The notes: generated from the sequence alone by a model not told the origin. 64,000 bases of DNA from an uncultured Verrucomicrobiota bacterium (GCA_903825435.1 CAIKAP010000081.1:13118-77117); one strand, 5' to 3'. Shown: positions 1 to 64,000, counted from the stretch's first letter. Numbers and translations: made by a program.

Positions 1-2625
1 CCGGATGAACTCGCGCCACGCGTCGCGCAGGTCGTACGTCGTGCCGCGCGCCACGATCATGTTGCCGCCGAAGTTGGCGAGCCGCTGCGTCTGCGGCACG
101 AACAGTTCCCACTCCGCGTACGTCGTCTGCATGTCCGTCACCGGTGCCGACAGCGCCAGCTCGCGCGGCCAGAGCGATTTCAGAGAGCCGACCGATTTCT
201 TGTACACGATGTCCACCGCAAACGCCTCGTCGCGGTTGACGCCGCGCGGCAACGGCACCAGCAGTTTGTCGCCGCTGCGCTCCGGTTTCGCCGGCTCGCT
301 GCGGACGTAGCACGACCAGAACTCCGCGCCCGTGGGCAGCGTGAAGCTCTGGAATTGTTTGTCGTTGTTTTTCACGAGGAACGACGCCTGCGTCAGCGTC
401 TGGCCGTCCTCGGTCACCACCGTCGTCAACTGCGTCCGGTCCGCCACCGCCTCCAGCACCGGCAGTTCCTCGAACCGCGTGACCTCGGTGATGACTTCGT
501 ACGCGTCGCCCGTGTACTGGTACGCCAGCAACACCGGCCGTGTGATCAACGCCCGGTCGTGCGCCGCCAGTTCGCCCTCGTCCACGCGGCGAATCGTCGC
601 CGCCGGCGCAGCAGGAACATTTCCGGAACTTGACGCCGGCACGGTCGCTTCGACGCCGGCGCTCTTTTTGCCCTCGGCAATCTGCAAATTCGAGGCGCTG
701 GTGACGGCGATGCTGCCGGTCTCGCGCTCGACACCGGCGCAATGGATGCCGCCGACCGGCAACGCGGCCTTGTGCGGATCGAACTGCATATCGTACGTCA
801 CGACGAGCGTGTAGCCGCCCCACGCTTTCTCCTGGAGACCGATGACCCAGACGTCGCCCTGTTGTTCCTTGCGCCGGATGTTCGGCCCGGTGAAATCAAT
901 GTTCTTCCAGAGCGCCGGTAGCTTGAGGCGAAACTCCTGCACGCCTTGGTTGAGGATGGCGTAGCGAATCGTCGCACTGCCGCCGACAATGCCGTCGCCG
1001 ACGGTGACGAGGTTGAAGATGTCGGCGGTGATCCGCGCGGCGAGCCGCTCGGCGGTCAACGTCAGTTTCCAGTCCGCCTGCTCGGCGTTGTAGGCGAGCA
1101 CCTCGTCGGTGCGGTTCGCCAGCAAATTGATCGGGACTTCGCGCAACCCGGCAAGGCCGTCCGCCGCCGTCTTGATCTGGATGCCCGCTGCCGCCGCCAC
1201 GCCGACTTGCGCCGTCTCCTTCGCCGCGCCGGTCAGGCGCAACGGCAGGATGACCACCTTACGGATGTTGTCCGTGGGAGCGGTTTGTAACCGCGACTTC
1301 TCCGCCTCCCGGTCGCGGATGGAATCCGCTCCCACAGGAGTAAGCGCTTGTTCGAGTTGCACGTCCAGCGTCCGTTTGCCGAGCACCCGGCTCGCAAACG
1401 TCACCGTCAATTTGCCGCCGGAAGATTTCCAGTCCTCGACGCCTTCGCCGCGCACGTCGGCCACGACGAACCCGGTCTGCGGCGCGAGTTCGAGCGCGTA
1501 GATACCGGCTTTCTCGACGCTGAGCGACAGCGCGTGCGTGACCAGCAACCGCGATTCCTCCAGCCGCGTCGTCACCCGGTCCACCACGTTCACCACCGGC
1601 TCAATCCGGCGCAGTTTCAACGCCAGCCCGATGGGCCGCGCGTGGAACTGGTACGCCGCGAGTGCGCCCGCCGCCGCGTTGACTTGGCGCAGGCCGTCTG
1701 CCTTCTCGATCTCGACAAGCACGTCCTCCGCCGACACGGTCAGCGCACCCGCTTCGCGCTCGACTTCGAGCGGTTGCGGCGGCACGACGCCCACCGTCGC
1801 CGCCGCGCTCTCGACCGTCTGCTCCGAGAACAACGTCAGCGCGTAGTTCTTCTCAACAGGACGGACAAACTCGATGACAAGCGTCTGCTCCTTCACCTGC
1901 CAGTCGCGGACGTTCTCGCCTTGCAGCTTCGTGAGCGCCTGGTTCGGCGGCAACGTGACTTGGAGCTGTTTGATGCTTCCCTGGACGACCTCGTACCGCA
2001 ACGCCGTGTTGTACTTCACCACCGTCGGCGTGATCTGGACCGCGACGACGGAGTCGCACGTCAGCAACGCCTTCCGCGCGACCTCGGCGATCTTGCTTTG
2101 CCAGCGGAGCGCGACGGTCTGCTCCGCGCCGAGGAACCCGGCGACGCGCGCCGCGCCGCTGTCCGACACCGTGCCCTTGAGCAACTGCACCTCAACGCCT
2201 TCGCCCGCCGCCTGCGCCTTCACCGACGCGATGGCGGCGACAGGCCCGTTGAACGTGATCTGGTTCCACGGCTCGGCCCGCGTGATCTTGGCGAGCAGGT
2301 CGAGCTTGAGTTTGTGACGGCCTTCCTTGGTGATGACGAGCGTGTACGCCGGGCCTTTGCGCTCCAGCGTCACTCCCTCCGGGAACTTCGAGGTCAACAC
2401 CGCCACGTCGCCGTCGAACAACGGCACCGCGGCCTCGCCCTTGCCCGTGACCTGCACGTCCACCTCGGCGGTGAACCGCGCCTCGGTGTCGGAGAGCTTG
2501 CCGTCGTAACGCACCTCGCGCACCGTCACGTCCGGTTCCGGCGTCGGCAACGGAGGCGCATCATTGGCAAAGAGATTGGCGGCGAACAGAACGGAAGCGA
2601 TCAGACAAGTGAACCGGCGCATGGC
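1..2625 (-). CDS. large secreted hypothetical protein (partial, C-terminus beyond window start)
   Basis: minus-strand ATG at 2623-2625 preceded by GGAGGA; N-terminus MRRFTCLIASVLFAANLFA is signal-peptide-like; minus frame appears open to position 1 while every plus-strand ORF here is an Arg-rich antisense artefact; absent from ORF track because its stop lies outside the window. Confidence 0.55.
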
Positions 2626-2708
2626 GTCCTCCATCGTTAGAGTTATTGTACTCACGCCAGCAGTCTAACATCATACTGAGCCATCTGTTAAGTAAAAGAC
2701 CTGTAAAA

Positions 2709-2731
2709 ATGTTCCGGCTTTGTTCCGGCTG
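2709..2731 (+). repeat. GTTCCGG direct-repeat element (ATGTTCCGGCTTTGTTCCGGCTG)
   Basis: two GTTCCGG heptamers 11 bp apart; member of a 13-copy family in this window; lies in the promoter region of the secreted-protein gene. Confidence 0.8.
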
Positions 2732-2904
2732 CCCTGTCAAAAAATCAGAAGGCCGCGCCAGCGGCGCGATCTCCTTGTGATGATGCTGTTGCCGTCTTAC
2801 GGCACGGTGACCAACGCGGGATCGCTCCAGCCACCGGTATTATGGCTGCCTTTGGCGGCGACACGCATTCAGACACGGCTGACCGGCGGCGCAACGAAGC
2901 CGTG

Positions 2905-3040
2905 TTGCTGGTGAACAACGTCGTTTCGTTCCGGGGAGATGCACTGTTGTCGTTGAACAACGCGCCATTGTCGTCGAACCTACTGGCATTGTCGTTAAAC
3001 AATGCGGCGTTGTTCTCGAACAAAATGACGTTGTTCCATC
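2905..3040. repeat. array of ~6 tandem 21-bp units each containing a TTGT(C/T)(G/C)T-N2-GAACAA inverted-repeat site (iteron/operator-like)
   Basis: TTGTCGTTGAACAA at 2947, TTGTCGTCGAACC at 2968, TTGTCGTTAAACAA at 2989, TTGTTCTCGAACAA at 3010 (perfect 6-2-6 palindrome), degenerate units at 2905, 2926, 3031; spacing exactly 21 bp. Confidence 0.75.
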
Positions 3041-3222
3041 ACTTTTCCGCCTTGATCAACGCTGGAAAGACCGCATTTCAAGCAACTTACACGCTTTTAC
3101 CAGAAAACAGGCTACCGGTGAGATGGTCAAGTGGTCAGCGCCTGCCCGCCGTCCCACCATCCGTTGGTATCCGGGCAAAAAATAGCGGCAAGTCACTTCC
3201 CAGCGAACTCAAATTAAGCGTG

Positions 3223-6039
3223 CTAGAGCTGCCGCGATTTCCGTTTTGGTCGAGCCGCCGCGACGAGCGGGGCGGTGATCTTTTCGTAGAGGGCGAACAG
3301 GTATTCGACGCGGTGGCGGTCGCTCGCGAATGGTTCGGGCCGGTAACAGCGATCCACGGCGCGGTCGAGGGCTTGATGCGCTTTCAACAGCGGCGCGGGC
3401 ATCGTCAACGGATCGTAGAGATCGGCCAGCGTCGCGGTCGGATACTGCGCCCGCGCGTCCAACACCGCCTGCGCCGCCGCGGCCACCGCCGCCCGCTGCT
3501 TCTCCGTCACCGCCCCCGGCCACGAATACGTGTTGTAAACCATGCTGCCAGAATACCGGTAATCTGACTTCAACCGACCGCCGACTTGCCTTACCCACGC
3601 CATGTGCATTGCCGACGTGAGCACGCCGAAAAGGTAAAGGCTGTCTGATGGCACGAGGAAATTCGTGTTTGCCGAAATCACAGTCGGTGACATGAAGCCG
3701 ATGGGAATGTAGTTGCGACGCTCGGAAGAAACTTCCGGAATGAGGATGTATTTGGTTGCCGGCTGCGAGATATAAAAGAACAGCGTTGGTGTCTGCGCGG
3801 CTTTGCGCGTGGGTGCAGCGGTGCTTTTCGCGCGGAACTCTTTCACAGCTTGCACGCGCTTCATGACTTCAGGCAAGTCGCGAAACTCTGACGGGCTGGC
3901 GTCCTTGAGCCAGAGACACCAGCGCATGTTGCCGTTGATGAATTCTTCGGAGCCGGTAAAGCGTTTGAGAAATTTCACGGCTCCCGGCTCGACGGCGAGG
4001 AGTTCCTTCTTCTCGGCGTCAGTGAGGATGAAGTTACCGCCGTCAGACGGCTTGTTACCGCAACGCATCTCAGGCACGTCCGCAAGTGGTGTGGTGCGCT
4101 TGGTGACGAAGCTATCGGAGCCGGGAGTCAGATACGGGCTGATGTTGGCGGCTTCGCTGACGACCGGATGCTCATCGTCGGTGTCGTAGTCGTAGATGCG
4201 CTTGTTGCCGGTGTCGAATGCGCCGAAGCCGATGATAACGACGTGAACGTGTGCCTTGCCGCGCGCTTCGCTTTCCCAAGCGAAGGTGCGGTGCGCGAAG
4301 TGAATCTTCACCCGGTAACGGCCAAAGAGTAGCCCCCAAACGATTGGGACTTGCTCGCCTTGCGTGATGGAGTTGGTGGCGACCAAGCCGACGCGGATCT
4401 GCGTGCCCTGAATATATTCGGCGGCCCGGTAGAACCACGAGACGACGTAATCCATGTCGCCGGTATTCTTGAAGTCACGGAAAACGATAGCCATGTCAGC
4501 ATGTTGGTCGGCATTTTGGTAATGCTTTCCAACGAACGGCGGATTGCCGAGGACGAAGGAGCATTGATCGGGCGGCAGGACGGTGCGCCAGTCGGTGCGA
4601 AGCGCGTTGCCGACTTGGATTGTCGGCTTGGCGCGGAGCGGCAGGCGTTGGTACATCTGACCGAAGGCTTGCGAGAGCGCGACGTTGGCTTGGTGGTCGG
4701 TGAGCCAGAGCGCAACCTCGGCGATGCGTGCCGGGAATTCCTCGACTTCGATGCCGTAGAACTGGTGAACGTTCAACTTGGAAAGCTGGTTCACGGCGTC
4801 GAGGGACATCTCGTGTTGCGCGCCGTGGAGTTCGAGGAGGACTTCGAGTTCGAGTTTGCGGAGTTCGCGGTAGGTGAGGACGAGGAAGTTGCCGCAGCCG
4901 CAGGCGGGATCGAGGAAGCGGAGTTTGCTGAGCTTGTCGTGAAACTCCTGGAGGCGCGCGGTGCGGCGGGTGGACCGGTCGGCTTTGATGGTCTCGAACT
5001 CGGCGCGGAGGTCGTCGAGGAACAGGGAGCGGATGAGTTTGAGGATGTTCTTCTCGGCGGTGTAGTGCGCGCCGATCTGGCGGCGGGCCTTGCTGTCCAT
5101 GACGGCTTGGAACAGCGAGCCGAAGACGGCGGGGGAGATGGTTTCCCAGCGGAAGGCGCAGCAGGCGAGGAGGCCGTTGCGCATGTCGGCGTTGAACTCG
5201 GCGAATTCGAGGTGCTCGGCAAAGAGGTCGCCGTTGACGTAGGGGAACTGGCTGAGTTCCTCGTCGAGTTTCTTCTGGCGTTGTGGGGTGTCGGTGTTGA
5301 GGACGCGGAAGAGTTGTTCGAGGCGGACACCGAGATCGGAGCCGTCCTCGGCAGTGCGGTCGCGGATGAAGAGTTCGAAGGCTTTCTGGGGGAAGATGCC
5401 GTTGTCCTCTGCGAAAAGACAGAAAAGGATGCGGACGAGGAAGCGTTTGAGTTCGTGGCCGGTATAGCCGCCCGTTTCCAACGCGTCGTGCAAGTCGCAC
5501 ATGAGTTGCGTGGCGACGAGGTTGGCGGGGTCTTCGGGATTGAGCCGGTGATGGGTATAGCCGGCGATAAAAGCGAAGTGGCGGACGTGCTTGTGGAGTT
5601 CCGTCAGTGGAAATTCGATGGTGGGCGGGAGGCGCTGGAACAAAGGTGCGTCAGGGTCTTGCTCCGGCTCCAGATCGTGAATAGCGATGCGGGCGAAGTC
5701 GGAGACAATCAGCCAGCGGGGAATCTCGCGGTCACGGCCGGTATCCTTGAGACCGCGGATGTAGGCCATGCCTTGCGCGTGGGCCTTGCCGAGTTCTGCC
5801 CCAGCGGACTTGTGCTCGACGAGCAATCGCCCCGGCCAAAACAGGTCAATGAATCCCCAATCGCCGGAGAGTTTCTTGACCGGCTCCTCGAACGTGGCAA
5901 CGGTGCGGCGGCGGACGCCAAAGACGTTGAAGAACTCATTCCAGAAGGTTTGGCGCTCGGCGGCTTCACGCGTTTCGCCTTTCCAGTCTTTGCTAAAGGC
6001 GATGGCGCGGTGGCGAATCTCATTCCATGACAGCGGCAT
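3223..6039 (-). CDS. MmeI-family Type IIL restriction-modification enzyme (N-terminal PD-(D/E)XK nuclease + gamma-class N6-adenine methyltransferase + TRD in one chain)
   Basis: 938 aa; N-terminus MPLSWNEIRHRAIAFSKDWKG and FIDLFWPGRLLVEHKS (D-X9-EXK) align with MmeI; motif I LDPACGCGNFL; motif IV NPPF; GAHYT motif X. Confidence 0.85.
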   Translation of the reverse strand: MPLSWNEIRHRAIAFSKDWKGETREAAERQTFWNEFFNVFGVRRRTVATFEEPVKKLSGDWGFIDLFWPGRLLVEHKSAGAELGKAHAQGMAYIRGLKDTGRDREIPRWLIVSDFARIAIHDLEPEQDPDAPLFQRLPPTIEFPLTELHKHVRHFAFIAGYTHHRLNPEDPANLVATQLMCDLHDALETGGYTGHELKRFLVRILFCLFAEDNGIFPQKAFELFIRDRTAEDGSDLGVRLEQLFRVLNTDTPQRQKKLDEELSQFPYVNGDLFAEHLEFAEFNADMRNGLLACCAFRWETISPAVFGSLFQAVMDSKARRQIGAHYTAEKNILKLIRSLFLDDLRAEFETIKADRSTRRTARLQEFHDKLSKLRFLDPACGCGNFLVLTYRELRKLELEVLLELHGAQHEMSLDAVNQLSKLNVHQFYGIEVEEFPARIAEVALWLTDHQANVALSQAFGQMYQRLPLRAKPTIQVGNALRTDWRTVLPPDQCSFVLGNPPFVGKHYQNADQHADMAIVFRDFKNTGDMDYVVSWFYRAAEYIQGTQIRVGLVATNSITQGEQVPIVWGLLFGRYRVKIHFAHRTFAWESEARGKAHVHVVIIGFGAFDTGNKRIYDYDTDDEHPVVSEAANISPYLTPGSDSFVTKRTTPLADVPEMRCGNKPSDGGNFILTDAEKKELLAVEPGAVKFLKRFTGSEEFINGNMRWCLWLKDASPSEFRDLPEVMKRVQAVKEFRAKSTAAPTRKAAQTPTLFFYISQPATKYILIPEVSSERRNYIPIGFMSPTVISANTNFLVPSDSLYLFGVLTSAMHMAWVRQVGGRLKSDYRYSGSMVYNTYSWPGAVTEKQRAAVAAAAQAVLDARAQYPTATLADLYDPLTMPAPLLKAHQALDRAVDRCYRPEPFASDRHRVEYLFALYEKITAPLVAAARPKRKSRQL

Positions 6040-6246
6040 GGCGACGGAGTGTAGTCGGTAGGAAAGAGCAGGACAAGCACGATGCTTATCCGACGCGGAC
6101 GCCTCAGCGAGGCGTTCCTACCAACAACCAGAATCGCAGTTCCGGCAATAGGCCCGATTGACGTTGACGGCGCAATCAGGCCGTGATGAACGCTGCCGAT
6201 CTGGTATTACGGTGAATAATTGGCTTCAAGAAATGTCCAAAAGCAA

Positions 6247-8115
6247 ATGAAGAAGATGAATTACTTGATACTCATCAGTATTGCTTTGACCGCGCTAGCG
6301 AATGCCGCGGAAAACGTCACCCCAAAAGTCGCCGACGCGCTCGTGTCGCCACGGCCGGGTAGCGTGACGTTTACCGGCTGGTTGGGCGAAAATCTGGAGA
6401 CTTGCAGACAGGGGCGAATCTTCGGCCAAAGCGTGCCCGACTTGGTTAGGCCGTTTGCGGTGCGCGAGGAGGACAAGATGTGGCGTTGCGAGTTTTGGGG
6501 CAAATGGTTCACCTCGGCCGCGCTTGCCTATCGGTACCAGGCCGATCCAAAACTGCATGCCATTCTTGATGAAGCCGTCACAGGCCTGCTAGCCACGCAA
6601 ACGTCCGACGGTGGAATCACGACCTACAAACCGGCTGCGGAGTTTTCCAACTGGGACACCTGGGGCCGCAAATACAGTTTGCTCGGCCTGTTGGCGTACT
6701 ATGACCTGACTGGTGATGCCAAAACACTCGACGCCGCATGCCGGCACGCTGACCGTGTCCTCAAACAATTCGGACCAGACAAGGCCGACATTGCTGCCAA
6801 TGGTTGGTGGACCGGCATGGCCGCCAGCAGCATCCTCGAACCGATGGTGTTGCTCTACCGCCGCACCGGTGACGAGCGGTACCTGCGTTTTGCCGAGTAC
6901 ATCGTCCAGTCGTGGGAAGGCCCGAAAGGCCCCGACCTCGTCCGTAAGGCGCTTGCCGGTACGGCGGTCTTCAAGATGTTTCCCGGCCCCGATCCGAAAC
7001 AGAAAGGTTACATGGGCGGCGGTTCCTCAAAAGCCTACGAAATGATGTCCTGCTACGAGGGCTTGGTTGAACTCCATCGCGTCACCGGCGAACCGAAGTA
7101 CCTAGAAGCAGCTCAGAAAGTCTTTGCCAGTATTCGCGACACCGAGATCACATTTATTGGTTCCGGTTCGAATTGGGAACGTTGGTGCAACGGCCGCGCG
7201 CGCCAAATCGAACCGTTACCGGAATGGATGGAAACATGCGTCACGGTGACGTGGATTAAGTTAGCCGCGCAGCTCCTGTGCGCGACCGGCGACCCGCGTT
7301 ACGCCGACGAAATAGAACGGAGCGTTTACAACGCGCTGTTGGGCGCACAGAAAGACGACGGCACGTGGTGGTGTCATTACAACCCACTCGAAGGCCGGCG
7401 CAGGGCTGCACCCGAGCATTGCAAGATGCATCAGAATTGTTGCGTCGCCAACGGCCCGCGCGGCCTGATGTTATTGCCGACGCTGGCTGTGATGACCAGC
7501 AAGGATGGCCCCGTCGTAAATCTCTATGAGCCATGCAAGACGACACTCCTCGACATTGACAGCGATTACCCGCGCGACAACGTCGTGGACATCACCATCC
7601 ACCCGCCATCACCACAACACTTCACGCTGAGTCTGCGAATCCCCGCGTGGAGCCGTGCGACCAAACTGGAGGTCAACGGCAAGCCAGTGGCAAACGTTCA
7701 GCCCGGCGCCTACGTGCGGCTGTCGCGCACATGGAAGCAGGGCGACAAAGTCCGGCTCACGCTCGATTTCACGGTTCATTGCGAGAAAGACCCCGGCGGC
7801 TCCGGCCGCGTGGCGATCACGCGCGGTCCGGTGGTGTTCGCGCTCGACAAGAGGATCGCGAACCCGTCGACAGGCGAAGGCGTGGTAATGGCTGCCGCAG
7901 ACGGCAGCGTGAAAGCTGTCGCTGTCAAAACTGACGGCGTGCGGATAACGCTGGACGTGCCGTTCGATACAGGAGGCAAAAATTCGCTGCTGCGGTTTTG
8001 CGACTATGCCTCTGCCGGGCACACGTGGGCAGAAGACTCCATGCTGCGGGTTTGGCTGCCGCAGCCGCTGAACCTAGCGGACCCGTTTGCCGGTATCGCG
8101 CCGAAAAAGAAATGA
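6247..8115 (+). CDS. glycoside hydrolase family 127 (beta-L-arabinofuranosidase-like, DUF1680) with signal peptide
   Basis: signal peptide MKKMNYLILISIALTALANA; GH127-type Cys cluster HCKMHQNCCVANGPRG; length ~620 aa; start chosen at internal ATG 6247 (ORF opens at 6220). Confidence 0.65.
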   Translation: MKKMNYLILISIALTALANAAENVTPKVADALVSPRPGSVTFTGWLGENLETCRQGRIFGQSVPDLVRPFAVREEDKMWRCEFWGKWFTSAALAYRYQADPKLHAILDEAVTGLLATQTSDGGITTYKPAAEFSNWDTWGRKYSLLGLLAYYDLTGDAKTLDAACRHADRVLKQFGPDKADIAANGWWTGMAASSILEPMVLLYRRTGDERYLRFAEYIVQSWEGPKGPDLVRKALAGTAVFKMFPGPDPKQKGYMGGGSSKAYEMMSCYEGLVELHRVTGEPKYLEAAQKVFASIRDTEITFIGSGSNWERWCNGRARQIEPLPEWMETCVTVTWIKLAAQLLCATGDPRYADEIERSVYNALLGAQKDDGTWWCHYNPLEGRRRAAPEHCKMHQNCCVANGPRGLMLLPTLAVMTSKDGPVVNLYEPCKTTLLDIDSDYPRDNVVDITIHPPSPQHFTLSLRIPAWSRATKLEVNGKPVANVQPGAYVRLSRTWKQGDKVRLTLDFTVHCEKDPGGSGRVAITRGPVVFALDKRIANPSTGEGVVMAAADGSVKAVAVKTDGVRITLDVPFDTGGKNSLLRFCDYASAGHTWAEDSMLRVWLPQPLNLADPFAGIAPKKK

Positions 8116-8267
8116 AACGCGCGAGCTAGTGGGTAGCTCAAGACCGACAACCTCGAAACAGTTCTGCTCGCGATAAAAACCGCGCGTACTGAGCGTTTCG
8201 GTACATTGGAGTCAGCCGTTTGAATCAAGCTTGCTGTTGGTTTGTCTTGGCGGTAGAAAAAAGTATC

Positions 8268-9797
8268 ATGAAACCGCTTCTTGCCTTTATCGCTCTTGCC
8301 GCCACGCTGGCCGGCGCCGCGCCGCGTCCAAACATCCTGTACATCATGTCCGACGACCACGCTGCGCAGGCAATCAGCGCCTATGGCAGTCCCATCAACC
8401 AGACGCCGAACCTCGACCGTATTGCCCGTGAAGGGATGCGGTTTGACCGCGTGTTCTGTGTGAACTCGATCTGCACGCCGAGCCGCGCGACGATCCTCAC
8501 GGGTAAGTACAGCCATATGAACGGCGTGCCGGTCTTCAACCGGTTCGACGGCTCTCAGCCGACCGTCGCGAAATATCTTCAAGCCGCCGACTACCACACA
8601 GGTATGATCGGTAAATGGCACCTCGGTAGCGACCCGACCGGGTTTGATTACTGGACAGTCCTGCCCGGCCAAGGCGTCTATCACGACCCGTCGTTCCTCG
8701 AACCGACCGGCCGTCGCGTCATCCAAGGTTACGCCACCGACATCATCACCGACCTCGCACTTGATTTTCTCAAGAACCGGCCGAAGGACAAACCGTTTTT
8801 CCTGATGTGCCACCACAAAGCACCGCACCGTTCGTGGGAACCCGATGCGAAACATAAGGCGATGTTTGCCGGTAAGCAGATTCCCGAACCGACGACACTC
8901 TGGGACGATTACGCGACACGCACCGACGCCATCCGCGAGTGTCGGCAGAAAGTGTTCTACGACCTGACCCGGTACGACTTAAAACTCGAACCGCCAACCA
9001 ACTTGAAGGGACCGGAGCGCAACAAATGGCTCAGCGTCAAACCGACCGAAGTCGAAATCGAAGTCAACGGTCAAAAGAAGACGCTCACCGGCAACGAGTT
9101 GAAGAAGTGGAAATACCAGCGTTACCTGCAAGACTACCTCGCCTGCGTCCAGTCCATCGACGACAACGTCGGCCGGTTGCTCGACTACCTCGACCAAGCC
9201 GGTCTGCGCGAGAACACCATCGTCATCTACACCAGCGATCAAGGCTTCTTCCTCGGTGAACACGGCTTGTACGACAAACGTTTCATGTATGAAGAATCGA
9301 TTCACATGCCATTCCTCATCCGCTGGCCCGGCGTCACCAAGCCCGGCACCGTGCAACCCGCGATGGCGATCAACCCCGACTTCGCGCCCACATTCATGGA
9401 CATCGCCGGGCTGGCCGTGCCCGCCGACATGCAAGGCCGCAGCCTCGTCCCGCTGCTCAAAGGCGAGCGCCCCGCCGACTGGCGCACGAGTTGGTACTAC
9501 CGCTACTACCACGATCCCGGCAACCACAACACGCGTGCCCATTACGGCGTCCGCACAGAAACGCACAAACTGATCTACTTTTGGAAGCAAGATCAATGGG
9601 AGCTTTATGACCTCGTCGCTGACCCGTATGAACTCCACAACATCTATGACGATATTGCCGCCGCCGATACCGTGGCAAAACTGAAAACGGAGATGTATCG
9701 GTTGAAGAAAGAGTTGAGAGACGACGACCAGTTTGCCAATAAACAGCCGACGGATAACGTGGATAGCCAGCCGGTCAAGTATAAGAAAGCGCCATGA
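8268..9797 (+). CDS. sulfatase (formylglycine-dependent)
   Basis: signal peptide MKPLLAFIALAATLAGA; SDDHAAQAISAYG and the C-T-P-S-R-A sulfatase signature (CTPSRATILTGKY). Confidence 0.85.
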   Translation: MKPLLAFIALAATLAGAAPRPNILYIMSDDHAAQAISAYGSPINQTPNLDRIAREGMRFDRVFCVNSICTPSRATILTGKYSHMNGVPVFNRFDGSQPTVAKYLQAADYHTGMIGKWHLGSDPTGFDYWTVLPGQGVYHDPSFLEPTGRRVIQGYATDIITDLALDFLKNRPKDKPFFLMCHHKAPHRSWEPDAKHKAMFAGKQIPEPTTLWDDYATRTDAIRECRQKVFYDLTRYDLKLEPPTNLKGPERNKWLSVKPTEVEIEVNGQKKTLTGNELKKWKYQRYLQDYLACVQSIDDNVGRLLDYLDQAGLRENTIVIYTSDQGFFLGEHGLYDKRFMYEESIHMPFLIRWPGVTKPGTVQPAMAINPDFAPTFMDIAGLAVPADMQGRSLVPLLKGERPADWRTSWYYRYYHDPGNHNTRAHYGVRTETHKLIYFWKQDQWELYDLVADPYELHNIYDDIAAADTVAKLKTEMYRLKKELRDDDQFANKQPTDNVDSQPVKYKKAP

Positions 9798-9798
9798 G

Positions 9799-10524
9799 AT
9801 GAGATGGGCGACCACAACGTCACCCCGGCGGCGAATCGTTTTGGCCATCATTAAAACGATTACGCTGACCGCTTTACTGTTGTTGATGCTGAGTACAGAG
9901 GCGTTGCCTGCGGAGGACATTCGCAAGACCATTGGGAATCTCGGTCGCGAACAGTTTGCCGTGCGTGAGGAGGCACAGCAACGCCTGGTAAAACTCGCCG
10001 AGTCGGACCACAAAGCCGTGCTCGCCGCGTGTGTACTGATCTACCGGCAGACGCAAGACCCGGAGGTGAAGACGCGACTCAAGGACGTGATGGAGACGGT
10101 GGTGGACCGGTATCTATTCTGCGTGCCGCGCGGTTATCTCGGCGTTCGATTGAACTGTGTGAACATCAAAGGCGGCCAGCCTGTCGTGCAGGGAACGACC
10201 GCGCCGCCGGGCGCTGCATGGGTGTCGCAAGTAATGGACAACACCGGCGCTCAGAAAGCCTGGGTGCAAGCGAACGATTTTATCATTGGCGTGGAAGGTA
10301 GCCGCTGGGAGTCGGGTCCTGACGGCTTCATCGAGTACGTCCAGTCCAAACGTCCCGGCGATCACCTGAAGCTTTCCTTATTGCGAGGTACGGCTACGAA
10401 CGCTGCCGACGCTGTGCTCGGCGAGCTTCCGCAGACCGAAGCGGAACGCGTCTACACGAAGGAGCGCAGCAAAGAGTTCTTCAATCGCTGGCTGAACGAA
10501 CAAACCGAAAAGCAAAGTCAGTAA
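9799..10524 (+). CDS. secreted PDZ-domain hypothetical protein
   Basis: ATG overlapping sulfatase stop; hydrophobic N-terminus; PDZ-like core GYLGVRLNCV...GAAWVSQVMDNTGAQKAWVQANDFIIGVEG. Confidence 0.5.
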   Translation: MRWATTTSPRRRIVLAIIKTITLTALLLLMLSTEALPAEDIRKTIGNLGREQFAVREEAQQRLVKLAESDHKAVLAACVLIYRQTQDPEVKTRLKDVMETVVDRYLFCVPRGYLGVRLNCVNIKGGQPVVQGTTAPPGAAWVSQVMDNTGAQKAWVQANDFIIGVEGSRWESGPDGFIEYVQSKRPGDHLKLSLLRGTATNAADAVLGELPQTEAERVYTKERSKEFFNRWLNEQTEKQSQ

Positions 10525-10568
10525 TGCAAACTTCCCTTCGGCACTTTGTTTTTGATAACATGGCCGCC

Positions 10569-11987
10569 ATGAGATTCATCTTCGTCTTCGCCCTGCTGTT
10601 GGTCGCGCTCCCGACCCAAGCCCGGTTGAATGTGTTGTTTATTGCGAGCGACGACATGAACTGCGACCTCAGCTGTTACGGCAATCCCGTGATCAAGACG
10701 CCGAACCTCGACCGGCTTGCGGCGCGCGGTACGTGCTTCGAGCGAGCGTACTGCCAGTTCCCGTTGTGCAGTCCGAGCCGAACATCGTTGATGACGGGGC
10801 TGCGTCCCGACACGACGCAGGTGTTCGACCTGAAGAAACATTTCCGCTCCGTGCTGCCCGGCGTGGTGACGTTGCCGCAGTTGTTCATGACCAACGGTTA
10901 CTACGCCGCGCGCGTCGGTAAGATCTACCACTACGGTGTGCCCAGCGAAATCGGCACCAGCGGCCTCGACGACCCGGCCTCATGGCAGAAGGTCGTCAAC
11001 CCGCGCGGCCGCGACAAGGACGAGGAGGGCAAACTCACCAACTACACGCCTCACCGACCCGGCCTCGGCAGTTCGTTGAGTTTCCTCGCCGCCGACGGCG
11101 CCGACGAGGAACAAACCGACGGTATCGGCACGACGGAGGCCCTCAACCTGCTCGAAGCGAACAAAGACCGCCCCTTCTTCCTCGCAATGGGCTACTATCG
11201 GCCGCATTGCCCGTACGTGGCGCCGAAGAAATACTTCCAGCGCGTCCCGTTCGATCTAGTGCGGATGCCGGAGATTTCCGAGGTGTGGAAAGCGCAGGTG
11301 CCGCCGCCCGCGACAGCCTCGACGCAACCGTGGCCGTGGTTCGGTGTGACCGAGTCGCAGGCCCGCGAATCCAAACACGCCTACTGGGCGGCCATCGAAT
11401 TCGTGGACGCACAGGTCGGCCGCCTGCTGGAGGCGCTCGACCGGCTGAAACTCGCCGACAACACCATCATCGTGTTCTGGGGCGACAACGGCTATCATGT
11501 CGGCGATAACGGCATGTGGAAGAAAATGAGCTTGTTCGAGTACTCCGCGCGCGTGCCAGTCATCATCGCCGCGCCGGGACAGAAGACGCGAGGCGGCGTC
11601 AGTCCGCGCACCGTGGAACTGCTCGACCTCTATCCGACGCTGGCTGAGTTGTGCGGCCTCAAGCCGTTGCATAAACTCGACGGACGCAGCCTGAAGCCGC
11701 TGCTCGACGACCCGCGTGCCACGTGGGACAAACCAGCGTTTACGCAAGTCTGGCGCGGTAAGTTCGCCGGCCACAGCGTGCGAACCGAGCGGTGGCGCTA
11801 CACCGAGTGGGACGACGGCCGCGAGGGCGCTGAGCTTTACGATTATGCCGCCGACCCCACCGAACAACACAACCTCGCCTCCGATTCAAAGCATGCCGCC
11901 GTCATCGCAGGGTTAAAACCTCTTCTCCAAGCCAACTGGACCAATCCTTACCGGCCCACTGCTAGGCCGAGCAAGAAAGGCAAGTGA
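10569..11987 (+). CDS. sulfatase (iduronate-2-sulfatase-like)
   Basis: signal peptide MRFIFVFALLLVALPTQA; SDDMNCDLSCYG; C-S-P-S-R signature (CSPSRTSLMTGLRPD). Confidence 0.85.
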   Translation: MRFIFVFALLLVALPTQARLNVLFIASDDMNCDLSCYGNPVIKTPNLDRLAARGTCFERAYCQFPLCSPSRTSLMTGLRPDTTQVFDLKKHFRSVLPGVVTLPQLFMTNGYYAARVGKIYHYGVPSEIGTSGLDDPASWQKVVNPRGRDKDEEGKLTNYTPHRPGLGSSLSFLAADGADEEQTDGIGTTEALNLLEANKDRPFFLAMGYYRPHCPYVAPKKYFQRVPFDLVRMPEISEVWKAQVPPPATASTQPWPWFGVTESQARESKHAYWAAIEFVDAQVGRLLEALDRLKLADNTIIVFWGDNGYHVGDNGMWKKMSLFEYSARVPVIIAAPGQKTRGGVSPRTVELLDLYPTLAELCGLKPLHKLDGRSLKPLLDDPRATWDKPAFTQVWRGKFAGHSVRTERWRYTEWDDGREGAELYDYAADPTEQHNLASDSKHAAVIAGLKPLLQANWTNPYRPTARPSKKGK

Positions 11988-13270
11988 ACAAGACCTCCGC
12001 GCCACACGTTCGTTACATGGTGATTTTCTTTGCGATCACGCTCGCGATCATCACGTATGTGGACCGCGTCTGCATGTCGCAGGCGGCGAAATTTATACAA
12101 GATGACCTGCACTTCAGTAAGGAACGGATGGGGCTGGTGTTTGCGGCGTTTACATTGGGGTACGGATTGTTCGAGGTGCCGGGGGGCTGGCTCGGCGACA
12201 AGTTCGGGCCGCGACGGATGCTATTGAGGGTCGTGCTGATGTGGTCGCTGTTCACTGTGGCGACAGGCTGGGCGTGGAACTGGACGGCGCTGCTGGTCTG
12301 CCAGTTTCTGTTTGGCGCGGGCGAGGCAGGGTGTTTTCCTAATCTGACGAAGGTGTTCACGATCTGGCTGCCGAAGCACGAGCGGGTCCGTGCGCAGGGT
12401 TGGATGTGGTTGAGTGCGCGCTGGGGCGGGGCGTTTACGCCGTTGTTGGTGGTGTGGGTGCTGAGTTTAGTGAGTTGGCGGTGGGCGTTTGGAATTTTTG
12501 GCCTACTCGGCGTGGTATGGGCCATCTGGTTCTACCGCTGGTTCCGTGACAATCCGCGCGAGCATCCCAATATGAGCGAGGAGGAACTGGCGTTGCTGGA
12601 CGGCGCGGAGCTGCCCGCGGCCGGGCGCGTCAAGGTGCCATGGAAACGTCTGTTGACCAGCCCGCGGATATGGCTCTTGTTCGTGCCGTTCTTCTGCATG
12701 AACTATGGCTGGTATTTTTACGTGACTTGGCTACCGACCTACCTGCGCGAAGCGCGTCATGTCAGCCTTGAAAAAAGCGCACTGCTGGCCGGGCTGCCGT
12801 TGTTTTTTGGTGGACTGGGCAGCCTGTTCAGCGGCTTGATCGCCACGCGCGCCGCCAAGTGGCTCGGCAATACCACCTGCGCCCGTCGCGCGCTTGCCTT
12901 CACAGGCCTAGCCGGCGCGGCGGTGATGATGCTCTGGTCGCCGAGTATCGAGAGCGCGACGTTGGCGATGATCGTGCTCGGCGTTGCCAGTTTCTCCAAC
13001 GACCTCGCCATGCCCGGCGCCTGGGGCGCGTGCATGGACATCGGCGGCCGCTACGCCGGGTCGCTTTCAGGAACGATGAACATGATGGGCCAGGCCGGCG
13101 GCACGCTTTGCCCGATCGCCGTCGCCTACATCCTTAAGCACACCAACAGCAATTGGAACGTGGCGTTCTGGGCCGCCGCCGCCGCCTATGCGATCGGCGC
13201 ACTTTGCTGGCTGTTCATTGACCCTGTAACACCGCTGGAGGAGGAGCCTCGGACGAAAGCAGCAACATGA
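11984..13270 (+). CDS. MFS transporter (sugar/hexuronate-type)
   Basis: 12-TM-like hydrophobic profile; MFS motif GWLGDKFGPRRMLL; start overlaps sulfatase stop. Confidence 0.7.
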   Translation: MNKTSAPHVRYMVIFFAITLAIITYVDRVCMSQAAKFIQDDLHFSKERMGLVFAAFTLGYGLFEVPGGWLGDKFGPRRMLLRVVLMWSLFTVATGWAWNWTALLVCQFLFGAGEAGCFPNLTKVFTIWLPKHERVRAQGWMWLSARWGGAFTPLLVVWVLSLVSWRWAFGIFGLLGVVWAIWFYRWFRDNPREHPNMSEEELALLDGAELPAAGRVKVPWKRLLTSPRIWLLFVPFFCMNYGWYFYVTWLPTYLREARHVSLEKSALLAGLPLFFGGLGSLFSGLIATRAAKWLGNTTCARRALAFTGLAGAAVMMLWSPSIESATLAMIVLGVASFSNDLAMPGAWGACMDIGGRYAGSLSGTMNMMGQAGGTLCPIAVAYILKHTNSNWNVAFWAAAAAYAIGALCWLFIDPVTPLEEEPRTKAAT

Positions 13271-13347
13271 AGTGTTGCTGCTTCATCAAGACCAACGCAA
13301 AACTGTTCGCGTTAAAACTCACGGCGCATGGCGGATATTCTATTTGT

Positions 13348-13923
13348 TCAAAAAGTGCAGTCCAGCTCTATTGATCGCTTCAACAAGCGCAGATACTCGC
13401 ATCGCGGAATCTCCATCGTGCCGAATTGCGCCAGGTGCGGCGTCTGCCATTGCGTGTCCAGCAGCGCAAACCCGCGGTCGCGCAATCGCTCGACCAGCGC
13501 CACCAGCGCCACCTTCGACGCGTCCGTCGCGCGGTGAAACATGCTCTCGCCGAAAAACGCCCCGCCGATGTGGACGCCGTACAAGCCGCCGACGAGTTTG
13601 CCTTCGAGCCGCATCTCGACGCTGTGGGCGAAGCCGAGCTGATGAAGCTGGCAGTAGCTGGCGACGATCTCCTCTGAGATCCAGGTCCCTTCCGGTCGTT
13701 TGCAGCATTCGCGCATGACCCGTTCAAATTCGAAGTCGAACGTCACGGTAAACTGATTCTTCTTCAACGCCCGACGCAAGCCGTGCGGGACATGAAAGTG
13801 GTCGTCCAACGGAATCACGGCGCGCGGGTCGGGCGAGAACCAGCCGATCTCGTCGCGCTTGTCCATCGCCATCGGGAAAATCCCCCGGCAATAGGCCCCA
13901 ATCAGGACTTCGGGCGTCAGCAT
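13348..13923 (-). CDS. aat: leucyl/phenylalanyl-tRNA--protein transferase
   Basis: 191 aa; GAYCRGIFPMA, WFSPDPRAVIPL and GESMFH motifs typical of L/F-transferase. Confidence 0.85.
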   Translation of the reverse strand: MLTPEVLIGAYCRGIFPMAMDKRDEIGWFSPDPRAVIPLDDHFHVPHGLRRALKKNQFTVTFDFEFERVMRECCKRPEGTWISEEIVASYCQLHQLGFAHSVEMRLEGKLVGGLYGVHIGGAFFGESMFHRATDASKVALVALVERLRDRGFALLDTQWQTPHLAQFGTMEIPRCEYLRLLKRSIELDCTF

Positions 13924-13966
13924 GGTTTAATTCTAGCACACGTTTCGCCTAGGATGCGCGGCCATT

Positions 13967-14887
13967 GTGACCGAACGACAAAAAGGAATCATCGCACTGG
14001 CGGTCGTGTTGGTGGCGTGGAGCCTGTCGAGCGTGTTCGTGAAGTACCTGATCCGCGAAGGCTACGACGCGCATACGCAGAACTTCTACCGCTACGCCGC
14101 CGGCACGCTCGTCGTGTTGCCGTTCCTGGCCCGCAGCGTCCGCCAGCGCGGCGTGAAACCGAACCGGCGGTTGCTCCTCCTGCTGTTGCTGGCGACGATT
14201 CCCAACCTGAGCCATCAGATTTGCTGGACCGTGTCGCTGAACTGGATCAACCCAGGCCTGGCGTCGTTCCTGAACAAGTCCAGCGTCCTGTTCGCCGCGC
14301 TGCTGGCGTTCGTGTTGTACGCCGAGGAACGCTGGCTGTGGCGGTCGCGCCGGTTCCTGGCGGGGCTGGGGCTGACGATTCTCGGCACCGTCGGGCTGGC
14401 GCTGCTGCGGGGCGACCTCGGCCGGGTCGAGTCGAACCTCGGCGTCGTGCTGGTGTTGATCGCGGCATTTTCGTGGGCCATGTACAGCGTCGCCGTCAAA
14501 CAGCCAACTTCGGAGGCCGGTTCGACGTTTTCGTTCGGCGTTGTCGGCCTCTACACCACGGCGGTGTTGTGGCTCGCGGCGCTGCGCTGGGGCGACCTCG
14601 GCCTGTGGTGGCGCGCCCCGTGGCACGTGAACGCCATCATGATTCTCTCCGGCGTGTTCTGCATCGGCATCGCGCACACCTGCTATTATTACGCCATGCA
14701 GCGGCTGACCGTTTCGGTGTGCGCCACGATGCTGCTGACAACGCCGGTGGGCACGCTGCTGATCTCGCGGTGGATGTTCCACGAGGAGATGACCGCCGGG
14801 CAACTCGTCTCGGGTGTGGTCCTCATCGTCGGCGCCTTCCTGACGCTGCTGGCGAAGGACAAAACTGTCGTGGCAGAACCGGTTTAG
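13967..14887 (+). CDS. EamA/DMT-family transporter
   Basis: 10-TM protein with two EamA-like halves; 306 aa. Confidence 0.6.
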   Translation: MTERQKGIIALAVVLVAWSLSSVFVKYLIREGYDAHTQNFYRYAAGTLVVLPFLARSVRQRGVKPNRRLLLLLLLATIPNLSHQICWTVSLNWINPGLASFLNKSSVLFAALLAFVLYAEERWLWRSRRFLAGLGLTILGTVGLALLRGDLGRVESNLGVVLVLIAAFSWAMYSVAVKQPTSEAGSTFSFGVVGLYTTAVLWLAALRWGDLGLWWRAPWHVNAIMILSGVFCIGIAHTCYYYAMQRLTVSVCATMLLTTPVGTLLISRWMFHEEMTAGQLVSGVVLIVGAFLTLLAKDKTVVAEPV

Positions 14888-16332
14888 CGATGCCCGCCGA
14901 GATCGGAATCGTACACGTAGCCTTCCTCGCCGTGTTCGCTGACGTCGAGGCCTTGCATCTCAAGCTCCGGTTCGACGCGGAGGTCGCCCAGTAACTTGCC
15001 GACGAGCCACGCGATGGCCAGCGTGGCACCGACCGACCATACCAACATCAGGCCGCCAGCCTTGAGCTGTTCCAGCCAGAGCGTCTTGCCGACGAGACCG
15101 TTCAGGTTCGTCGCGAGGTTCGGGTTGATCTTCGTCGAGGCAAACACCCCGGCCAGGATCGTCCCGAGCGTGCCGCCGACGGCGTGGACGCCAAACGTGT
15201 CGAGCGAATCGTCATAGCCGAACTTTGATTTCAGCTTGCTGCACGACAGGAACGTCGCCGTGCCCGCCACCGCGCCAATCAGAATCGCCGAACCGGCGCT
15301 GACAAAACCGCAGCCGGGCGTGATCGTCGCCAGACCCGCGACGGCACCGGAACAGAAGCCGAGCACGCTCGGTTTGCCGCGCGTGATGTACTCGATACCG
15401 GCCCACGCGACGCTACCGACTGCGGCGGCCAACGTGGTGGCGACAAACGCGTTCGACGCGATGCCGTCGGCCGCGACCGCGCTGCCGGCGTTGAAGCCGT
15501 ACCAGCCGACCCACAACATGCCGGTGCCAACCATGCAGAGCACCATCGAGTGCGGCGGCATCGGTTCCTTGCCGTGGCCGAGACGTTTGCCGAGGAAGAT
15601 GCAGAGCGCCAACGCCGACCAGCCGCTGGTCATGTGAACAACGATGCCGCCTGCGAAATCAATCGCCTTGATCTTGGCGTCGGGATTGGCGAGGCCGTTC
15701 ATCCAGCCGCCGTTGCCCCAGATCAGGTGCGCCGCGGGGAAATAGACGATGAACATCCAGAGCGTGCTGAACAACAGAATGGCGGAGAACTTCATCCGTT
15801 CGGCGATGGCGCCGATGATGAGCGCCGGGGTGATGATGGCGAACATGAGCTGATAGATCGCGAAGATGTTGTGCGAGACCCACGAGGCGTAGTCGGGGTT
15901 CGGCGTGGCGTCAACGTTTTTGAAGAAGGCAAATCCAAATCCGCCGAGGAAGCCGTTGCCCTTGCCGAAACAGAGGCTGTAGCCAACGGCCCACCACAAC
16001 ACCGACACCAGCCCGGCAAGGCCGAGGCATTGCGCCAGCACCGAAAGCACGTTCTTGCGGCGCACGAGGCCGCCGTAGAACAGCGCCAGCCCCGGCAACG
16101 TCATGAACAACACCAGCGCCGACGAGACCATCATCCAGCCGTTGTGGCCCGGCCCCGGCCCGGCGACCTTGGTTGCCGTGGTGGTGCGGGCCGTGTTGTT
16201 GAGGTAAGCCTCAATGTCGGCGACGCGCTGTTCGAGCGTCGGTTCCTTCGCGGGCGCGTCCGCGGCGCGAAGCGTGTTGGCAAAACACAGTGCGAGCAAC
16301 AAAACGACACAATACCGGCGTATCAAGTGCAT
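14884..16332 (-). CDS. amt: ammonium transporter with N-terminal signal peptide/coiled-coil extension
   Basis: Amt signatures (GGIVVHMTSGWSALALCIFLGKR); start set at MHLIRRY (ATG 16330-16332, AGGAG upstream) rather than ORF start 16416. Confidence 0.85.
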   Translation of the reverse strand: MHLIRRYCVVLLLALCFANTLRAADAPAKEPTLEQRVADIEAYLNNTARTTTATKVAGPGPGHNGWMMVSSALVLFMTLPGLALFYGGLVRRKNVLSVLAQCLGLAGLVSVLWWAVGYSLCFGKGNGFLGGFGFAFFKNVDATPNPDYASWVSHNIFAIYQLMFAIITPALIIGAIAERMKFSAILLFSTLWMFIVYFPAAHLIWGNGGWMNGLANPDAKIKAIDFAGGIVVHMTSGWSALALCIFLGKRLGHGKEPMPPHSMVLCMVGTGMLWVGWYGFNAGSAVAADGIASNAFVATTLAAAVGSVAWAGIEYITRGKPSVLGFCSGAVAGLATITPGCGFVSAGSAILIGAVAGTATFLSCSKLKSKFGYDDSLDTFGVHAVGGTLGTILAGVFASTKINPNLATNLNGLVGKTLWLEQLKAGGLMLVWSVGATLAIAWLVGKLLGDLRVEPELEMQGLDVSEHGEEGYVYDSDLGGHR

Positions 16333-16365
16333 AACAAAACTCTCCTTCGTCAGGAGGCCGTCGGA

Positions 16366-16382
16366 ATGCAATACCTGTGCCA
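16366..16382 (-). promoter_or_regulatory. sigma-54 (-24/-12) promoter for amt
   Basis: minus strand reads CTGGCACAGGTATTGCATT = TGGCAC-N5-TTGCA, about 45 bp upstream of the amt ATG. Confidence 0.7.
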
Positions 16383-16471
16383 GTCGCAATGGTGTGGTTT
16401 TCAACCTCCACCACAACAGTCACTTCCGGTTTTGCGATGAACACACACCAACATCGCTGGTCGTCGAAAAC

Positions 16472-16496
16472 TGACCAGCGTGGTCAAATCACGCCA
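16472..16496. promoter_or_regulatory. palindromic upstream site TGACCAGCGTGGTCAAATCACGCCA (putative enhancer-binding-protein UAS)
   Basis: TGACCA-N3-TGGTCA inverted repeat ~90 bp upstream of the sigma-54 promoter; related copies at 18424, 29767, 36667, 43288. Confidence 0.5.
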
Positions 16497-16508
16497 ATAC
16501 CGTTTCGC

Positions 16509-18285
<1,777 letters not shown>

Positions 18286-18319
18286 GACAAATCTCCTTCG
18301 TCGGTTGACTGGCACGAAT

Positions 18320-18335
18320 GCACCGCCTGTGCCAG
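18320..18335 (-). promoter_or_regulatory. sigma-54 promoter for amt (second paralog)
   Basis: minus strand CTGGCACAGGCGGTGCA = TGGCAC-N5-GTGCA (GG/GC correctly spaced). Confidence 0.6.
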
Positions 18336-18382
18336 TGGCGGGGGCGATTTCGACAAACGAAGCCGGTGCAAGCACTTCCGCA

Positions 18383-18450
18383 CAACCGGAATAAAACCGG
18401 AACATGACGCCGGTGCGGTCAACTAACCAACGTGGTCAATTTCCGACACC
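18383..18450. repeat. 68-bp composite repeat: GTTCCGG element (rc) + TAACCAACGTGGTCAATTTCCGACACC upstream site; left copy of kdp-flanking direct repeat
   Basis: about 91% identical to 29727-29792; lies in the divergent amt/kdpA intergenic region. Confidence 0.75.
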
Positions 18451-18523
18451 GTTAACAACTTTTTAGCACTTCCGCTCCGCCTTTTAATTATGCGGCTCGC
18501 GCGTGCCGTGTCACGTTCGTTCC

Positions 18524-20176
18524 ATGAAACAGAACGAAGTCTTTCAACTGCTGGCGTTCTTCGGACTGCTCGTCGCGCTCGCACCGTTGCTTGGTGCGTA
18601 CATGGCGCGGGTTTTCGATGGCCAGCCACGTAAATTGGAGCGGCTGATCTACCGGCTCGGCGGCGTACGTGCTGACGAGGAGATGTCGTGGAAACGATAT
18701 TTTGCCGCGGTGTTGCTGTTCAATGTCGTCGGTATAGTCACGCTGATGGCCATCGAGATGACGCAGGCGTGGCTGCCATTCAACCCTCAGCATCTCCCGA
18801 ATGTTCCGTGGGCGCTGGCGTTGAACACCGCCATCAGTTTCATCACGAACACCAACTGGCAGGCGTACTCTGGTGAAAACACGATGAGTTACTTCACTCA
18901 GATGGCCGGGCTGGCGGTGCACAATTTCCTCAGCGCCGCCACCGGCATCGCAGTGTTGCTGGCGCTGGCGCGCGGCCTGAAACGCGCCTCGGCACAGTCA
19001 CTCGGCAGTTTCTGGGTGGACCTCACGCGCGCGACACTCTACGTGCTGCTGCCGTTGTCATTGGTCCTGTCTGTCATATTAGTCTCACAAGGCGTCGTAC
19101 AAAATCTCGCACCCTACCGGACCGTGAAGACACTCGAAGGCGCAGAACAAGTCATTCCCGGCGGCCCGGCCGCATCTCAGGTTGCGATCAAACAACTCGG
19201 CACCAACGGCGGGGGCTTCTTCGGCCAGAACAGCGCGCATCCGTTCGAGAATCCGACGCCGCTCAGCAACTTCGTCGAGATGTTCGGCTTGCTGATTGTG
19301 GCGGCATCGCTGGTGTACGCGTTCGGCTTGCTCGTCGGCGACAAACGGCATGCCTGGTGTCTGTTCGGCGTGATGTTGGTCCTGTTGGTTGGCAGCTTCG
19401 CGGTGGCGTGGTGGGCCGAAAGCCAGTCCGCCGGCAACATGGAAGGCAAGGAACAACGCTTCGGCGTCATGAACAGCGTGCTCTTCGCCGTCGCCACCAC
19501 AGGCACCTCTTGTGGCGCAGTAAACGCGATGCACGACAGTTTCACGCCGCTGGCGGGGCTGATGCCGATGTGGAACATGATGCTCGGCTGCATCGCGTTT
19601 GGCGGCGTCGGCGCCGGTCTGTATGGAATGATGATGCACGTGCTGTTGACGGTGTTCATCGCCGGGCTGATGGTCGGGCGGACGCCGGAATATCTCGGCA
19701 AGAAAATCCAGGCGTGGGAAGCGACGTGGGCCGTCGTGGCGATTCTGATCCCGAACTTCCTGATTCTGATCGGCTCGGCGGTCGCGTGCAGCGTCGCGAC
19801 CGGGCTTGCCGGCCTGAACAACGCCGGGCCGCACGGCTTGAGTGAAATCTTTTACGCCTACGCCTCCGCCTCGAACAACAACGGCAGCGCCTTTGCCGGC
19901 CTGAACGTGAACACCTACTTCTACAATCTCACGCTCGGCGGCGCGATGTTCCTCGGCCGGTTCGGCGTCATCCTCGCCGTGCTCGCCATTGCCGGTCACC
20001 TTGCCGCGAAGAAGACCGTACCGGCGTCACCGGGAACGTTCCCGACCAACGGACTGACGTTCGCCTGTGTGCTGTTCGGCGTCATCATCATCATCGGCGC
20101 GCTGACGTTCTTCCCCGCGCTTTGCCTCGGGCCAATCGTCGAGCATGGACTCATGCTGACCGGAAGGAATTTCTAA
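18524..20176 (+). CDS. kdpA: potassium-transporting ATPase subunit A
   Basis: aligns along its length with E. coli KdpA ([35 protein letters not shown]); start at MKQNEV preferred over ORF start 18503. Confidence 0.9.
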
Positions 20177-22230
20177 TGAGTACCAAAGTCGAAATCAAAT
20201 ACTCCGAGCTGGTCCGCCACGCGGTCATTGACGCCTTCAAGAAGCTCGACCCGCGCGACGAGATCAAGAACCTGGTCATGTTCGTCGTCTATGTTGGCGC
20301 GATCCTGAGCACCGGCGTTTTGTTCCGGAATTGTTCCGGCTTCAATATCCAGATCTGCCTCTGGCTCTGGTTTACGTGCCTCTTCGCGAATTTCGCCGAG
20401 GCGATGGCCGAGGGCCGCGGCAAGGCGCACGCCGACGCGTTGAAGAAGATGCGGACGAAGACGCTGGCCCGCAAACGCGACGGCCAGCGAGTCAACGCCG
20501 CCGAGCTGCGCAAGGGCGACGAAGTTGTCTGCGAAGCCGGTGACACCATCCCCGCCGACGGCGAAATCATCGAAGGCATCGCGACCGTTGACGAATCCGC
20601 CATCACCGGCGAGTCCGCGCCCGTCATCCGCGAAAGCGGCGGCGACCGCAGCGCCGTCACCGGTGGCACGCGCGTCATCAGCGACAAGATCATCATTCGC
20701 GTCACCGCCGATGCCGGCAACTCGTTCCTCGACCGGATGATTTCGATGATCGAAGGCGCGCGCCGGCAAAAAACACCGAACGAAATCGCGTTGAACATCC
20801 TTCTCGTCAGCCTGACCGCACTGTTTATCCTCGTCGTCATCACGTTGCCGGCGTTCGCCCGGTACAACGAGAAGGCCGCGAGCCAGACCGGTGTGGTGCT
20901 CACAACGCTGCCGGTGTTGCTGGCACTGATTGTGTGTTTAATCCCGACGACCATCGGCGGCCTGCTCAGCGCTATTGGCATTGCCGGCATTGACCGGTTG
21001 ATGCGGCGCAACGTGCTCGCCACCAGCGGACGCGCCGTCGAGGCGGCGGGTGACGTGGACGTGTTGCTGCTCGACAAGACCGGCACGATCACACTCGGCA
21101 ACCGGATGGCGACGGAATTCATTCCTGCGCCCAGTGTGAAGATCGAGGAACTCGCCGACGCCGCGCAACTCGCGTCGCTTGCCGACGAAACGCCGGAAGG
21201 ACGTTCCATCGTTGTGCTCGCGAAGGAAAAACACGGACTCCGTGGCCGCGAAGTCGCCGAGCCGCACGCCGTGCCGGTGCCGTTCACGGCGCAGACCCGG
21301 ATGAGCGGCGTGGATTTTGGCGACGGCACGCGCCGCATCCGCAAAGGGGCGACCGAGGCCGTCCAGGCGTTTGTCGAATCGCAAGGCGGTGTCATGCCGA
21401 AAGCTGTGACGCAAATCGTCGAACAGATTTCGCGCAGTGGCGGCACGCCGCTAGTCGTGTGCGACGGCAAGAACGTGCTTGGTGTCATCCAACTCAAGGA
21501 CGTTGTCAAAGGCGGCATCAAGGAGCGTTTCGCCCAGCTCCGCAAAATGGGCGTGCGCACCGTGATGATTACCGGCGACAACCCGCTGACCGCCGCCGCC
21601 ATCGCCGCCGAGGCGGGCGTGGATGATTTCATCGCGCAGGCGAAACCCGAAGACAAACTCGCCCGCATCCGTCACGAGCAAGCTGGCGGCAAATTGATCG
21701 CGATGATCGGCGACGGCACGAACGACGCTCCTGCGTTGGCGCAAGCCGATGTCGGCGTCGCGATGAACACCGGCACGCAAGCCGCCCGCGAAGCTGGGAA
21801 CATGGTGGACCTCGACTCGAATCCGACAAAGCTGATTGAGGTCGTCGAGATCGGCAAGCAACTCTTGATGACGCGCGGCGCGTTGACGACGTTTAGCATC
21901 GCCAACGACGTGTCAAAATATTTCGCAATCCTGCCGGCAATGTTCGGCGTACTCTACGCGACGACTGCGCTGGGTAAAGGCCCGCTCGACAAGTTGAACG
22001 TCATGCACCTGCACTCGCCGGAGAGCGCAATCCTTAGTGCGGTGATTTTCAACGCGCTGATCATCGTCGCGCTGATTCCGCTGGCGTTGCGCGGCGTGAA
22101 GTACCAGCCGCTCGGCGCCGCCGTAATCCTGCGCAAGAACATGCTGATCTACGGCGTCGGCGGCCTCATCATTCCGTTCATCTTCATCAAACTGATCGAC
22201 ATCGCGCTCGTCGCATTGAGGCTCGCATGA
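20176..22230 (+). CDS. kdpB: potassium-transporting ATPase subunit B (P-type ATPase)
   Basis: [21 protein letters not shown] motifs; ATG overlaps kdpA stop (TAATGA). Confidence 0.9.
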
Positions 22231-22769
22231 AACTACTCATCCAATCCATTTTGTTGACGGTCATTTTCACCATCATCACCGGCATCCTGTATCCGCTGGC
22301 GATTACCGGCATCGCACAAGTCGCGTTTCCCCGGCAAGCCAACGGCGACGTGACGCTGCTGGCGCAGAAATTTACCGGCGATAAATACTTCTGGCCGCGT
22401 CCGTCGGCCTGCGATTACGCGACCGTGCCGTCCGGCGCCAGCAACCTCGGCCCGACCAGCGCAGCGCTGCAATCCAACGTCGCCGCGCGCGTGGCGTTGC
22501 TCGGCACGAATGCACCCGCCGACATGCTGTATGCTTCCGGCAGTGGGCTTGACCCGCACATCAGTCCGGAGGCGGCACGCTTTCAAGTTAAGCGCGTCGC
22601 GGCGGCGCGCACCGCCGAGGTCGCCAAGGTGAGCGCGCTCGTTGAAAGGTTCATCGAGCCGCTGCAGTGGGGCTTTCTCGGCGAGCCGCGTGTGAATGTT
22701 TTGAAACTAAATCTGGCGCTCGACCAACAAGAATCAGGAGGGCATCATGAAGATCAAGCCCGGCATTAA
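22227..22769 (+). CDS. kdpC: potassium-transporting ATPase subunit C
   Basis: 180 aa, N-terminal TM helix, KdpC-like; overlaps kdpB stop. Confidence 0.85.
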
Positions 22770-23667
22770 AGACGTTCTGTGGATGGCCGCCGGTGCGGCT
22801 ATCCTGCTCGTGGTCATCGTGGCGATGTTGCATTTCTACAAAGACTGGAATCCTGCTGCGCAACTCGCCTTCAAAGCCCGTCGAGGTGATCTGGTGGGAC
22901 GGATGCAATTGGACCTGGCCTCTGCCTCGGAGACGGAGAAAAGTGCGGTTCTCGCCATCACCGATGAAGAGTCACAGAAGTTCGCCGACCAAGCCCGCGC
23001 AGCGTCGGCAAAGGTGGAGCAGGAACGTCGTGAACTCGGAGAACTTCTGGCGGCAGGCGGCACGCAAGGCGAGAAGGATCTGCTGGCTCAATTCGCCACG
23101 GCTTTCGCCGAGTTTCAGCACATTGACAACGATCTGCTCGCGTTGGCGGTCAAGAACACCAACCTCAAGGCGTCCAGCCTCACGTTCGGCCCGGCCGCCG
23201 CCGCGCTGAAGGAAATGGACGCCGCGCTGGCGCGGCTCATGACCGACGACGCGAAAGTCGTGCGCCTCGCTGACGACGCACGGATCGCCGCGTGGCGGCT
23301 GCTGGCGTTGCTGCCGCCGCACATCGCCGAGGAGGACGAAAAGAAGGAAGACGCGATGGAAGCGTTGATGGCCACGGAAGATGCGCAGGTCCGTAAAAAT
23401 CTGGATATGCTCGCGGCGCTCCCGCAATTCACCAGCAATCCCGAACTGGCAACCGCCGCGGCGCGTTATGCCGAGTTCAGCAAACTCAAAACACAAATCC
23501 TCGCACTCTCCCGCGAGAACACCAACGTCCGTTCGCTGTCCATATCGCTGAATCAAAAGCGCAAGGTGACACTGGTGTGCCAGGACGCGCTGAACGCCTT
23601 GCAGCAGGCCATCCAGGCGGAACCCATCGCCGGGGTTACGTACGGAAAACCGATGAGTCCGCGTTGA
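22747..23667 (+). CDS. membrane-anchored coiled-coil hypothetical protein, translationally coupled to kdpC
   Basis: overlaps kdpC 3' end by 23 nt; single N-terminal TM then helical Ala/Leu-rich domain; no recognisable catalytic motif. Confidence 0.45.
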   Translation: MKIKPGIKDVLWMAAGAAILLVVIVAMLHFYKDWNPAAQLAFKARRGDLVGRMQLDLASASETEKSAVLAITDEESQKFADQARAASAKVEQERRELGELLAAGGTQGEKDLLAQFATAFAEFQHIDNDLLALAVKNTNLKASSLTFGPAAAALKEMDAALARLMTDDAKVVRLADDARIAAWRLLALLPPHIAEEDEKKEDAMEALMATEDAQVRKNLDMLAALPQFTSNPELATAAARYAEFSKLKTQILALSRENTNVRSLSISLNQKRKVTLVCQDALNALQQAIQAEPIAGVTYGKPMSPR

Positions 23668-23729
23668 CTGGCGGCAGTTGCAGTTACCGTCCTCTCTTTG
23701 TTGTAGATGCTTGCCTCCCGATGTGGCTT

Positions 23730-24683
23730 CTAAAGTGAGCAAAGCCAGCGCGTCAAAGAGGCGATTTGGCCTTCGTCGGTAAGGTTGGCAGCATTTTCAA
23801 TCTTACCGGATTGAAGCTGCGACCAGATTTCTTTTGCCATTTTCGTTTCGATGGCCGCGCCAATGAAGAACGTGTGGGGTTTCTGTTTGTGCTTGGCGAA
23901 CGATGTTTGGATGCGATCCAGAGCGGTGCGGGCGGTCTTCCAGTGTTCGTCCGCACCGGCAGGGTCAATGCCGCCTTTCAATTCGCCGAGTGCGATGTAG
24001 GCTGCGGCGTTGCCGTATACCTGCCGGCACAGGGCTTCGGGGGCGGAGTTGAAAAGCGACAGATCAACGTTGTTGCGAAATAACGGCACCGTCAGGTTGT
24101 AGATCAAGGTTCTGGTCTTACCATTGATCTGCCAACTCAGGCCGCGGACGTGGAGTTCTATGTCGGCGTCATCTTCTGGCGTGTCCGACCAGACGTTGCT
24201 CTCACCGTGCAACCACCGGTAGCCGTTGCCCGCTAATTTGAGGTGCGCGATGATCGAGCGCGTAAGTTTGCACTGTGCCATGAAACCGCCAGCATTTCGC
24301 ATTGAGCCGCCCAACGTATCGCCGCGTGTGAGCAAGAATCGGAAGACAAGTTCCTCAACAAAATTCATACCGGCTGGTTCGAGAAAATTCGCGATTAGCT
24401 CTTCGACGGCTTTGCGCTTGTCGGCCTTTTGTAGGTGGTTCGCAGCCTTGTCGGAAATGCCGGCTGCCGTTACCAGTCCGGATTGGATTGCTGGAATCTT
24501 CAGGAGGTCAGACGGTCGCTGTGCTTGAGATGCAGCAGCCTTCAAGGCACGCGCCTGAACCACATAGGGAGTCGCTCGGCGGTTCTTCTCCAATGCGAGC
24601 GCGACAAAGCCGGCACGAACGGCTTCATAGGTGGTTTCAAGATCAGCCGCAGACTTCAGGTGGGAGCGATAGGGTTTGTTCAT
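23730..24683 (-). CDS. putative Type II restriction endonuclease (partner of adjacent methyltransferase)
   Basis: 317 aa, no recognised family; tail-to-head with the MTase 3 bp away; reduced GC; assignment is by context. Confidence 0.45.
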
Positions 24684-24686
24684 GGT

Positions 24687-26276
24687 TCAACGTTTCCGCC
24701 AGACGTACACGCATTTTCGCAGCGGGTCGCGTCCGTGTGCGCCCATTTGTTGGCTGCTGTTTCCTTTTCCGTTTGGCAAAACCAAAATGCTTTCGATGTT
24801 GAAGCCGAGTTGTGCGGCCATTTCCGAGAGAATAAGGTCCACCGCAATGCTCGCACCGGCATAGCGCACGTTGTCATTGACCATGATAAGCGGCGCGCCA
24901 CGTTTCAACACGCGGACACTCTCGGCAATGACACAGGCCATTTCGTAGAAGTACCCTCGCACCATACGAGGAATGCCGGTATTGTTCAGCAGGTCGAGTT
25001 CTCGCTGAGAATCCAGATACCGCAGGATGCGTTGAAGCAGGGGGAGTTCGTTTGCCACGGCCAGAGCGTGTTTCCACTTTGGATTGAGTGCAAGCATGTC
25101 CTTCTCACGGTTCTCGACGGTGCAACTTAACATAGCCTGTCGCAGTTTAACCAAGCCAGCCTCGTCCACGCCGAGCAACGCAAGTTCCAACGCGTATGTG
25201 CGGGTGTAGTCGTAGCGGTTGCAGTAGGGCGGCGATGTGAGAATACAGTCGTAAGCAGCAGCTTTGAACGTCGGCATGATCTCCAAACAAGAACCGCTGT
25301 GCAAAACCACGTCGGCGCGCGAGTGTGTCGTGAAAAACAAGTCTTCGGGAATTGTTGCTGCTCCGAGATCGTCAACGATCTCGCCGAGTTTGCCTTTGAT
25401 GGCTTCATCGAAAGGTTGAATCCGTCCTTTGTCGAAGATCTTCTTCCCGATACGACGACCGGAACGATAATCCCATCGCAGATACTGCCCATCCTTGCGC
25501 GTAAAACCGACCGACTCAAGAACGCAAAGCAATGCGAACCGTAGAATCGCCTTCACAACGTCGTTCTCATGCTCGGAAGCGGCCAAGTATCTCCCGATGG
25601 CTTTGACTGTCGCCGGTGGGTACGCCCCCTTCGTGATGCGTAGTTCGTTAATCGAACGGCATTCCTTGGAGTGTTGCCACGGTTGCCGAACCTTCCATCG
25701 TGTGAGCGTTTCGATGTCTGGAGGACGGAACTCCAAATCAATCATCTGCTTGGTTTCGATGATGGTCTGCCCGATTGGCAGAAGTTCGATTCCTTCCGCT
25801 TTCATTCCCATCGCGCCAGCCGCAAACAAGGCCGTGCCACTCCCTGCAAATGGATCGAGCAGGACGCCGGAGGACAAATGGAAACGATTCAGAAAATGCT
25901 CAACCAGTCCGGCGGAAAACGCTTCCTTGTATTTGTACCACCGGTAAACGGCGCGGCTTTTGTTCGCCTGAAAGCTCACGAGCGAGCGCGTCAGTTCGTT
26001 GGCGACAACGATCTTGTGTCGCCAACGACGCTCCAAATCAGAACTTAAGGCGTCAATCTCCCGCAGTGCCGGGGAATCCACAACCTCGCCGTTCTTGGGC
26101 TCGCGCGCATCATCTAAAACGGCCGGAGACGCCAGCGCAAAAGATACAGACTGCACCTTCCTTGGCGGCTGTTCCATCGTTTGGGTGCCGAGCGTTTCCT
26201 CACGCACACGGGGTGTGCGGCGCTTCTTCGGCAAATACGTGACTTGTTTCCTCGGCATCAGCGCGGAGTATGCCAA
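24687..26276 (-). CDS. alpha-class DNA methyltransferase (N4-cytosine or N6-adenine; motif I ... TRD ... SPPY)
   Basis: motif I LLDPFAGSGT about 280 aa before motif IV ILTSPPYCNRYDYT; true start may be internal (MEQPP). Confidence 0.75.
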   Translation of the reverse strand: MAYSALMPRKQVTYLPKKRRTPRVREETLGTQTMEQPPRKVQSVSFALASPAVLDDAREPKNGEVVDSPALREIDALSSDLERRWRHKIVVANELTRSLVSFQANKSRAVYRWYKYKEAFSAGLVEHFLNRFHLSSGVLLDPFAGSGTALFAAGAMGMKAEGIELLPIGQTIIETKQMIDLEFRPPDIETLTRWKVRQPWQHSKECRSINELRITKGAYPPATVKAIGRYLAASEHENDVVKAILRFALLCVLESVGFTRKDGQYLRWDYRSGRRIGKKIFDKGRIQPFDEAIKGKLGEIVDDLGAATIPEDLFFTTHSRADVVLHSGSCLEIMPTFKAAAYDCILTSPPYCNRYDYTRTYALELALLGVDEAGLVKLRQAMLSCTVENREKDMLALNPKWKHALAVANELPLLQRILRYLDSQRELDLLNNTGIPRMVRGYFYEMACVIAESVRVLKRGAPLIMVNDNVRYAGASIAVDLILSEMAAQLGFNIESILVLPNGKGNSSQQMGAHGRDPLRKCVYVWRKR

Positions 26277-26304
26277 CGCGGGCCGGTTGGCGCAAGCTTG
26301 CGTT

Positions 26305-26327
26305 ATGTTCCGGTTTTGTTCCGGCTG
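26305..26327 (+). repeat. GTTCCGG direct-repeat element (ATGTTCCGGTTTTGTTCCGGCTG); opens 15-codon uORF 26305-26352 (MFRFCSGCFLAFGLR)
   Basis: between MTase start and kdpD ATG (26371); uORF stop TAA at 26350-26352. Confidence 0.8.
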
Positions 26328-26370
26328 CTTTCTTGCGTTCGGACTTCGTTAAGTACATACTCCCGTCACC

Positions 26371-29025
26371 ATGACCGAGCCGCAACGACCGGATCCGGAC
26401 AAGCTGTTGGCGTCGCTCCAGCGCGCGGAGGCGAAACGTCAGCGGGGACGGCTGAAGATTTTCTTCGGCATGTGTCCGGGTGTCGGCAAAACCTACGCGA
26501 TGCTGGAGAGCGCGCGCCGGTTGGTGGCGCAGCGCGAGGATGTCGTGGTCGGGCTGGTCGAGACGCACGGCCGGACGGAGACGGCGGCGTTGCTGGAAGG
26601 TCTGACTATCGCACCACGCAAGAAAATTCCCTATCGCGGCGTGACGCTGGAGGAAATGGATCTCGACTGGATTCTCCAGCGACGTCCGCAGGTCGCAGTC
26701 GTGGACGAACTGGCTCACACGAACGCGCCGGGTTCGCGTCACGTGAAGCGGTACCAAGACGTACTCGAATTGCTGGATGCCGGGATTGATGTGTTGACGA
26801 CGTTGAATGTCCAGCACATCGCCAGCCGGGCGGACACGGTGCGGCAGATTTCGGGCGTGGCGGTGCACGAGACGGTGCCGGACACGGTGTTCGAGGCGGC
26901 GGATGAGATCGAGCTGGTGGATTTGTCGGTCGAGGATTTGCGGAAGCGGCTGGAGGAGGGGAAGGTTTATCTCGGCGAGCGCGCGATGACGGCGGCGGAG
27001 AATTTCTTCCGGGAAGGCAACCTGAGCGCGCTGCGCGAAATGTCGTTGCGGCTGACGGCCGAGCGCGTGGACCAACAGGTGCGCGAGTCGCGCGAGGACC
27101 AGCAGGTTGCGGAAGTCTGGAAGGCAGGCGAACGGTTGATGGTCGCGGTGAGCAGCAGCCCGGCGTCGGCGCGGTTGATCCGGTGGACGCGACGGATGGC
27201 GTTTGCGTTGAAGGCGCCGTGGCTGGCGGTGTGTGTGAAGCCGACGCGCAAGCTGACGGAGGACGCCGAGCGGCAGTTGACGAGCAACCTCGAAGTGGCG
27301 CGCGAACTCGGCGCGGAAGTCGTGATGACCAGCGGCGACGATATCGTCGAGGCGCTGTTGCGCGTGGCGCGCGAGCACAACGTCACGCAGATTGTCGTCG
27401 GCCAATCCGGACAACATCCGCTTATCGAGATGTTGCGTGGCGGCATCGTGAACCGGCTGACGCGGCTGGCGGGCGACATTGACGTGTACGTCGTGCGCTC
27501 GGAAAGCGGGCAACAACGGTGGCGGTGGCGTCTGCCCGAGCCGTCGTTGCGGTCGCCGCCGCGCGAGTACGCGATCAGCGCGGCGACGGTGGCGGGGTTG
27601 ACGCTGGTGAACTGGTTTATCGCGCCGGTGGCGGGTTACCAGGCGGTGGCGTTGTTCTATCTGCTGGCAATCGTGGTGCTGGCGCTGGCGCTCGGACGCG
27701 GTCCGGTGATGCTGGCGGCGCTGTTGGGCGCGCTATTGTGGGATTACCTGTTCATCCCGCCGTTGTTTACGTTCTACATCTCGAAGTTTTCCGACATCAC
27801 GATGTTGGCGGCGTACTTCGTCGTGGCGCTGGTGACCGGCCACCTGACGTCGCGGCTGCGCGCGCAACAGATCGCGGAGCGGCGCCGCGAAGAGCGCGCG
27901 ACGGCGTTGTACGAGCTGGCGCGCGACGTGGCGGGCGCGGCAAATCTCAGCGAGGTGATCGGCTTGGCGTCGCGGCAGGTGGGGGCGTTGTTCGGTTGCG
28001 ATCTGGCGGTGTTGTTGCCCACGGCCAACGGCCTCGCCGCGCACGCGGCCGGCAGCGCGATGGTGGACGAGAAGGAGCGTGGCGTGGCGCAATGGGCGCT
28101 CGATCACCGGCAGACGGCGGGCCGGTTCACGGACACGCTGCCGTCGTCGCGCGGGATGTACGTGCCGTTGCGGGCGGCGAGCGGCTGCGTCGGCGTGATG
28201 GGCGTGTTGTCGCGCGAGGAGCGGGAGTTGACGCTGGAGCAGCGGGATTTGCTGGAGACGTTCGCGTCGCAGATCGCGATGGTGATCGAACGGGAACGGT
28301 TGCAGACGGAGGCGCACGGCGCGGAGGTGCTGTCGCAAGCGGAGCAATTGCACCGGACGTTGTTGAACTCGGTGTCGCACGAGTTGCGGATTCCAATCGC
28401 CGCTGTGCTGGCGGCGGCGGAAGGCTTGGAGAAACGGGTCGCGCCGACGGAGAATTCGCTCGTCGGCGAAATCCGCGAGGCGGCGCTGCGATTGAACGCG
28501 CTCGTGCGAAACCTGCTGGACATGGCGCGGCTGGAGTCGGGGATGTTGAAGCCGAAGATGGAATGGTTCGAGGTCGGCGAACTGGTCAACGCGGTCGTGG
28601 AGGAACATTTCAAATTGTTCGAGCATCACGAGCTGTCGTTGTCGCTGCCGGACGGGCTGCCGTTGGTGTACGGCGATTTTGGATTGCTGCAACAAGCGCT
28701 CGGTAACCTGCTCCAGAACGCGCGCCGCTACACGCCTTCCGGCACCGAGATCAAAATCTCGGCGGCGGTGGACGAGCGGGAGTTGTTGTTGAGCGTCGCC
28801 GACAACGGTCCCGGCTTCGGCGTGGACAATCCGGAAATGTTGTTCCAGAAATTCCAGCGCGGCGCGGGCGCGGCGCCGGGCGGAGCGGGGCTTGGTCTGT
28901 CGATTGTAAAAGGTTTTGTCGAAGCGCACGGCGGGCGCGTCGAGGCGCGCAATCGCGACGACGGCGGTGCGCAGGTGACGATCCGGTTGCCGCTGCCGCA
29001 ACAACCGAAGGAGCTGGCGACATGA
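26371..29025 (+). CDS. kdpD: KdpD sensor histidine kinase
   Basis: N-terminal KdpD domain (KIFFGMCPGVGKTYAML), Usp-like domain, 4 TM, HisKA (LNSVSHELRIPI) and HATPase (GLGLSIV) regions. Confidence 0.9.
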   Translation: MTEPQRPDPDKLLASLQRAEAKRQRGRLKIFFGMCPGVGKTYAMLESARRLVAQREDVVVGLVETHGRTETAALLEGLTIAPRKKIPYRGVTLEEMDLDWILQRRPQVAVVDELAHTNAPGSRHVKRYQDVLELLDAGIDVLTTLNVQHIASRADTVRQISGVAVHETVPDTVFEAADEIELVDLSVEDLRKRLEEGKVYLGERAMTAAENFFREGNLSALREMSLRLTAERVDQQVRESREDQQVAEVWKAGERLMVAVSSSPASARLIRWTRRMAFALKAPWLAVCVKPTRKLTEDAERQLTSNLEVARELGAEVVMTSGDDIVEALLRVAREHNVTQIVVGQSGQHPLIEMLRGGIVNRLTRLAGDIDVYVVRSESGQQRWRWRLPEPSLRSPPREYAISAATVAGLTLVNWFIAPVAGYQAVALFYLLAIVVLALALGRGPVMLAALLGALLWDYLFIPPLFTFYISKFSDITMLAAYFVVALVTGHLTSRLRAQQIAERRREERATALYELARDVAGAANLSEVIGLASRQVGALFGCDLAVLLPTANGLAAHAAGSAMVDEKERGVAQWALDHRQTAGRFTDTLPSSRGMYVPLRAASGCVGVMGVLSREERELTLEQRDLLETFASQIAMVIERERLQTEAHGAEVLSQAEQLHRTLLNSVSHELRIPIAAVLAAAEGLEKRVAPTENSLVGEIREAALRLNALVRNLLDMARLESGMLKPKMEWFEVGELVNAVVEEHFKLFEHHELSLSLPDGLPLVYGDFGLLQQALGNLLQNARRYTPSGTEIKISAAVDERELLLSVADNGPGFGVDNPEMLFQKFQRGAGAAPGGAGLGLSIVKGFVEAHGGRVEARNRDDGGAQVTIRLPLPQQPKELAT

Positions 29026-29693
29026 GTCCGGTGGCGTTGATCATCGAGGACGAAATCCAGATGCGGCGCCTGTTGCGCGTCGGCCTGGAAGGCGCGGGCT
29101 ACAAAGTCGGCGAGGCGTCGGACGGCCAGCAGGGATTGCAGGAGATCGTGTACCAGCGACCCGACGTGGTGCTGCTCGATTTGGGATTGCCCGACATGGA
29201 CGGCGTCGAGGTGCTGAAACGGTTGCGCGAGTGGTCGCATGTGCCGGTGGTGGTGTTGACAGTGCGCGAGGACGAACACGACAAGGTCCGTGCGCTCGAC
29301 GCGGGCGCGGACGATTACCTGACGAAACCGTTCAGCACGGCGGAACTGCTGGCGCGGTTGCGGGCCGTGCAACGGCGCGCGCCCGAGGCGCAGGAGGAAC
29401 CGGTGTTTGTGTGCGGTGATCTCACGATGGATTTCGTCGCGCGAACGGTGGCGGTGAAGGGCAGGGAGGTGCATCTGACGGCGACGGAGTATTCGCTATT
29501 GCACGAACTGGTTCGCCACGCAGGTAAGGTGGTGACGCACAAACAACTGTTGCGCGCCGTCTGGGGACCGCAGGCCGAGACGCAGTCGCAGTACCTGCGC
29601 GTCTACATCACGCACGTGCGCCAGAAGTTGGAGTCCGCGGGCCGTCTGATCCGCAACGAGCCTGGTGTCGGCTACAGGTTGCTCACCGGCTAG
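29022..29693 (+). CDS. kdpE: KdpE OmpR-family response regulator
   Basis: receiver domain (VLLDLGLPDMDG) + winged-helix C-terminus; overlaps kdpD stop. Confidence 0.9.
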   Translation: MSPVALIIEDEIQMRRLLRVGLEGAGYKVGEASDGQQGLQEIVYQRPDVVLLDLGLPDMDGVEVLKRLREWSHVPVVVLTVREDEHDKVRALDAGADDYLTKPFSTAELLARLRAVQRRAPEAQEEPVFVCGDLTMDFVARTVAVKGREVHLTATEYSLLHELVRHAGKVVTHKQLLRAVWGPQAETQSQYLRVYITHVRQKLESAGRLIRNEPGVGYRLLTG

Positions 29694-29726
29694 ACACGGA
29701 TTGGTACCAGAAACCGGTAAAAACGC

Positions 29727-29792
29727 AGCCGGAACAAAACCGGAACATGACGCCGGTGCAGTCAACTAACCAGCGTGGTCAATTCCCGACAC
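29727..29792. repeat. right copy of 68-bp composite repeat (GTTCCGG element rc + TAACCAGCGTGGTCAATTCCCGACAC)
   Basis: about 91% identical to 18383-18450, same orientation, 34 bp after kdpE stop; no sigma-54 promoter or gene follows it. Confidence 0.75.
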
Positions 29793-29817
29793 TGCGTCGC
29801 ACCGCGTTGGCGAAACT

Positions 29818-30837
29818 TTAGCTTTGGCCGCTTTCTGCCTGCCGTGTAATCGCCGGTAACTGAAGCCTCTCGATTCGTTGCATGCCGAGAGGTTGGGGAC
29901 TTCCACCCGCCAGTACGCGACCGACGTTTTCTTGAATTGATACGACATCCCACTGAATGGTTTGATAGATCACATAGCGATCCTGCCACACATGCACGTG
30001 GTCGCGCATTTCCTTGACAAGAAGCTTTCTCGCTTTGTCGGACTGTTGAATCGCTTCTTCAAGCGGGACTTTGTAGGTCGGACTTGTGATGTAATTCAAC
30101 ATCTGTGTTGCCACGCGGTTCTTTTCTTCACCGTCCAGCTTCGCCTTGGTCATTTCGACGATGTGAGCGCGGCAAAGATGCGCGAGGGGCACAACTCCGA
30201 GTGGTGCAACGATCAGGACGTTGCCTTCACGCCCCAAACCGGTAAACCCCTTCTTGATACCCGTCGTGATTAGAATCGCGAAGTGAGCCTCACGAATTCG
30301 CTTTGCCTCCGCTGTTTGGTGAATGTGTGACGGCAAAATGCTGGGTGTTCGTTTGCACTCGTAGATAATCACACCAGCCTGACGCCCTTGAAAGATGACA
30401 GCATGGAGAATATCCCCTCCCTTGCCCTTGTGCTCGATTCGATCCTGAGGAAACTCCTTCTGTAGGCGTCTGCACAGTGTATCTTCAAACTCCAAGCCTT
30501 CTGTTTGCGGCGTCGTCCCTTTGGCCAATTGCGCGATGCGCGCATTCGCAATCTCCAACTTCTTCTGTAGTCCAGCCGTCAACCGTTCCTGCCGCTTTCT
30601 CTCCACCAGTGCTCCCTTCTTTTGCCCGTCTGCGTCTGCCTCTTTTAATCGTTGGCGTGTTTGGGAGAGTTGCTTCTTCAAGGAACTCGTGGCTTGTTGT
30701 GCCTGATGCAGCAGGCGATTGGCCTTCTCAATGTCTGCCTTCTGAGCCTTCTCCCTCTCGGCCTGAATATGCAGAACCGCTTCGTACTTGCCCTTCGCTA
30801 ACGTGCTTCCACAGAGCGGACACTTGTATGTCTTCAT
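29818..30837 (-). CDS. DUF2130-family protein (N-terminal zinc ribbon, coiled coil, C-terminal PD-(D/E)XK-like nuclease core)
   Basis: start MKTYKCPLCGS (GAGGAG RBS; ATG at 30835-30837); coiled-coil middle; D...ECK motif (GGDILHAV...IIYECKR); GC about 50%. Confidence 0.65.
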   Translation of the reverse strand: MKTYKCPLCGSTLAKGKYEAVLHIQAEREKAQKADIEKANRLLHQAQQATSSLKKQLSQTRQRLKEADADGQKKGALVERKRQERLTAGLQKKLEIANARIAQLAKGTTPQTEGLEFEDTLCRRLQKEFPQDRIEHKGKGGDILHAVIFQGRQAGVIIYECKRTPSILPSHIHQTAEAKRIREAHFAILITTGIKKGFTGLGREGNVLIVAPLGVVPLAHLCRAHIVEMTKAKLDGEEKNRVATQMLNYITSPTYKVPLEEAIQQSDKARKLLVKEMRDHVHVWQDRYVIYQTIQWDVVSIQENVGRVLAGGSPQPLGMQRIERLQLPAITRQAESGQS

Positions 30838-31112
30838 AGTCTCCTCGTGTAAGAAGGTTGCGACCGCTGGAGCGGTCTTGACCAATCAAAACCACTTCTG
30901 GCGAACGCTTTTGACGGGACTCGTGAATAGTCCGGAGATTTACTCCTGACACCGAACACTCGTCGGTGTTCCGGCAACACCGTATCTGCTGGCGTTTGTA
31001 GCAGTGTGGGCGCTTGAGCATTCTGTCCAGCGGCTTCTTCCTTCGTTTTCATTCCGCCACTTTATGCGAGGACATGGCAGCATAAAACAGACACGCGGTC
31101 TGAGGGGATGTC

Positions 31113-31883
31113 CTATTTTTTTGAGCGCGGCCGGCCGCGTTTTTTGAAGTGCAATCCGATTCGCCGACAGAGTTGCTGTACCATTTGCTGGTCTGCGAGT
31201 TCCAGTTCCGGTGTCTTGCCGCGCATTGAGGGAATGCGCGCCGTAAGCCAATGATACAACTCAGTCGTGCTACCGAGTGCTGAGACTTCCCACCAGTTTT
31301 CAAGCAGCGCCGAATAGATCGGTAAAGCGGTCGTGTGTCTGGCCGGCCTGCCCTGATCATCTAGAAGCTTAACGTGCAGTCCGCGAGCAAAGCCATCAAA
31401 CCACGCAATCGCGTGTTGGAAGGAAAAGAACTTCGCAGAGCCTATGCGCTGTTTGAGCGATTCAATCTGTTCTTCGTCCCTGAATAGTTTGTGTTCCTCT
31501 GTTGGGTGAAACTCTGAAGCCATCAAACAACCAGCATAAAAGCCTTCTTTTCGGCTCAAACTTTCTGGTGTCGCGTCATCTTCAATCTCCCATTTCGGCA
31601 ATGGAAACATCGCTTGGATTCTTTGACGAACAGTGACGACCCATTCAGGAACTGTTCGCTCCGACCAGAAGAGAAGCTCTTCCAACTCCTTTGGAACACA
31701 GTTTTCTCGTTTTATGTCCTCAAGAATGTCGTTCGGGAACATCGAGCGGATCATGGCGGACATCCATCGCACCAAGTAAAGCAAGCCCTCTATTTCGCGC
31801 GGGGGTCGTACCCCACGCCGCTTACAGTCCTCCGCAATCTCAATAACCTTGCGGAGTGCATCTTTGCTGGTGTCGTCCGACAT
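31113..31883 (-). CDS. hypothetical protein (no recognisable domain), co-oriented with the DUF2130 gene
   Basis: 256 aa, low GC, no TM; a GC-rich hairpin and stop codon lie at its 3' end. Confidence 0.5.
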   Translation of the reverse strand: MSDDTSKDALRKVIEIAEDCKRRGVRPPREIEGLLYLVRWMSAMIRSMFPNDILEDIKRENCVPKELEELLFWSERTVPEWVVTVRQRIQAMFPLPKWEIEDDATPESLSRKEGFYAGCLMASEFHPTEEHKLFRDEEQIESLKQRIGSAKFFSFQHAIAWFDGFARGLHVKLLDDQGRPARHTTALPIYSALLENWWEVSALGSTTELYHWLTARIPSMRGKTPELELADQQMVQQLCRRIGLHFKKRGRPRSKK

Positions 31884-31916
31884 GCAAGCATCCTACCTGT
31901 CATGTCGCCGGCACGC

Positions 31917-31985
31917 AAGCTGGAGTCCGCGAGCCGCCTGATCCGCAACGAGCCGGGCATCGGCTACCGGCTGTTGGCGGACTAA
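31917..31985 (+). pseudogene. orphan 3' fragment of an OmpR-family response-regulator gene (kdpE-like tail KLESASRLIRNEPGIGYRLLAD*)
   Basis: about 80% nucleotide and 18/22 amino-acid identity to the kdpE 3' end at 29625-29693; no receiver domain upstream. Confidence 0.7.
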
Positions 31986-34126
31986 GCCTGTGGCGGGCGG
32001 CCTTTCCGGAAGAGGCGGATTGGCAGAATCACCACAGGCACACCGGCGAAACGGAGGCGGCGCTGGATGAAATAGGAGGTGTCGTTGTGCAGCATCCGGT
32101 CGTACCAGCGCGGTTCGTCGAACACGATCTCGCCGGCAAAGACGACGGCGCGCGGATATTCGCGGTGCATCTCCAGGCAGAGCGTGGAGACTTCCTCGAC
32201 GACGTCCAACCCGATGCGGTGCGCCCCGCGCGCGGGCACGCCGAGGCGATGGGAGAACTCGATGTATTGGTCGAGGGTGTCACGCGTGCGTTTCTCCAGA
32301 TGCTCGACTTGGTTTTCGCCCTTGAAGAACTCGGAGTTCATCACGCCGACGGAGACGAAGACGACGTTTTGGAACGTCTTCGGGAACATGCGGAAGATGT
32401 TCAGGAGGCAATGGATGCCGAGCTTGGCACTGCCGCCGACGAGGATGACGGCAGTCGGTTTCTTCGGGTCGAACTCGGGCAGCGTTGATGCGTTGGTGCT
32501 GGTGGGAATGTTGTCGAGGGAGCTTTCGACTTCGCGGACACGTCGGGCAACGTCGCGATAGTGCGAGCGGATGAGGAAACAAAGGCCAATGCAGAGGCCG
32601 GTCACGGCGAGTGTGACCCAGCCGCCTTCGCCCAGTTTCTCGATGAGCATCACCGCCAGGATCGAAAGGCACAACACCAGACCGGTCGCGTGCACGGGCA
32701 AATGTTGTTTCCATTTTGGGTCGGTCTTGCGGTGTCGGATCCAGAACCGGACCATGCCCATTTCCGAGAGCGAGAACGTGGCGAAGACGTTGATGCTGTA
32801 CATGACGACCAGCAACGTAATACTGCCGCGCGTGTACGCCAACGCCCCCGCGGCAGCGGTGCCGATCAGTAGCACGCCGTTCTGTGTCGTGAGCCGGTCG
32901 GAGAGCGCGGCGAACCGGCGTGGTAACCACGAATCGAGCGCCATGTTGGCCATCACGCGCGGGCCGTCAATGAAACCGGTTTGCGCCGCGACGAGCAGCA
33001 GGACCGATTCCGACAGAATCGTGACCGCCGCGAACCATTTCCCGACCGGTAACCCGGCGACCTGCCAGTTGCCGGCAAACGCGTTCGCGAGGACGGTGTT
33101 CAGGGTTTGACCCTCGACGGGTTTCACGCGGAAGAGCATGTAGCAGAGGAGCAGTCCGCCGGCGGTCAACGCGAGCGAGACGGCCATGTAGGTCATGGTG
33201 CGTTTGCCGGTCTGGACTTTCGGGTCGCGCATGATGCCAAGGCCGTTGGACACGGCCTCGATGCCGGTGTAGGTGCCCGCGCCGAGCGAGTAGGCGCGCA
33301 TGACCAGCAGGAATAATTTCCAGCCGCCCAACATCAACCACGCCTCGCGCCAGCCGGCGCGCGCCTGGTGCACCACCATCGGCGCGTCGCCGACGTGCAT
33401 CAACAGGCCGCCACCGATCAGGATGATGTGCGTGACGATGAACGTCAGGAACACGGGCACGAGCATCGAGACTGATTCCTTGACGCCGCGCATGTTCATC
33501 ACGGTCAACAACACGATCGTGCCGAACTCCACCGGCAGCTTGAAATGCTGGTAGTGCAGCGGCAACAAACTGAACAGGGCGTCAGTGCCGCTGGCGATGG
33601 AGACGGTGATGGTGAGGATGTAGTCCACCAGCAACGCGCAGCCGGAGACAACGCCGGCAGTGTTGCCGAGCAGTTCGGTGGCAACGACGTAACCGCCGCC
33701 GCCATGAGGGAAATGCTCGATGATGCGGCTGTACGCGTAGGAAATGATGAACACCGTAAGTGCCGTTGCCGCGGCGAGCACGACGGCAAGCCAGACATTG
33801 TTGCCGAGCGCCTTGTATGCTTCCTCGGGGCCGTAAGCTGACGACGACAGGCCGTCCGCGCCAAGGCCGACCCACGCAAGAAACGCGATGAGCGAAATCT
33901 TGTGGACAAGCGACGGGTCTTTCAGGTCGCGCGGAGCGCCGAGCACGGCGCGTCGCAACTTCTTACCAAACGTTTGGGGCAATTGCCCCGGTGCAACCGG
34001 TTCCATACTGTCCTCTCGCTTGCCTACGAGGTTAGCTGACGGGCTAAGAGGGAGAAGAACGACTCTCTTCTCCGAACATGTCGGAGTTAGCCCCAAACGA
34101 CTTGGGTCCCCCGTTCCGCGCGACAC
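31982..34126 (-). CDS. APC-superfamily amino acid/polyamine permease with extended cytoplasmic C-terminal domain
   Basis: 12 TM APC-like core (GAGTYTGIEAVSNG) + ~220-aa soluble C-terminus; real start probably internal (MEPVAPGQ, near 34005). Confidence 0.6.
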   Translation of the reverse strand: MSRGTGDPSRLGLTPTCSEKRVVLLPLSPSANLVGKREDSMEPVAPGQLPQTFGKKLRRAVLGAPRDLKDPSLVHKISLIAFLAWVGLGADGLSSSAYGPEEAYKALGNNVWLAVVLAAATALTVFIISYAYSRIIEHFPHGGGGYVVATELLGNTAGVVSGCALLVDYILTITVSIASGTDALFSLLPLHYQHFKLPVEFGTIVLLTVMNMRGVKESVSMLVPVFLTFIVTHIILIGGGLLMHVGDAPMVVHQARAGWREAWLMLGGWKLFLLVMRAYSLGAGTYTGIEAVSNGLGIMRDPKVQTGKRTMTYMAVSLALTAGGLLLCYMLFRVKPVEGQTLNTVLANAFAGNWQVAGLPVGKWFAAVTILSESVLLLVAAQTGFIDGPRVMANMALDSWLPRRFAALSDRLTTQNGVLLIGTAAAGALAYTRGSITLLVVMYSINVFATFSLSEMGMVRFWIRHRKTDPKWKQHLPVHATGLVLCLSILAVMLIEKLGEGGWVTLAVTGLCIGLCFLIRSHYRDVARRVREVESSLDNIPTSTNASTLPEFDPKKPTAVILVGGSAKLGIHCLLNIFRMFPKTFQNVVFVSVGVMNSEFFKGENQVEHLEKRTRDTLDQYIEFSHRLGVPARGAHRIGLDVVEEVSTLCLEMHREYPRAVVFAGEIVFDEPRWYDRMLHNDTSYFIQRRLRFAGVPVVILPIRLFRKGRPPQA

Positions 34127-34177
34127 GCGGATTCGGCATCGGCGGGGAAGATAGTCCCCGCCGCTGTTTTGTCAAGC

Positions 34178-35263
34178 TCACTGGCGAAACTCCGGGTAAC
34201 TCATCAATCCCGTCTCGCCGATATCCAGTCCTTCCCATTCGACCTCCGGCGCCACGCGCATCGGTGTCAACCGGTCCAGCGCCTTGAACAACACCCATGC
34301 GGCCGCGAATCCACCGCCGCCGAGCGCCGCCATGCCGGCGACTTGCGCCGCAAAATGTCCAGTACTGGCAAACGACGCGGCCAAAACGCCGCAGAGGCCG
34401 CCCGCGCCGTGGATCGAGATCGAACCGGCTGGGTCGTCAATTTTCACGCGGTCGAACCACGGCACCAGCACGCACGCCAGCAACCCGGCGACTGCGCCGG
34501 TGAACAGGCCGAACGTCGGCCCCGCGATGGCGCCGCTGGCGGCCAGCCCGGCCAACAGGCCGGTCACCGCGAGCGTCGGGTCGGGTTTGCCGTTTCGCAA
34601 CGTCATGAAAGTGACCGCAGCGATCGTGCCGCCTGCGCCCGCCAGCGCGGTGGTGGCGGCGTCGGCGTTGAGCGCGAGCCAGCCGACGCTGAGCAGCATG
34701 CTGCCGGTTAGCGCGAGCGGAACGTTGTGTGCAGGGATCGGCAGCGGGCGGCCGTCCTTGTTGTAGCGGCCGAGACGCGGACCGATGACCAGCGCACCGG
34801 CCAGTGCGACCGCGCCGCCGAAAAGATGAATCACGCCGGAGCCGCTGGGGTCGAGGTAGCCGAGCTTGGCGAGCCAGCCGCCATTCCAACTCCAGAGTGC
34901 GGCGACCGGCCAGAGCACGCCCGCAATGGCGAGCGCGCTGAGGTAGAAATGTTTAAGGCTCCAGCGTTCCGCGAGCGCGCCGATGGGGATGCAAACGACA
35001 ATCGCGGTGGTCGCGGCACGGAAAAGAAAGAGGGTGTTGTTGTCCGGAACATTTCCGGAACATCGGCTGCCGAGGAGCCAGAACGCGGCGAGCGCGAGCG
35101 CGGTGCCGAACAACGCGAGGAAAATGGTGTGACTGGCGTTTTTGGCCCGGCTCAGCCCGGCGGCCAGGAGAGAGAGGCCGCCGGGCATGAGGAGGACCAA
35201 CACGGCCGCCGCCGTAACCGACGAAGGAGACGCACTGACGACCGTGTTGGTGGGTATGGGCAT
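34178..35263 (-). CDS. short Amt/Rh-type ammonium channel (third paralog)
   Basis: 361 aa; VIHLFGGAVALAGALVIGPRLGRY and HGAGGLCGVLAA motifs; contains an in-frame GTTCCGG element (35044-35063) encoding RCSGNVPDN. Confidence 0.75.
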   Translation of the reverse strand: MPIPTNTVVSASPSSVTAAAVLVLLMPGGLSLLAAGLSRAKNASHTIFLALFGTALALAAFWLLGSRCSGNVPDNNTLFLFRAATTAIVVCIPIGALAERWSLKHFYLSALAIAGVLWPVAALWSWNGGWLAKLGYLDPSGSGVIHLFGGAVALAGALVIGPRLGRYNKDGRPLPIPAHNVPLALTGSMLLSVGWLALNADAATTALAGAGGTIAAVTFMTLRNGKPDPTLAVTGLLAGLAASGAIAGPTFGLFTGAVAGLLACVLVPWFDRVKIDDPAGSISIHGAGGLCGVLAASFASTGHFAAQVAGMAALGGGGFAAAWVLFKALDRLTPMRVAPEVEWEGLDIGETGLMSYPEFRQ

Positions 35264-35268
35264 GGCGT

Positions 35269-36492
35269 TTAGAATACGTAGGCAACGCCAACGCCCAAGA
35301 GGACCTGATCGCTCTTGGCGGTGTTACCACTGGTGAACGGTTCTTTCTCGCAGTGATCCCAGCGAATCTCGGGACGCACTTGGAGGTTTGGCAGCGGTGT
35401 CAGGCTCAACGTTGCTGTCAGGCTGGCAACGTTCGGCGAGCTGCCTGCCGGGCCTGCCCCAGTACGGGTGGCGCCGTCGTCCACGATGTAGTCGCCGCGC
35501 AATGCAAGGCCGACCTTGTCGGTGAACTGATACACGCCCCACAATCCGGCGCCGTACCATTCGGCTTTGGCGACGGTGCCGGAGACCGGGTGAGCGGCGT
35601 TGTCTTCCGTGCCGTAGTCGAGCTGTCCGTACAGCGTGAGCTTCGAACCGACCTTCTGGGTGACTATGACTTCGCCGCCTTTGCGCCAGCTCGAGGTATT
35701 GCCGGTTTGTTCGGGGCCGCCGTAGCCGAGCAACGAGATGGAGGTCTTGTCGCTGAGCGTCAGGTTTATCTTGCCCATGTAGGAGTAACCGCTGTTGTTG
35801 TCGGTGACTTTGTCCCAGCCGTTGAACACGGCAGCCTGAACTTCAACCTTGTCGTTGAACTTGTACGAAAGCAGTGCGCCGACCTGTGAGGTGTTCTCGA
35901 CGTACAGGAACTGATTGCCGAGTGTCCAGTTCGGGTTGGCGGTTTCCTCGACGACCTCGACGCCCATCAACGTCACCATCTTACCGATCGCGACCTTCAA
36001 GCCGTTGCCGATGGGCACGTTGATGTTGACGTAGGCCTGTTCGAGGCAGATCGGGTCGCGACCACTGCCAAGCCCGGACGTGAAGCTGTTGATGAACTTC
36101 GCGTCCTCACCGACGATGAGGTCGGCGCGGTAACCGATGTCGAACTTGTCCTTGTTGTAGTCAACGGGTTTTCCCAGCGCCAACTTCAGCTTGTTGGCGG
36201 CGAACTGGTCGTTCTTGTTGACGTAGCCGCCGACGGGCGCGCTGTCGTTGAAGTTGTGGAAGAACGAAGAGGAAACGTAGCCGCTGAGCGTGGACTTCCC
36301 GAGGAAGGCCAGCGTCTGGGCCGGCAACGTGTTCGTCGTCAGCGCGGAGCCTTCCAACTGCGCTACGCGCTGTTCGAGCGCCTTGATCTTGTCGAGCAAC
36401 TCCTGTTCGCCGGCGTAGGCGGTGCCGCAGAGCAGCACCGCTGCGGCTACAGCCGGTCGCAGTTTCGTCATCCATCGCATTCGGTCTTTCAT
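35269..36492 (-). CDS. outer-membrane beta-barrel porin with N-terminal coiled coil, co-transcribed with the short Amt
   Basis: signal peptide MKDRMRWMTKLRPAVAAAVLLCGTAYA (GGAGGAAAT RBS); alternating beta-strand pattern; C-terminal VGVAYVF; ORF track start 36633 is inflated by the element ATG. Confidence 0.6.
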   Translation of the reverse strand: MKDRMRWMTKLRPAVAAAVLLCGTAYAGEQELLDKIKALEQRVAQLEGSALTTNTLPAQTLAFLGKSTLSGYVSSSFFHNFNDSAPVGGYVNKNDQFAANKLKLALGKPVDYNKDKFDIGYRADLIVGEDAKFINSFTSGLGSGRDPICLEQAYVNINVPIGNGLKVAIGKMVTLMGVEVVEETANPNWTLGNQFLYVENTSQVGALLSYKFNDKVEVQAAVFNGWDKVTDNNSGYSYMGKINLTLSDKTSISLLGYGGPEQTGNTSSWRKGGEVIVTQKVGSKLTLYGQLDYGTEDNAAHPVSGTVAKAEWYGAGLWGVYQFTDKVGLALRGDYIVDDGATRTGAGPAGSSPNVASLTATLSLTPLPNLQVRPEIRWDHCEKEPFTSGNTAKSDQVLLGVGVAYVF

Positions 36493-36526
36493 ATTTCCTC
36501 CAACGGTTGAGTTTGCGTTTTCGTAT

Positions 36527-36546
36527 CCGGAACATTTCCGGAACAT
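36527..36546 (-). repeat. GTTCCGG element (rc: ATGTTCCGGAAATGTTCCGG) in porin 5' leader
   Basis: lies between the putative sigma-54 promoter and the porin ATG; same 24-nt string as at 35044-35067. Confidence 0.75.
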
Positions 36547-36560
36547 CGGCAGACCACATT

Positions 36561-36577
36561 CGCAGTGCCCGTGCCAG
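36561..36577 (-). promoter_or_regulatory. putative sigma-54 promoter for porin-amt operon
   Basis: minus strand CTGGCACGGGCACTGCG (TGGCACG-N4-CTGCG; GG and GC correctly spaced). Confidence 0.45.
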
Positions 36578-36666
36578 CAGTGGAGAGGGTTTCCGTAAAC
36601 GCTTGGCGTGCAATTCACTGTGGGAAGCGACAAAGTTCAGCCGGTGCAGAAGAAGACAACAGCGGT

Positions 36667-36690
36667 AGCCAGTCTGGTCAAATCACGCCA
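36667..36690. promoter_or_regulatory. UAS-family site AGCCAGTCTGGTCAAATCACGCCA
   Basis: 16/16 identity with TGGTCAAATCACGCCA at 16481-16496. Confidence 0.5.
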
Positions 36691-36734
36691 CGGCGCGCTT
36701 GTCGAAACGGCGATGACTGACTACACTGCGCGAT

Positions 36735-39203
36735 ATGGTCAAAAGATTCTCCACGTTTAGGGCGGCTCTTGTTAAGTCCAAGACTGAAGAGGAAGTCAAA
36801 CATGCCTACGCCGAACATTTCGGATTGGATTATGACACGGAGTTTCGCCACGACCTGTATTCCCGGGAAGTCTTCTACGAATTCAAATTCTCGCGCAGTC
36901 TGCAAAAGCGGGAGTCTCGCGCTGCCGTCATCGCGCAAGTGTTGTATTACGTTCGGCAACTGCGTTTTGGTCACGCAGACAAGGTTGTTCCGCCAGTGAT
37001 TTGCATTGCGGAGGGAAAGCAGGCTTTTTTCACAGAGACGAACAAGTGGCGGAAGTTTTATAGCAACGACAGCAAATACGATTGGGAACTTGCTCCGAGC
37101 AATCCGGACAAGCAATTGATTGCAGACCTCGTCGCTTTTCCGGAGACGAACAGCATCAAGGTCTTTGATGTTCTCGATGAAGCCGAGTATGAGATGTTCA
37201 AGCAGCTTCTTGAACATCATCGCGCTACGCAGCTTGCGTTGGATTTCCGAGTTAAGAAGCTCATCACCGAGGACAATTTCGAGGAAGTTTTTGATTATTG
37301 GAACAAATGTTTCGGCGAAGACGTCCGCAACGGAACGAAACCTTCGCGTTACTTTTTGTGCGACATCCAGCAAGGCCGTTCGCTCTACGATCGGAAAGAA
37401 AATAAAGTCGTATTTTTTGTTGGCCCGGAGGAGAAGCGCGCGAAGAAAATCCTGCCGAAAGAATATGAGTGGTTTTGGTCGAACTACGAGAAAGTCACCA
37501 ATGCTGACACCGCGCGCAACATCCTTGCGAAAGTCGACCGTCTGACCGAGGAGCCGATCCGCCGATTCACGGGCGAGTTTTTTACTCCTGTTCCTTTTGC
37601 TCGGAAGGCTCATCAATATCTTGAAAGGGTTCTCGGACCGAAGTGGTGGACGAAGAATTATCGCCTTTGGGATATGGCAGCAGGCACGGGAAATCTGGAA
37701 TGGTTTCTCCCCGCCGATTCTTACAAGAGCATTTACCTTTCGACGCTCTATGAAGAGGACGTGCAGCATTGCAAGCGCGTGTTTCCGGGGGCGACCATTT
37801 TCCAGTATGATTATCTGAATGATGACGTTGACAGTGTTTTTGATCAGCAATTACTCTTTAAGCAGCCCCGCAAAATGCCCGAGAGTTTATTGCGAGATCT
37901 GGCAAATCCAAAAATCAAATGGATCGTTTTCCTCAACCCACCGTTTGCCACGTCGAATAAGACGGGTTTCACCGGCGAAAGCAAGAAAAGCGTGAGCGAC
38001 ACTAAAATCCGCCCGCTCATGCACGAGCAGGGCCTGGGCGAAGTCTCGCGTGAATTGTTCGCGCAATTTGCTTTTCGCATCCAGCGGGAGTTCAGCGGCA
38101 AGAAGGCGTTTCTCGGTCTTTTCTCCAAGCTCAAATATGTCAACGCCAATAACGACCAGAAATTCCGTGATAACGTTTTCCAGTTTTTATTCAAAGACGG
38201 CTTTATGTTTTCGTCGGCGACATTTTCAGGCACTCAGCCAACGAATTCATTTCCGGTCGGCTTCCTAATTTGGGATTTATCGCGCCGCAAAAAACTTGAA
38301 GAACAAAACATTGAAGTCGCCATCCTCGATGCCGACACGAGCAAAATTGGACGAAAACGAATCGTCGCCGAACATCGCTCGCGCTTCTTGAGCAAATGGA
38401 TTGACCGACCGCCAACCACGGAAATCTTTCCGCCGTTTAGCAGCGCAATTTCTGTGAATGACGGCAACACAGACATCCGCGACCGTGTCGCGAAAGGTTT
38501 TCTTGCTTCGTTCATGTGCAAGGGAAACGACGTGCAAAATCACAACAACGTCGCCTTGCTCTCCGGCCCGTATGTCAGCGCGGGCGCGTTGTCCGTCGTA
38601 CCGGACAACTTCGATAAGGCGATGGTCGTTCACGCCGTCCGCAGGAGCGTTCGCCAGGGTTGGATTAACGACCGTGACCAATTCCTCCAACCCAAAGAAC
38701 AACCGGGCGCGAGTTTTGTGGTGCGCTGCGTGGTCAGAAGTCTGTTCGCCAATTCCAATGAGACCGTTTCACTGCGGAACGTTGCGTACGAGGGGAACAC
38801 GTTTCAGGTCGTTAATCATTTTTTCCCATTCAAAGTTGCCGTACTAAAGAAGTGGGAAATTTCCGATTCCGACATCAAGCATTCACTGGCGCGCGACACC
38901 GACGACCGCTTCGTTGCTAACTGGCTGGCAAAACAAAAACTGGACGCATCCAGCCGGGAACTGTTGGAACTCGGTCGTGAAATCTACAAGGCGTTTTTCA
39001 AGAACTTCAAAGATCTGCCGACCGCAAAATACAAAATCGAGCATTGGGATGCCGGTTGGTGGCAAATCAAACGATGCCTCGTCGAAGCCGGCTTGGAGAA
39101 AGAGCGCTTTGCACGAGTTGAAGAAATCAAGAAACAGTTAAACGCCGAAATTAGTGAAACGGCCTTGCAGTTGGGGATGATTGCCACCGTAGATTTGTTC
39201 TGA
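36735..39203 (+). CDS. Type IIG-like restriction-modification enzyme (N-terminal nuclease-like region + gamma-class N6-adenine MTase + C-terminal TRD), horizontally acquired
   Basis: 822 aa; motif X GEFFTP, motif I WDMAAGTGNLEW, motif IV FLNPPFATSN; candidate D...EGK nuclease motif near residue 80; GC well below flanks. Confidence 0.7.
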   Translation: MVKRFSTFRAALVKSKTEEEVKHAYAEHFGLDYDTEFRHDLYSREVFYEFKFSRSLQKRESRAAVIAQVLYYVRQLRFGHADKVVPPVICIAEGKQAFFTETNKWRKFYSNDSKYDWELAPSNPDKQLIADLVAFPETNSIKVFDVLDEAEYEMFKQLLEHHRATQLALDFRVKKLITEDNFEEVFDYWNKCFGEDVRNGTKPSRYFLCDIQQGRSLYDRKENKVVFFVGPEEKRAKKILPKEYEWFWSNYEKVTNADTARNILAKVDRLTEEPIRRFTGEFFTPVPFARKAHQYLERVLGPKWWTKNYRLWDMAAGTGNLEWFLPADSYKSIYLSTLYEEDVQHCKRVFPGATIFQYDYLNDDVDSVFDQQLLFKQPRKMPESLLRDLANPKIKWIVFLNPPFATSNKTGFTGESKKSVSDTKIRPLMHEQGLGEVSRELFAQFAFRIQREFSGKKAFLGLFSKLKYVNANNDQKFRDNVFQFLFKDGFMFSSATFSGTQPTNSFPVGFLIWDLSRRKKLEEQNIEVAILDADTSKIGRKRIVAEHRSRFLSKWIDRPPTTEIFPPFSSAISVNDGNTDIRDRVAKGFLASFMCKGNDVQNHNNVALLSGPYVSAGALSVVPDNFDKAMVVHAVRRSVRQGWINDRDQFLQPKEQPGASFVVRCVVRSLFANSNETVSLRNVAYEGNTFQVVNHFFPFKVAVLKKWEISDSDIKHSLARDTDDRFVANWLAKQKLDASSRELLELGREIYKAFFKNFKDLPTAKYKIEHWDAGWWQIKRCLVEAGLEKERFARVEEIKKQLNAEISETALQLGMIATVDLF

Positions 39204-39270
39204 AAAGGCATCTCTTCCCGTTCGCGCGGGGATGACGGCTCGCAATAGCGTGCCTTTCCGACTCACCGTC

Positions 39271-39292
39271 ATGTTCCGGTTTTGTTCCGGCT
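39271..39292 (+). repeat. GTTCCGG element (ATGTTCCGGTTTTGTTCCGGCT)
   Basis: in the convergent gap between the Type IIG gene and the PP2C-kinase gene; 26-nt identity with the 29727 copy. Confidence 0.8.
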
Positions 39293-39293
39293 T

Positions 39294-41084
39294 TTATTTC
39301 GGCGGGTGGAAGATCAGCCAGATGATCAAACCGAGAATCACCAGCAGCGGCAGGCCGATGGCGAGAATGACGGAGCGATAACGTCGCAGTGCAGATTGCA
39401 TCGGGGTGGCGGCTTGAAGCCGGTCGGCGCGGCCGGTGACGGTGACGAGTTCGGGGGAGTCGAGGTCAGCTTTCAACTCGGCGGCAGAGGCATAGCGGTC
39501 GTTGGGGTCGCGGGCCATCGCGTGCAAGATTATTTCTTCAACCTGTGGCGTGAGCGCCGGGTTGTGTTTGCGTGGCGCTTCGGGATCGCCGATGAGGCGG
39601 GCATTCATGACGACGAGCGGGTTGTCACCTTCGTACGGCGCGTGGCCGGTGAGCATTTCGTAGAGGATGGCGCCGAGCGAATAGATGTCGGTGCGGGCGT
39701 CGCCACGTTTGCCGCGGACTTGCTCGGGTGCCATGAAATCGGGCGTGCCGAGCGCGGGACTGAACCCGGCAAAGGTGATACGTTTTCCAGCCGCGCCGGC
39801 GATGCCGAAGTCCATGAGGCGGATCGTGCCGTCGGGACAGATCATGATGTTCTGCGGTTTCAGGTCGCGGTGGATGATGCCGTTTTGGTGGAGATAAATC
39901 AGGGCGTCGGTGACGCGGCTGGCAATGGAAAGGGCGTCGCGCGGTGGTAACGGGCGGACATTGGTGAGGAGGTGGGCGAGCGTGTAGCCGCGCAGGTATT
40001 CGGTGACGATGTACGGGCGGCTTTTGTTTTCGACTTTGATGAATTTGAGGATGAAAGGATGGTTGAGGCGGAGGCCGATGTCTTCTTCGCGCTCGAAGCG
40101 GGAGAAGAATCCGGGGTCGCTCTCGAACTGGAGGTGCGGGACTTTGACGGCGACGTATTGTTTGTCGTGGGCGAGGTCCTGCGCTTTGAAGATGGTGGCC
40201 ATGCCGCTGCGACTGATGGTCTCGGTGACGAGGAAACGGTTGTCGAGCGTCTGGCCGGGCTGGACTTCGGTGGTTGAGGCGGACGGCGCGGCGGGCGTGT
40301 GATAGACGGGGACGCCACGGTACGAACCGACTTCCTCGACGGCGTTGATCTGGACGACTTGGACGCTGACGTTATCTTCGGTGCCGCGTTGTTCCGCGAG
40401 GGCGACGAGCTGGCGACCGGCGGCGCTGGGATTGAACCGGCTGACGATGTCGCAGATCTCGCCGTCGGCGACACAACCGTGCAGGCCGTCGGTGCAGAGG
40501 ATGAGCCGGTCACCGGCGAGGAGATTGGTGTCGTCCACGTCAATGCGGATGGTCGGCTCCTGGCCGATGGTGCGCGTGAGCATGGAGCGGTTCTCGCTGG
40601 TGCGCGCGTCGGCCTCGTTGATGAGGCCGAACTTGCGCTGCATGGCGACGTAGGAATGATCGGTAGTGAGCTGGCGGATTTCGTTGCGGCGGGCGAGGTA
40701 GACGCGAGAGTCGCCGACGTTGCCGATGGTGGCGGTGTTGTGACGGAGGATGACGACGGCCAGCGTGGTGGCGATGCGGCTGCGACCGTGCTCCTTCATG
40801 CCCTCGTCGTACACGGCGAGGTTGGCGGCTTGAAAAATTTCGGTGATGAGTTGCTGCGGCGCGGTGCCGGGTTTGGCTTCGCGGAATATCTTGAGCGCAG
40901 CGTCAACGGCGAGCCGGCTGGCGACTTCGCCGCGCTGGAGGCCGCCGAGGCCGTCGGCAATGACGACGATACTGCCGCGCTCGCGTTTCTCGTCGAGTGA
41001 GTCGGGCTTCCAAAAACCGACGCTATCCTCGTTGTGGTCGCGAACGGGGCCTGCGGTGGTGAGTTCAGCGTAGGTCAGTTCCAT
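39294..41084 (-). CDS. bifunctional PP2C phosphatase / Hanks-type Ser/Thr protein kinase with C-terminal TM anchor
   Basis: N-terminal PP2C (NEDSVGF, IADGLGG, DGLHG), central kinase (VAVKV, HRDLKPQNIM, DFGIA, APE), C-terminal hydrophobic helix. Confidence 0.8.
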   Translation of the reverse strand: MELTYAELTTAGPVRDHNEDSVGFWKPDSLDEKRERGSIVVIADGLGGLQRGEVASRLAVDAALKIFREAKPGTAPQQLITEIFQAANLAVYDEGMKEHGRSRIATTLAVVILRHNTATIGNVGDSRVYLARRNEIRQLTTDHSYVAMQRKFGLINEADARTSENRSMLTRTIGQEPTIRIDVDDTNLLAGDRLILCTDGLHGCVADGEICDIVSRFNPSAAGRQLVALAEQRGTEDNVSVQVVQINAVEEVGSYRGVPVYHTPAAPSASTTEVQPGQTLDNRFLVTETISRSGMATIFKAQDLAHDKQYVAVKVPHLQFESDPGFFSRFEREEDIGLRLNHPFILKFIKVENKSRPYIVTEYLRGYTLAHLLTNVRPLPPRDALSIASRVTDALIYLHQNGIIHRDLKPQNIMICPDGTIRLMDFGIAGAAGKRITFAGFSPALGTPDFMAPEQVRGKRGDARTDIYSLGAILYEMLTGHAPYEGDNPLVVMNARLIGDPEAPRKHNPALTPQVEEIILHAMARDPNDRYASAAELKADLDSPELVTVTGRADRLQAATPMQSALRRYRSVILAIGLPLLVILGLIIWLIFHPPK

Positions 41085-41175
41085 GTTGGCGGGTGCAGGC
41101 TAATCGGCGTTGGAGGAAATTGCAAGGCGGTCGTCCTGCTCGCGCAAGACGACCGCCCTGGATTTAGGTTATTGT

Positions 41176-43137
41176 TTAGGCCGTTACGGTGCCGGTCTCC
41201 GGCCGTTCGGTGAGGAGGATCTCCTTTCCTTTGGCTTTGCTGGCGCGCACGAAATACAACGCGCCGTACACGCCCCAGACACCGACGAAGCCGAGGGCGA
41301 TGAACGGTTCCTTCCAGCTCATGCCGGCGACAGTGAACGGTCCAACCAGGTAGAACAGCATGCAAGCCAGATTCGCCACCAATCCGAAGATCGGCACAAA
41401 CATGTGCTTGAATCCGTTGAAGGAGTGGTGCTCCTTGAACGCCACCATCGCGATCACGCAGGTGATCATGTAGAGCAGGAATGTGCCGAAGTTGCTGATC
41501 AACGTAACGATAACCAGCGTGTTCGGAAGTTTCGCGTAGGTTTCCGGCTTAAAGATACCGAAGCTGTACCAGATGCTATGATACTTCGCATCCAACGCCG
41601 CCGGTGTCGTTCCGCCGAGGTACACCAGCACCGTAGCGATGCCAACTACCGCCGAGATTGCCGCCAACGTCCAGATGGCGCGATACGGCGAGAGGGTCCG
41701 GCCATGCACCAGCCCGAAGTGCGACGGCACTTCCTCGTCGCGGCCCATTGCGTAGGTCACGCGAGCACCGGTGCTGAGGCAGCTTAACGTGGTGCCAACC
41801 AGCGCCAGGAACACCGTGGACGCTTGCACGAGCATGAACGCCCGGCCAGCCGAGTAGCTTCCAAACAGCCAGGTGCCGACAACGACCATCATGTCACCGA
41901 CGGGCGCGCCCGAGGCGCCGGCGTTGGGCATAGTGTAGCCGTTGTGCAGGAAGTAGTTCGCTGCGAAGTATTCGATGAAATAGCAGAAACAGCCTTGAAT
42001 CAGCAGCGACAACAGCACGGCCCGCGGAATGTCGCGCTTGGCATTCTTCGCTTCCTCACCCATCGCGGTGACGGACTCGAATCCGACGAGGATCAGAATC
42101 GCGATGCACGCTTGGATGAAGATGAAGTTGAACCCATGTGGTTTCACCACCGACGAGGCGTTCTCGTGGAAGTTGAAGGTGGTGACACCTTTGTCATCCT
42201 TCGTAACAGCTTCCTCAGCTTTGTAGCTGACGGTGAACGGCACTGGTTTGCCATCTTTCATCTCCGGATACGGATCGCCCTCGGACAAGCCCAGTCCCTT
42301 GGGCAACGTCGCGAGATCTTCCTTCGCTACGGCTTTGTCACCCATCACGAACACGGGCTTGCCGTCTTTGTCCATCGTCGGCTTACCGGCTGCATCCAAC
42401 ACCGGCGTCGGTTTGCCATCGGCGCCTTTGACTGGCTCTTGCGCGACGTTGTAACTGACGGCAATGCCGTTGGACAAGTGATAGCCTTGTGAGTCTTGCG
42501 GGTGGCGCATCCGGTACGCAATCGCGATCACCGAGAACACCAACAGCGCAGAGATCTGGACGACGTTGATCAACGCGTTCACGCCCGTCGTGCCGCCGAC
42601 ACCACGGAAGGCGATGTAGGCCACGCCGAACGCGAATATGACGCAGAACAGAATCATGAACAGCGGGCTGTTGTAGTTGCCCGCGAACGTGTCCGGGAAG
42701 AATTGATTCAACAGATAACCGCCCAGAATCGCCGTCACACCGACCATACATCCTGGATAGATCCAGTAGTACAAGTGCGACGCCCAGCCGGTAATGAATT
42801 TCGCCAGCCGCGCGAATTTGTAAGCCTTGGTCTTCGACAAGAACGCTTGTTCCGCGTACAAGTACGACGACCCGGCGCCCGGATAGAGCTTGGACAATTC
42901 CGCGTAGCTGATCGCCGTGGCGAAGCACAGAAGCAGCGCCAGCAAAATGCCGAACCACATCGCACAACCCGCCATCGGCGCGCCGTAAAGCGATTGCATC
43001 TGGAACGTCAGCCACAGGAACGCGCCCGGCGCAATCAGCGCCATGGCATTCGAGGTAAGCCCCGTCAATCCCAGCGTCGCCTTGCTGGAGGGCTTATCGG
43101 TTGATGTTGATGTTGTCGACATTTGAGTTTCCTCCAT
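41176..43137 (-). CDS. APC-family amino acid permease with large extracytoplasmic loop
   Basis: 653 aa, APC core motifs, ~100-aa Lys/Asp-rich insert. Confidence 0.65.
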   Translation of the reverse strand: MEETQMSTTSTSTDKPSSKATLGLTGLTSNAMALIAPGAFLWLTFQMQSLYGAPMAGCAMWFGILLALLLCFATAISYAELSKLYPGAGSSYLYAEQAFLSKTKAYKFARLAKFITGWASHLYYWIYPGCMVGVTAILGGYLLNQFFPDTFAGNYNSPLFMILFCVIFAFGVAYIAFRGVGGTTGVNALINVVQISALLVFSVIAIAYRMRHPQDSQGYHLSNGIAVSYNVAQEPVKGADGKPTPVLDAAGKPTMDKDGKPVFVMGDKAVAKEDLATLPKGLGLSEGDPYPEMKDGKPVPFTVSYKAEEAVTKDDKGVTTFNFHENASSVVKPHGFNFIFIQACIAILILVGFESVTAMGEEAKNAKRDIPRAVLLSLLIQGCFCYFIEYFAANYFLHNGYTMPNAGASGAPVGDMMVVVGTWLFGSYSAGRAFMLVQASTVFLALVGTTLSCLSTGARVTYAMGRDEEVPSHFGLVHGRTLSPYRAIWTLAAISAVVGIATVLVYLGGTTPAALDAKYHSIWYSFGIFKPETYAKLPNTLVIVTLISNFGTFLLYMITCVIAMVAFKEHHSFNGFKHMFVPIFGLVANLACMLFYLVGPFTVAGMSWKEPFIALGFVGVWGVYGALYFVRASKAKGKEILLTERPETGTVTA

Positions 43138-43287
43138 TTGTTGTTGGGTTCAGTTGTTTCGGTCGGTTGGCACATCAACACCTGCTGTGCCACGGCCGGA
43201 GCGATTCGCTCCAACTACGCAGGAAAGAAGCCTTTAGCCGGAATGTCGTGGCAACACGCGCCGCGGGGCTGTTCCATTTTGCTGCCC

Positions 43288-43310
43288 ACGCTGGTCAAAA
43301 GCCGACACGC
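43288..43310. promoter_or_regulatory. UAS-family-like site CACGCTGGTCAAAAGCCGACACGC
   Basis: resembles CGTGGTCAATTYCCGACAC copies; ~65 bp upstream of the MmeI-like gene. Confidence 0.35.
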
Positions 43311-43375
43311 GCCCGGCCGCCGACCGGTAAGGACAGGCTTGCCGCAGCCTGTGTGCGTTGGCATACTGCGCAGGC

Positions 43376-46075
43376 ATGAACGCTTCCGATTTCATCGCCA
43401 AATGGAAACCCGTTGACCTCAGCGAGCGTTCCGCCGCCCAGCAGCATTTCCTCGATCTCTGCGAACTCGTCGGCCATCCCAAGCCGGTCGAAGCCGACAA
43501 GACCGGCGAGTCCTTCTGTTTCGAGAGAGGCGCGGCGAAGCAAGACGGCGGCGACGGCTGGGCCGACGTGTGGAAGAAAGACTTCTTCGGCTGGGAGTAC
43601 AAAGGCAAACACAAAGACCTCGATGCCGCCTACGACCAGCTCCTGCAATACCGCGAATCCCTCGAAAACCCGCCGCTGCTGGTCGTCTGTGACATGGACC
43701 GGATCATCGTCCACACGAACTTTACCAGCACCAAGGCCCAGACCTTTGCCATCCCGCTCGCCGAACTCGACACGCCGCGCAGCCTCGAAATCCTTCGTTC
43801 CGTCTTCTTCACCCCGGACAAGTTGAAGCCCGGCGTCACCAGCGAGGCCATCACCACCGCCGCTGCCCAGCGCCTCGCCGACGTGGCGCTGAAAATGCGC
43901 GACCGGGGACTCGACCCGCAAGCCGTCGCCCATTTCCTCGACCGCATTGTCTTCTGCCTATTTGCCGAGGATGTGGGACTGCTCCCGCGCGACTTGTTCA
44001 GCCAGATTGTTACCAAGTGCGCGCATGACCCGAAACGCTTCGGCAAGTACGTCGCTGACCTGTTTGTCGCGATGGCCAACGGTGGCGAATGTCTCATGCA
44101 AGACATCCGCCATTTCAACGGCAACCTCTTCGATGAATCTCCCGTGCTCGAACTCACCGGCGACGAGATCGCCAGTGTTCAAGCCGCCGCCGAACTCGAC
44201 TGGAGCGAGGTCGATGCCTCCATCTTCGGCACGCTCTTCGAGCGCGGCATGGACCCCGCCAAGCGCTCCCAACTCGGCGCGCACTACACCAGCCGCGACG
44301 ACATCACCACCCTCGTCGAGCCGGTTGTCATGCAACCGCTCCGCCGCGAATGGACCGACGTGCGCGCGAAGATGGATAAACTCCTTGCCGGCGACGCCAA
44401 GAAAAACCGCGCCGCCGCCGAGAAACAATTCCTGCAATTCCTCCAACGGCTCCAAGGCGTCCGCATCCGCGACCTCGGCTTCACGCCCAGCTTCCCGCAG
44501 GTCAACCCGCAGCAACTTCACGGCATCGAAATCAACCTCTACGCTCACGACCTCGCCCAGATGACTTGCTGGATTGGCTACATCCAATGGCTCCGCGCCA
44601 ACGGTTACGGTTTCCCCGCCGAACCCATCCTGCGCCGCCTCGACAAAAACTTCCAATGCGCCGACGCCCTCACTGCCACCTGGCCCGCCGTGGACTTCAT
44701 CGTCAGCAACCCGCCATTCCTCGGCGGAAAGAAGATGCGCGCCGAACTCGGTGACGAGTACATGGACAAGCTTTTTGCCGACTGGGGTGACCGCGTGCCG
44801 CCGGAAGCGGACTTCTGTTGCTACTGGTTCGAGAAAGCGCGCGCCCATCTCGAAACTGGCAAGGTGCAGCGGGCCGGGCTGCTCGCCACGCAAGCCATTC
44901 GCGGCGGCGCAAACCGGCAAGTCCTCAAACGCATCAAGGATACCGGCGACATCTTCTTTGCCGAGAGCGACCGCCCGTGGATTCTCGACGGTGCCAACGT
45001 CCACGTCTCCATGATCGGCTTCGACAATGGCAGCGACAAGACGCGCATCCTCGACGGCCTGCCGGTGCCGACAATCAACGCCAACCTCACCGCCGTGGCA
45101 GACGTGACGCAAGCCAAGCCGGTCGCCGCGAATCTTAACCTCTCCTTCATGGGCACGACCAAGGGCGGCGCGTTCGACATTCCCGAGACGCTCGCGCTGG
45201 AACTTCTCCGCCAACCCAATCCGCATGGCCGCCCCAACTCCGACATTGTTGTGCCGTGGGTCAACGGCCTCGACGTGACGCGCCGCTCACGCGGCATGTG
45301 GATTATTGATTTCGGCGTCGGCTTGCCGGAACAGGAAGCCGCCAAGTACGAAGCACCTTTCGAATATGTTCGGCAACACGTGAAACCGGAACGCGAGAAG
45401 TCGCGCACAACAATCTCGGAATGGTGGTTGCAGGAACGACGGCGTGAAGATATGCGTATCGCACTTGCGCCTTTGCCGCGTTTCCTTTGCACGTGCCGGG
45501 TATCCAAGCACCGCATCTTCATCTGGCTCACCGCGCCGACGCAACCGGACAGCGCGACATTCGCCTTCGCCCGGGCCGACGACTACTTCTTCGGTGTCCT
45601 GCACTCACGGGCGCATGAAGTCTGGGCGCTGAAACTCGGCACGCGATTGGAGACGCGACCGCGCTACACGCCGACGACCTGTTTCGAGACGTTTCCATTT
45701 CCCGGCGCGACGCCGGAGCAACAAGCCGCGATTGCCGCCGCCGCGCAGGAACTCGACACGCTTCGCACCAACTGGCTGAATCCGCCCGAATGGACGCGCG
45801 AAGAAGTCTTGGAGTTTCCCGCCCGCGCCGATGGCCCGTGGGCGCGGTACGTCCAGAACGGCGTTGCCCGCTACCCGCGCCTCGTGCCGAAGGATGCCGA
45901 CTGCGCCAAGAAACTCGCCAAGCGCACGCTGACCAATCTCTACAACGAGCGTCCGACGTGGCTCGCCAACGCCCACGCGAAGTTGGATGCCGCCGTTTTC
46001 GCCGCCTACGGCTGGCCGGTGACGGTGACGGACGAGCAAATCCTGGAGAGATTGCTCGCCTTGAATTTGCAGTAA
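43376..46075 (+). CDS. MmeI-like large SAM-MTase-family protein (nuclease motif and NPPF present, glycine-rich SAM loop apparently absent)
   Basis: D-X9-EXK (DVWKKDFFGWEYK); GAHYTS motif X; SNPPFLGG motif IV; region corresponding to FFDPACGCGNFL replaced by RDLGFTPSFPQ; start taken at MNASDF. Confidence 0.65.
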   Translation: MNASDFIAKWKPVDLSERSAAQQHFLDLCELVGHPKPVEADKTGESFCFERGAAKQDGGDGWADVWKKDFFGWEYKGKHKDLDAAYDQLLQYRESLENPPLLVVCDMDRIIVHTNFTSTKAQTFAIPLAELDTPRSLEILRSVFFTPDKLKPGVTSEAITTAAAQRLADVALKMRDRGLDPQAVAHFLDRIVFCLFAEDVGLLPRDLFSQIVTKCAHDPKRFGKYVADLFVAMANGGECLMQDIRHFNGNLFDESPVLELTGDEIASVQAAAELDWSEVDASIFGTLFERGMDPAKRSQLGAHYTSRDDITTLVEPVVMQPLRREWTDVRAKMDKLLAGDAKKNRAAAEKQFLQFLQRLQGVRIRDLGFTPSFPQVNPQQLHGIEINLYAHDLAQMTCWIGYIQWLRANGYGFPAEPILRRLDKNFQCADALTATWPAVDFIVSNPPFLGGKKMRAELGDEYMDKLFADWGDRVPPEADFCCYWFEKARAHLETGKVQRAGLLATQAIRGGANRQVLKRIKDTGDIFFAESDRPWILDGANVHVSMIGFDNGSDKTRILDGLPVPTINANLTAVADVTQAKPVAANLNLSFMGTTKGGAFDIPETLALELLRQPNPHGRPNSDIVVPWVNGLDVTRRSRGMWIIDFGVGLPEQEAAKYEAPFEYVRQHVKPEREKSRTTISEWWLQERRREDMRIALAPLPRFLCTCRVSKHRIFIWLTAPTQPDSATFAFARADDYFFGVLHSRAHEVWALKLGTRLETRPRYTPTTCFETFPFPGATPEQQAAIAAAAQELDTLRTNWLNPPEWTREEVLEFPARADGPWARYVQNGVARYPRLVPKDADCAKKLAKRTLTNLYNERPTWLANAHAKLDAAVFAAYGWPVTVTDEQILERLLALNLQ

Positions 46076-46095
46076 TCGGCCTTCCGCTGACCGTT

Positions 46096-46386
46096 TTACC
46101 GCACTGGTTCGTGCGCTTGGCGGCCGGTCACCTTGGCGTAGGCACGGCAAAATGGGCAGGTGTGGATCTCAATCCTCTTGACCAACTCGAACGCGACGCC
46201 GCGTTGCTTCTTGCGGGCACGCCGACAGACGGGGCAGACCGCGCAGACTTTGGCAAGTTTCCGGTCAAGCGCCGTGATGGTGGTTTGGCTCATGGCGCGC
46301 AGCATGAACGTTCCGCGGTCGCCCGTAAAGCCGGAACCATCATCCATTCGGACACTGCCATTGACGAACGGGGGTATGTGCGGCAT
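46096..46386 (-). CDS. small putative zinc-ribbon protein
   Basis: CAVCPVC...HTCPFC (two CxxC pairs); 96-aa ORF, start uncertain; could be spurious. Confidence 0.3.
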   Translation of the reverse strand: MPHIPPFVNGSVRMDDGSGFTGDRGTFMLRAMSQTTITALDRKLAKVCAVCPVCRRARKKQRGVAFELVKRIEIHTCPFCRAYAKVTGRQAHEPVR

Positions 46387-46400
46387 CTGTTACAGCAGAA

Positions 46401-46913
46401 ATGAAAACCATCACGCCCACCGAATTGCTGAAACTTCTCGCCACGCAGCCGGACTTGTCGTTGATCGATGTCCGCACCCCGGTGGAATTCGCCGAGGTCC
46501 ATGTGCCGCAAGCGCGGAACGAACCGCTTGATGAGTTCAAGCCGCGCAACGAACCGGTTTATCTCCTCTGCCGTTCCGGCAACCGCGCCGCGAAGGCGGC
46601 GGCGAAATGTCCGCAGGGCATCGTGGTCGAGGGCGGCACGCTGGCATGGATTGCGGCGGGCCTACCGGTCACGCGTGGCACCACCAAAGTCATCAGCCTC
46701 GAACGGCAGGTCCGCATCGCAGCCGGCGCGTTGGTGCTGGCCGGCGTGATACTCGGCTGGCGCGTGCATCCCGGCTTCTACGGGCTGTCGGCATTCGTCG
46801 GCGCAGGGCTTGTGTTCGCCGGTATCACGGATTTCTGCGGCATGGGATTGTTCCTGGCAAGAATGCCGTGGAATCGCGCGGCCGGTGCGGCGGTTTCCTG
46901 CAAGCTGTCCTGA
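46401..46913 (+). CDS. rhodanese-domain protein fused to DUF2892-like membrane domain
   Basis: rhodanese active-site loop LLCRSGNRA; C-terminal two hydrophobic helices. Confidence 0.65.
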   Translation: MKTITPTELLKLLATQPDLSLIDVRTPVEFAEVHVPQARNEPLDEFKPRNEPVYLLCRSGNRAAKAAAKCPQGIVVEGGTLAWIAAGLPVTRGTTKVISLERQVRIAAGALVLAGVILGWRVHPGFYGLSAFVGAGLVFAGITDFCGMGLFLARMPWNRAAGAAVSCKLS

Positions 46914-46917
46914 CGTG

Positions 46918-46939
46918 ATGTTCCGGTTTTGTTCCGGCT
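46918..46939 (+). repeat. GTTCCGG element (ATGTTCCGGTTTTGTTCCGGCT)
   Basis: in the convergent gap between the rhodanese gene and the PP2C gene. Confidence 0.8.
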
Positions 46940-46949
46940 TCCGGGGCGA

Positions 46950-47684
46950 TCAGACTTCGACGACCTCAATCACTTGGGCGGAGGTGTTGTCGGTCGTGCT
47001 GCGCTGCATCGCCAACGCTATCAGTTGCCGGCAGGCCGCGACGGGATCGAGCTGGTGGACGATACGGGCGATTTCGAGGTCCGACACGCACCCGTGCAGG
47101 CCGTCGCTGCACAACACCACGCGGTCGCCAGCGAACACCGGGGCTTGATCCATGTCCACCCGGACTTGCGGGTCCACGCCGAGGCCACGGGTGATGAGGT
47201 GGCGTTGATCGCTCATGCGCGATTCAGCTTCGGTGATGTGGCCGAACCGCCGTTGCATGCCGACCAGTGAATGATCCACGCTGAGCTGTTTGATCATGCC
47301 GCGGTGAACCAGATAGACGCGCGAGTCGCCGACGTTGCCGACGACAATGTCGCGCGCGCCAAACACCGCCACGGCCATCGTCGTCGCGATGTGGCCGGGG
47401 CCATCGGGCTCGAACCCTTTGTCGTAAACGGCCCAGTTGGCGGCCTTGAACAGCTCCAACATGCGCTGGTGTCGTGATGCGTCGGAGGGCGCCTCGCGGA
47501 ACGAGCGCAGGCCGGTGGTGATGGCGAGCGAGCTGGCAATGTCGCCGGAGCCGAGGCTGCCGACGCCGTCGGCCAGCAGCGCAATCGCGCCGCGTTCGCC
47601 GCCGTCGTCCTGCCAGAAGCCGACGCTGTCCTGATTGGTCGGGCACGGTCCGGTCACGGAAAGTTCTGCGTAATTCAGTTTCAC
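46950..47684 (-). CDS. PP2C-family Ser/Thr phosphatase
   Basis: 244 aa; NQDSVGF, LADGVGS, DGLHG motifs; N-terminal region ~50% identical to the PP2C domain at 39294-41084. Confidence 0.8.
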   Translation of the reverse strand: MKLNYAELSVTGPCPTNQDSVGFWQDDGGERGAIALLADGVGSLGSGDIASSLAITTGLRSFREAPSDASRHQRMLELFKAANWAVYDKGFEPDGPGHIATTMAVAVFGARDIVVGNVGDSRVYLVHRGMIKQLSVDHSLVGMQRRFGHITEAESRMSDQRHLITRGLGVDPQVRVDMDQAPVFAGDRVVLCSDGLHGCVSDLEIARIVHQLDPVAACRQLIALAMQRSTTDNTSAQVIEVVEV

Positions 47685-47773
47685 CGTGTCGCCATTCTAG
47701 CAACAACTCCTGCCGGGTCAATGCGCGGCGCAAGTATTGCGTTGGAGGCGCCGGTTCGGGTATTCTGGCGGGC

Positions 47774-48757
47774 ATGAACAAACCGATTCGTGTGATTCAG
47801 TGCGGGCTGGGCGCCATCGGCCGCAGCGCGGCGCGGTTGGTGTTGGAGAAGAAATCGTTGCGGCTTGTCGGCGCGGTGGACCCGCTCCACGCCGGGCGCG
47901 ATCTCGGCGAGGTGCTCGAACTCAACCGCAAACTCGGCATCCGCGTCAGTGACAAGCTTCCGGCAATCGAGGCCGACGCGGTGCTGCATTGCACCGGCTC
48001 GACGTTCGCTGGCGTGTACGGACAGTTCGCGGAGATTGTCGGCGCGGGGCTGCATTGCGTGTCGTCGTGCGAGGAGGCGTTGTTCCCGTTTTACCGCGAG
48101 CCGAAACTGGCGGCACAACTCAACCGGCTGTGCGCCCGCCACGGCGTGAGCGTGCTCGGCACGGGCGTCAATCCGGGCTTCGTGATGGACACGCTGGCGG
48201 CTGTCTCGACGGCGGTCTGCCAGCGCGTGGACGCGGTGCGGGTGTTGCGCGTGGTGGACGCGGGGACGCGACGCGAGGCGCTCCAGCGTAAGGTCGGCGC
48301 GGGCCTGCCGGCGTCGGAATTTTGCAAGCTGGCAAAGAGCTTGAAGATCCGGCACGTTGGGCTGAGCGAGTCGCTGGTGTTCGTCGCGGAAGCGTTCGGC
48401 TGGGACTTGGACGAGGTGGACGAAACGATCGCGCCGGTGCTGGCGGAGCGGACGATCCGGACGAAATACCTGACGGTGCCGAAGGGGAGCGCCGCCGGTG
48501 TGAGGCAGGTGGCGACGGGCTGGCACGGCAGTCGGAAGGTGCTGGAGTTGGAGTTGCAGATGTACGTCGGCGCGAAAAATCCGCGCGACGAGATCGTGGT
48601 GGAGGGCGTTCCGCCAATGCGGGTGGTGGTGGACGGCGGCACCGCTGGCGACTTGGCGACGCCGGCGATTCTGGTGAATTGCCTGCCGCGTCTGATGGAG
48701 GCGAAGCCGGGGTTACACACGATGTTGACAATCGGGTTGGTGCGGGCGATTGGCTGA
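47774..48757 (+). CDS. DapB-like NAD(P)-dependent oxidoreductase (dihydrodipicolinate-reductase/amine-dehydrogenase family)
   Basis: N-terminal Rossmann IRVIQCGLGAIGRS; 327 aa. Confidence 0.45.
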   Translation: MNKPIRVIQCGLGAIGRSAARLVLEKKSLRLVGAVDPLHAGRDLGEVLELNRKLGIRVSDKLPAIEADAVLHCTGSTFAGVYGQFAEIVGAGLHCVSSCEEALFPFYREPKLAAQLNRLCARHGVSVLGTGVNPGFVMDTLAAVSTAVCQRVDAVRVLRVVDAGTRREALQRKVGAGLPASEFCKLAKSLKIRHVGLSESLVFVAEAFGWDLDEVDETIAPVLAERTIRTKYLTVPKGSAAGVRQVATGWHGSRKVLELELQMYVGAKNPRDEIVVEGVPPMRVVVDGGTAGDLATPAILVNCLPRLMEAKPGLHTMLTIGLVRAIG

Positions 48758-48767
48758 GTCAGGTGTC

Positions 48768-49301
48768 ATGGCGAACATAGTTTATTTTGATCTGGAGACG
48801 CAGAAGAGCGCGGCGGAAGTCGGCGGCTGGAACCGCAAGGCTGACATGAAGATGTCGGTCGGTGTGACGTTCAGCACGGGGTCGGGCGAGTATAAGATTT
48901 ACGACGAGGCACACGTGCAGGACTTGGTGAAGGAGCTGATGCGTGCCGATCTGGTGGTGGGATTCAACATCTTGAATTTCGACTACGCTGTCCTTGGCGG
49001 ATATTCGCCGCTGGATTTGACGCAGGCGCCAACGCTGGATTTGATGGCGGACTTGGAGACGATCCTCGGGCACCGGTTGTCGCTGGACGCGGTGGCGAAG
49101 GCGACGCTGAATGCGCCGAAGATCGCGGATGGGATGCAGGCGCTGCGGTGGTGGAAGGAAGGCAAGCTGTTGGAGATCGCGGAGTACTGCTGTTTCGACG
49201 TGAAGATCACGAAGGACGTGCACGAGTACGGGAAGTCTCGCGGTGAGCTGTTCTACGTTGACCGGCTCGGCCAGAAGAAGTCCGTCAAGGTCAAGTGGTG
49301 A
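48768..49301 (+). CDS. DEDD-family 3'-5' exonuclease domain protein
   Basis: Exo I YFDLETQ, Exo II NILNFDYAVL, Exo III CCFDVKITKDVHEY. Confidence 0.55.
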   Translation: MANIVYFDLETQKSAAEVGGWNRKADMKMSVGVTFSTGSGEYKIYDEAHVQDLVKELMRADLVVGFNILNFDYAVLGGYSPLDLTQAPTLDLMADLETILGHRLSLDAVAKATLNAPKIADGMQALRWWKEGKLLEIAEYCCFDVKITKDVHEYGKSRGELFYVDRLGQKKSVKVKW

Positions 49302-49882
49302 ACCCCTCTGATGCCGATGCCGAGTTGATGTTGCGCGTCCGGCGCGGCGACCGCGCGGCGTTCCGCGAACTGGTCGAGCGCCACCAGCGTGGCGTCATCC
49401 AAACCATTCACCGCGCCATCGGCGACGCCTGGGAAGCTGAAGACCTCGCGCAGCGCGTCTTCGTCCAAGTCTGGCGCTCCGCGGGCCGCTACGAGCCGAC
49501 AGCGAAATTCACAACGTGGCTGTTCACCATCGTCCACAACACCATCCTCAACGAACACCGCCGGCGCGCCCGGCGCGGCGCGGAGTCGCTCGACGCGCTC
49601 GCGCAATCCGACGAGGAGACTGAGACCCTAGGGGCACAGTTTGCCGACGCGCAGTCGCCCGACCCGGCGCGCGCGGCGTCCGAGCGTGAGTTGCAGGCGC
49701 GCATCGGCGCGGCCATTCGCCGGTTGCCCGACAACCAGCGCACGGCGGTGGTGCTCTGCCGGTTCGAGGGCTTGTCCTACGAAGAGATAGCGAAGGTGCT
49801 ACATTGCTCGGTCCCGGCAGTCAAATCGCTCCTACACCGGGCGCGCGAGGCGCTGAAAGAAGAACTGCAAGGCTGGTGCTGA
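49295..49882 (+). CDS. ECF-type RNA polymerase sigma factor
   Basis: sigma-70 region 2 (EDLAQRVFVQVWRSAGRYEP...FTTWLFTIVHN) and region 4. Confidence 0.8.
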   Translation: MVNPSDADAELMLRVRRGDRAAFRELVERHQRGVIQTIHRAIGDAWEAEDLAQRVFVQVWRSAGRYEPTAKFTTWLFTIVHNTILNEHRRRARRGAESLDALAQSDEETETLGAQFADAQSPDPARAASERELQARIGAAIRRLPDNQRTAVVLCRFEGLSYEEIAKVLHCSVPAVKSLLHRAREALKEELQGWC

Positions 49883-49903
49883 CGAAACCTTTTCCCAGCA
49901 TCG

Positions 49904-50383
49904 GTGTTGAAAGAAAGCGAGGACACAATGAACTGCAAGGAAACACAGGCCAACTTCGATGAGCGGCTAGACAGCCGCCTCGATGTGGCATACAGCGCGG
50001 CATTCGACGCACACGTTGCCGACTGCCCCACCTGCGCAGCGCAGTGGCGCGCCTATGCGGGCGTGTGGAGTGCGGTCGCGCGGCACGTTGCGACAGAACC
50101 CTCAACCGGTTTCGCCGAGCGCACACTGCGGAGGCTGGACGAGACGCTGACGGAAAAACCACGTGGCTGGCTGGCGCCGTTGTGGCGCTGGGCACTGGCG
50201 GGTTCCTTGATCGTGACGCTCTCCGGTGCGGGATGGCTTGGCTGGCAACGCACCCACCACACCAACATGCAGGTCGAAGCATATATCACAGCGCAACAGG
50301 ATCGCTTGGAAGATTTCGACGTTGTGGCCTCGCTTCATTTGTTGAATGGAAACAATCCCCATGAGAAAGCAAACGTTAACTAG
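49904..50383 (+). CDS. anti-sigma factor (zinc-finger ZAS-like N-terminus, one TM)
   Basis: HVADCPTCAAQW motif; TM WRWALAGSLIVTLSGAGWL; directly downstream of ECF sigma. Confidence 0.7.
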   Translation: MLKESEDTMNCKETQANFDERLDSRLDVAYSAAFDAHVADCPTCAAQWRAYAGVWSAVARHVATEPSTGFAERTLRRLDETLTEKPRGWLAPLWRWALAGSLIVTLSGAGWLGWQRTHHTNMQVEAYITAQQDRLEDFDVVASLHLLNGNNPHEKANVN

Positions 50384-50837
50384 CCTCCTCGCGGTCATGC
50401 TGCTGCTGACGCTCTCGGGTAATGCGCCTACCGAGGAACCGCGCACCGCCGCCCTCGACGAAACGAAGTTGAACGAGATGTGGAACGTACTCTCCCCGCA
50501 CGACAAAGCGTCGGCGTTGCGCCTGCACAGCACCCTGCGCCAGATGCCGGCGGAAGAACGCAAATTCATCCACGAACGAATCGAGCGGTTCATGCAAATG
50601 CCGGCCGAAGAACGCCGCAAGCTCAAGGAAAACAACGAGCGCTGGGAGAAAATGACACCCGAACAGCGCCAGCAGGCACGCGACAAATTCAGCCAGCACC
50701 GCAAGGAATTCGAAGAGAAGTGGCGCAAGGAACACCCCGGCCAAGAGCCGCCACCTTTCCCGTATCATCACCGCAAACCCGACGGCTCCACCAACACCAT
50801 TTCCACATTGTCCGAACCAAAACCAAACAACCCATAG
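50361..50837 (+). CDS. DUF3106-like secreted protein (ECF-sigma-associated)
   Basis: signal peptide; repeated PAEER...L..N.ERW..M.PEQR motifs. Confidence 0.6.
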   Translation: MRKQTLTSLLAVMLLLTLSGNAPTEEPRTAALDETKLNEMWNVLSPHDKASALRLHSTLRQMPAEERKFIHERIERFMQMPAEERRKLKENNERWEKMTPEQRQQARDKFSQHRKEFEEKWRKEHPGQEPPPFPYHHRKPDGSTNTISTLSEPKPNNP

Positions 50838-50848
50838 GAGTTAGTATC

Positions 50849-51277
50849 ATGAAGTATCGTATACTCATCACCGCCCTCGCGTTGGCCCTGATCACCGGGA
50901 TCAGCGTCCGCGCCGAAGATCAACCTGCCGCCAAGCCCGGCCACGAAGGCCACCATCGTCCGATGGGCTTCCTCCCGCCGCCCATGGTGGAGAAACTCAC
51001 TGTCGATCAGAAGACCAAGTACGACGCCATCGTCGCGGACTTCCAAAAAGACACTCCAGATCTGCGTGAAAAGATGAAAGCTGCCCGTGAGGCCAAGGAC
51101 GAGGCAAAGATCAAAGAGCTGCGCGAGCAGATGGCGCCTTTCTTCAAAGCCGCCATGGGGAAAGTCATGGATATCCTCACCGACGAGCAGAAGGCCGAAC
51201 TCAAGAAGATGCGCGAACAGCGCGGCGGCCAACACGGCGGCGCTCACGGAAAGCCTGCCGTTGCCCCGCAGCAATGA
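50849..51277 (+). CDS. Spy/CpxP-family periplasmic protein (LTxxQ motifs)
   Basis: signal peptide MKYRILITALALALITGISVRA; LTVDQ and LTDEQ motifs; 142 aa. Confidence 0.65.
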   Translation: MKYRILITALALALITGISVRAEDQPAAKPGHEGHHRPMGFLPPPMVEKLTVDQKTKYDAIVADFQKDTPDLREKMKAAREAKDEAKIKELREQMAPFFKAAMGKVMDILTDEQKAELKKMREQRGGQHGGAHGKPAVAPQQ

Positions 51278-51338
51278 CCGTCACAACCGTCTAACCCACG
51301 CGACGAACACACCATTCCTGACGTTACGTGGCGGAAAA

Positions 51339-51413
51339 GTCGAACGCGTCGCCTCGAGCGAAAACTCCGGGAGCAAAGCTTGGAACCTCTCGGCGACGCG
51401 TTCATTTTTCTCC
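51339..51413 (+). terminator. long-stem hairpin followed by T-run (terminator-like or structured RNA)
   Basis: GAACGCGTCGCC (51342-51353) pairs with GGCGACGCGTTC (51392-51403), 38-nt loop, then ATTTTTCTCC. Confidence 0.4.
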
Positions 51414-51787
51414 GTCTTCACTTTTGCACGTGCTGTAGACCGGCGCGCCAAAGTCTTCCCGTCACAACCACGCGCTCACGAACCGCAACGACGACGAACG
51501 CGCCCGTTTCATTCACCACTGGGTGCGGAGCCGTCTTCAGGAAGAAAAACTAGTGCAAACCCAGCTTGATGATCTCGCCCACCACCGGCCGTGGCAACTT
51601 CTACGCCTGTCCAGACAATAAAAACCACAGAGCCAGTTACTGTTGCGGACAACCATAGAGCAACTCTGTTACCAATGCCTGATCCGTCGCCGACAACGCC
51701 GCCTTCGCGTGAGTTTACGTCGCGAAGTTAACACAATCCGCTTGCCTTTGACCAGCGACGACCTAACATATGCGCCTGCGAGTCCTT

Positions 51788-53191
51788 ATGTCGTCAATCC
51801 CCAACATTCTGGCAATCGTCGGCCGTCCCAACGTCGGGAAGAGTGCGCTTTTCAACCGCATCGTCGGGCGCCGCATCTCCATCGTTCATGAACAAGCCGG
51901 TGTCACCCGCGACCGCGTCAGCGCCACCGCCCGCTGGAACGACAAAACCTTCGAGGTCATCGACACCGGCGGCATCGCCTTCATGGACGACGAGAAAACC
52001 GGCGATGTGATCGCTACCGCCACGCGTCGCCAGGCCGAGGTCGCCATCGAGATGGCCAACGCCCTCATCCTCGTCGTGGATGTGATGGAGGGCCTCACGC
52101 CGCTTGACCGCGAAATCGCCCGCAAGCTCCGCACCAGCGGCAAAAAAGTTTTCCTTGCCGTCAACAAAGTGGACAACAATACCCGCGTGCGCGGTGCCGA
52201 CGAGTTCGCTGAGCTAGGGTTCGATCCTCTCTTTCCCATCGCCGCCATCCACGGCCTCGGTGTCGAGTCGCTCGTCACTGCGGCCACGGAGGACTTTGTT
52301 TCGGCCACCGCGACAGAGACGGCTCCGCCGACGCGGATCGCGATCGTTGGGCGGCCCAACGTTGGTAAATCATCGCTCATCAACGCCATTCTCCAAAGTG
52401 AACGCACCATCGTCAGCGAGATTGCCGGCACCACGCGCGATTCCGTAGACGCGCCGTTTACGCTTGGCGATAAACCGTACATCCTTGTGGACACCGCGGG
52501 CCTGCGTCACAAGCGCAAGATCGCGTCGTCGGTGGATCAGTTCGGCCTGATGCGCGCCGAGCGCAGCATCCGAGAGTGCGACGTTGCGGTGCTCATCCTC
52601 GACGCGATTGACGGCGTGACGAAGCAGGACAAGAAAATTGCCGGACAAATTCGTGAAGCCAATCGCTCGTGCGTGATCCTCGTCAACAAGTGGGACCTCG
52701 CAGCAGACGAAGATCGTCGAACAAAAAAAACATTTCGGGAGAAATACCTGGCGGCGCTGCATAAGGAGTTGTTTTTCCTGGACTGGGCGCCGGTGTTGTT
52801 CGTGTCGGCGAAGACCGGGCAAAGTGTTCCGGATTTGTTCCGGCAGGTGGCGATCATCGAGAACGAGATGCACCGGCACATCGACACGCCGGAGTTGAAC
52901 CGCATGCTGTCGCGCGCGACGCAATCGTATCCGGCGCCGCATGTCGGCGGGCATCGGTTCAAGATTTACTACGCCTTTCAAAAACCGGGAGCGCCGCCGA
53001 TGTTCACGCTGTTTGTGAACGACGAGCACAGCCTGACGCAACATTACGAGCGGTTTTTGGTGGACCGGATCCGTGCGGCGTGGGGTTTCACGGGCTGTCC
53101 GGTGCGACTACAATTGCGTCAGCGTGAGCGCCGGCCGTTTGTGCGCGGCTCCGGAGAAAAAAAGTTTCGTTCCCGAGAAGATTTTTCTTGA
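51788..53191 (+). CDS. der: ribosome-associated GTPase Der (EngA), tandem GTP-binding domains + KH-like domain
   Basis: two G1 boxes GRPNVGKS, DTGG/DTAG, NKVD/NKWD; start at MSSIPNILAIVG. Confidence 0.9.
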   Translation: MSSIPNILAIVGRPNVGKSALFNRIVGRRISIVHEQAGVTRDRVSATARWNDKTFEVIDTGGIAFMDDEKTGDVIATATRRQAEVAIEMANALILVVDVMEGLTPLDREIARKLRTSGKKVFLAVNKVDNNTRVRGADEFAELGFDPLFPIAAIHGLGVESLVTAATEDFVSATATETAPPTRIAIVGRPNVGKSSLINAILQSERTIVSEIAGTTRDSVDAPFTLGDKPYILVDTAGLRHKRKIASSVDQFGLMRAERSIRECDVAVLILDAIDGVTKQDKKIAGQIREANRSCVILVNKWDLAADEDRRTKKTFREKYLAALHKELFFLDWAPVLFVSAKTGQSVPDLFRQVAIIENEMHRHIDTPELNRMLSRATQSYPAPHVGGHRFKIYYAFQKPGAPPMFTLFVNDEHSLTQHYERFLVDRIRAAWGFTGCPVRLQLRQRERRPFVRGSGEKKFRSREDFS

Positions 53192-53269
53192 AACCACAAC
53201 TAATGGTGTTATACGGTCACGTTCGTCGCAATTACGTGGGGTGGGGAACCTCGCTGAAGTTTAACCGCA

Positions 53270-56200
53270 GTGAATTATTTTTATCCGGTGCGTTGCACGC
53301 GCAAGGAGGGAACAGTGATTACAGTAAGAGAGAATTCGGGGCGCCTTTCTGTGAATAAGGCGAAACAAGTACGTAAAGAAATCGTGACAGAAGTCGTCGC
53401 CGGCAACGGCACGGCCAATGGGAAGCGTAACAAACGCGTCGTTCAGGCCACTTCGCCAAGGAGAAGTGGCCTGACCGTCCCACACGTGTTCAGCCGGCCC
53501 GGCGTCCATCCGTTCGACGAGATGGAGTGGGATCGCCGTACCGCTGAGATTACCGACGATGCCGGCAAGACAATTTTCCGGCAAGAGAACGTCGAGGTAC
53601 CGAAGAATTGGTCGGTGCTCGCCACGAAGGTGGTCGTCTCGAAATATTTTTATGGCGAGAACGGCACCGCCGAGCGCGAGCAGAGCGTCAAGCAGTTGGT
53701 TCACCGCGTCACGCGCACCATCGCCGATTGGGGAAAAGGCGACGGCTATTTCGCGAGCGAGAAAGACGCGGAGACTTTTTGCAACGAGCTGACGTGGCTG
53801 TGTGTAAATCAGTACGGCTCGTTTAATTCGCCGGTCTGGTTCAACTGCGGCCTGCATCATATTTACGGCGTCGGCAAAAACAGCAGCGCCGGTAATCTGC
53901 ACTGGGACCCGTCGGCGAAGACAATTCAGCGCGCGCCGACGCAGTACGAATTCCCGCAATGTTCGGCCTGTTTCATCCAGTCGGTCGGCGACACGATGGA
54001 AGACATCATGGAACTCGCCCGCAGTGAGGCGATGCTTTTCAAATACGGCAGCGGCACCGGCACCGATCTCTCAACGTTGCGCAGCAAACGCGAAAAACTT
54101 TCCGGCGGCGGCCGCCCGAGCGGCCCGATGTCGTTCCTGAAAGTTTATGATGCCATCGCCAGCGTCGTGAAGTCCGGCGGCAAGACGCGCCGCGCGGCGA
54201 AGATGAACACGTTGAAAGTCTGGCATCCGGACATCAAGGATTTCATCGAGGCGAAATTGAAAGAAGAGCGCAAAGCACGGTCGCTGATTGATCAAGGCTA
54301 CGCTGGCGATTTTAACGGCGACGCGTACGGTTCCGTCGCGTTCCAAAATGAAAATCTCACCGTGCGCGTGAGCGACGATTTCATGCGCTCCGTACTCGAC
54401 GACAAGGATTGGACGACGCATTGGGTCACCAACGCGAACAAACCCGGTCCGACGTACAAAGCGCGCGAACTGATGCTCGGTATCGCCGAGGGTACGTGGA
54501 CTTGCGGCGATCCCGGCTGCCAGTACGAAGATACAATCCAGCGTTGGCACACTTGCAAGCACACCGCGCCGATCAATTCCTCGAATCCGTGCAGCGAGTA
54601 CATGTTCCTCGACAACTCCGCCTGCAATCTCGCGTCGTTGAACCTGATGAAATTCCTCCGCGACGACGGTAGCTTCGATGTCGAGCGTTACAAAGCGGCG
54701 GTGGAAATTTTTATCACCGCGCAGGAAATTCTCGTGGATCACTCCAGTTATCCGACCGAACAGATCGCGATGAACAGCCATCTGTTCCGCCCGCTCGGCC
54801 TCGGCTACGCCAATCTCGGTTGCCTGCTCATGGCGCTCGGCTTGCCGTACGACAGCGACGAAGGCCGCACGATCGCGGGCGCGCTCACCGCGATCCTGCA
54901 CCTGCACGCCTACACGCAATCGGCGCGTCTCGCCGAGAATGTCGGCACGTTTGAAGGATTTTTCGCCAATCGCGAGCCGATGCTTCAGGTTGTCGAAATG
55001 CACCGCGACAGCGTTAAACGTATCCACGTCAGTTGCCCCGACTATCTCCGCGCCGCGGCGCAACGTTGTGGCGACGAAGCCGTCGAACTCGGACGCCGCT
55101 CCGGCTACCGCAACGCGCAAGTCACCGTACTCGCCCCGACCGGCACCATCGCGTTCATGATGGATTGCGACACCACCGGCGTCGAGCCGGACATCGCGCT
55201 CGTAAAATACAAACTTCTCGCTGGCGGCGGCATGCTCAAGATCGTCAACCGCACCGTGCCGATGGCGTTGCGCAAACTTGGCTACAGCGCCGTCGAAATC
55301 GAAGCGATTGATAAATTTATCGAGGACAACGACACCATCGAAGGCTCGCCCGGCTTGAAGGACGAACACCTCCCGATTTTCGATTGCGCGTTCCGTCCCG
55401 CCAAAGGCAAACGCAGCATCCAATACATGGCGCACCTGCGAATGATGTCGGCGGTGCAGCCATTCATCAGCGGCGCGATTTCCAAGACGGTCAACATGCC
55501 GCAGGAATCCACCGTCGAAGACATCATGCAGACCTACATCGAAGGATGGAAGCTCGGCCTCAAAGCCGTCGCCATTTATCGCGACGGTTCCAAATATTCC
55601 CAACCGCTGAACACATCGAAGGGCGGCAACAACGGCGGCGCCAAAGCCGAAGCCGAGGCGGCCAAAAACGAAATCGAGATGCTCAACGCGCGCGTCCTCG
55701 AACTCGAAAAAGAAATCCAGGAACTCCGCCTGCGCGAAGCCACGCCGATCCGGCATCGTCTGCCCGACACGCGCCGCGCCATCACGCACAAGTTCGACAT
55801 CGCCGGACACGAAGGCTACATCACCGTCGGCCTTTACGAGGACGGCACGCCCGGCGAGCTGTTCATCACGATGGCCAAGGAAGGTTCGACCATCGGCGGA
55901 CTCATGGACACCATCGGCACGCTTGTCAGCCTCACGTTCCAATACGGTGTCCCGCTCGACACGCTCGTCAAGAAATTCGCCCACCAACGGTTCGAGCCGA
56001 GCGGATTCACCAAGAACACCGACATTCCGATCGCCAAATCCATCATCGATTATTTGTTCCGTTGGCTCGGCTGCCAGTTCATCCTCGGCTATCGCGAAGA
56101 GAATTCGCCCGCCGTCCAGCCCGAGTTGCCATTGAAGGAAATCGCCGAACAGGAAAAGAAGGCCCTCAACAAGCCGGTGCAGGAACTCGAAAAGACCGGC

Positions 56201-56392
56201 GAAGAACAGCCGACTGTAGTCGCGGGGCCGTCCGCGCGTCCCTCCGGGCTGTCGGCGGTGCAGGCGTTGAGCCGGACCGTCCAGCATTTCATGCAGGACG
56301 CGCCGACCTGCGACACCTGCGGCGCGATTACCGTCCGCAACGGCGCCTGCTACAAATGCCTGAATTGCGGCGCCTCCATGGGCTGCTCGTAA
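53270..56392 (+). CDS. nrdJ: adenosylcobalamin-dependent (class II) ribonucleotide reductase
   Basis: 1040 aa; RNR core motifs; C-terminal zinc ribbon CDTCGAITVRNGACYKCLNCG; exact start uncertain. Confidence 0.8.
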   Translation: MNYFYPVRCTRKEGTVITVRENSGRLSVNKAKQVRKEIVTEVVAGNGTANGKRNKRVVQATSPRRSGLTVPHVFSRPGVHPFDEMEWDRRTAEITDDAGKTIFRQENVEVPKNWSVLATKVVVSKYFYGENGTAEREQSVKQLVHRVTRTIADWGKGDGYFASEKDAETFCNELTWLCVNQYGSFNSPVWFNCGLHHIYGVGKNSSAGNLHWDPSAKTIQRAPTQYEFPQCSACFIQSVGDTMEDIMELARSEAMLFKYGSGTGTDLSTLRSKREKLSGGGRPSGPMSFLKVYDAIASVVKSGGKTRRAAKMNTLKVWHPDIKDFIEAKLKEERKARSLIDQGYAGDFNGDAYGSVAFQNENLTVRVSDDFMRSVLDDKDWTTHWVTNANKPGPTYKARELMLGIAEGTWTCGDPGCQYEDTIQRWHTCKHTAPINSSNPCSEYMFLDNSACNLASLNLMKFLRDDGSFDVERYKAAVEIFITAQEILVDHSSYPTEQIAMNSHLFRPLGLGYANLGCLLMALGLPYDSDEGRTIAGALTAILHLHAYTQSARLAENVGTFEGFFANREPMLQVVEMHRDSVKRIHVSCPDYLRAAAQRCGDEAVELGRRSGYRNAQVTVLAPTGTIAFMMDCDTTGVEPDIALVKYKLLAGGGMLKIVNRTVPMALRKLGYSAVEIEAIDKFIEDNDTIEGSPGLKDEHLPIFDCAFRPAKGKRSIQYMAHLRMMSAVQPFISGAISKTVNMPQESTVEDIMQTYIEGWKLGLKAVAIYRDGSKYSQPLNTSKGGNNGGAKAEAEAAKNEIEMLNARVLELEKEIQELRLREATPIRHRLPDTRRAITHKFDIAGHEGYITVGLYEDGTPGELFITMAKEGSTIGGLMDTIGTLVSLTFQYGVPLDTLVKKFAHQRFEPSGFTKNTDIPIAKSIIDYLFRWLGCQFILGYREENSPAVQPELPLKEIAEQEKKALNKPVQELEKTGEEQPTVVAGPSARPSGLSAVQALSRTVQHFMQDAPTCDTCGAITVRNGACYKCLNCGASMGCS

Positions 56393-56393
56393 C

Positions 56394-57113
56394 CTACTTC
56401 ACCGCGCAGACAAAAATCTTGTACGGCAACGCCGGCGTTTCCCAGTCGGTAAAAATCTCTGCGACCCGCGCGGTCCTCGCGTCCGACAGCCGGTAGCGCC
56501 GCGCGAGTTCGGCGACCGTCAACGGCAACGGCGGTGCGTCGCCCGCCGACGTCGCCGGCAACCCGGCCTCGGACAGGTGATGGCGCAACTCGCGGCTCGT
56601 CGGCAACCATTTACCCGTTTTCATCAACGCGTACGTCCGGTTCGAGTATTCCGCCTCGCGCCGGCGCGGGAAACAGACCGTCTGGTGCACGAACCGCTCG
56701 CCCGGCCGCATCTGCCGGCGCAGGTGACGCAGCAGCGGCAGCAGGCCGTCGCGCCCGGCGTAGTGCAACACCGAGCGCATCACGAACAACACCGGCCCGC
56801 GCGCCCGCAGGTCGGCGCGGCGAAATTCCTCGACGGATTTATGGAGTTGCTCGATGCGGTGGTGGTTTACGACTGCCAGTTGCGCGGGCGAGGCGTCGAG
56901 GTTGATCAGCCGGAACATTTCCGGAACATTTGACCGCGCCAACTCGGAGAGGATGAAACCGGTGCCGCCGCCGAGATCAACGACGGTTGTCGCGTTCCCG
57001 ATGGCGCGACGGATAGCGGCGATGAGTGGACGCGCCGCGTTGCGGTTGGAGAAATAACCTTCGTGGACGGAGTGCCAGGTGTCGCCGTAAACGTGTTCGT
57101 GGTGCGCCGGCAC
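56394..57113 (-). CDS. class I SAM-dependent methyltransferase (small-molecule/protein type)
   Basis: VVDLGGGTGFIL motif; 239 aa; contains in-frame GTTCCGG element at 56910-56929. Confidence 0.65.
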   Translation of the reverse strand: MPAHHEHVYGDTWHSVHEGYFSNRNAARPLIAAIRRAIGNATTVVDLGGGTGFILSELARSNVPEMFRLINLDASPAQLAVVNHHRIEQLHKSVEEFRRADLRARGPVLFVMRSVLHYAGRDGLLPLLRHLRRQMRPGERFVHQTVCFPRRREAEYSNRTYALMKTGKWLPTSRELRHHLSEAGLPATSAGDAPPLPLTVAELARRYRLSDARTARVAEIFTDWETPALPYKIFVCAVK

Positions 57114-57116
57114 GGC

Positions 57117-58490
57117 TCAGTTCCGCAGCGATTGGATCGGCGCGGGGATGCGGCCGCCGAGACGGACGAACGCGGCGCTGGCGCCGGTGTTGCGAATTTC
57201 CATCACCGTCGCGGAGCCGAACAGGCCGCCGAACTCGACCAGCTCGCCCGTCTTCGCGCCGGGCACGGGAATCAGGCGGACGCCGGTGGTTTTGTTGTTC
57301 ATGACGCCGATGGCCATCTCGTCGGCGATGATGGCGGAGATCGTCTCGGCGGGTGTGTCGCCCGGGATGGCGATCATGTCGAGGCCGACGGAACAGACAC
57401 TGGTCATCGCTTCGAGTTTCTCCAGCGTCAGGTGACCTTTCGCGGCGGCGTCGGCAAGCGCGCTGTCTTCGCTGACGGGAATAAACGCGCCGCTCATGCC
57501 GCCGACGGAACTCGACGCGAATGCGCCACCTTTCTTGACGGCGTCGGTCAACATCGCGACGGCGGCGGTCGAGCCGGGGGCGCCGATCTTCTCGATGCCG
57601 AGCGTGCGGAGGATTTCGCCGACGCTGTCGCCGACTTCCGGCGTCGGGGCGAGCGAGAGGTCAACGATGCCGAACGGCACGCCGAGTTCGGCGGCGACTT
57701 CGCGCCCGATGAGTTCGCCGACGCGAGTGACGCGGAAACTGGTGATTTTGATTTCCTCGGCGAGGTCGCCAAGCGTCAGCGGTCCGCCAAGCTGGATGCG
57801 GCGGTGCAACGCGCTGCTGACGACGCCGGGACCGGAGACGCCGATGTTGATGGTCGCCTCGGCTTCGCCTTCGCCATGGTATGCACCCGCCATGAACGGG
57901 TTGTCCTCGGGGATGTTCGAGAAAATGACGAGCTTGGCGCAGCCGAACCCGCGCTGCGCTGCCGTGGCCGCGGCGATCTTCAGGAGGATCTCGCCCATCT
58001 GGCGGACGGCGTCCATGTTGATGCCCGCACGGTGGCTGGCGACGTTGACGGAGGCGCAAACGCGCTGTGTGGAGGAAAGGACTTGCGGCAGGCTTTCCAT
58101 GACGATGGCGTCGCCGCCGCTGATGCCTTTCTGTACGAGCGCGGTGAAACCGCCGACGAGGTTGATGTTGCACTCCTTCGCGGCGTCGTCGAGCGTTTGC
58201 GCGAGACGCAACGCGGCGCCGTGGCCATGTCCGGCTAGGAGATGCGAGGCAGGAGAGATGGCGAGGCGTTTGTTGGTGACGGGAATGCCGTACTTGCCGC
58301 CGACGCGGTCGCAGGTGCGCACGAGCGTCGAGGCGTGGCGGAGGATTTTCTCGCGGAGCTTCCGGCAGACGTTGTCCACGCTGGAAGCGGCGCAATCGTT
58401 GACGTTCAGGCCGAGCGTCACGGTGCGGACGTCGAGGTGCTCGGCGTGCAACATCTGGATGGTCGAAAGAATTTCGTCGGTGCGGAGCAT
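57117..58490 (-). CDS. UPF0210/DUF711 (PFL-like) family protein
   Basis: 457 aa; N-terminus ILSTIQMLHAEHLDVRTVTLGLNV typical of UPF0210. Confidence 0.6.
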   Translation of the reverse strand: MLRTDEILSTIQMLHAEHLDVRTVTLGLNVNDCAASSVDNVCRKLREKILRHASTLVRTCDRVGGKYGIPVTNKRLAISPASHLLAGHGHGAALRLAQTLDDAAKECNINLVGGFTALVQKGISGGDAIVMESLPQVLSSTQRVCASVNVASHRAGINMDAVRQMGEILLKIAAATAAQRGFGCAKLVIFSNIPEDNPFMAGAYHGEGEAEATINIGVSGPGVVSSALHRRIQLGGPLTLGDLAEEIKITSFRVTRVGELIGREVAAELGVPFGIVDLSLAPTPEVGDSVGEILRTLGIEKIGAPGSTAAVAMLTDAVKKGGAFASSSVGGMSGAFIPVSEDSALADAAAKGHLTLEKLEAMTSVCSVGLDMIAIPGDTPAETISAIIADEMAIGVMNNKTTGVRLIPVPGAKTGELVEFGGLFGSATVMEIRNTGASAAFVRLGGRIPAPIQSLRN

Positions 58491-58768
58491 GCGGGCAACA
58501 TTCTAGGGACGAAGCCGGCACGAGACAAGCGCCGAAATCGGCCTTGTGTCACCGCTGCTGGGCGCGCTAGGGCAGTTCCAAACAGCCCGCATGGAGGGCG
58601 GCAACTCACCATTTGTGCATCGCTGGTCGTGCGGCTTGACTCCGAATTGGTTTTTGCACAGAATCCGCATTCGAAAGGAAAGAGAACGTGCCCAGAGGAG
58701 AATATCGCAAGCGTCACGAACGCTTCGGGCTGTCAGCCGAGGTTCAGGACTCCCCCCTTACCCCCTCC

Positions 58769-59392
58769 CTACTGGCGCCCATGCGACGCCTCTGCTGAAA
58801 AGCAATTTCCTATCAGTTGGCCTCCGGGGAGGCGGAGTTGGTTGGTGGCGACGAAGATGTTCTCGTGCTGGACGCGCGCGCTAAAACCTTCCTCGCGTCC
58901 CATCTCATCGAGGTCGGCCTGCAGGAGCGCCAGTTCCCAGCGTTTCGGAATCTCGACCTGCGCCGTCAACACGAAGTCCTCGCCTGCGCAATCCCAGTAG
59001 AGGTCCACGATGTTGATGTCCTTACCGGCGAGGTACTGGCTGAACCGGTGAATGATGCCGGGTTTGTCCTTGCCGAGAGCGGTGATGACGAACCGTTCAC
59101 CCATTTTGTGTTCGACTGGTGTAACGGGCGCCGCGTACGGCCGGGCTGCGACTTCCAACGCGCCGCCCGGTGGCGCCGCTTTCTGGATGCGCACGACGAT
59201 GTCCTGCGCCGCGACGGTTTTCGGAAAGCTGACAACGAGGATTTGCGTGAAATAGCCGCCGAGCACGGTCTGCGAACAGGCGTCGATGTTGCCGCCGAGC
59301 GCGACGATGACGCCACTGACCGCCGCGATGATGCCGGGGCGGTCGTCGGCCATCACGTTGAGGACGTACGCATGTTCAAAGCGGGTCTTCAT
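58769..59392 (-). CDS. tandem ACT-domain protein (GcvR/UPF0237-like)
   Basis: two ACT repeats (HAYVLNVMADDRPGIIAAVSGV; RFVITALGKDKPGIIHRFSQY); start at MKTRFEHAY. Confidence 0.6.
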   Translation of the reverse strand: MKTRFEHAYVLNVMADDRPGIIAAVSGVIVALGGNIDACSQTVLGGYFTQILVVSFPKTVAAQDIVVRIQKAAPPGGALEVAARPYAAPVTPVEHKMGERFVITALGKDKPGIIHRFSQYLAGKDINIVDLYWDCAGEDFVLTAQVEIPKRWELALLQADLDEMGREEGFSARVQHENIFVATNQLRLPGGQLIGNCFSAEASHGRQ

Positions 59393-59484
59393 TGGAAATG
59401 TTACACATTCTAGCGCAAGAGCGACAGGAAGGGAAGCGTATCGGAGGTTGTAGTCGCTGCGCCATCCCTGCACGCCGATGGTGG

Positions 59485-59835
59485 CTACGACGATGATGAA
59501 AGCTCAATCAGCAAGAAAATGAGTGCGATAACAAGCTCGATGATTCCGATGATTATAAACCACGTCAGAACCTTTCTCCGGATCCAAACAAGCGCGGATT
59601 CCAGCCAACGTGGATAAAAAACGGCCCATAAGAATAGGATTGTCGCAAATAGGAAAAGCGTTCCGAAAAACTCCAGCAAGAGAAACCGACCTGCTATTCC
59701 TTCCGGGCTAGTTGCCTCCTGTTTATACAGGAAGTAGGACAAGCCTCCGAGGACACAGGCAATCAGTGGAGTAAACAACGCCAGCAACCAACGATCACCT
59801 GTACTGAGTTCGATGTTGGAGCGGTCCGACAGCAT
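59485..59835 (-). CDS. small membrane protein (3-4 TM), hypothetical
   Basis: 116 aa, hydrophobic segments, lower GC than flanks. Confidence 0.4.
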   Translation of the reverse strand: MLSDRSNIELSTGDRWLLALFTPLIACVLGGLSYFLYKQEATSPEGIAGRFLLLEFFGTLFLFATILFLWAVFYPRWLESALVWIRRKVLTWFIIIGIIELVIALIFLLIELSSSS

Positions 59836-59848
59836 CCAATCAACGTCC

Positions 59849-62040
<2,192 letters not shown>

Positions 62041-62050
<10 letters not shown>

Positions 62051-63117
62051 GACAGCAGCACCCGTATGCCCTTGAGAATATCCACGGCACGTTGGAGGAC
62101 GACGTCGCGGACGGACGTGTCCTTGGATTTATCGGAGTCGGCGCCGTTGGTCTTGTTGGTGGACGATTTGACGCCGGGCAGATCGAGCGATTCGCCGCGG
62201 TGATATTTCACGAGGTCGGCTTCGGTCATCATCTTGTGGGTCTGCTCGGCGGTGAGACTGGCGGTGAGCGTCATGTTGGTCGAGTTCAACATCGCATTCT
62301 GCTCGGCCTTGGCGTCAATCTTCACAGGCACATCTGGCGTGATACCGCCGGGAAACATGTTGCCCTTGGGCAACTCAATCTTGGCGGCGGCGATGCGCAG
62401 TACGCGTCCGTCGGAGAGCGGCAGGTCCTCCCAAACGAGCGCGTCACCAGAGGTGGCAGCGCCGATAACGATACCACGGTCCTGGGCGCGCAACGCGCCG
62501 GCGAGCACCTCGGCGGCGCCGCGCGTGCAATGGTTCACAAGAATCATCAGCGGCGCGTCAGCCATGTTGGCGCTAGCGCGCGTGTCGGAACGGAAAGGCA
62601 CGGGCGGTTTGTCGGAAGACTTGATGGTGAACAAATCCTGGCCATCGCGCAGGAAACGGCCAGCCAGCGCGGCGGCGGCAGCGTAGTTGGTGCCATCGGC
62701 GAACCGCAGGTCGAGCACGTAGCCCGTCACGCGTGCCGCGGCAAACTTCGTCAGTTCGGCGTCGAGTTCCGACACCGCAGCCTGCTCAACATCGGCCAGC
62801 CGGATGTAGCCGATCTTCGGGTTAATCACTTCCGCACGCGCCAACCGCTGTCCAGTTTGGGCGCAGGCTTCGATCGCGGGGACTTTAGATTTTGCCTCCT
62901 CGGCGGTGAGCAGTTGCGCGCCAGCGCCGAGCGCCTTCAATAGGCCGGTAATCGTGGCGTCGCCGAGCTGTTTCCCGTCGAGCTGGCCCGCGTCGACGTA
63001 ATGAGATTTGAGCAAGCCGATGATCTCGGTCGTCTGCTTCAACTCGACGTCGTTGTCATCGGCGATGCAACCGACCGCCGCCAGTCCGATGGAAAATCCA
63101 ACGAGTAACTTCTTCAT
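62041..63117 (-). CDS. S41-family (C-terminal processing) peptidase, lipoprotein-like
   Basis: signal peptide + Cys (LAAVGCIA); [17 protein letters not shown] and GAATSGDA motifs; 3' end overlaps the fusion ORF start by 10 nt. Confidence 0.6.
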
Positions 63118-63126
63118 AATTCCTTC

Positions 63127-64000
63127 CTACCTTTTCCGCAACGCGCGGCCCGCAATATCGCGCCGGTACTGCATTCCGTCAAAATGAATCCGCGCCACCG
63201 CCTCGTAGGCCCGCGCCACCGCGCCCGCGATGCCGTCCCCGAGCGCCGTCACGCCAAGCACGCGGCCACCGTCGGTCACGATTGCGCCATCTGCGCCTGC
63301 CTTCGTCCCCGCATGGAAAACCGTCACGCCTGGTAACTTTGCCGCGTCATCGAGGACGGAAATGACCTTGCCCTTCGCGTAATCACCGGGGTAACCGCCG
63401 GAGGCGAGCACGACGCAGACGGCGGCTTCCGGTTTCCACGCGAGCGTCATTTCGCCGAGCTTGCCGTCGGCGGTCGCGCGACACGCTTCCGCGAGATCAA
63501 AATCCATTCGCGGCAACACGACCTGCGTCTCCGGGTCGCCGAACCGGCAATTGTATTCGAGCAACATCGGCCCGTGATCCTTCGTCAGCATGATACCGGC
63601 GTAGAGGACGCCCCGGTAATCAATCCCGTCGGTCTGCAATCCGGCGAGGGTGCGTTCGAAAATGTTCCGGATTTGTTCCGGTGGAACTTTGTCGAGCGCC
63701 GGTGTCGGCGAATACGCGCCCATGCCGCCGGTGTTCGGGCCGGTGTCGTTGTCGCCGATACGTTTGTGGTCCTGCGCGGCGGCGAGGATGCGGAAACATT
63801 TGCCGTCGGTGAGCGCCATGACGGACGCTTCCTCGCCGACGAGACATTCCTCGACGATGAGTTGGTCGCCCGCCGCGCCGAAAACCTTCTTCTCCATGAT
63901 GTCAGCGATGGCTTGTTCCGCCTCGGCGACGGTCTGCGCGACGATGACGCCTTTGCCGGCGGCGAGGCCGTCGGCCTTGACGACGACGGGCGCGCCCCAC
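63127..64000 (-). CDS. purD: phosphoribosylamine--glycine ligase (partial, N-terminus beyond window end)
   Basis: ATP-grasp core VVKADGLAAGKGV (63898-64000, upstream of ORF-track ATG) and C-terminal PurD domain; frame open to window edge. Confidence 0.85.
   Translation of the reverse strand, partial: WGAPVVVKADGLAAGKGVIVAQTVAEAEQAIADIMEKKVFGAAGDQLIVEECLVGEEASVMALTDGKCFRILAAAQDHKRIGDNDTGPNTGGMGAYSPTPALDKVPPEQIRNIFERTLAGLQTDGIDYRGVLYAGIMLTKDHGPMLLEYNCRFGDPETQVVLPRMDFDLAEACRATADGKLGEMTLAWKPEAAVCVVLASGGYPGDYAKGKVISVLDDAAKLPGVTVFHAGTKAGADGAIVTDGGRVLGVTALGDGIAGAVARAYEAVARIHFDGMQYRRDIAGRALRKR

What the first reader, a model, noticed from the sequence alone, without database searches (positions are those of the whole stretch)
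43288..47684. Second MmeI-like paralog lacking the glycine-rich SAM-binding loop, with a zinc-ribbon ORF and rhodanese gene beside it and PP2C phosphatase genes on both sides
The 900-aa protein keeps the D-X9-EXK nuclease motif, GAHYTS and the catalytic NPPF. Where family members have FFDPACGCGNFL and about 30 following residues, it has a short unrelated segment (IRDLGFTPSFPQVNPQQL). It may be methylation-dead yet nuclease-competent, or it may belong to a distinct MmeI-related family. A 96-aa double-CxxC zinc-ribbon ORF lies convergently next to it. A rhodanese/DUF2892 gene follows, and the block ends at a GTTCCGG element. PP2C phosphatase genes flank the block (39294-41084, a kinase fusion, and 46950-47684). 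A TGGTCAA-type UAS-like site lies 65 bp upstream of the gene. A nuclease with a crippled MTase would need another protection or regulatory mechanism, so this is a candidate for a non-canonical defence arrangement.
Basis: partly seen in the sequence, partly recalled or inferred. Interest (0 to 1): 0.6.

Follow-up and report, generated by a model that had tools for sequence, protein, structure and literature searches.

The report
Restriction enzyme gene with deleted cofactor site
This is a stand-alone MmeI-like restriction-modification gene that has lost, through an 87-bp in-frame deletion, the loop and helix that bind its methyl-donor cofactor; it is most likely a recently disabled relic, and the genes beside it are unrelated housekeeping genes.

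Summary
The gene at 43376-46075 (+, 899 aa) keeps D-X9-EXK, GAHYTS and NPPF but lacks MTase motif I.

It is not a separate family. Its relatives form a large Type IIG/MmeI-like subfamily (PADLOC PDLC03627, 861 bits). All 119 other top protein hits, all 85 related loci and 88 of 89 diverse full-length representatives keep DPAxGSGNFL. The window protein has a clean 29-aa gap that removes the Gly loop and helix alpha-A.

The same allele is present in at least 10 contigs from several freshwater metagenomes, so it is not an assembly artefact. Outside the gap there is no excess decay: 3 deviations at 222 conserved columns, against a family median of 2.

The neighbours are unlinked. None of the 85 homologue loci has a zinc-ribbon, rhodanese, PP2C or permease homologue. 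The zinc-ribbon ORF is a real 65-aa Cys-rich protein that elsewhere sits among redox and sulfur genes. The GTTCCGG and TGGTCAA motifs occur across the whole window.

MmeI needs AdoMet to cleave, so the deletion most likely removed both activities. About 8% of family loci carry nonsense or frameshift lesions, so disabled copies are common. This is an ordinary, recently inactivated R-M gene. Interest is low.

The parts
43376..46075 (+). MmeI-like Type IIG/IIL restriction-modification gene, 899 aa, carrying an in-frame deletion of MTase motif I and helix alpha-A
   Evidence: Pfam MmeI_hel, MmeI_Mtase (partial), MmeI_TRD and MmeI_C. PADLOC REase_MTase_IIG PDLC03627, 861 bits. Best PDB match is MmeI 5HR4 by sequence and by fold.
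43565..43603 (+). PD-(D/E)XK nuclease motif D64-X9-E74-X-K76 (DVWKKDFFGWEYK), intact
   Evidence: D64, E74 and K76 are invariant in the 51-sequence alignment.
44276..44293 (+). MTase motif X, GAHYTS, intact
   Evidence: Motif assignment follows MmeI G312AHYTS (PMC2582602).
44468..44479 (+). Deletion junction R365-D366|L367-G368. 87 bp (29 codons: PAGGSGNFLYVTLQKLLDLEKEVNDYLAA in relatives) are missing here.
   Evidence: Protein alignments. DNA comparison with L002, L003 and L005. AF2 pLDDT is below 50 at residues 365-376, against 88-93 in the intact relative.
44708..44719 (+). MTase catalytic motif IV, NPPF, intact
43292..43298 (+). TGGTCAA site 78 nt upstream of the ATG. It is part of a longer recurrent intergenic motif (gcTGGTCAA..cgacac) and may be a host promoter or operator element.
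   Evidence: 14 copies against 6.4 expected in the window. Not specific to this gene.
46096..46293 (-). Conserved 65-aa Cys-rich (C-x2-C-x2-C...C-x2-C, His) small protein, tail-to-tail with the MmeI-like gene and functionally unlinked to it
   Evidence: 79 homologues. Alignment A4 shows 5 invariant Cys and a conserved start at M19. Homologue contexts are KatG/Fur, DUF134/NifX-like, Lactamase_B/Sulf_transp and rhodanese-YgaP.
46401..46913 (+). Rhodanese (CRSGNR active-site loop) fused to a YgaP-like transmembrane domain, divergent from the Cys-rich gene
   Evidence: Pfam PF00581 and PF11127. Sequence.
46920..46937 (+). GTTCCGG-N4-GTTCCGG element, one of 11 copies of a window-wide motif
46950..47684 (-). 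Stand-alone PP2C phosphatase, not linked to the MmeI-like gene
   Evidence: Pfam PP2C_2 and PP2C. 50% identical to the PP2C domain of the 39294-41084 protein. Absent from all homologue loci.
41176..43137 (-). APC-family amino-acid permease, divergent upstream neighbour, not linked
   Evidence: Pfam. Relatives are Verrucomicrobiota permeases. Their loci are not syntenic with this one.
39294..41084 (-). PP2C-Ser/Thr kinase fusion, not linked
   Evidence: Pfam. PADLOC gives only generic kinase matches.

Best explanation
The gene is a stand-alone, single-polypeptide Type IIG/IIL (MmeI-like) restriction-modification gene in a freshwater Verrucomicrobiota genome. An 87-bp in-frame deletion has excised the AdoMet-binding glycine loop (motif I) and the following Rossmann helix alpha-A.

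Shown: the deletion, its uniqueness within the family, its presence in every sampled copy of this population, and the absence of any conserved partner gene.

Inferred: without motif I the protein cannot bind AdoMet and so cannot methylate. In MmeI, cleavage requires AdoMet and AdoMet enhances specific DNA binding. In the related BREX PglX/BrxX, site binding uses AdoMet as cofactor. The nuclease activity is therefore most likely lost too. The gene is then a harmless, recently inactivated relic rather than an armed nuclease. The intact reading frame and the undecayed remainder reflect how recent the lesion is. The zinc-ribbon, rhodanese and PP2C genes are ordinary chromosomal neighbours.
For: 1. 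A 29-aa gap lies exactly over motif I and helix alpha-A. In the intact relative P0004 the deleted segment corresponds to residues 367-395, which are the Gly loop plus helix H373-395.
2. Motif I is present in 119 of 119 other top hits, in all 85 related loci and in 88 of 89 diverse full-length representatives.
3. The identical allele, in the same synteny, occurs in at least 10 contigs from several samples and assemblers.
4. There is no excess decay. The protein deviates at 3 of 222 columns that are at least 97% conserved, and 2 of the 3 are at the junction. The family median is 2. MTase-domain identity to the family is 0.65 against a family mean of 0.66.
5. With the same alignment depth, AF2 confidence falls from pLDDT 84.0 / pTM 0.70 in the intact relative to 76.6 / 0.53. 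The junction and the MTase core score below 50-70.
6. MmeI endonuclease activity requires Mg and AdoMet, and motif I is the AdoMet site (PMC2582602; PMC4833311). BrxX DNA binding uses SAM as cofactor (abstract of PMC11842806).
7. Natural inactivation is common. 7 of about 82 family loci carry a TAG nonsense or a frameshift. Disrupted MmeI-family ORFs are documented in PMC2731913.
8. [quoted passage not shown]
Against: The 2.7-kb reading frame is fully open, and all other catalytic and conserved residues (D-X9-EXK, GAHYTS, E385, NPPF) are intact. This is equally what continued selection would produce.

A host-type upstream motif is present, so the gene may be transcribed.

A second family member, P0324, also carries in-frame deletions confined to the MTase core with little other decay. 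That could hint at a recurrent, tolerated or even favoured MTase-less form.

AdoMet dependence of cleavage is established for MmeI, not for this subfamily. Some Type IIG enzymes are only stimulated by AdoMet (my knowledge of Eco57I; the Tth111II abstract).
Confidence: 0.7

Rival explanations
1. Methylation-dead but nuclease-competent enzyme. The protein still recognises and cuts DNA, and the host is protected by another methyltransferase or by regulation through the neighbouring genes.
For: The nuclease motif, spacer, TRD and C-terminal domain are intact and undecayed. Other MTases exist in the window: an MmeI-type gene at 3223-6039 and a BsoBI-type MTase at 24687-26276.
Against: MmeI cleavage requires AdoMet. 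The paralogue is only 24% identical, so shared specificity is implausible. No neighbour co-occurs with family members. AF2 loses confidence in the MTase core, which also forms the adenine-flipping and DNA-binding cleft.
Confidence: 0.06
2. Neofunctionalised or domesticated derivative. The MTase-less protein is kept by selection for another role, for example sequence-specific DNA binding or regulation, or as a partner or decoy.
For: No decay outside the gap. A second independent MTase-core deletion variant, P0324, also shows little decay. The allele is fixed in all sampled contigs.
Against: Only two such variants were found among hundreds of relatives. Both could simply be recent. The sampled alleles have identical DNA, so there is no evidence of persistence through divergence. 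About 8% of family loci are plainly broken, which shows ordinary turnover. In relatives, specific DNA binding depends on AdoMet.
Confidence: 0.08
3. A distinct MmeI-related family that never had, or systematically lacks, the FxGxG loop.
For: Pfam MmeI_Mtase matches only from profile position 58.
Against: Relatives 60-74% identical all have DPAxGSGNFL. 88 of 89 diverse representatives have it. The gap is flanked on both sides by residues that align with the family.
Confidence: 0.01
4. Assembly or sequencing artefact: the deletion is not in the organism's DNA.
For: None beyond the general risk with metagenome assemblies.
Against: Identical gene DNA occurs in 5 further contigs from different samples and assemblers. 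Two more alleles of 899 aa (P0001, P0123) also exist.
Confidence: 0.01
5. The MTase is still functional, with AdoMet bound through the remaining motifs (X, II, IV) and the new RDLGFTP loop.
For: Motif II (E385), motif IV and motif X are intact. The 16-residue linker could physically bridge beta-1 to beta-2.
Against: The Gly loop and helix alpha-A are conserved elements of the AdoMet site in this enzyme class. No relative tolerates their loss. The junction and motif X regions have pLDDT below 50.
Confidence: 0.03

Closest known systems
MmeI family (Type IIL / IIG single-polypeptide restriction-modification enzymes; PDB 5HR4)
   Same: Five-domain order: PD-(D/E)XK nuclease with D-X9-EXK, helical spacer, gamma-class N6A MTase (motifs X and IV), TRD and C-terminal helices. 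MmeI is the best sequence and fold match in the PDB. The gene stands alone with no conserved neighbours (PMC2731913). Naturally disrupted alleles are known.
   Different: Only 21-24% identical to MmeI and to the canonical MmeI-type paralogue in the window. It belongs to a separate subfamily (PADLOC PDLC03627 rather than PDLC03598). Motif I and helix alpha-A are deleted. The documented natural lesions were point disruptions that could be repaired, and this one is not a point disruption.
PADLOC REase_MTase_IIG model PDLC03627 subfamily (annotated 'YeeA' / 'class I SAM-dependent DNA methyltransferase' in PVC, Acidobacteriota and other MAGs)
   Same: 60-74% identity over the full length. Same domain order and same conserved motifs outside the gap.
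   Different: The window protein lacks 29 aa that every other examined member retains. The only exception is P0324, which has larger MTase-core deletions.
BREX PglX/BrxX and DISARM DrmMI methyltransferases
   Same: Homologous MTase, TRD and C-terminal module. PADLOC DrmMI matches reach 230 bits over the C-terminal half. Foldseek matches PglX/BrxX structures.
   Different: It has an N-terminal PD-(D/E)XK nuclease. No PglZ, BrxC, BrxL or DrmA/B/C genes are nearby. The PglX models do not hit the window protein.

Membership tests
MmeI family (Type IIL R-M) | N-terminal PD-(D/E)XK motif aligned with MmeI D70-X9-E80-X-K82 | tested here: met
   DVWKKDFFGWEYK at aa 64-76. It aligns with MmeI in the phmmer alignment.
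MmeI family (Type IIL R-M) | Similarity over the entire length of MmeI (spacer, MTase, TRD, C-terminal domains) | tested here: met
   Pfam MmeI_hel, MmeI_Mtase and MmeI_TRD pass the cut-off. MmeI_C is below it, and MmeI_N is not detected in this protein but is in some relatives. 5HR4 is the top hit by sequence (E = 7.8e-46) and by Foldseek (E = 8e-27).
MmeI family (Type IIL R-M) | Gamma-class N6A MTase motifs X (GAHYTS), I (FDPACGxGNFL) and IV (NPPF) all present | tested here: not met
   Motifs X and IV are present. Motif I is deleted. The protein is therefore a defective derivative, not a functional member.
MmeI family (Type IIL R-M) | No separate MTase and no conserved flanking genes | tested here: met
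   No recurrent neighbour in 85 loci. None of the window's neighbours recurs.
MmeI family (Type IIL R-M) | AdoMet-dependent cleavage about 20/18 nt from an asymmetric site, with single-strand methylation | not testable with these tools
   Needs biochemistry.
PADLOC REase_MTase_IIG subfamily PDLC03627 | Full-length match to the subfamily HMM | tested here: met
   861 bits, split into 3 stretches by the deletion. The intact relative P0009 scores 890 bits.
BREX (PglX) / Pgl system | PglX accompanied by PglZ, BrxC/PglY and BrxL or PglW in one locus | tested here: not met
   The neighbours are a permease, PP2C-kinase, a Cys-rich protein, rhodanese, PP2C and a DAP dehydrogenase-like protein. The kinase matches PglW at only 79 bits, against 274 bits for the top kinase model, PD-T4-6. 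No PglX model hits the protein.
Type ISP (LlaGI/LlaBIII-like) | SF2 helicase-like ATPase domain between the nuclease and the MTase | tested here: not met
   Only the non-ATPase MmeI_hel spacer is found, with no helicase or ATPase Pfam domain.
DISARM DrmMI | MTase encoded with DrmA, DrmB and DrmC | tested here: not met
   Only partial DrmMI HMM matches to the C-terminal half. No Drm genes among the neighbours.

The most novel reading that the evidence does not exclude
MTase-core-deleted MmeI-like proteins are a recurrent form kept by selection. They would retain the nuclease, spacer and TRD and act without AdoMet, for example as a methylation-independent DNA binder, a regulator, or a nuclease held in check by other means. 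There are two independent cases: this gene, and P0324 with larger in-frame deletions. Neither has decayed elsewhere.
Probability: 0.08. Interest if true: 0.5.

Novelty: new member of a known kind. Interest (0 to 1): 0.15.

Why it matters
It matters little beyond annotation. The case shows that an open, well-conserved 'class I SAM-dependent DNA methyltransferase / Type IIG' ORF can be functionally dead because a single structural element is missing. Defence-system and methylome predictions should check for motif I rather than rely on an HMM hit. It also adds a natural example to the known turnover of MmeI-family genes. If the protein were shown to be active, it would be a natural separation-of-function variant, useful for working out how AdoMet binding licenses cleavage in Type IIL enzymes.

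Tried and rejected
1. dN/dS among deletion-bearing alleles. The gene DNA is identical in 5 contigs, P0123 differs by one residue, and P0001 differs only in a 64-nt patch, so there is no power.
2. Dating the deletion from a sister locus. The closest zinc-ribbon homologues (80-87% identical) and permease homologues (81-83% identical) lie in non-syntenic contexts with no MmeI-like gene.
3. Finding the source genome in GTDB representatives. The best hit is 64% identical, so the genome is not in that collection.
4. A spare motif-I cassette elsewhere in the window (shufflon or phase-variation idea). Only the canonical paralogue's own motif I was found.
5. Mobile-element boundaries. No target-site duplication or terminal inverted repeats flank the gene.
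6. Promoter and terminator scan of 43100-47000. Nothing was found, and the host's promoter type may not be covered.
7. NCBIfam. No family hit for the protein.
8. A Pgl/BREX link through the kinase. Rejected because the match is generic kinase similarity and the other components are absent.
9. Apparent clustering of natural lesions in the MTase domain. My first screen could only see lesions between motifs X and IV. The unbiased rescan shows stops at about aa 125, 311, 450, 454 and 759, plus two frameshifts.
Full report
**What is at the coordinates**

The long ORF runs from TTG 43358 or ATG 43376 to 46075 on the + strand. Relatives align from the ATG, so the gene is 43376-46075 and encodes 899 aa.

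Pfam finds MmeI_hel, MmeI_Mtase, MmeI_TRD and a sub-threshold MmeI_C. The MTase match covers only profile positions 58-257. Three motifs are present:
- D64-X9-E74-X-K76, the nuclease motif.
- GAHYTS at aa 301-306, MTase motif X.
- NPPF at aa 445-448, MTase motif IV.

The best PDB match by sequence and by predicted fold is MmeI, 5HR4. The best PADLOC model is REase_MTase_IIG PDLC03627 at 861 bits. That model differs from the one matching the canonical MmeI-type paralogue at 3223-6039 (PDLC03598). The paralogue is only 24% identical to this protein.

**The missing loop is a lineage-specific deletion, not a family trait**

A search of 5.8 billion proteins returned the protein itself and then thousands of relatives. 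The best relatives are 60-69% identical by BLASTP but 944-1044 aa long. Alignment shows a clean 29-column gap in the window protein. Every relative has (V/I)LDPA(G/C)GSGNFLYVTLQKLLDLEKEVNDYLAA at that position. Both flanks (…FLERLxxVR and GFTPxFPxVxPxQLxxIE…) align normally.

Motif I is present in every relative examined, with one exception:
- All 119 other top hits have it.
- All 85 loci that encode relatives have it. Two carry the variant DPACGSANF.
- 88 of 89 full-length representatives have it, drawn from a library of 1.84 billion clusters at 50% identity.

The distance from motif X to motif IV is 144 aa here, against a minimum of 173 and a median of 198 in relatives.

At the DNA level the junction reads CGC ATC CGC GAC|CTC GGC TTC ACG. 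Relatives carry 87 more bases at that point. One 87-bp deletion plus a CAC-to-CTC change would explain this. So would two slippage deletions between short repeats, since CTCGACC occurs twice at the right places in relative L003. These scenarios cannot be told apart and are inference only.

**The deletion is real and fixed in the sampled population**

The window protein is identical to P0122, which is found on 9 contigs. Two further 899-aa alleles exist (P0001 and P0123). The gene DNA is identical to the window in five other contigs from different samples and assemblers. All show the same order: permease, MmeI-like gene, Cys-rich ORF, rhodanese, PP2C.

**What the deletion removes**

I ran AlphaFold2 on the window protein and on the intact relative P0004, using the same 51-sequence alignment.
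- P0004: pLDDT 84.0 and pTM 0.70. Strand beta-1 is at 364-366, helix alpha-A at 373-395 and strand beta-2 at 410-413, all at about 84-93.
- Window protein: pLDDT 76.6 and pTM 0.53. There is no alpha-A helix, pLDDT is below 50 at residues 365-376 and 289-302, and the MTase core is generally weakened.

The deleted residues correspond to P0004 367-395, which are the glycine loop plus the whole of helix alpha-A. In MmeI, motif I (aa 360-370) is the AdoMet-binding site (PMC2582602; PMC4833311).

**There is no sign of further decay**

At 222 columns that are at least 97% conserved among 118-119 relatives, the window protein has 3 substitutions, and 2 of them are at the junction. The family median is 2. 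Its identity to the family in each domain equals the family's own average, for example 0.65 against 0.66 in the MTase domain. Either the lesion is recent or the protein is still constrained. The sampled alleles are too similar for a dN/dS test, and no syntenic sister locus was found.

**The neighbours are not partners**

None of the 85 homologue loci, each with up to 6-10 kb of flanking sequence, encodes a homologue of the Cys-rich ORF, the rhodanese, either PP2C protein, the permease or the other flanking ORFs. There were only two weak kinase hits. Clustering all flanking ORFs found no recurrent neighbour at all. This matches the published statement for nuclease-containing MmeI homologues (PMC2731913).

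- The Cys-rich ORF is a real gene. It has 79 homologues, a conserved start that gives 65 aa (46096-46293), five invariant Cys and one invariant His. Its homologues lie beside KatG/Fur, DUF134/NifX-like, Lactamase_B/sulfur-transport, CMD and rhodanese-YgaP genes, and never beside an MmeI-like gene. It probably belongs with the adjacent, divergently transcribed rhodanese-YgaP gene.
- The two PP2C domains are 50% identical paralogues. The kinase gives only generic kinase matches in PADLOC.
- The host is a Verrucomicrobiota bacterium, judging by named relatives of the permease.
- The GTTCCGG element is one of 11 copies of atGTTCCGG-N3-TGTTCCGGc spread over the window. The TGGTCAA site belongs to a recurrent intergenic motif. 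Neither is specific to this block.

**Most likely mechanism**

MmeI endonuclease activity requires Mg and AdoMet, and AdoMet enhances its specific DNA binding (PMC2582602). In BREX, DNA-site binding by the related BrxX uses SAM as cofactor (abstract of PMC11842806). By analogy, loss of the AdoMet site removes methylation and cleavage together. That would explain why the allele is tolerated.

Inactivated copies are ordinary in this family. 7 of about 82 distinct loci carry a single TAG nonsense or a frameshift, at positions spread along the gene. Naturally disrupted MmeI-family genes are documented (PMC2731913). I therefore read this gene as a recently disabled stand-alone Type IIG/IIL R-M gene, with confidence about 0.7.

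**What remains open**

One representative, P0324 (770 aa, 72% identical), has larger in-frame deletions, again confined to the MTase core, and also shows little other decay. Two independent MTase-less but otherwise intact variants leave a small chance that such forms are retained for an AdoMet-independent role. AdoMet dependence has not been shown for this subfamily. Biochemistry on the native and repaired alleles, read-level polymorphism, expression data and the methylome would settle this.

**Verdict**

This is a defective new member of a known kind, and interest is low.

Noticed in passing
window 2711, 20322, 26307, 39273, 46920, 52826, 63664 (+); 56927, 36544, 35061, 29746 (-): A roughly 21-nt motif, atGTTCCGG-N3-TGTTCCGGc, made of two half-sites 11 nt apart in direct repeat. 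It occurs 11 times in 64 kb. GTTCCGG has 37 hits against 14.7 +/- 3.5 expected. Some copies lie between convergent gene ends and others apparently inside long ORFs. It could be a binding site for a tandem-dimer regulator or a genome-wide repeat. Its function is unknown.
   Followed up: partly
window 16481, 18433, 29776, 36675, 43292 (+), 51754 (-): TGGTCAA sites share a longer intergenic consensus, (a/c)gcgTGGTCAA(a/t)..cgacac. This may be a host promoter or operator element. There are 14 copies against 6.4 expected.
   Followed up: partly
window 23730-26276 (-): A BsoBI-like Type II R-M pair. The endonuclease is at 23730-24683 (PF09194, E = 1.8e-150) and an N6/N4 MTase at 24687-26276. The segment has low GC (0.547). 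With the intact MmeI-type gene at 3223-6039, the window holds three R-M loci.
   Followed up: partly
P0324 (library representative, 770 aa): A second subfamily member with in-frame deletions confined to the MTase core. It has lost everything between GAQYTSR and ADALFTDWP, plus about 50 aa after NPPFLG. The nuclease, TRD and C-terminus are intact, and it has only 3 deviations at 222 conserved columns. Its sequence is closest to P0003 and P0005, so the event looks independent of the window's deletion. Its contig could not be fetched.
   Followed up: partly
L027, L052, L077, L067, L068 (single stop codons; TAG confirmed in L027, L052, L077); L066, L075 (frameshifts): About 8% of family loci in species-representative genomes are disrupted by one nonsense or frameshift lesion. 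Positions are about aa 125, 311, 450, 454 and 759. Some may be MAG sequencing errors.
   Followed up: partly
L001 5803-5866 (gene nt 2220-2283), corresponding to window 45595-45658: The P0001 allele differs from the window gene by 16 nt, all inside a 64-nt patch (GVLQSRFHEVWALK, as in relative P0007). This is either a recombination tract or an assembly chimera with another family member in the same metagenome.
   Followed up: no
window 46096-46293 (-): A 65-aa protein family with no Pfam domain and the pattern VCxNCPVCRRAR...CPFCRAYE.VYGRK.HE (5 invariant Cys and 1 His). It recurs next to oxidative-stress and sulfur genes: KatG/Fur, Lactamase_B with YeeE/YedE-type transporters, DUF134/NifX-like, and rhodanese-YgaP. 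It may be a small metal- or redox-sensing protein.
   Followed up: partly
window 39294-41084 and 46950-47684 (both -): The PP2C domain of the kinase fusion and the stand-alone PP2C are 50% identical paralogues (E = 3e-79). They bracket the block of permease, MmeI-like gene, Cys-rich ORF and rhodanese.
   Followed up: no
window 36735-39203 (+): An 822-aa ORF with no significant Pfam or PADLOC match, called as a gene in the sister contigs.
   Followed up: no
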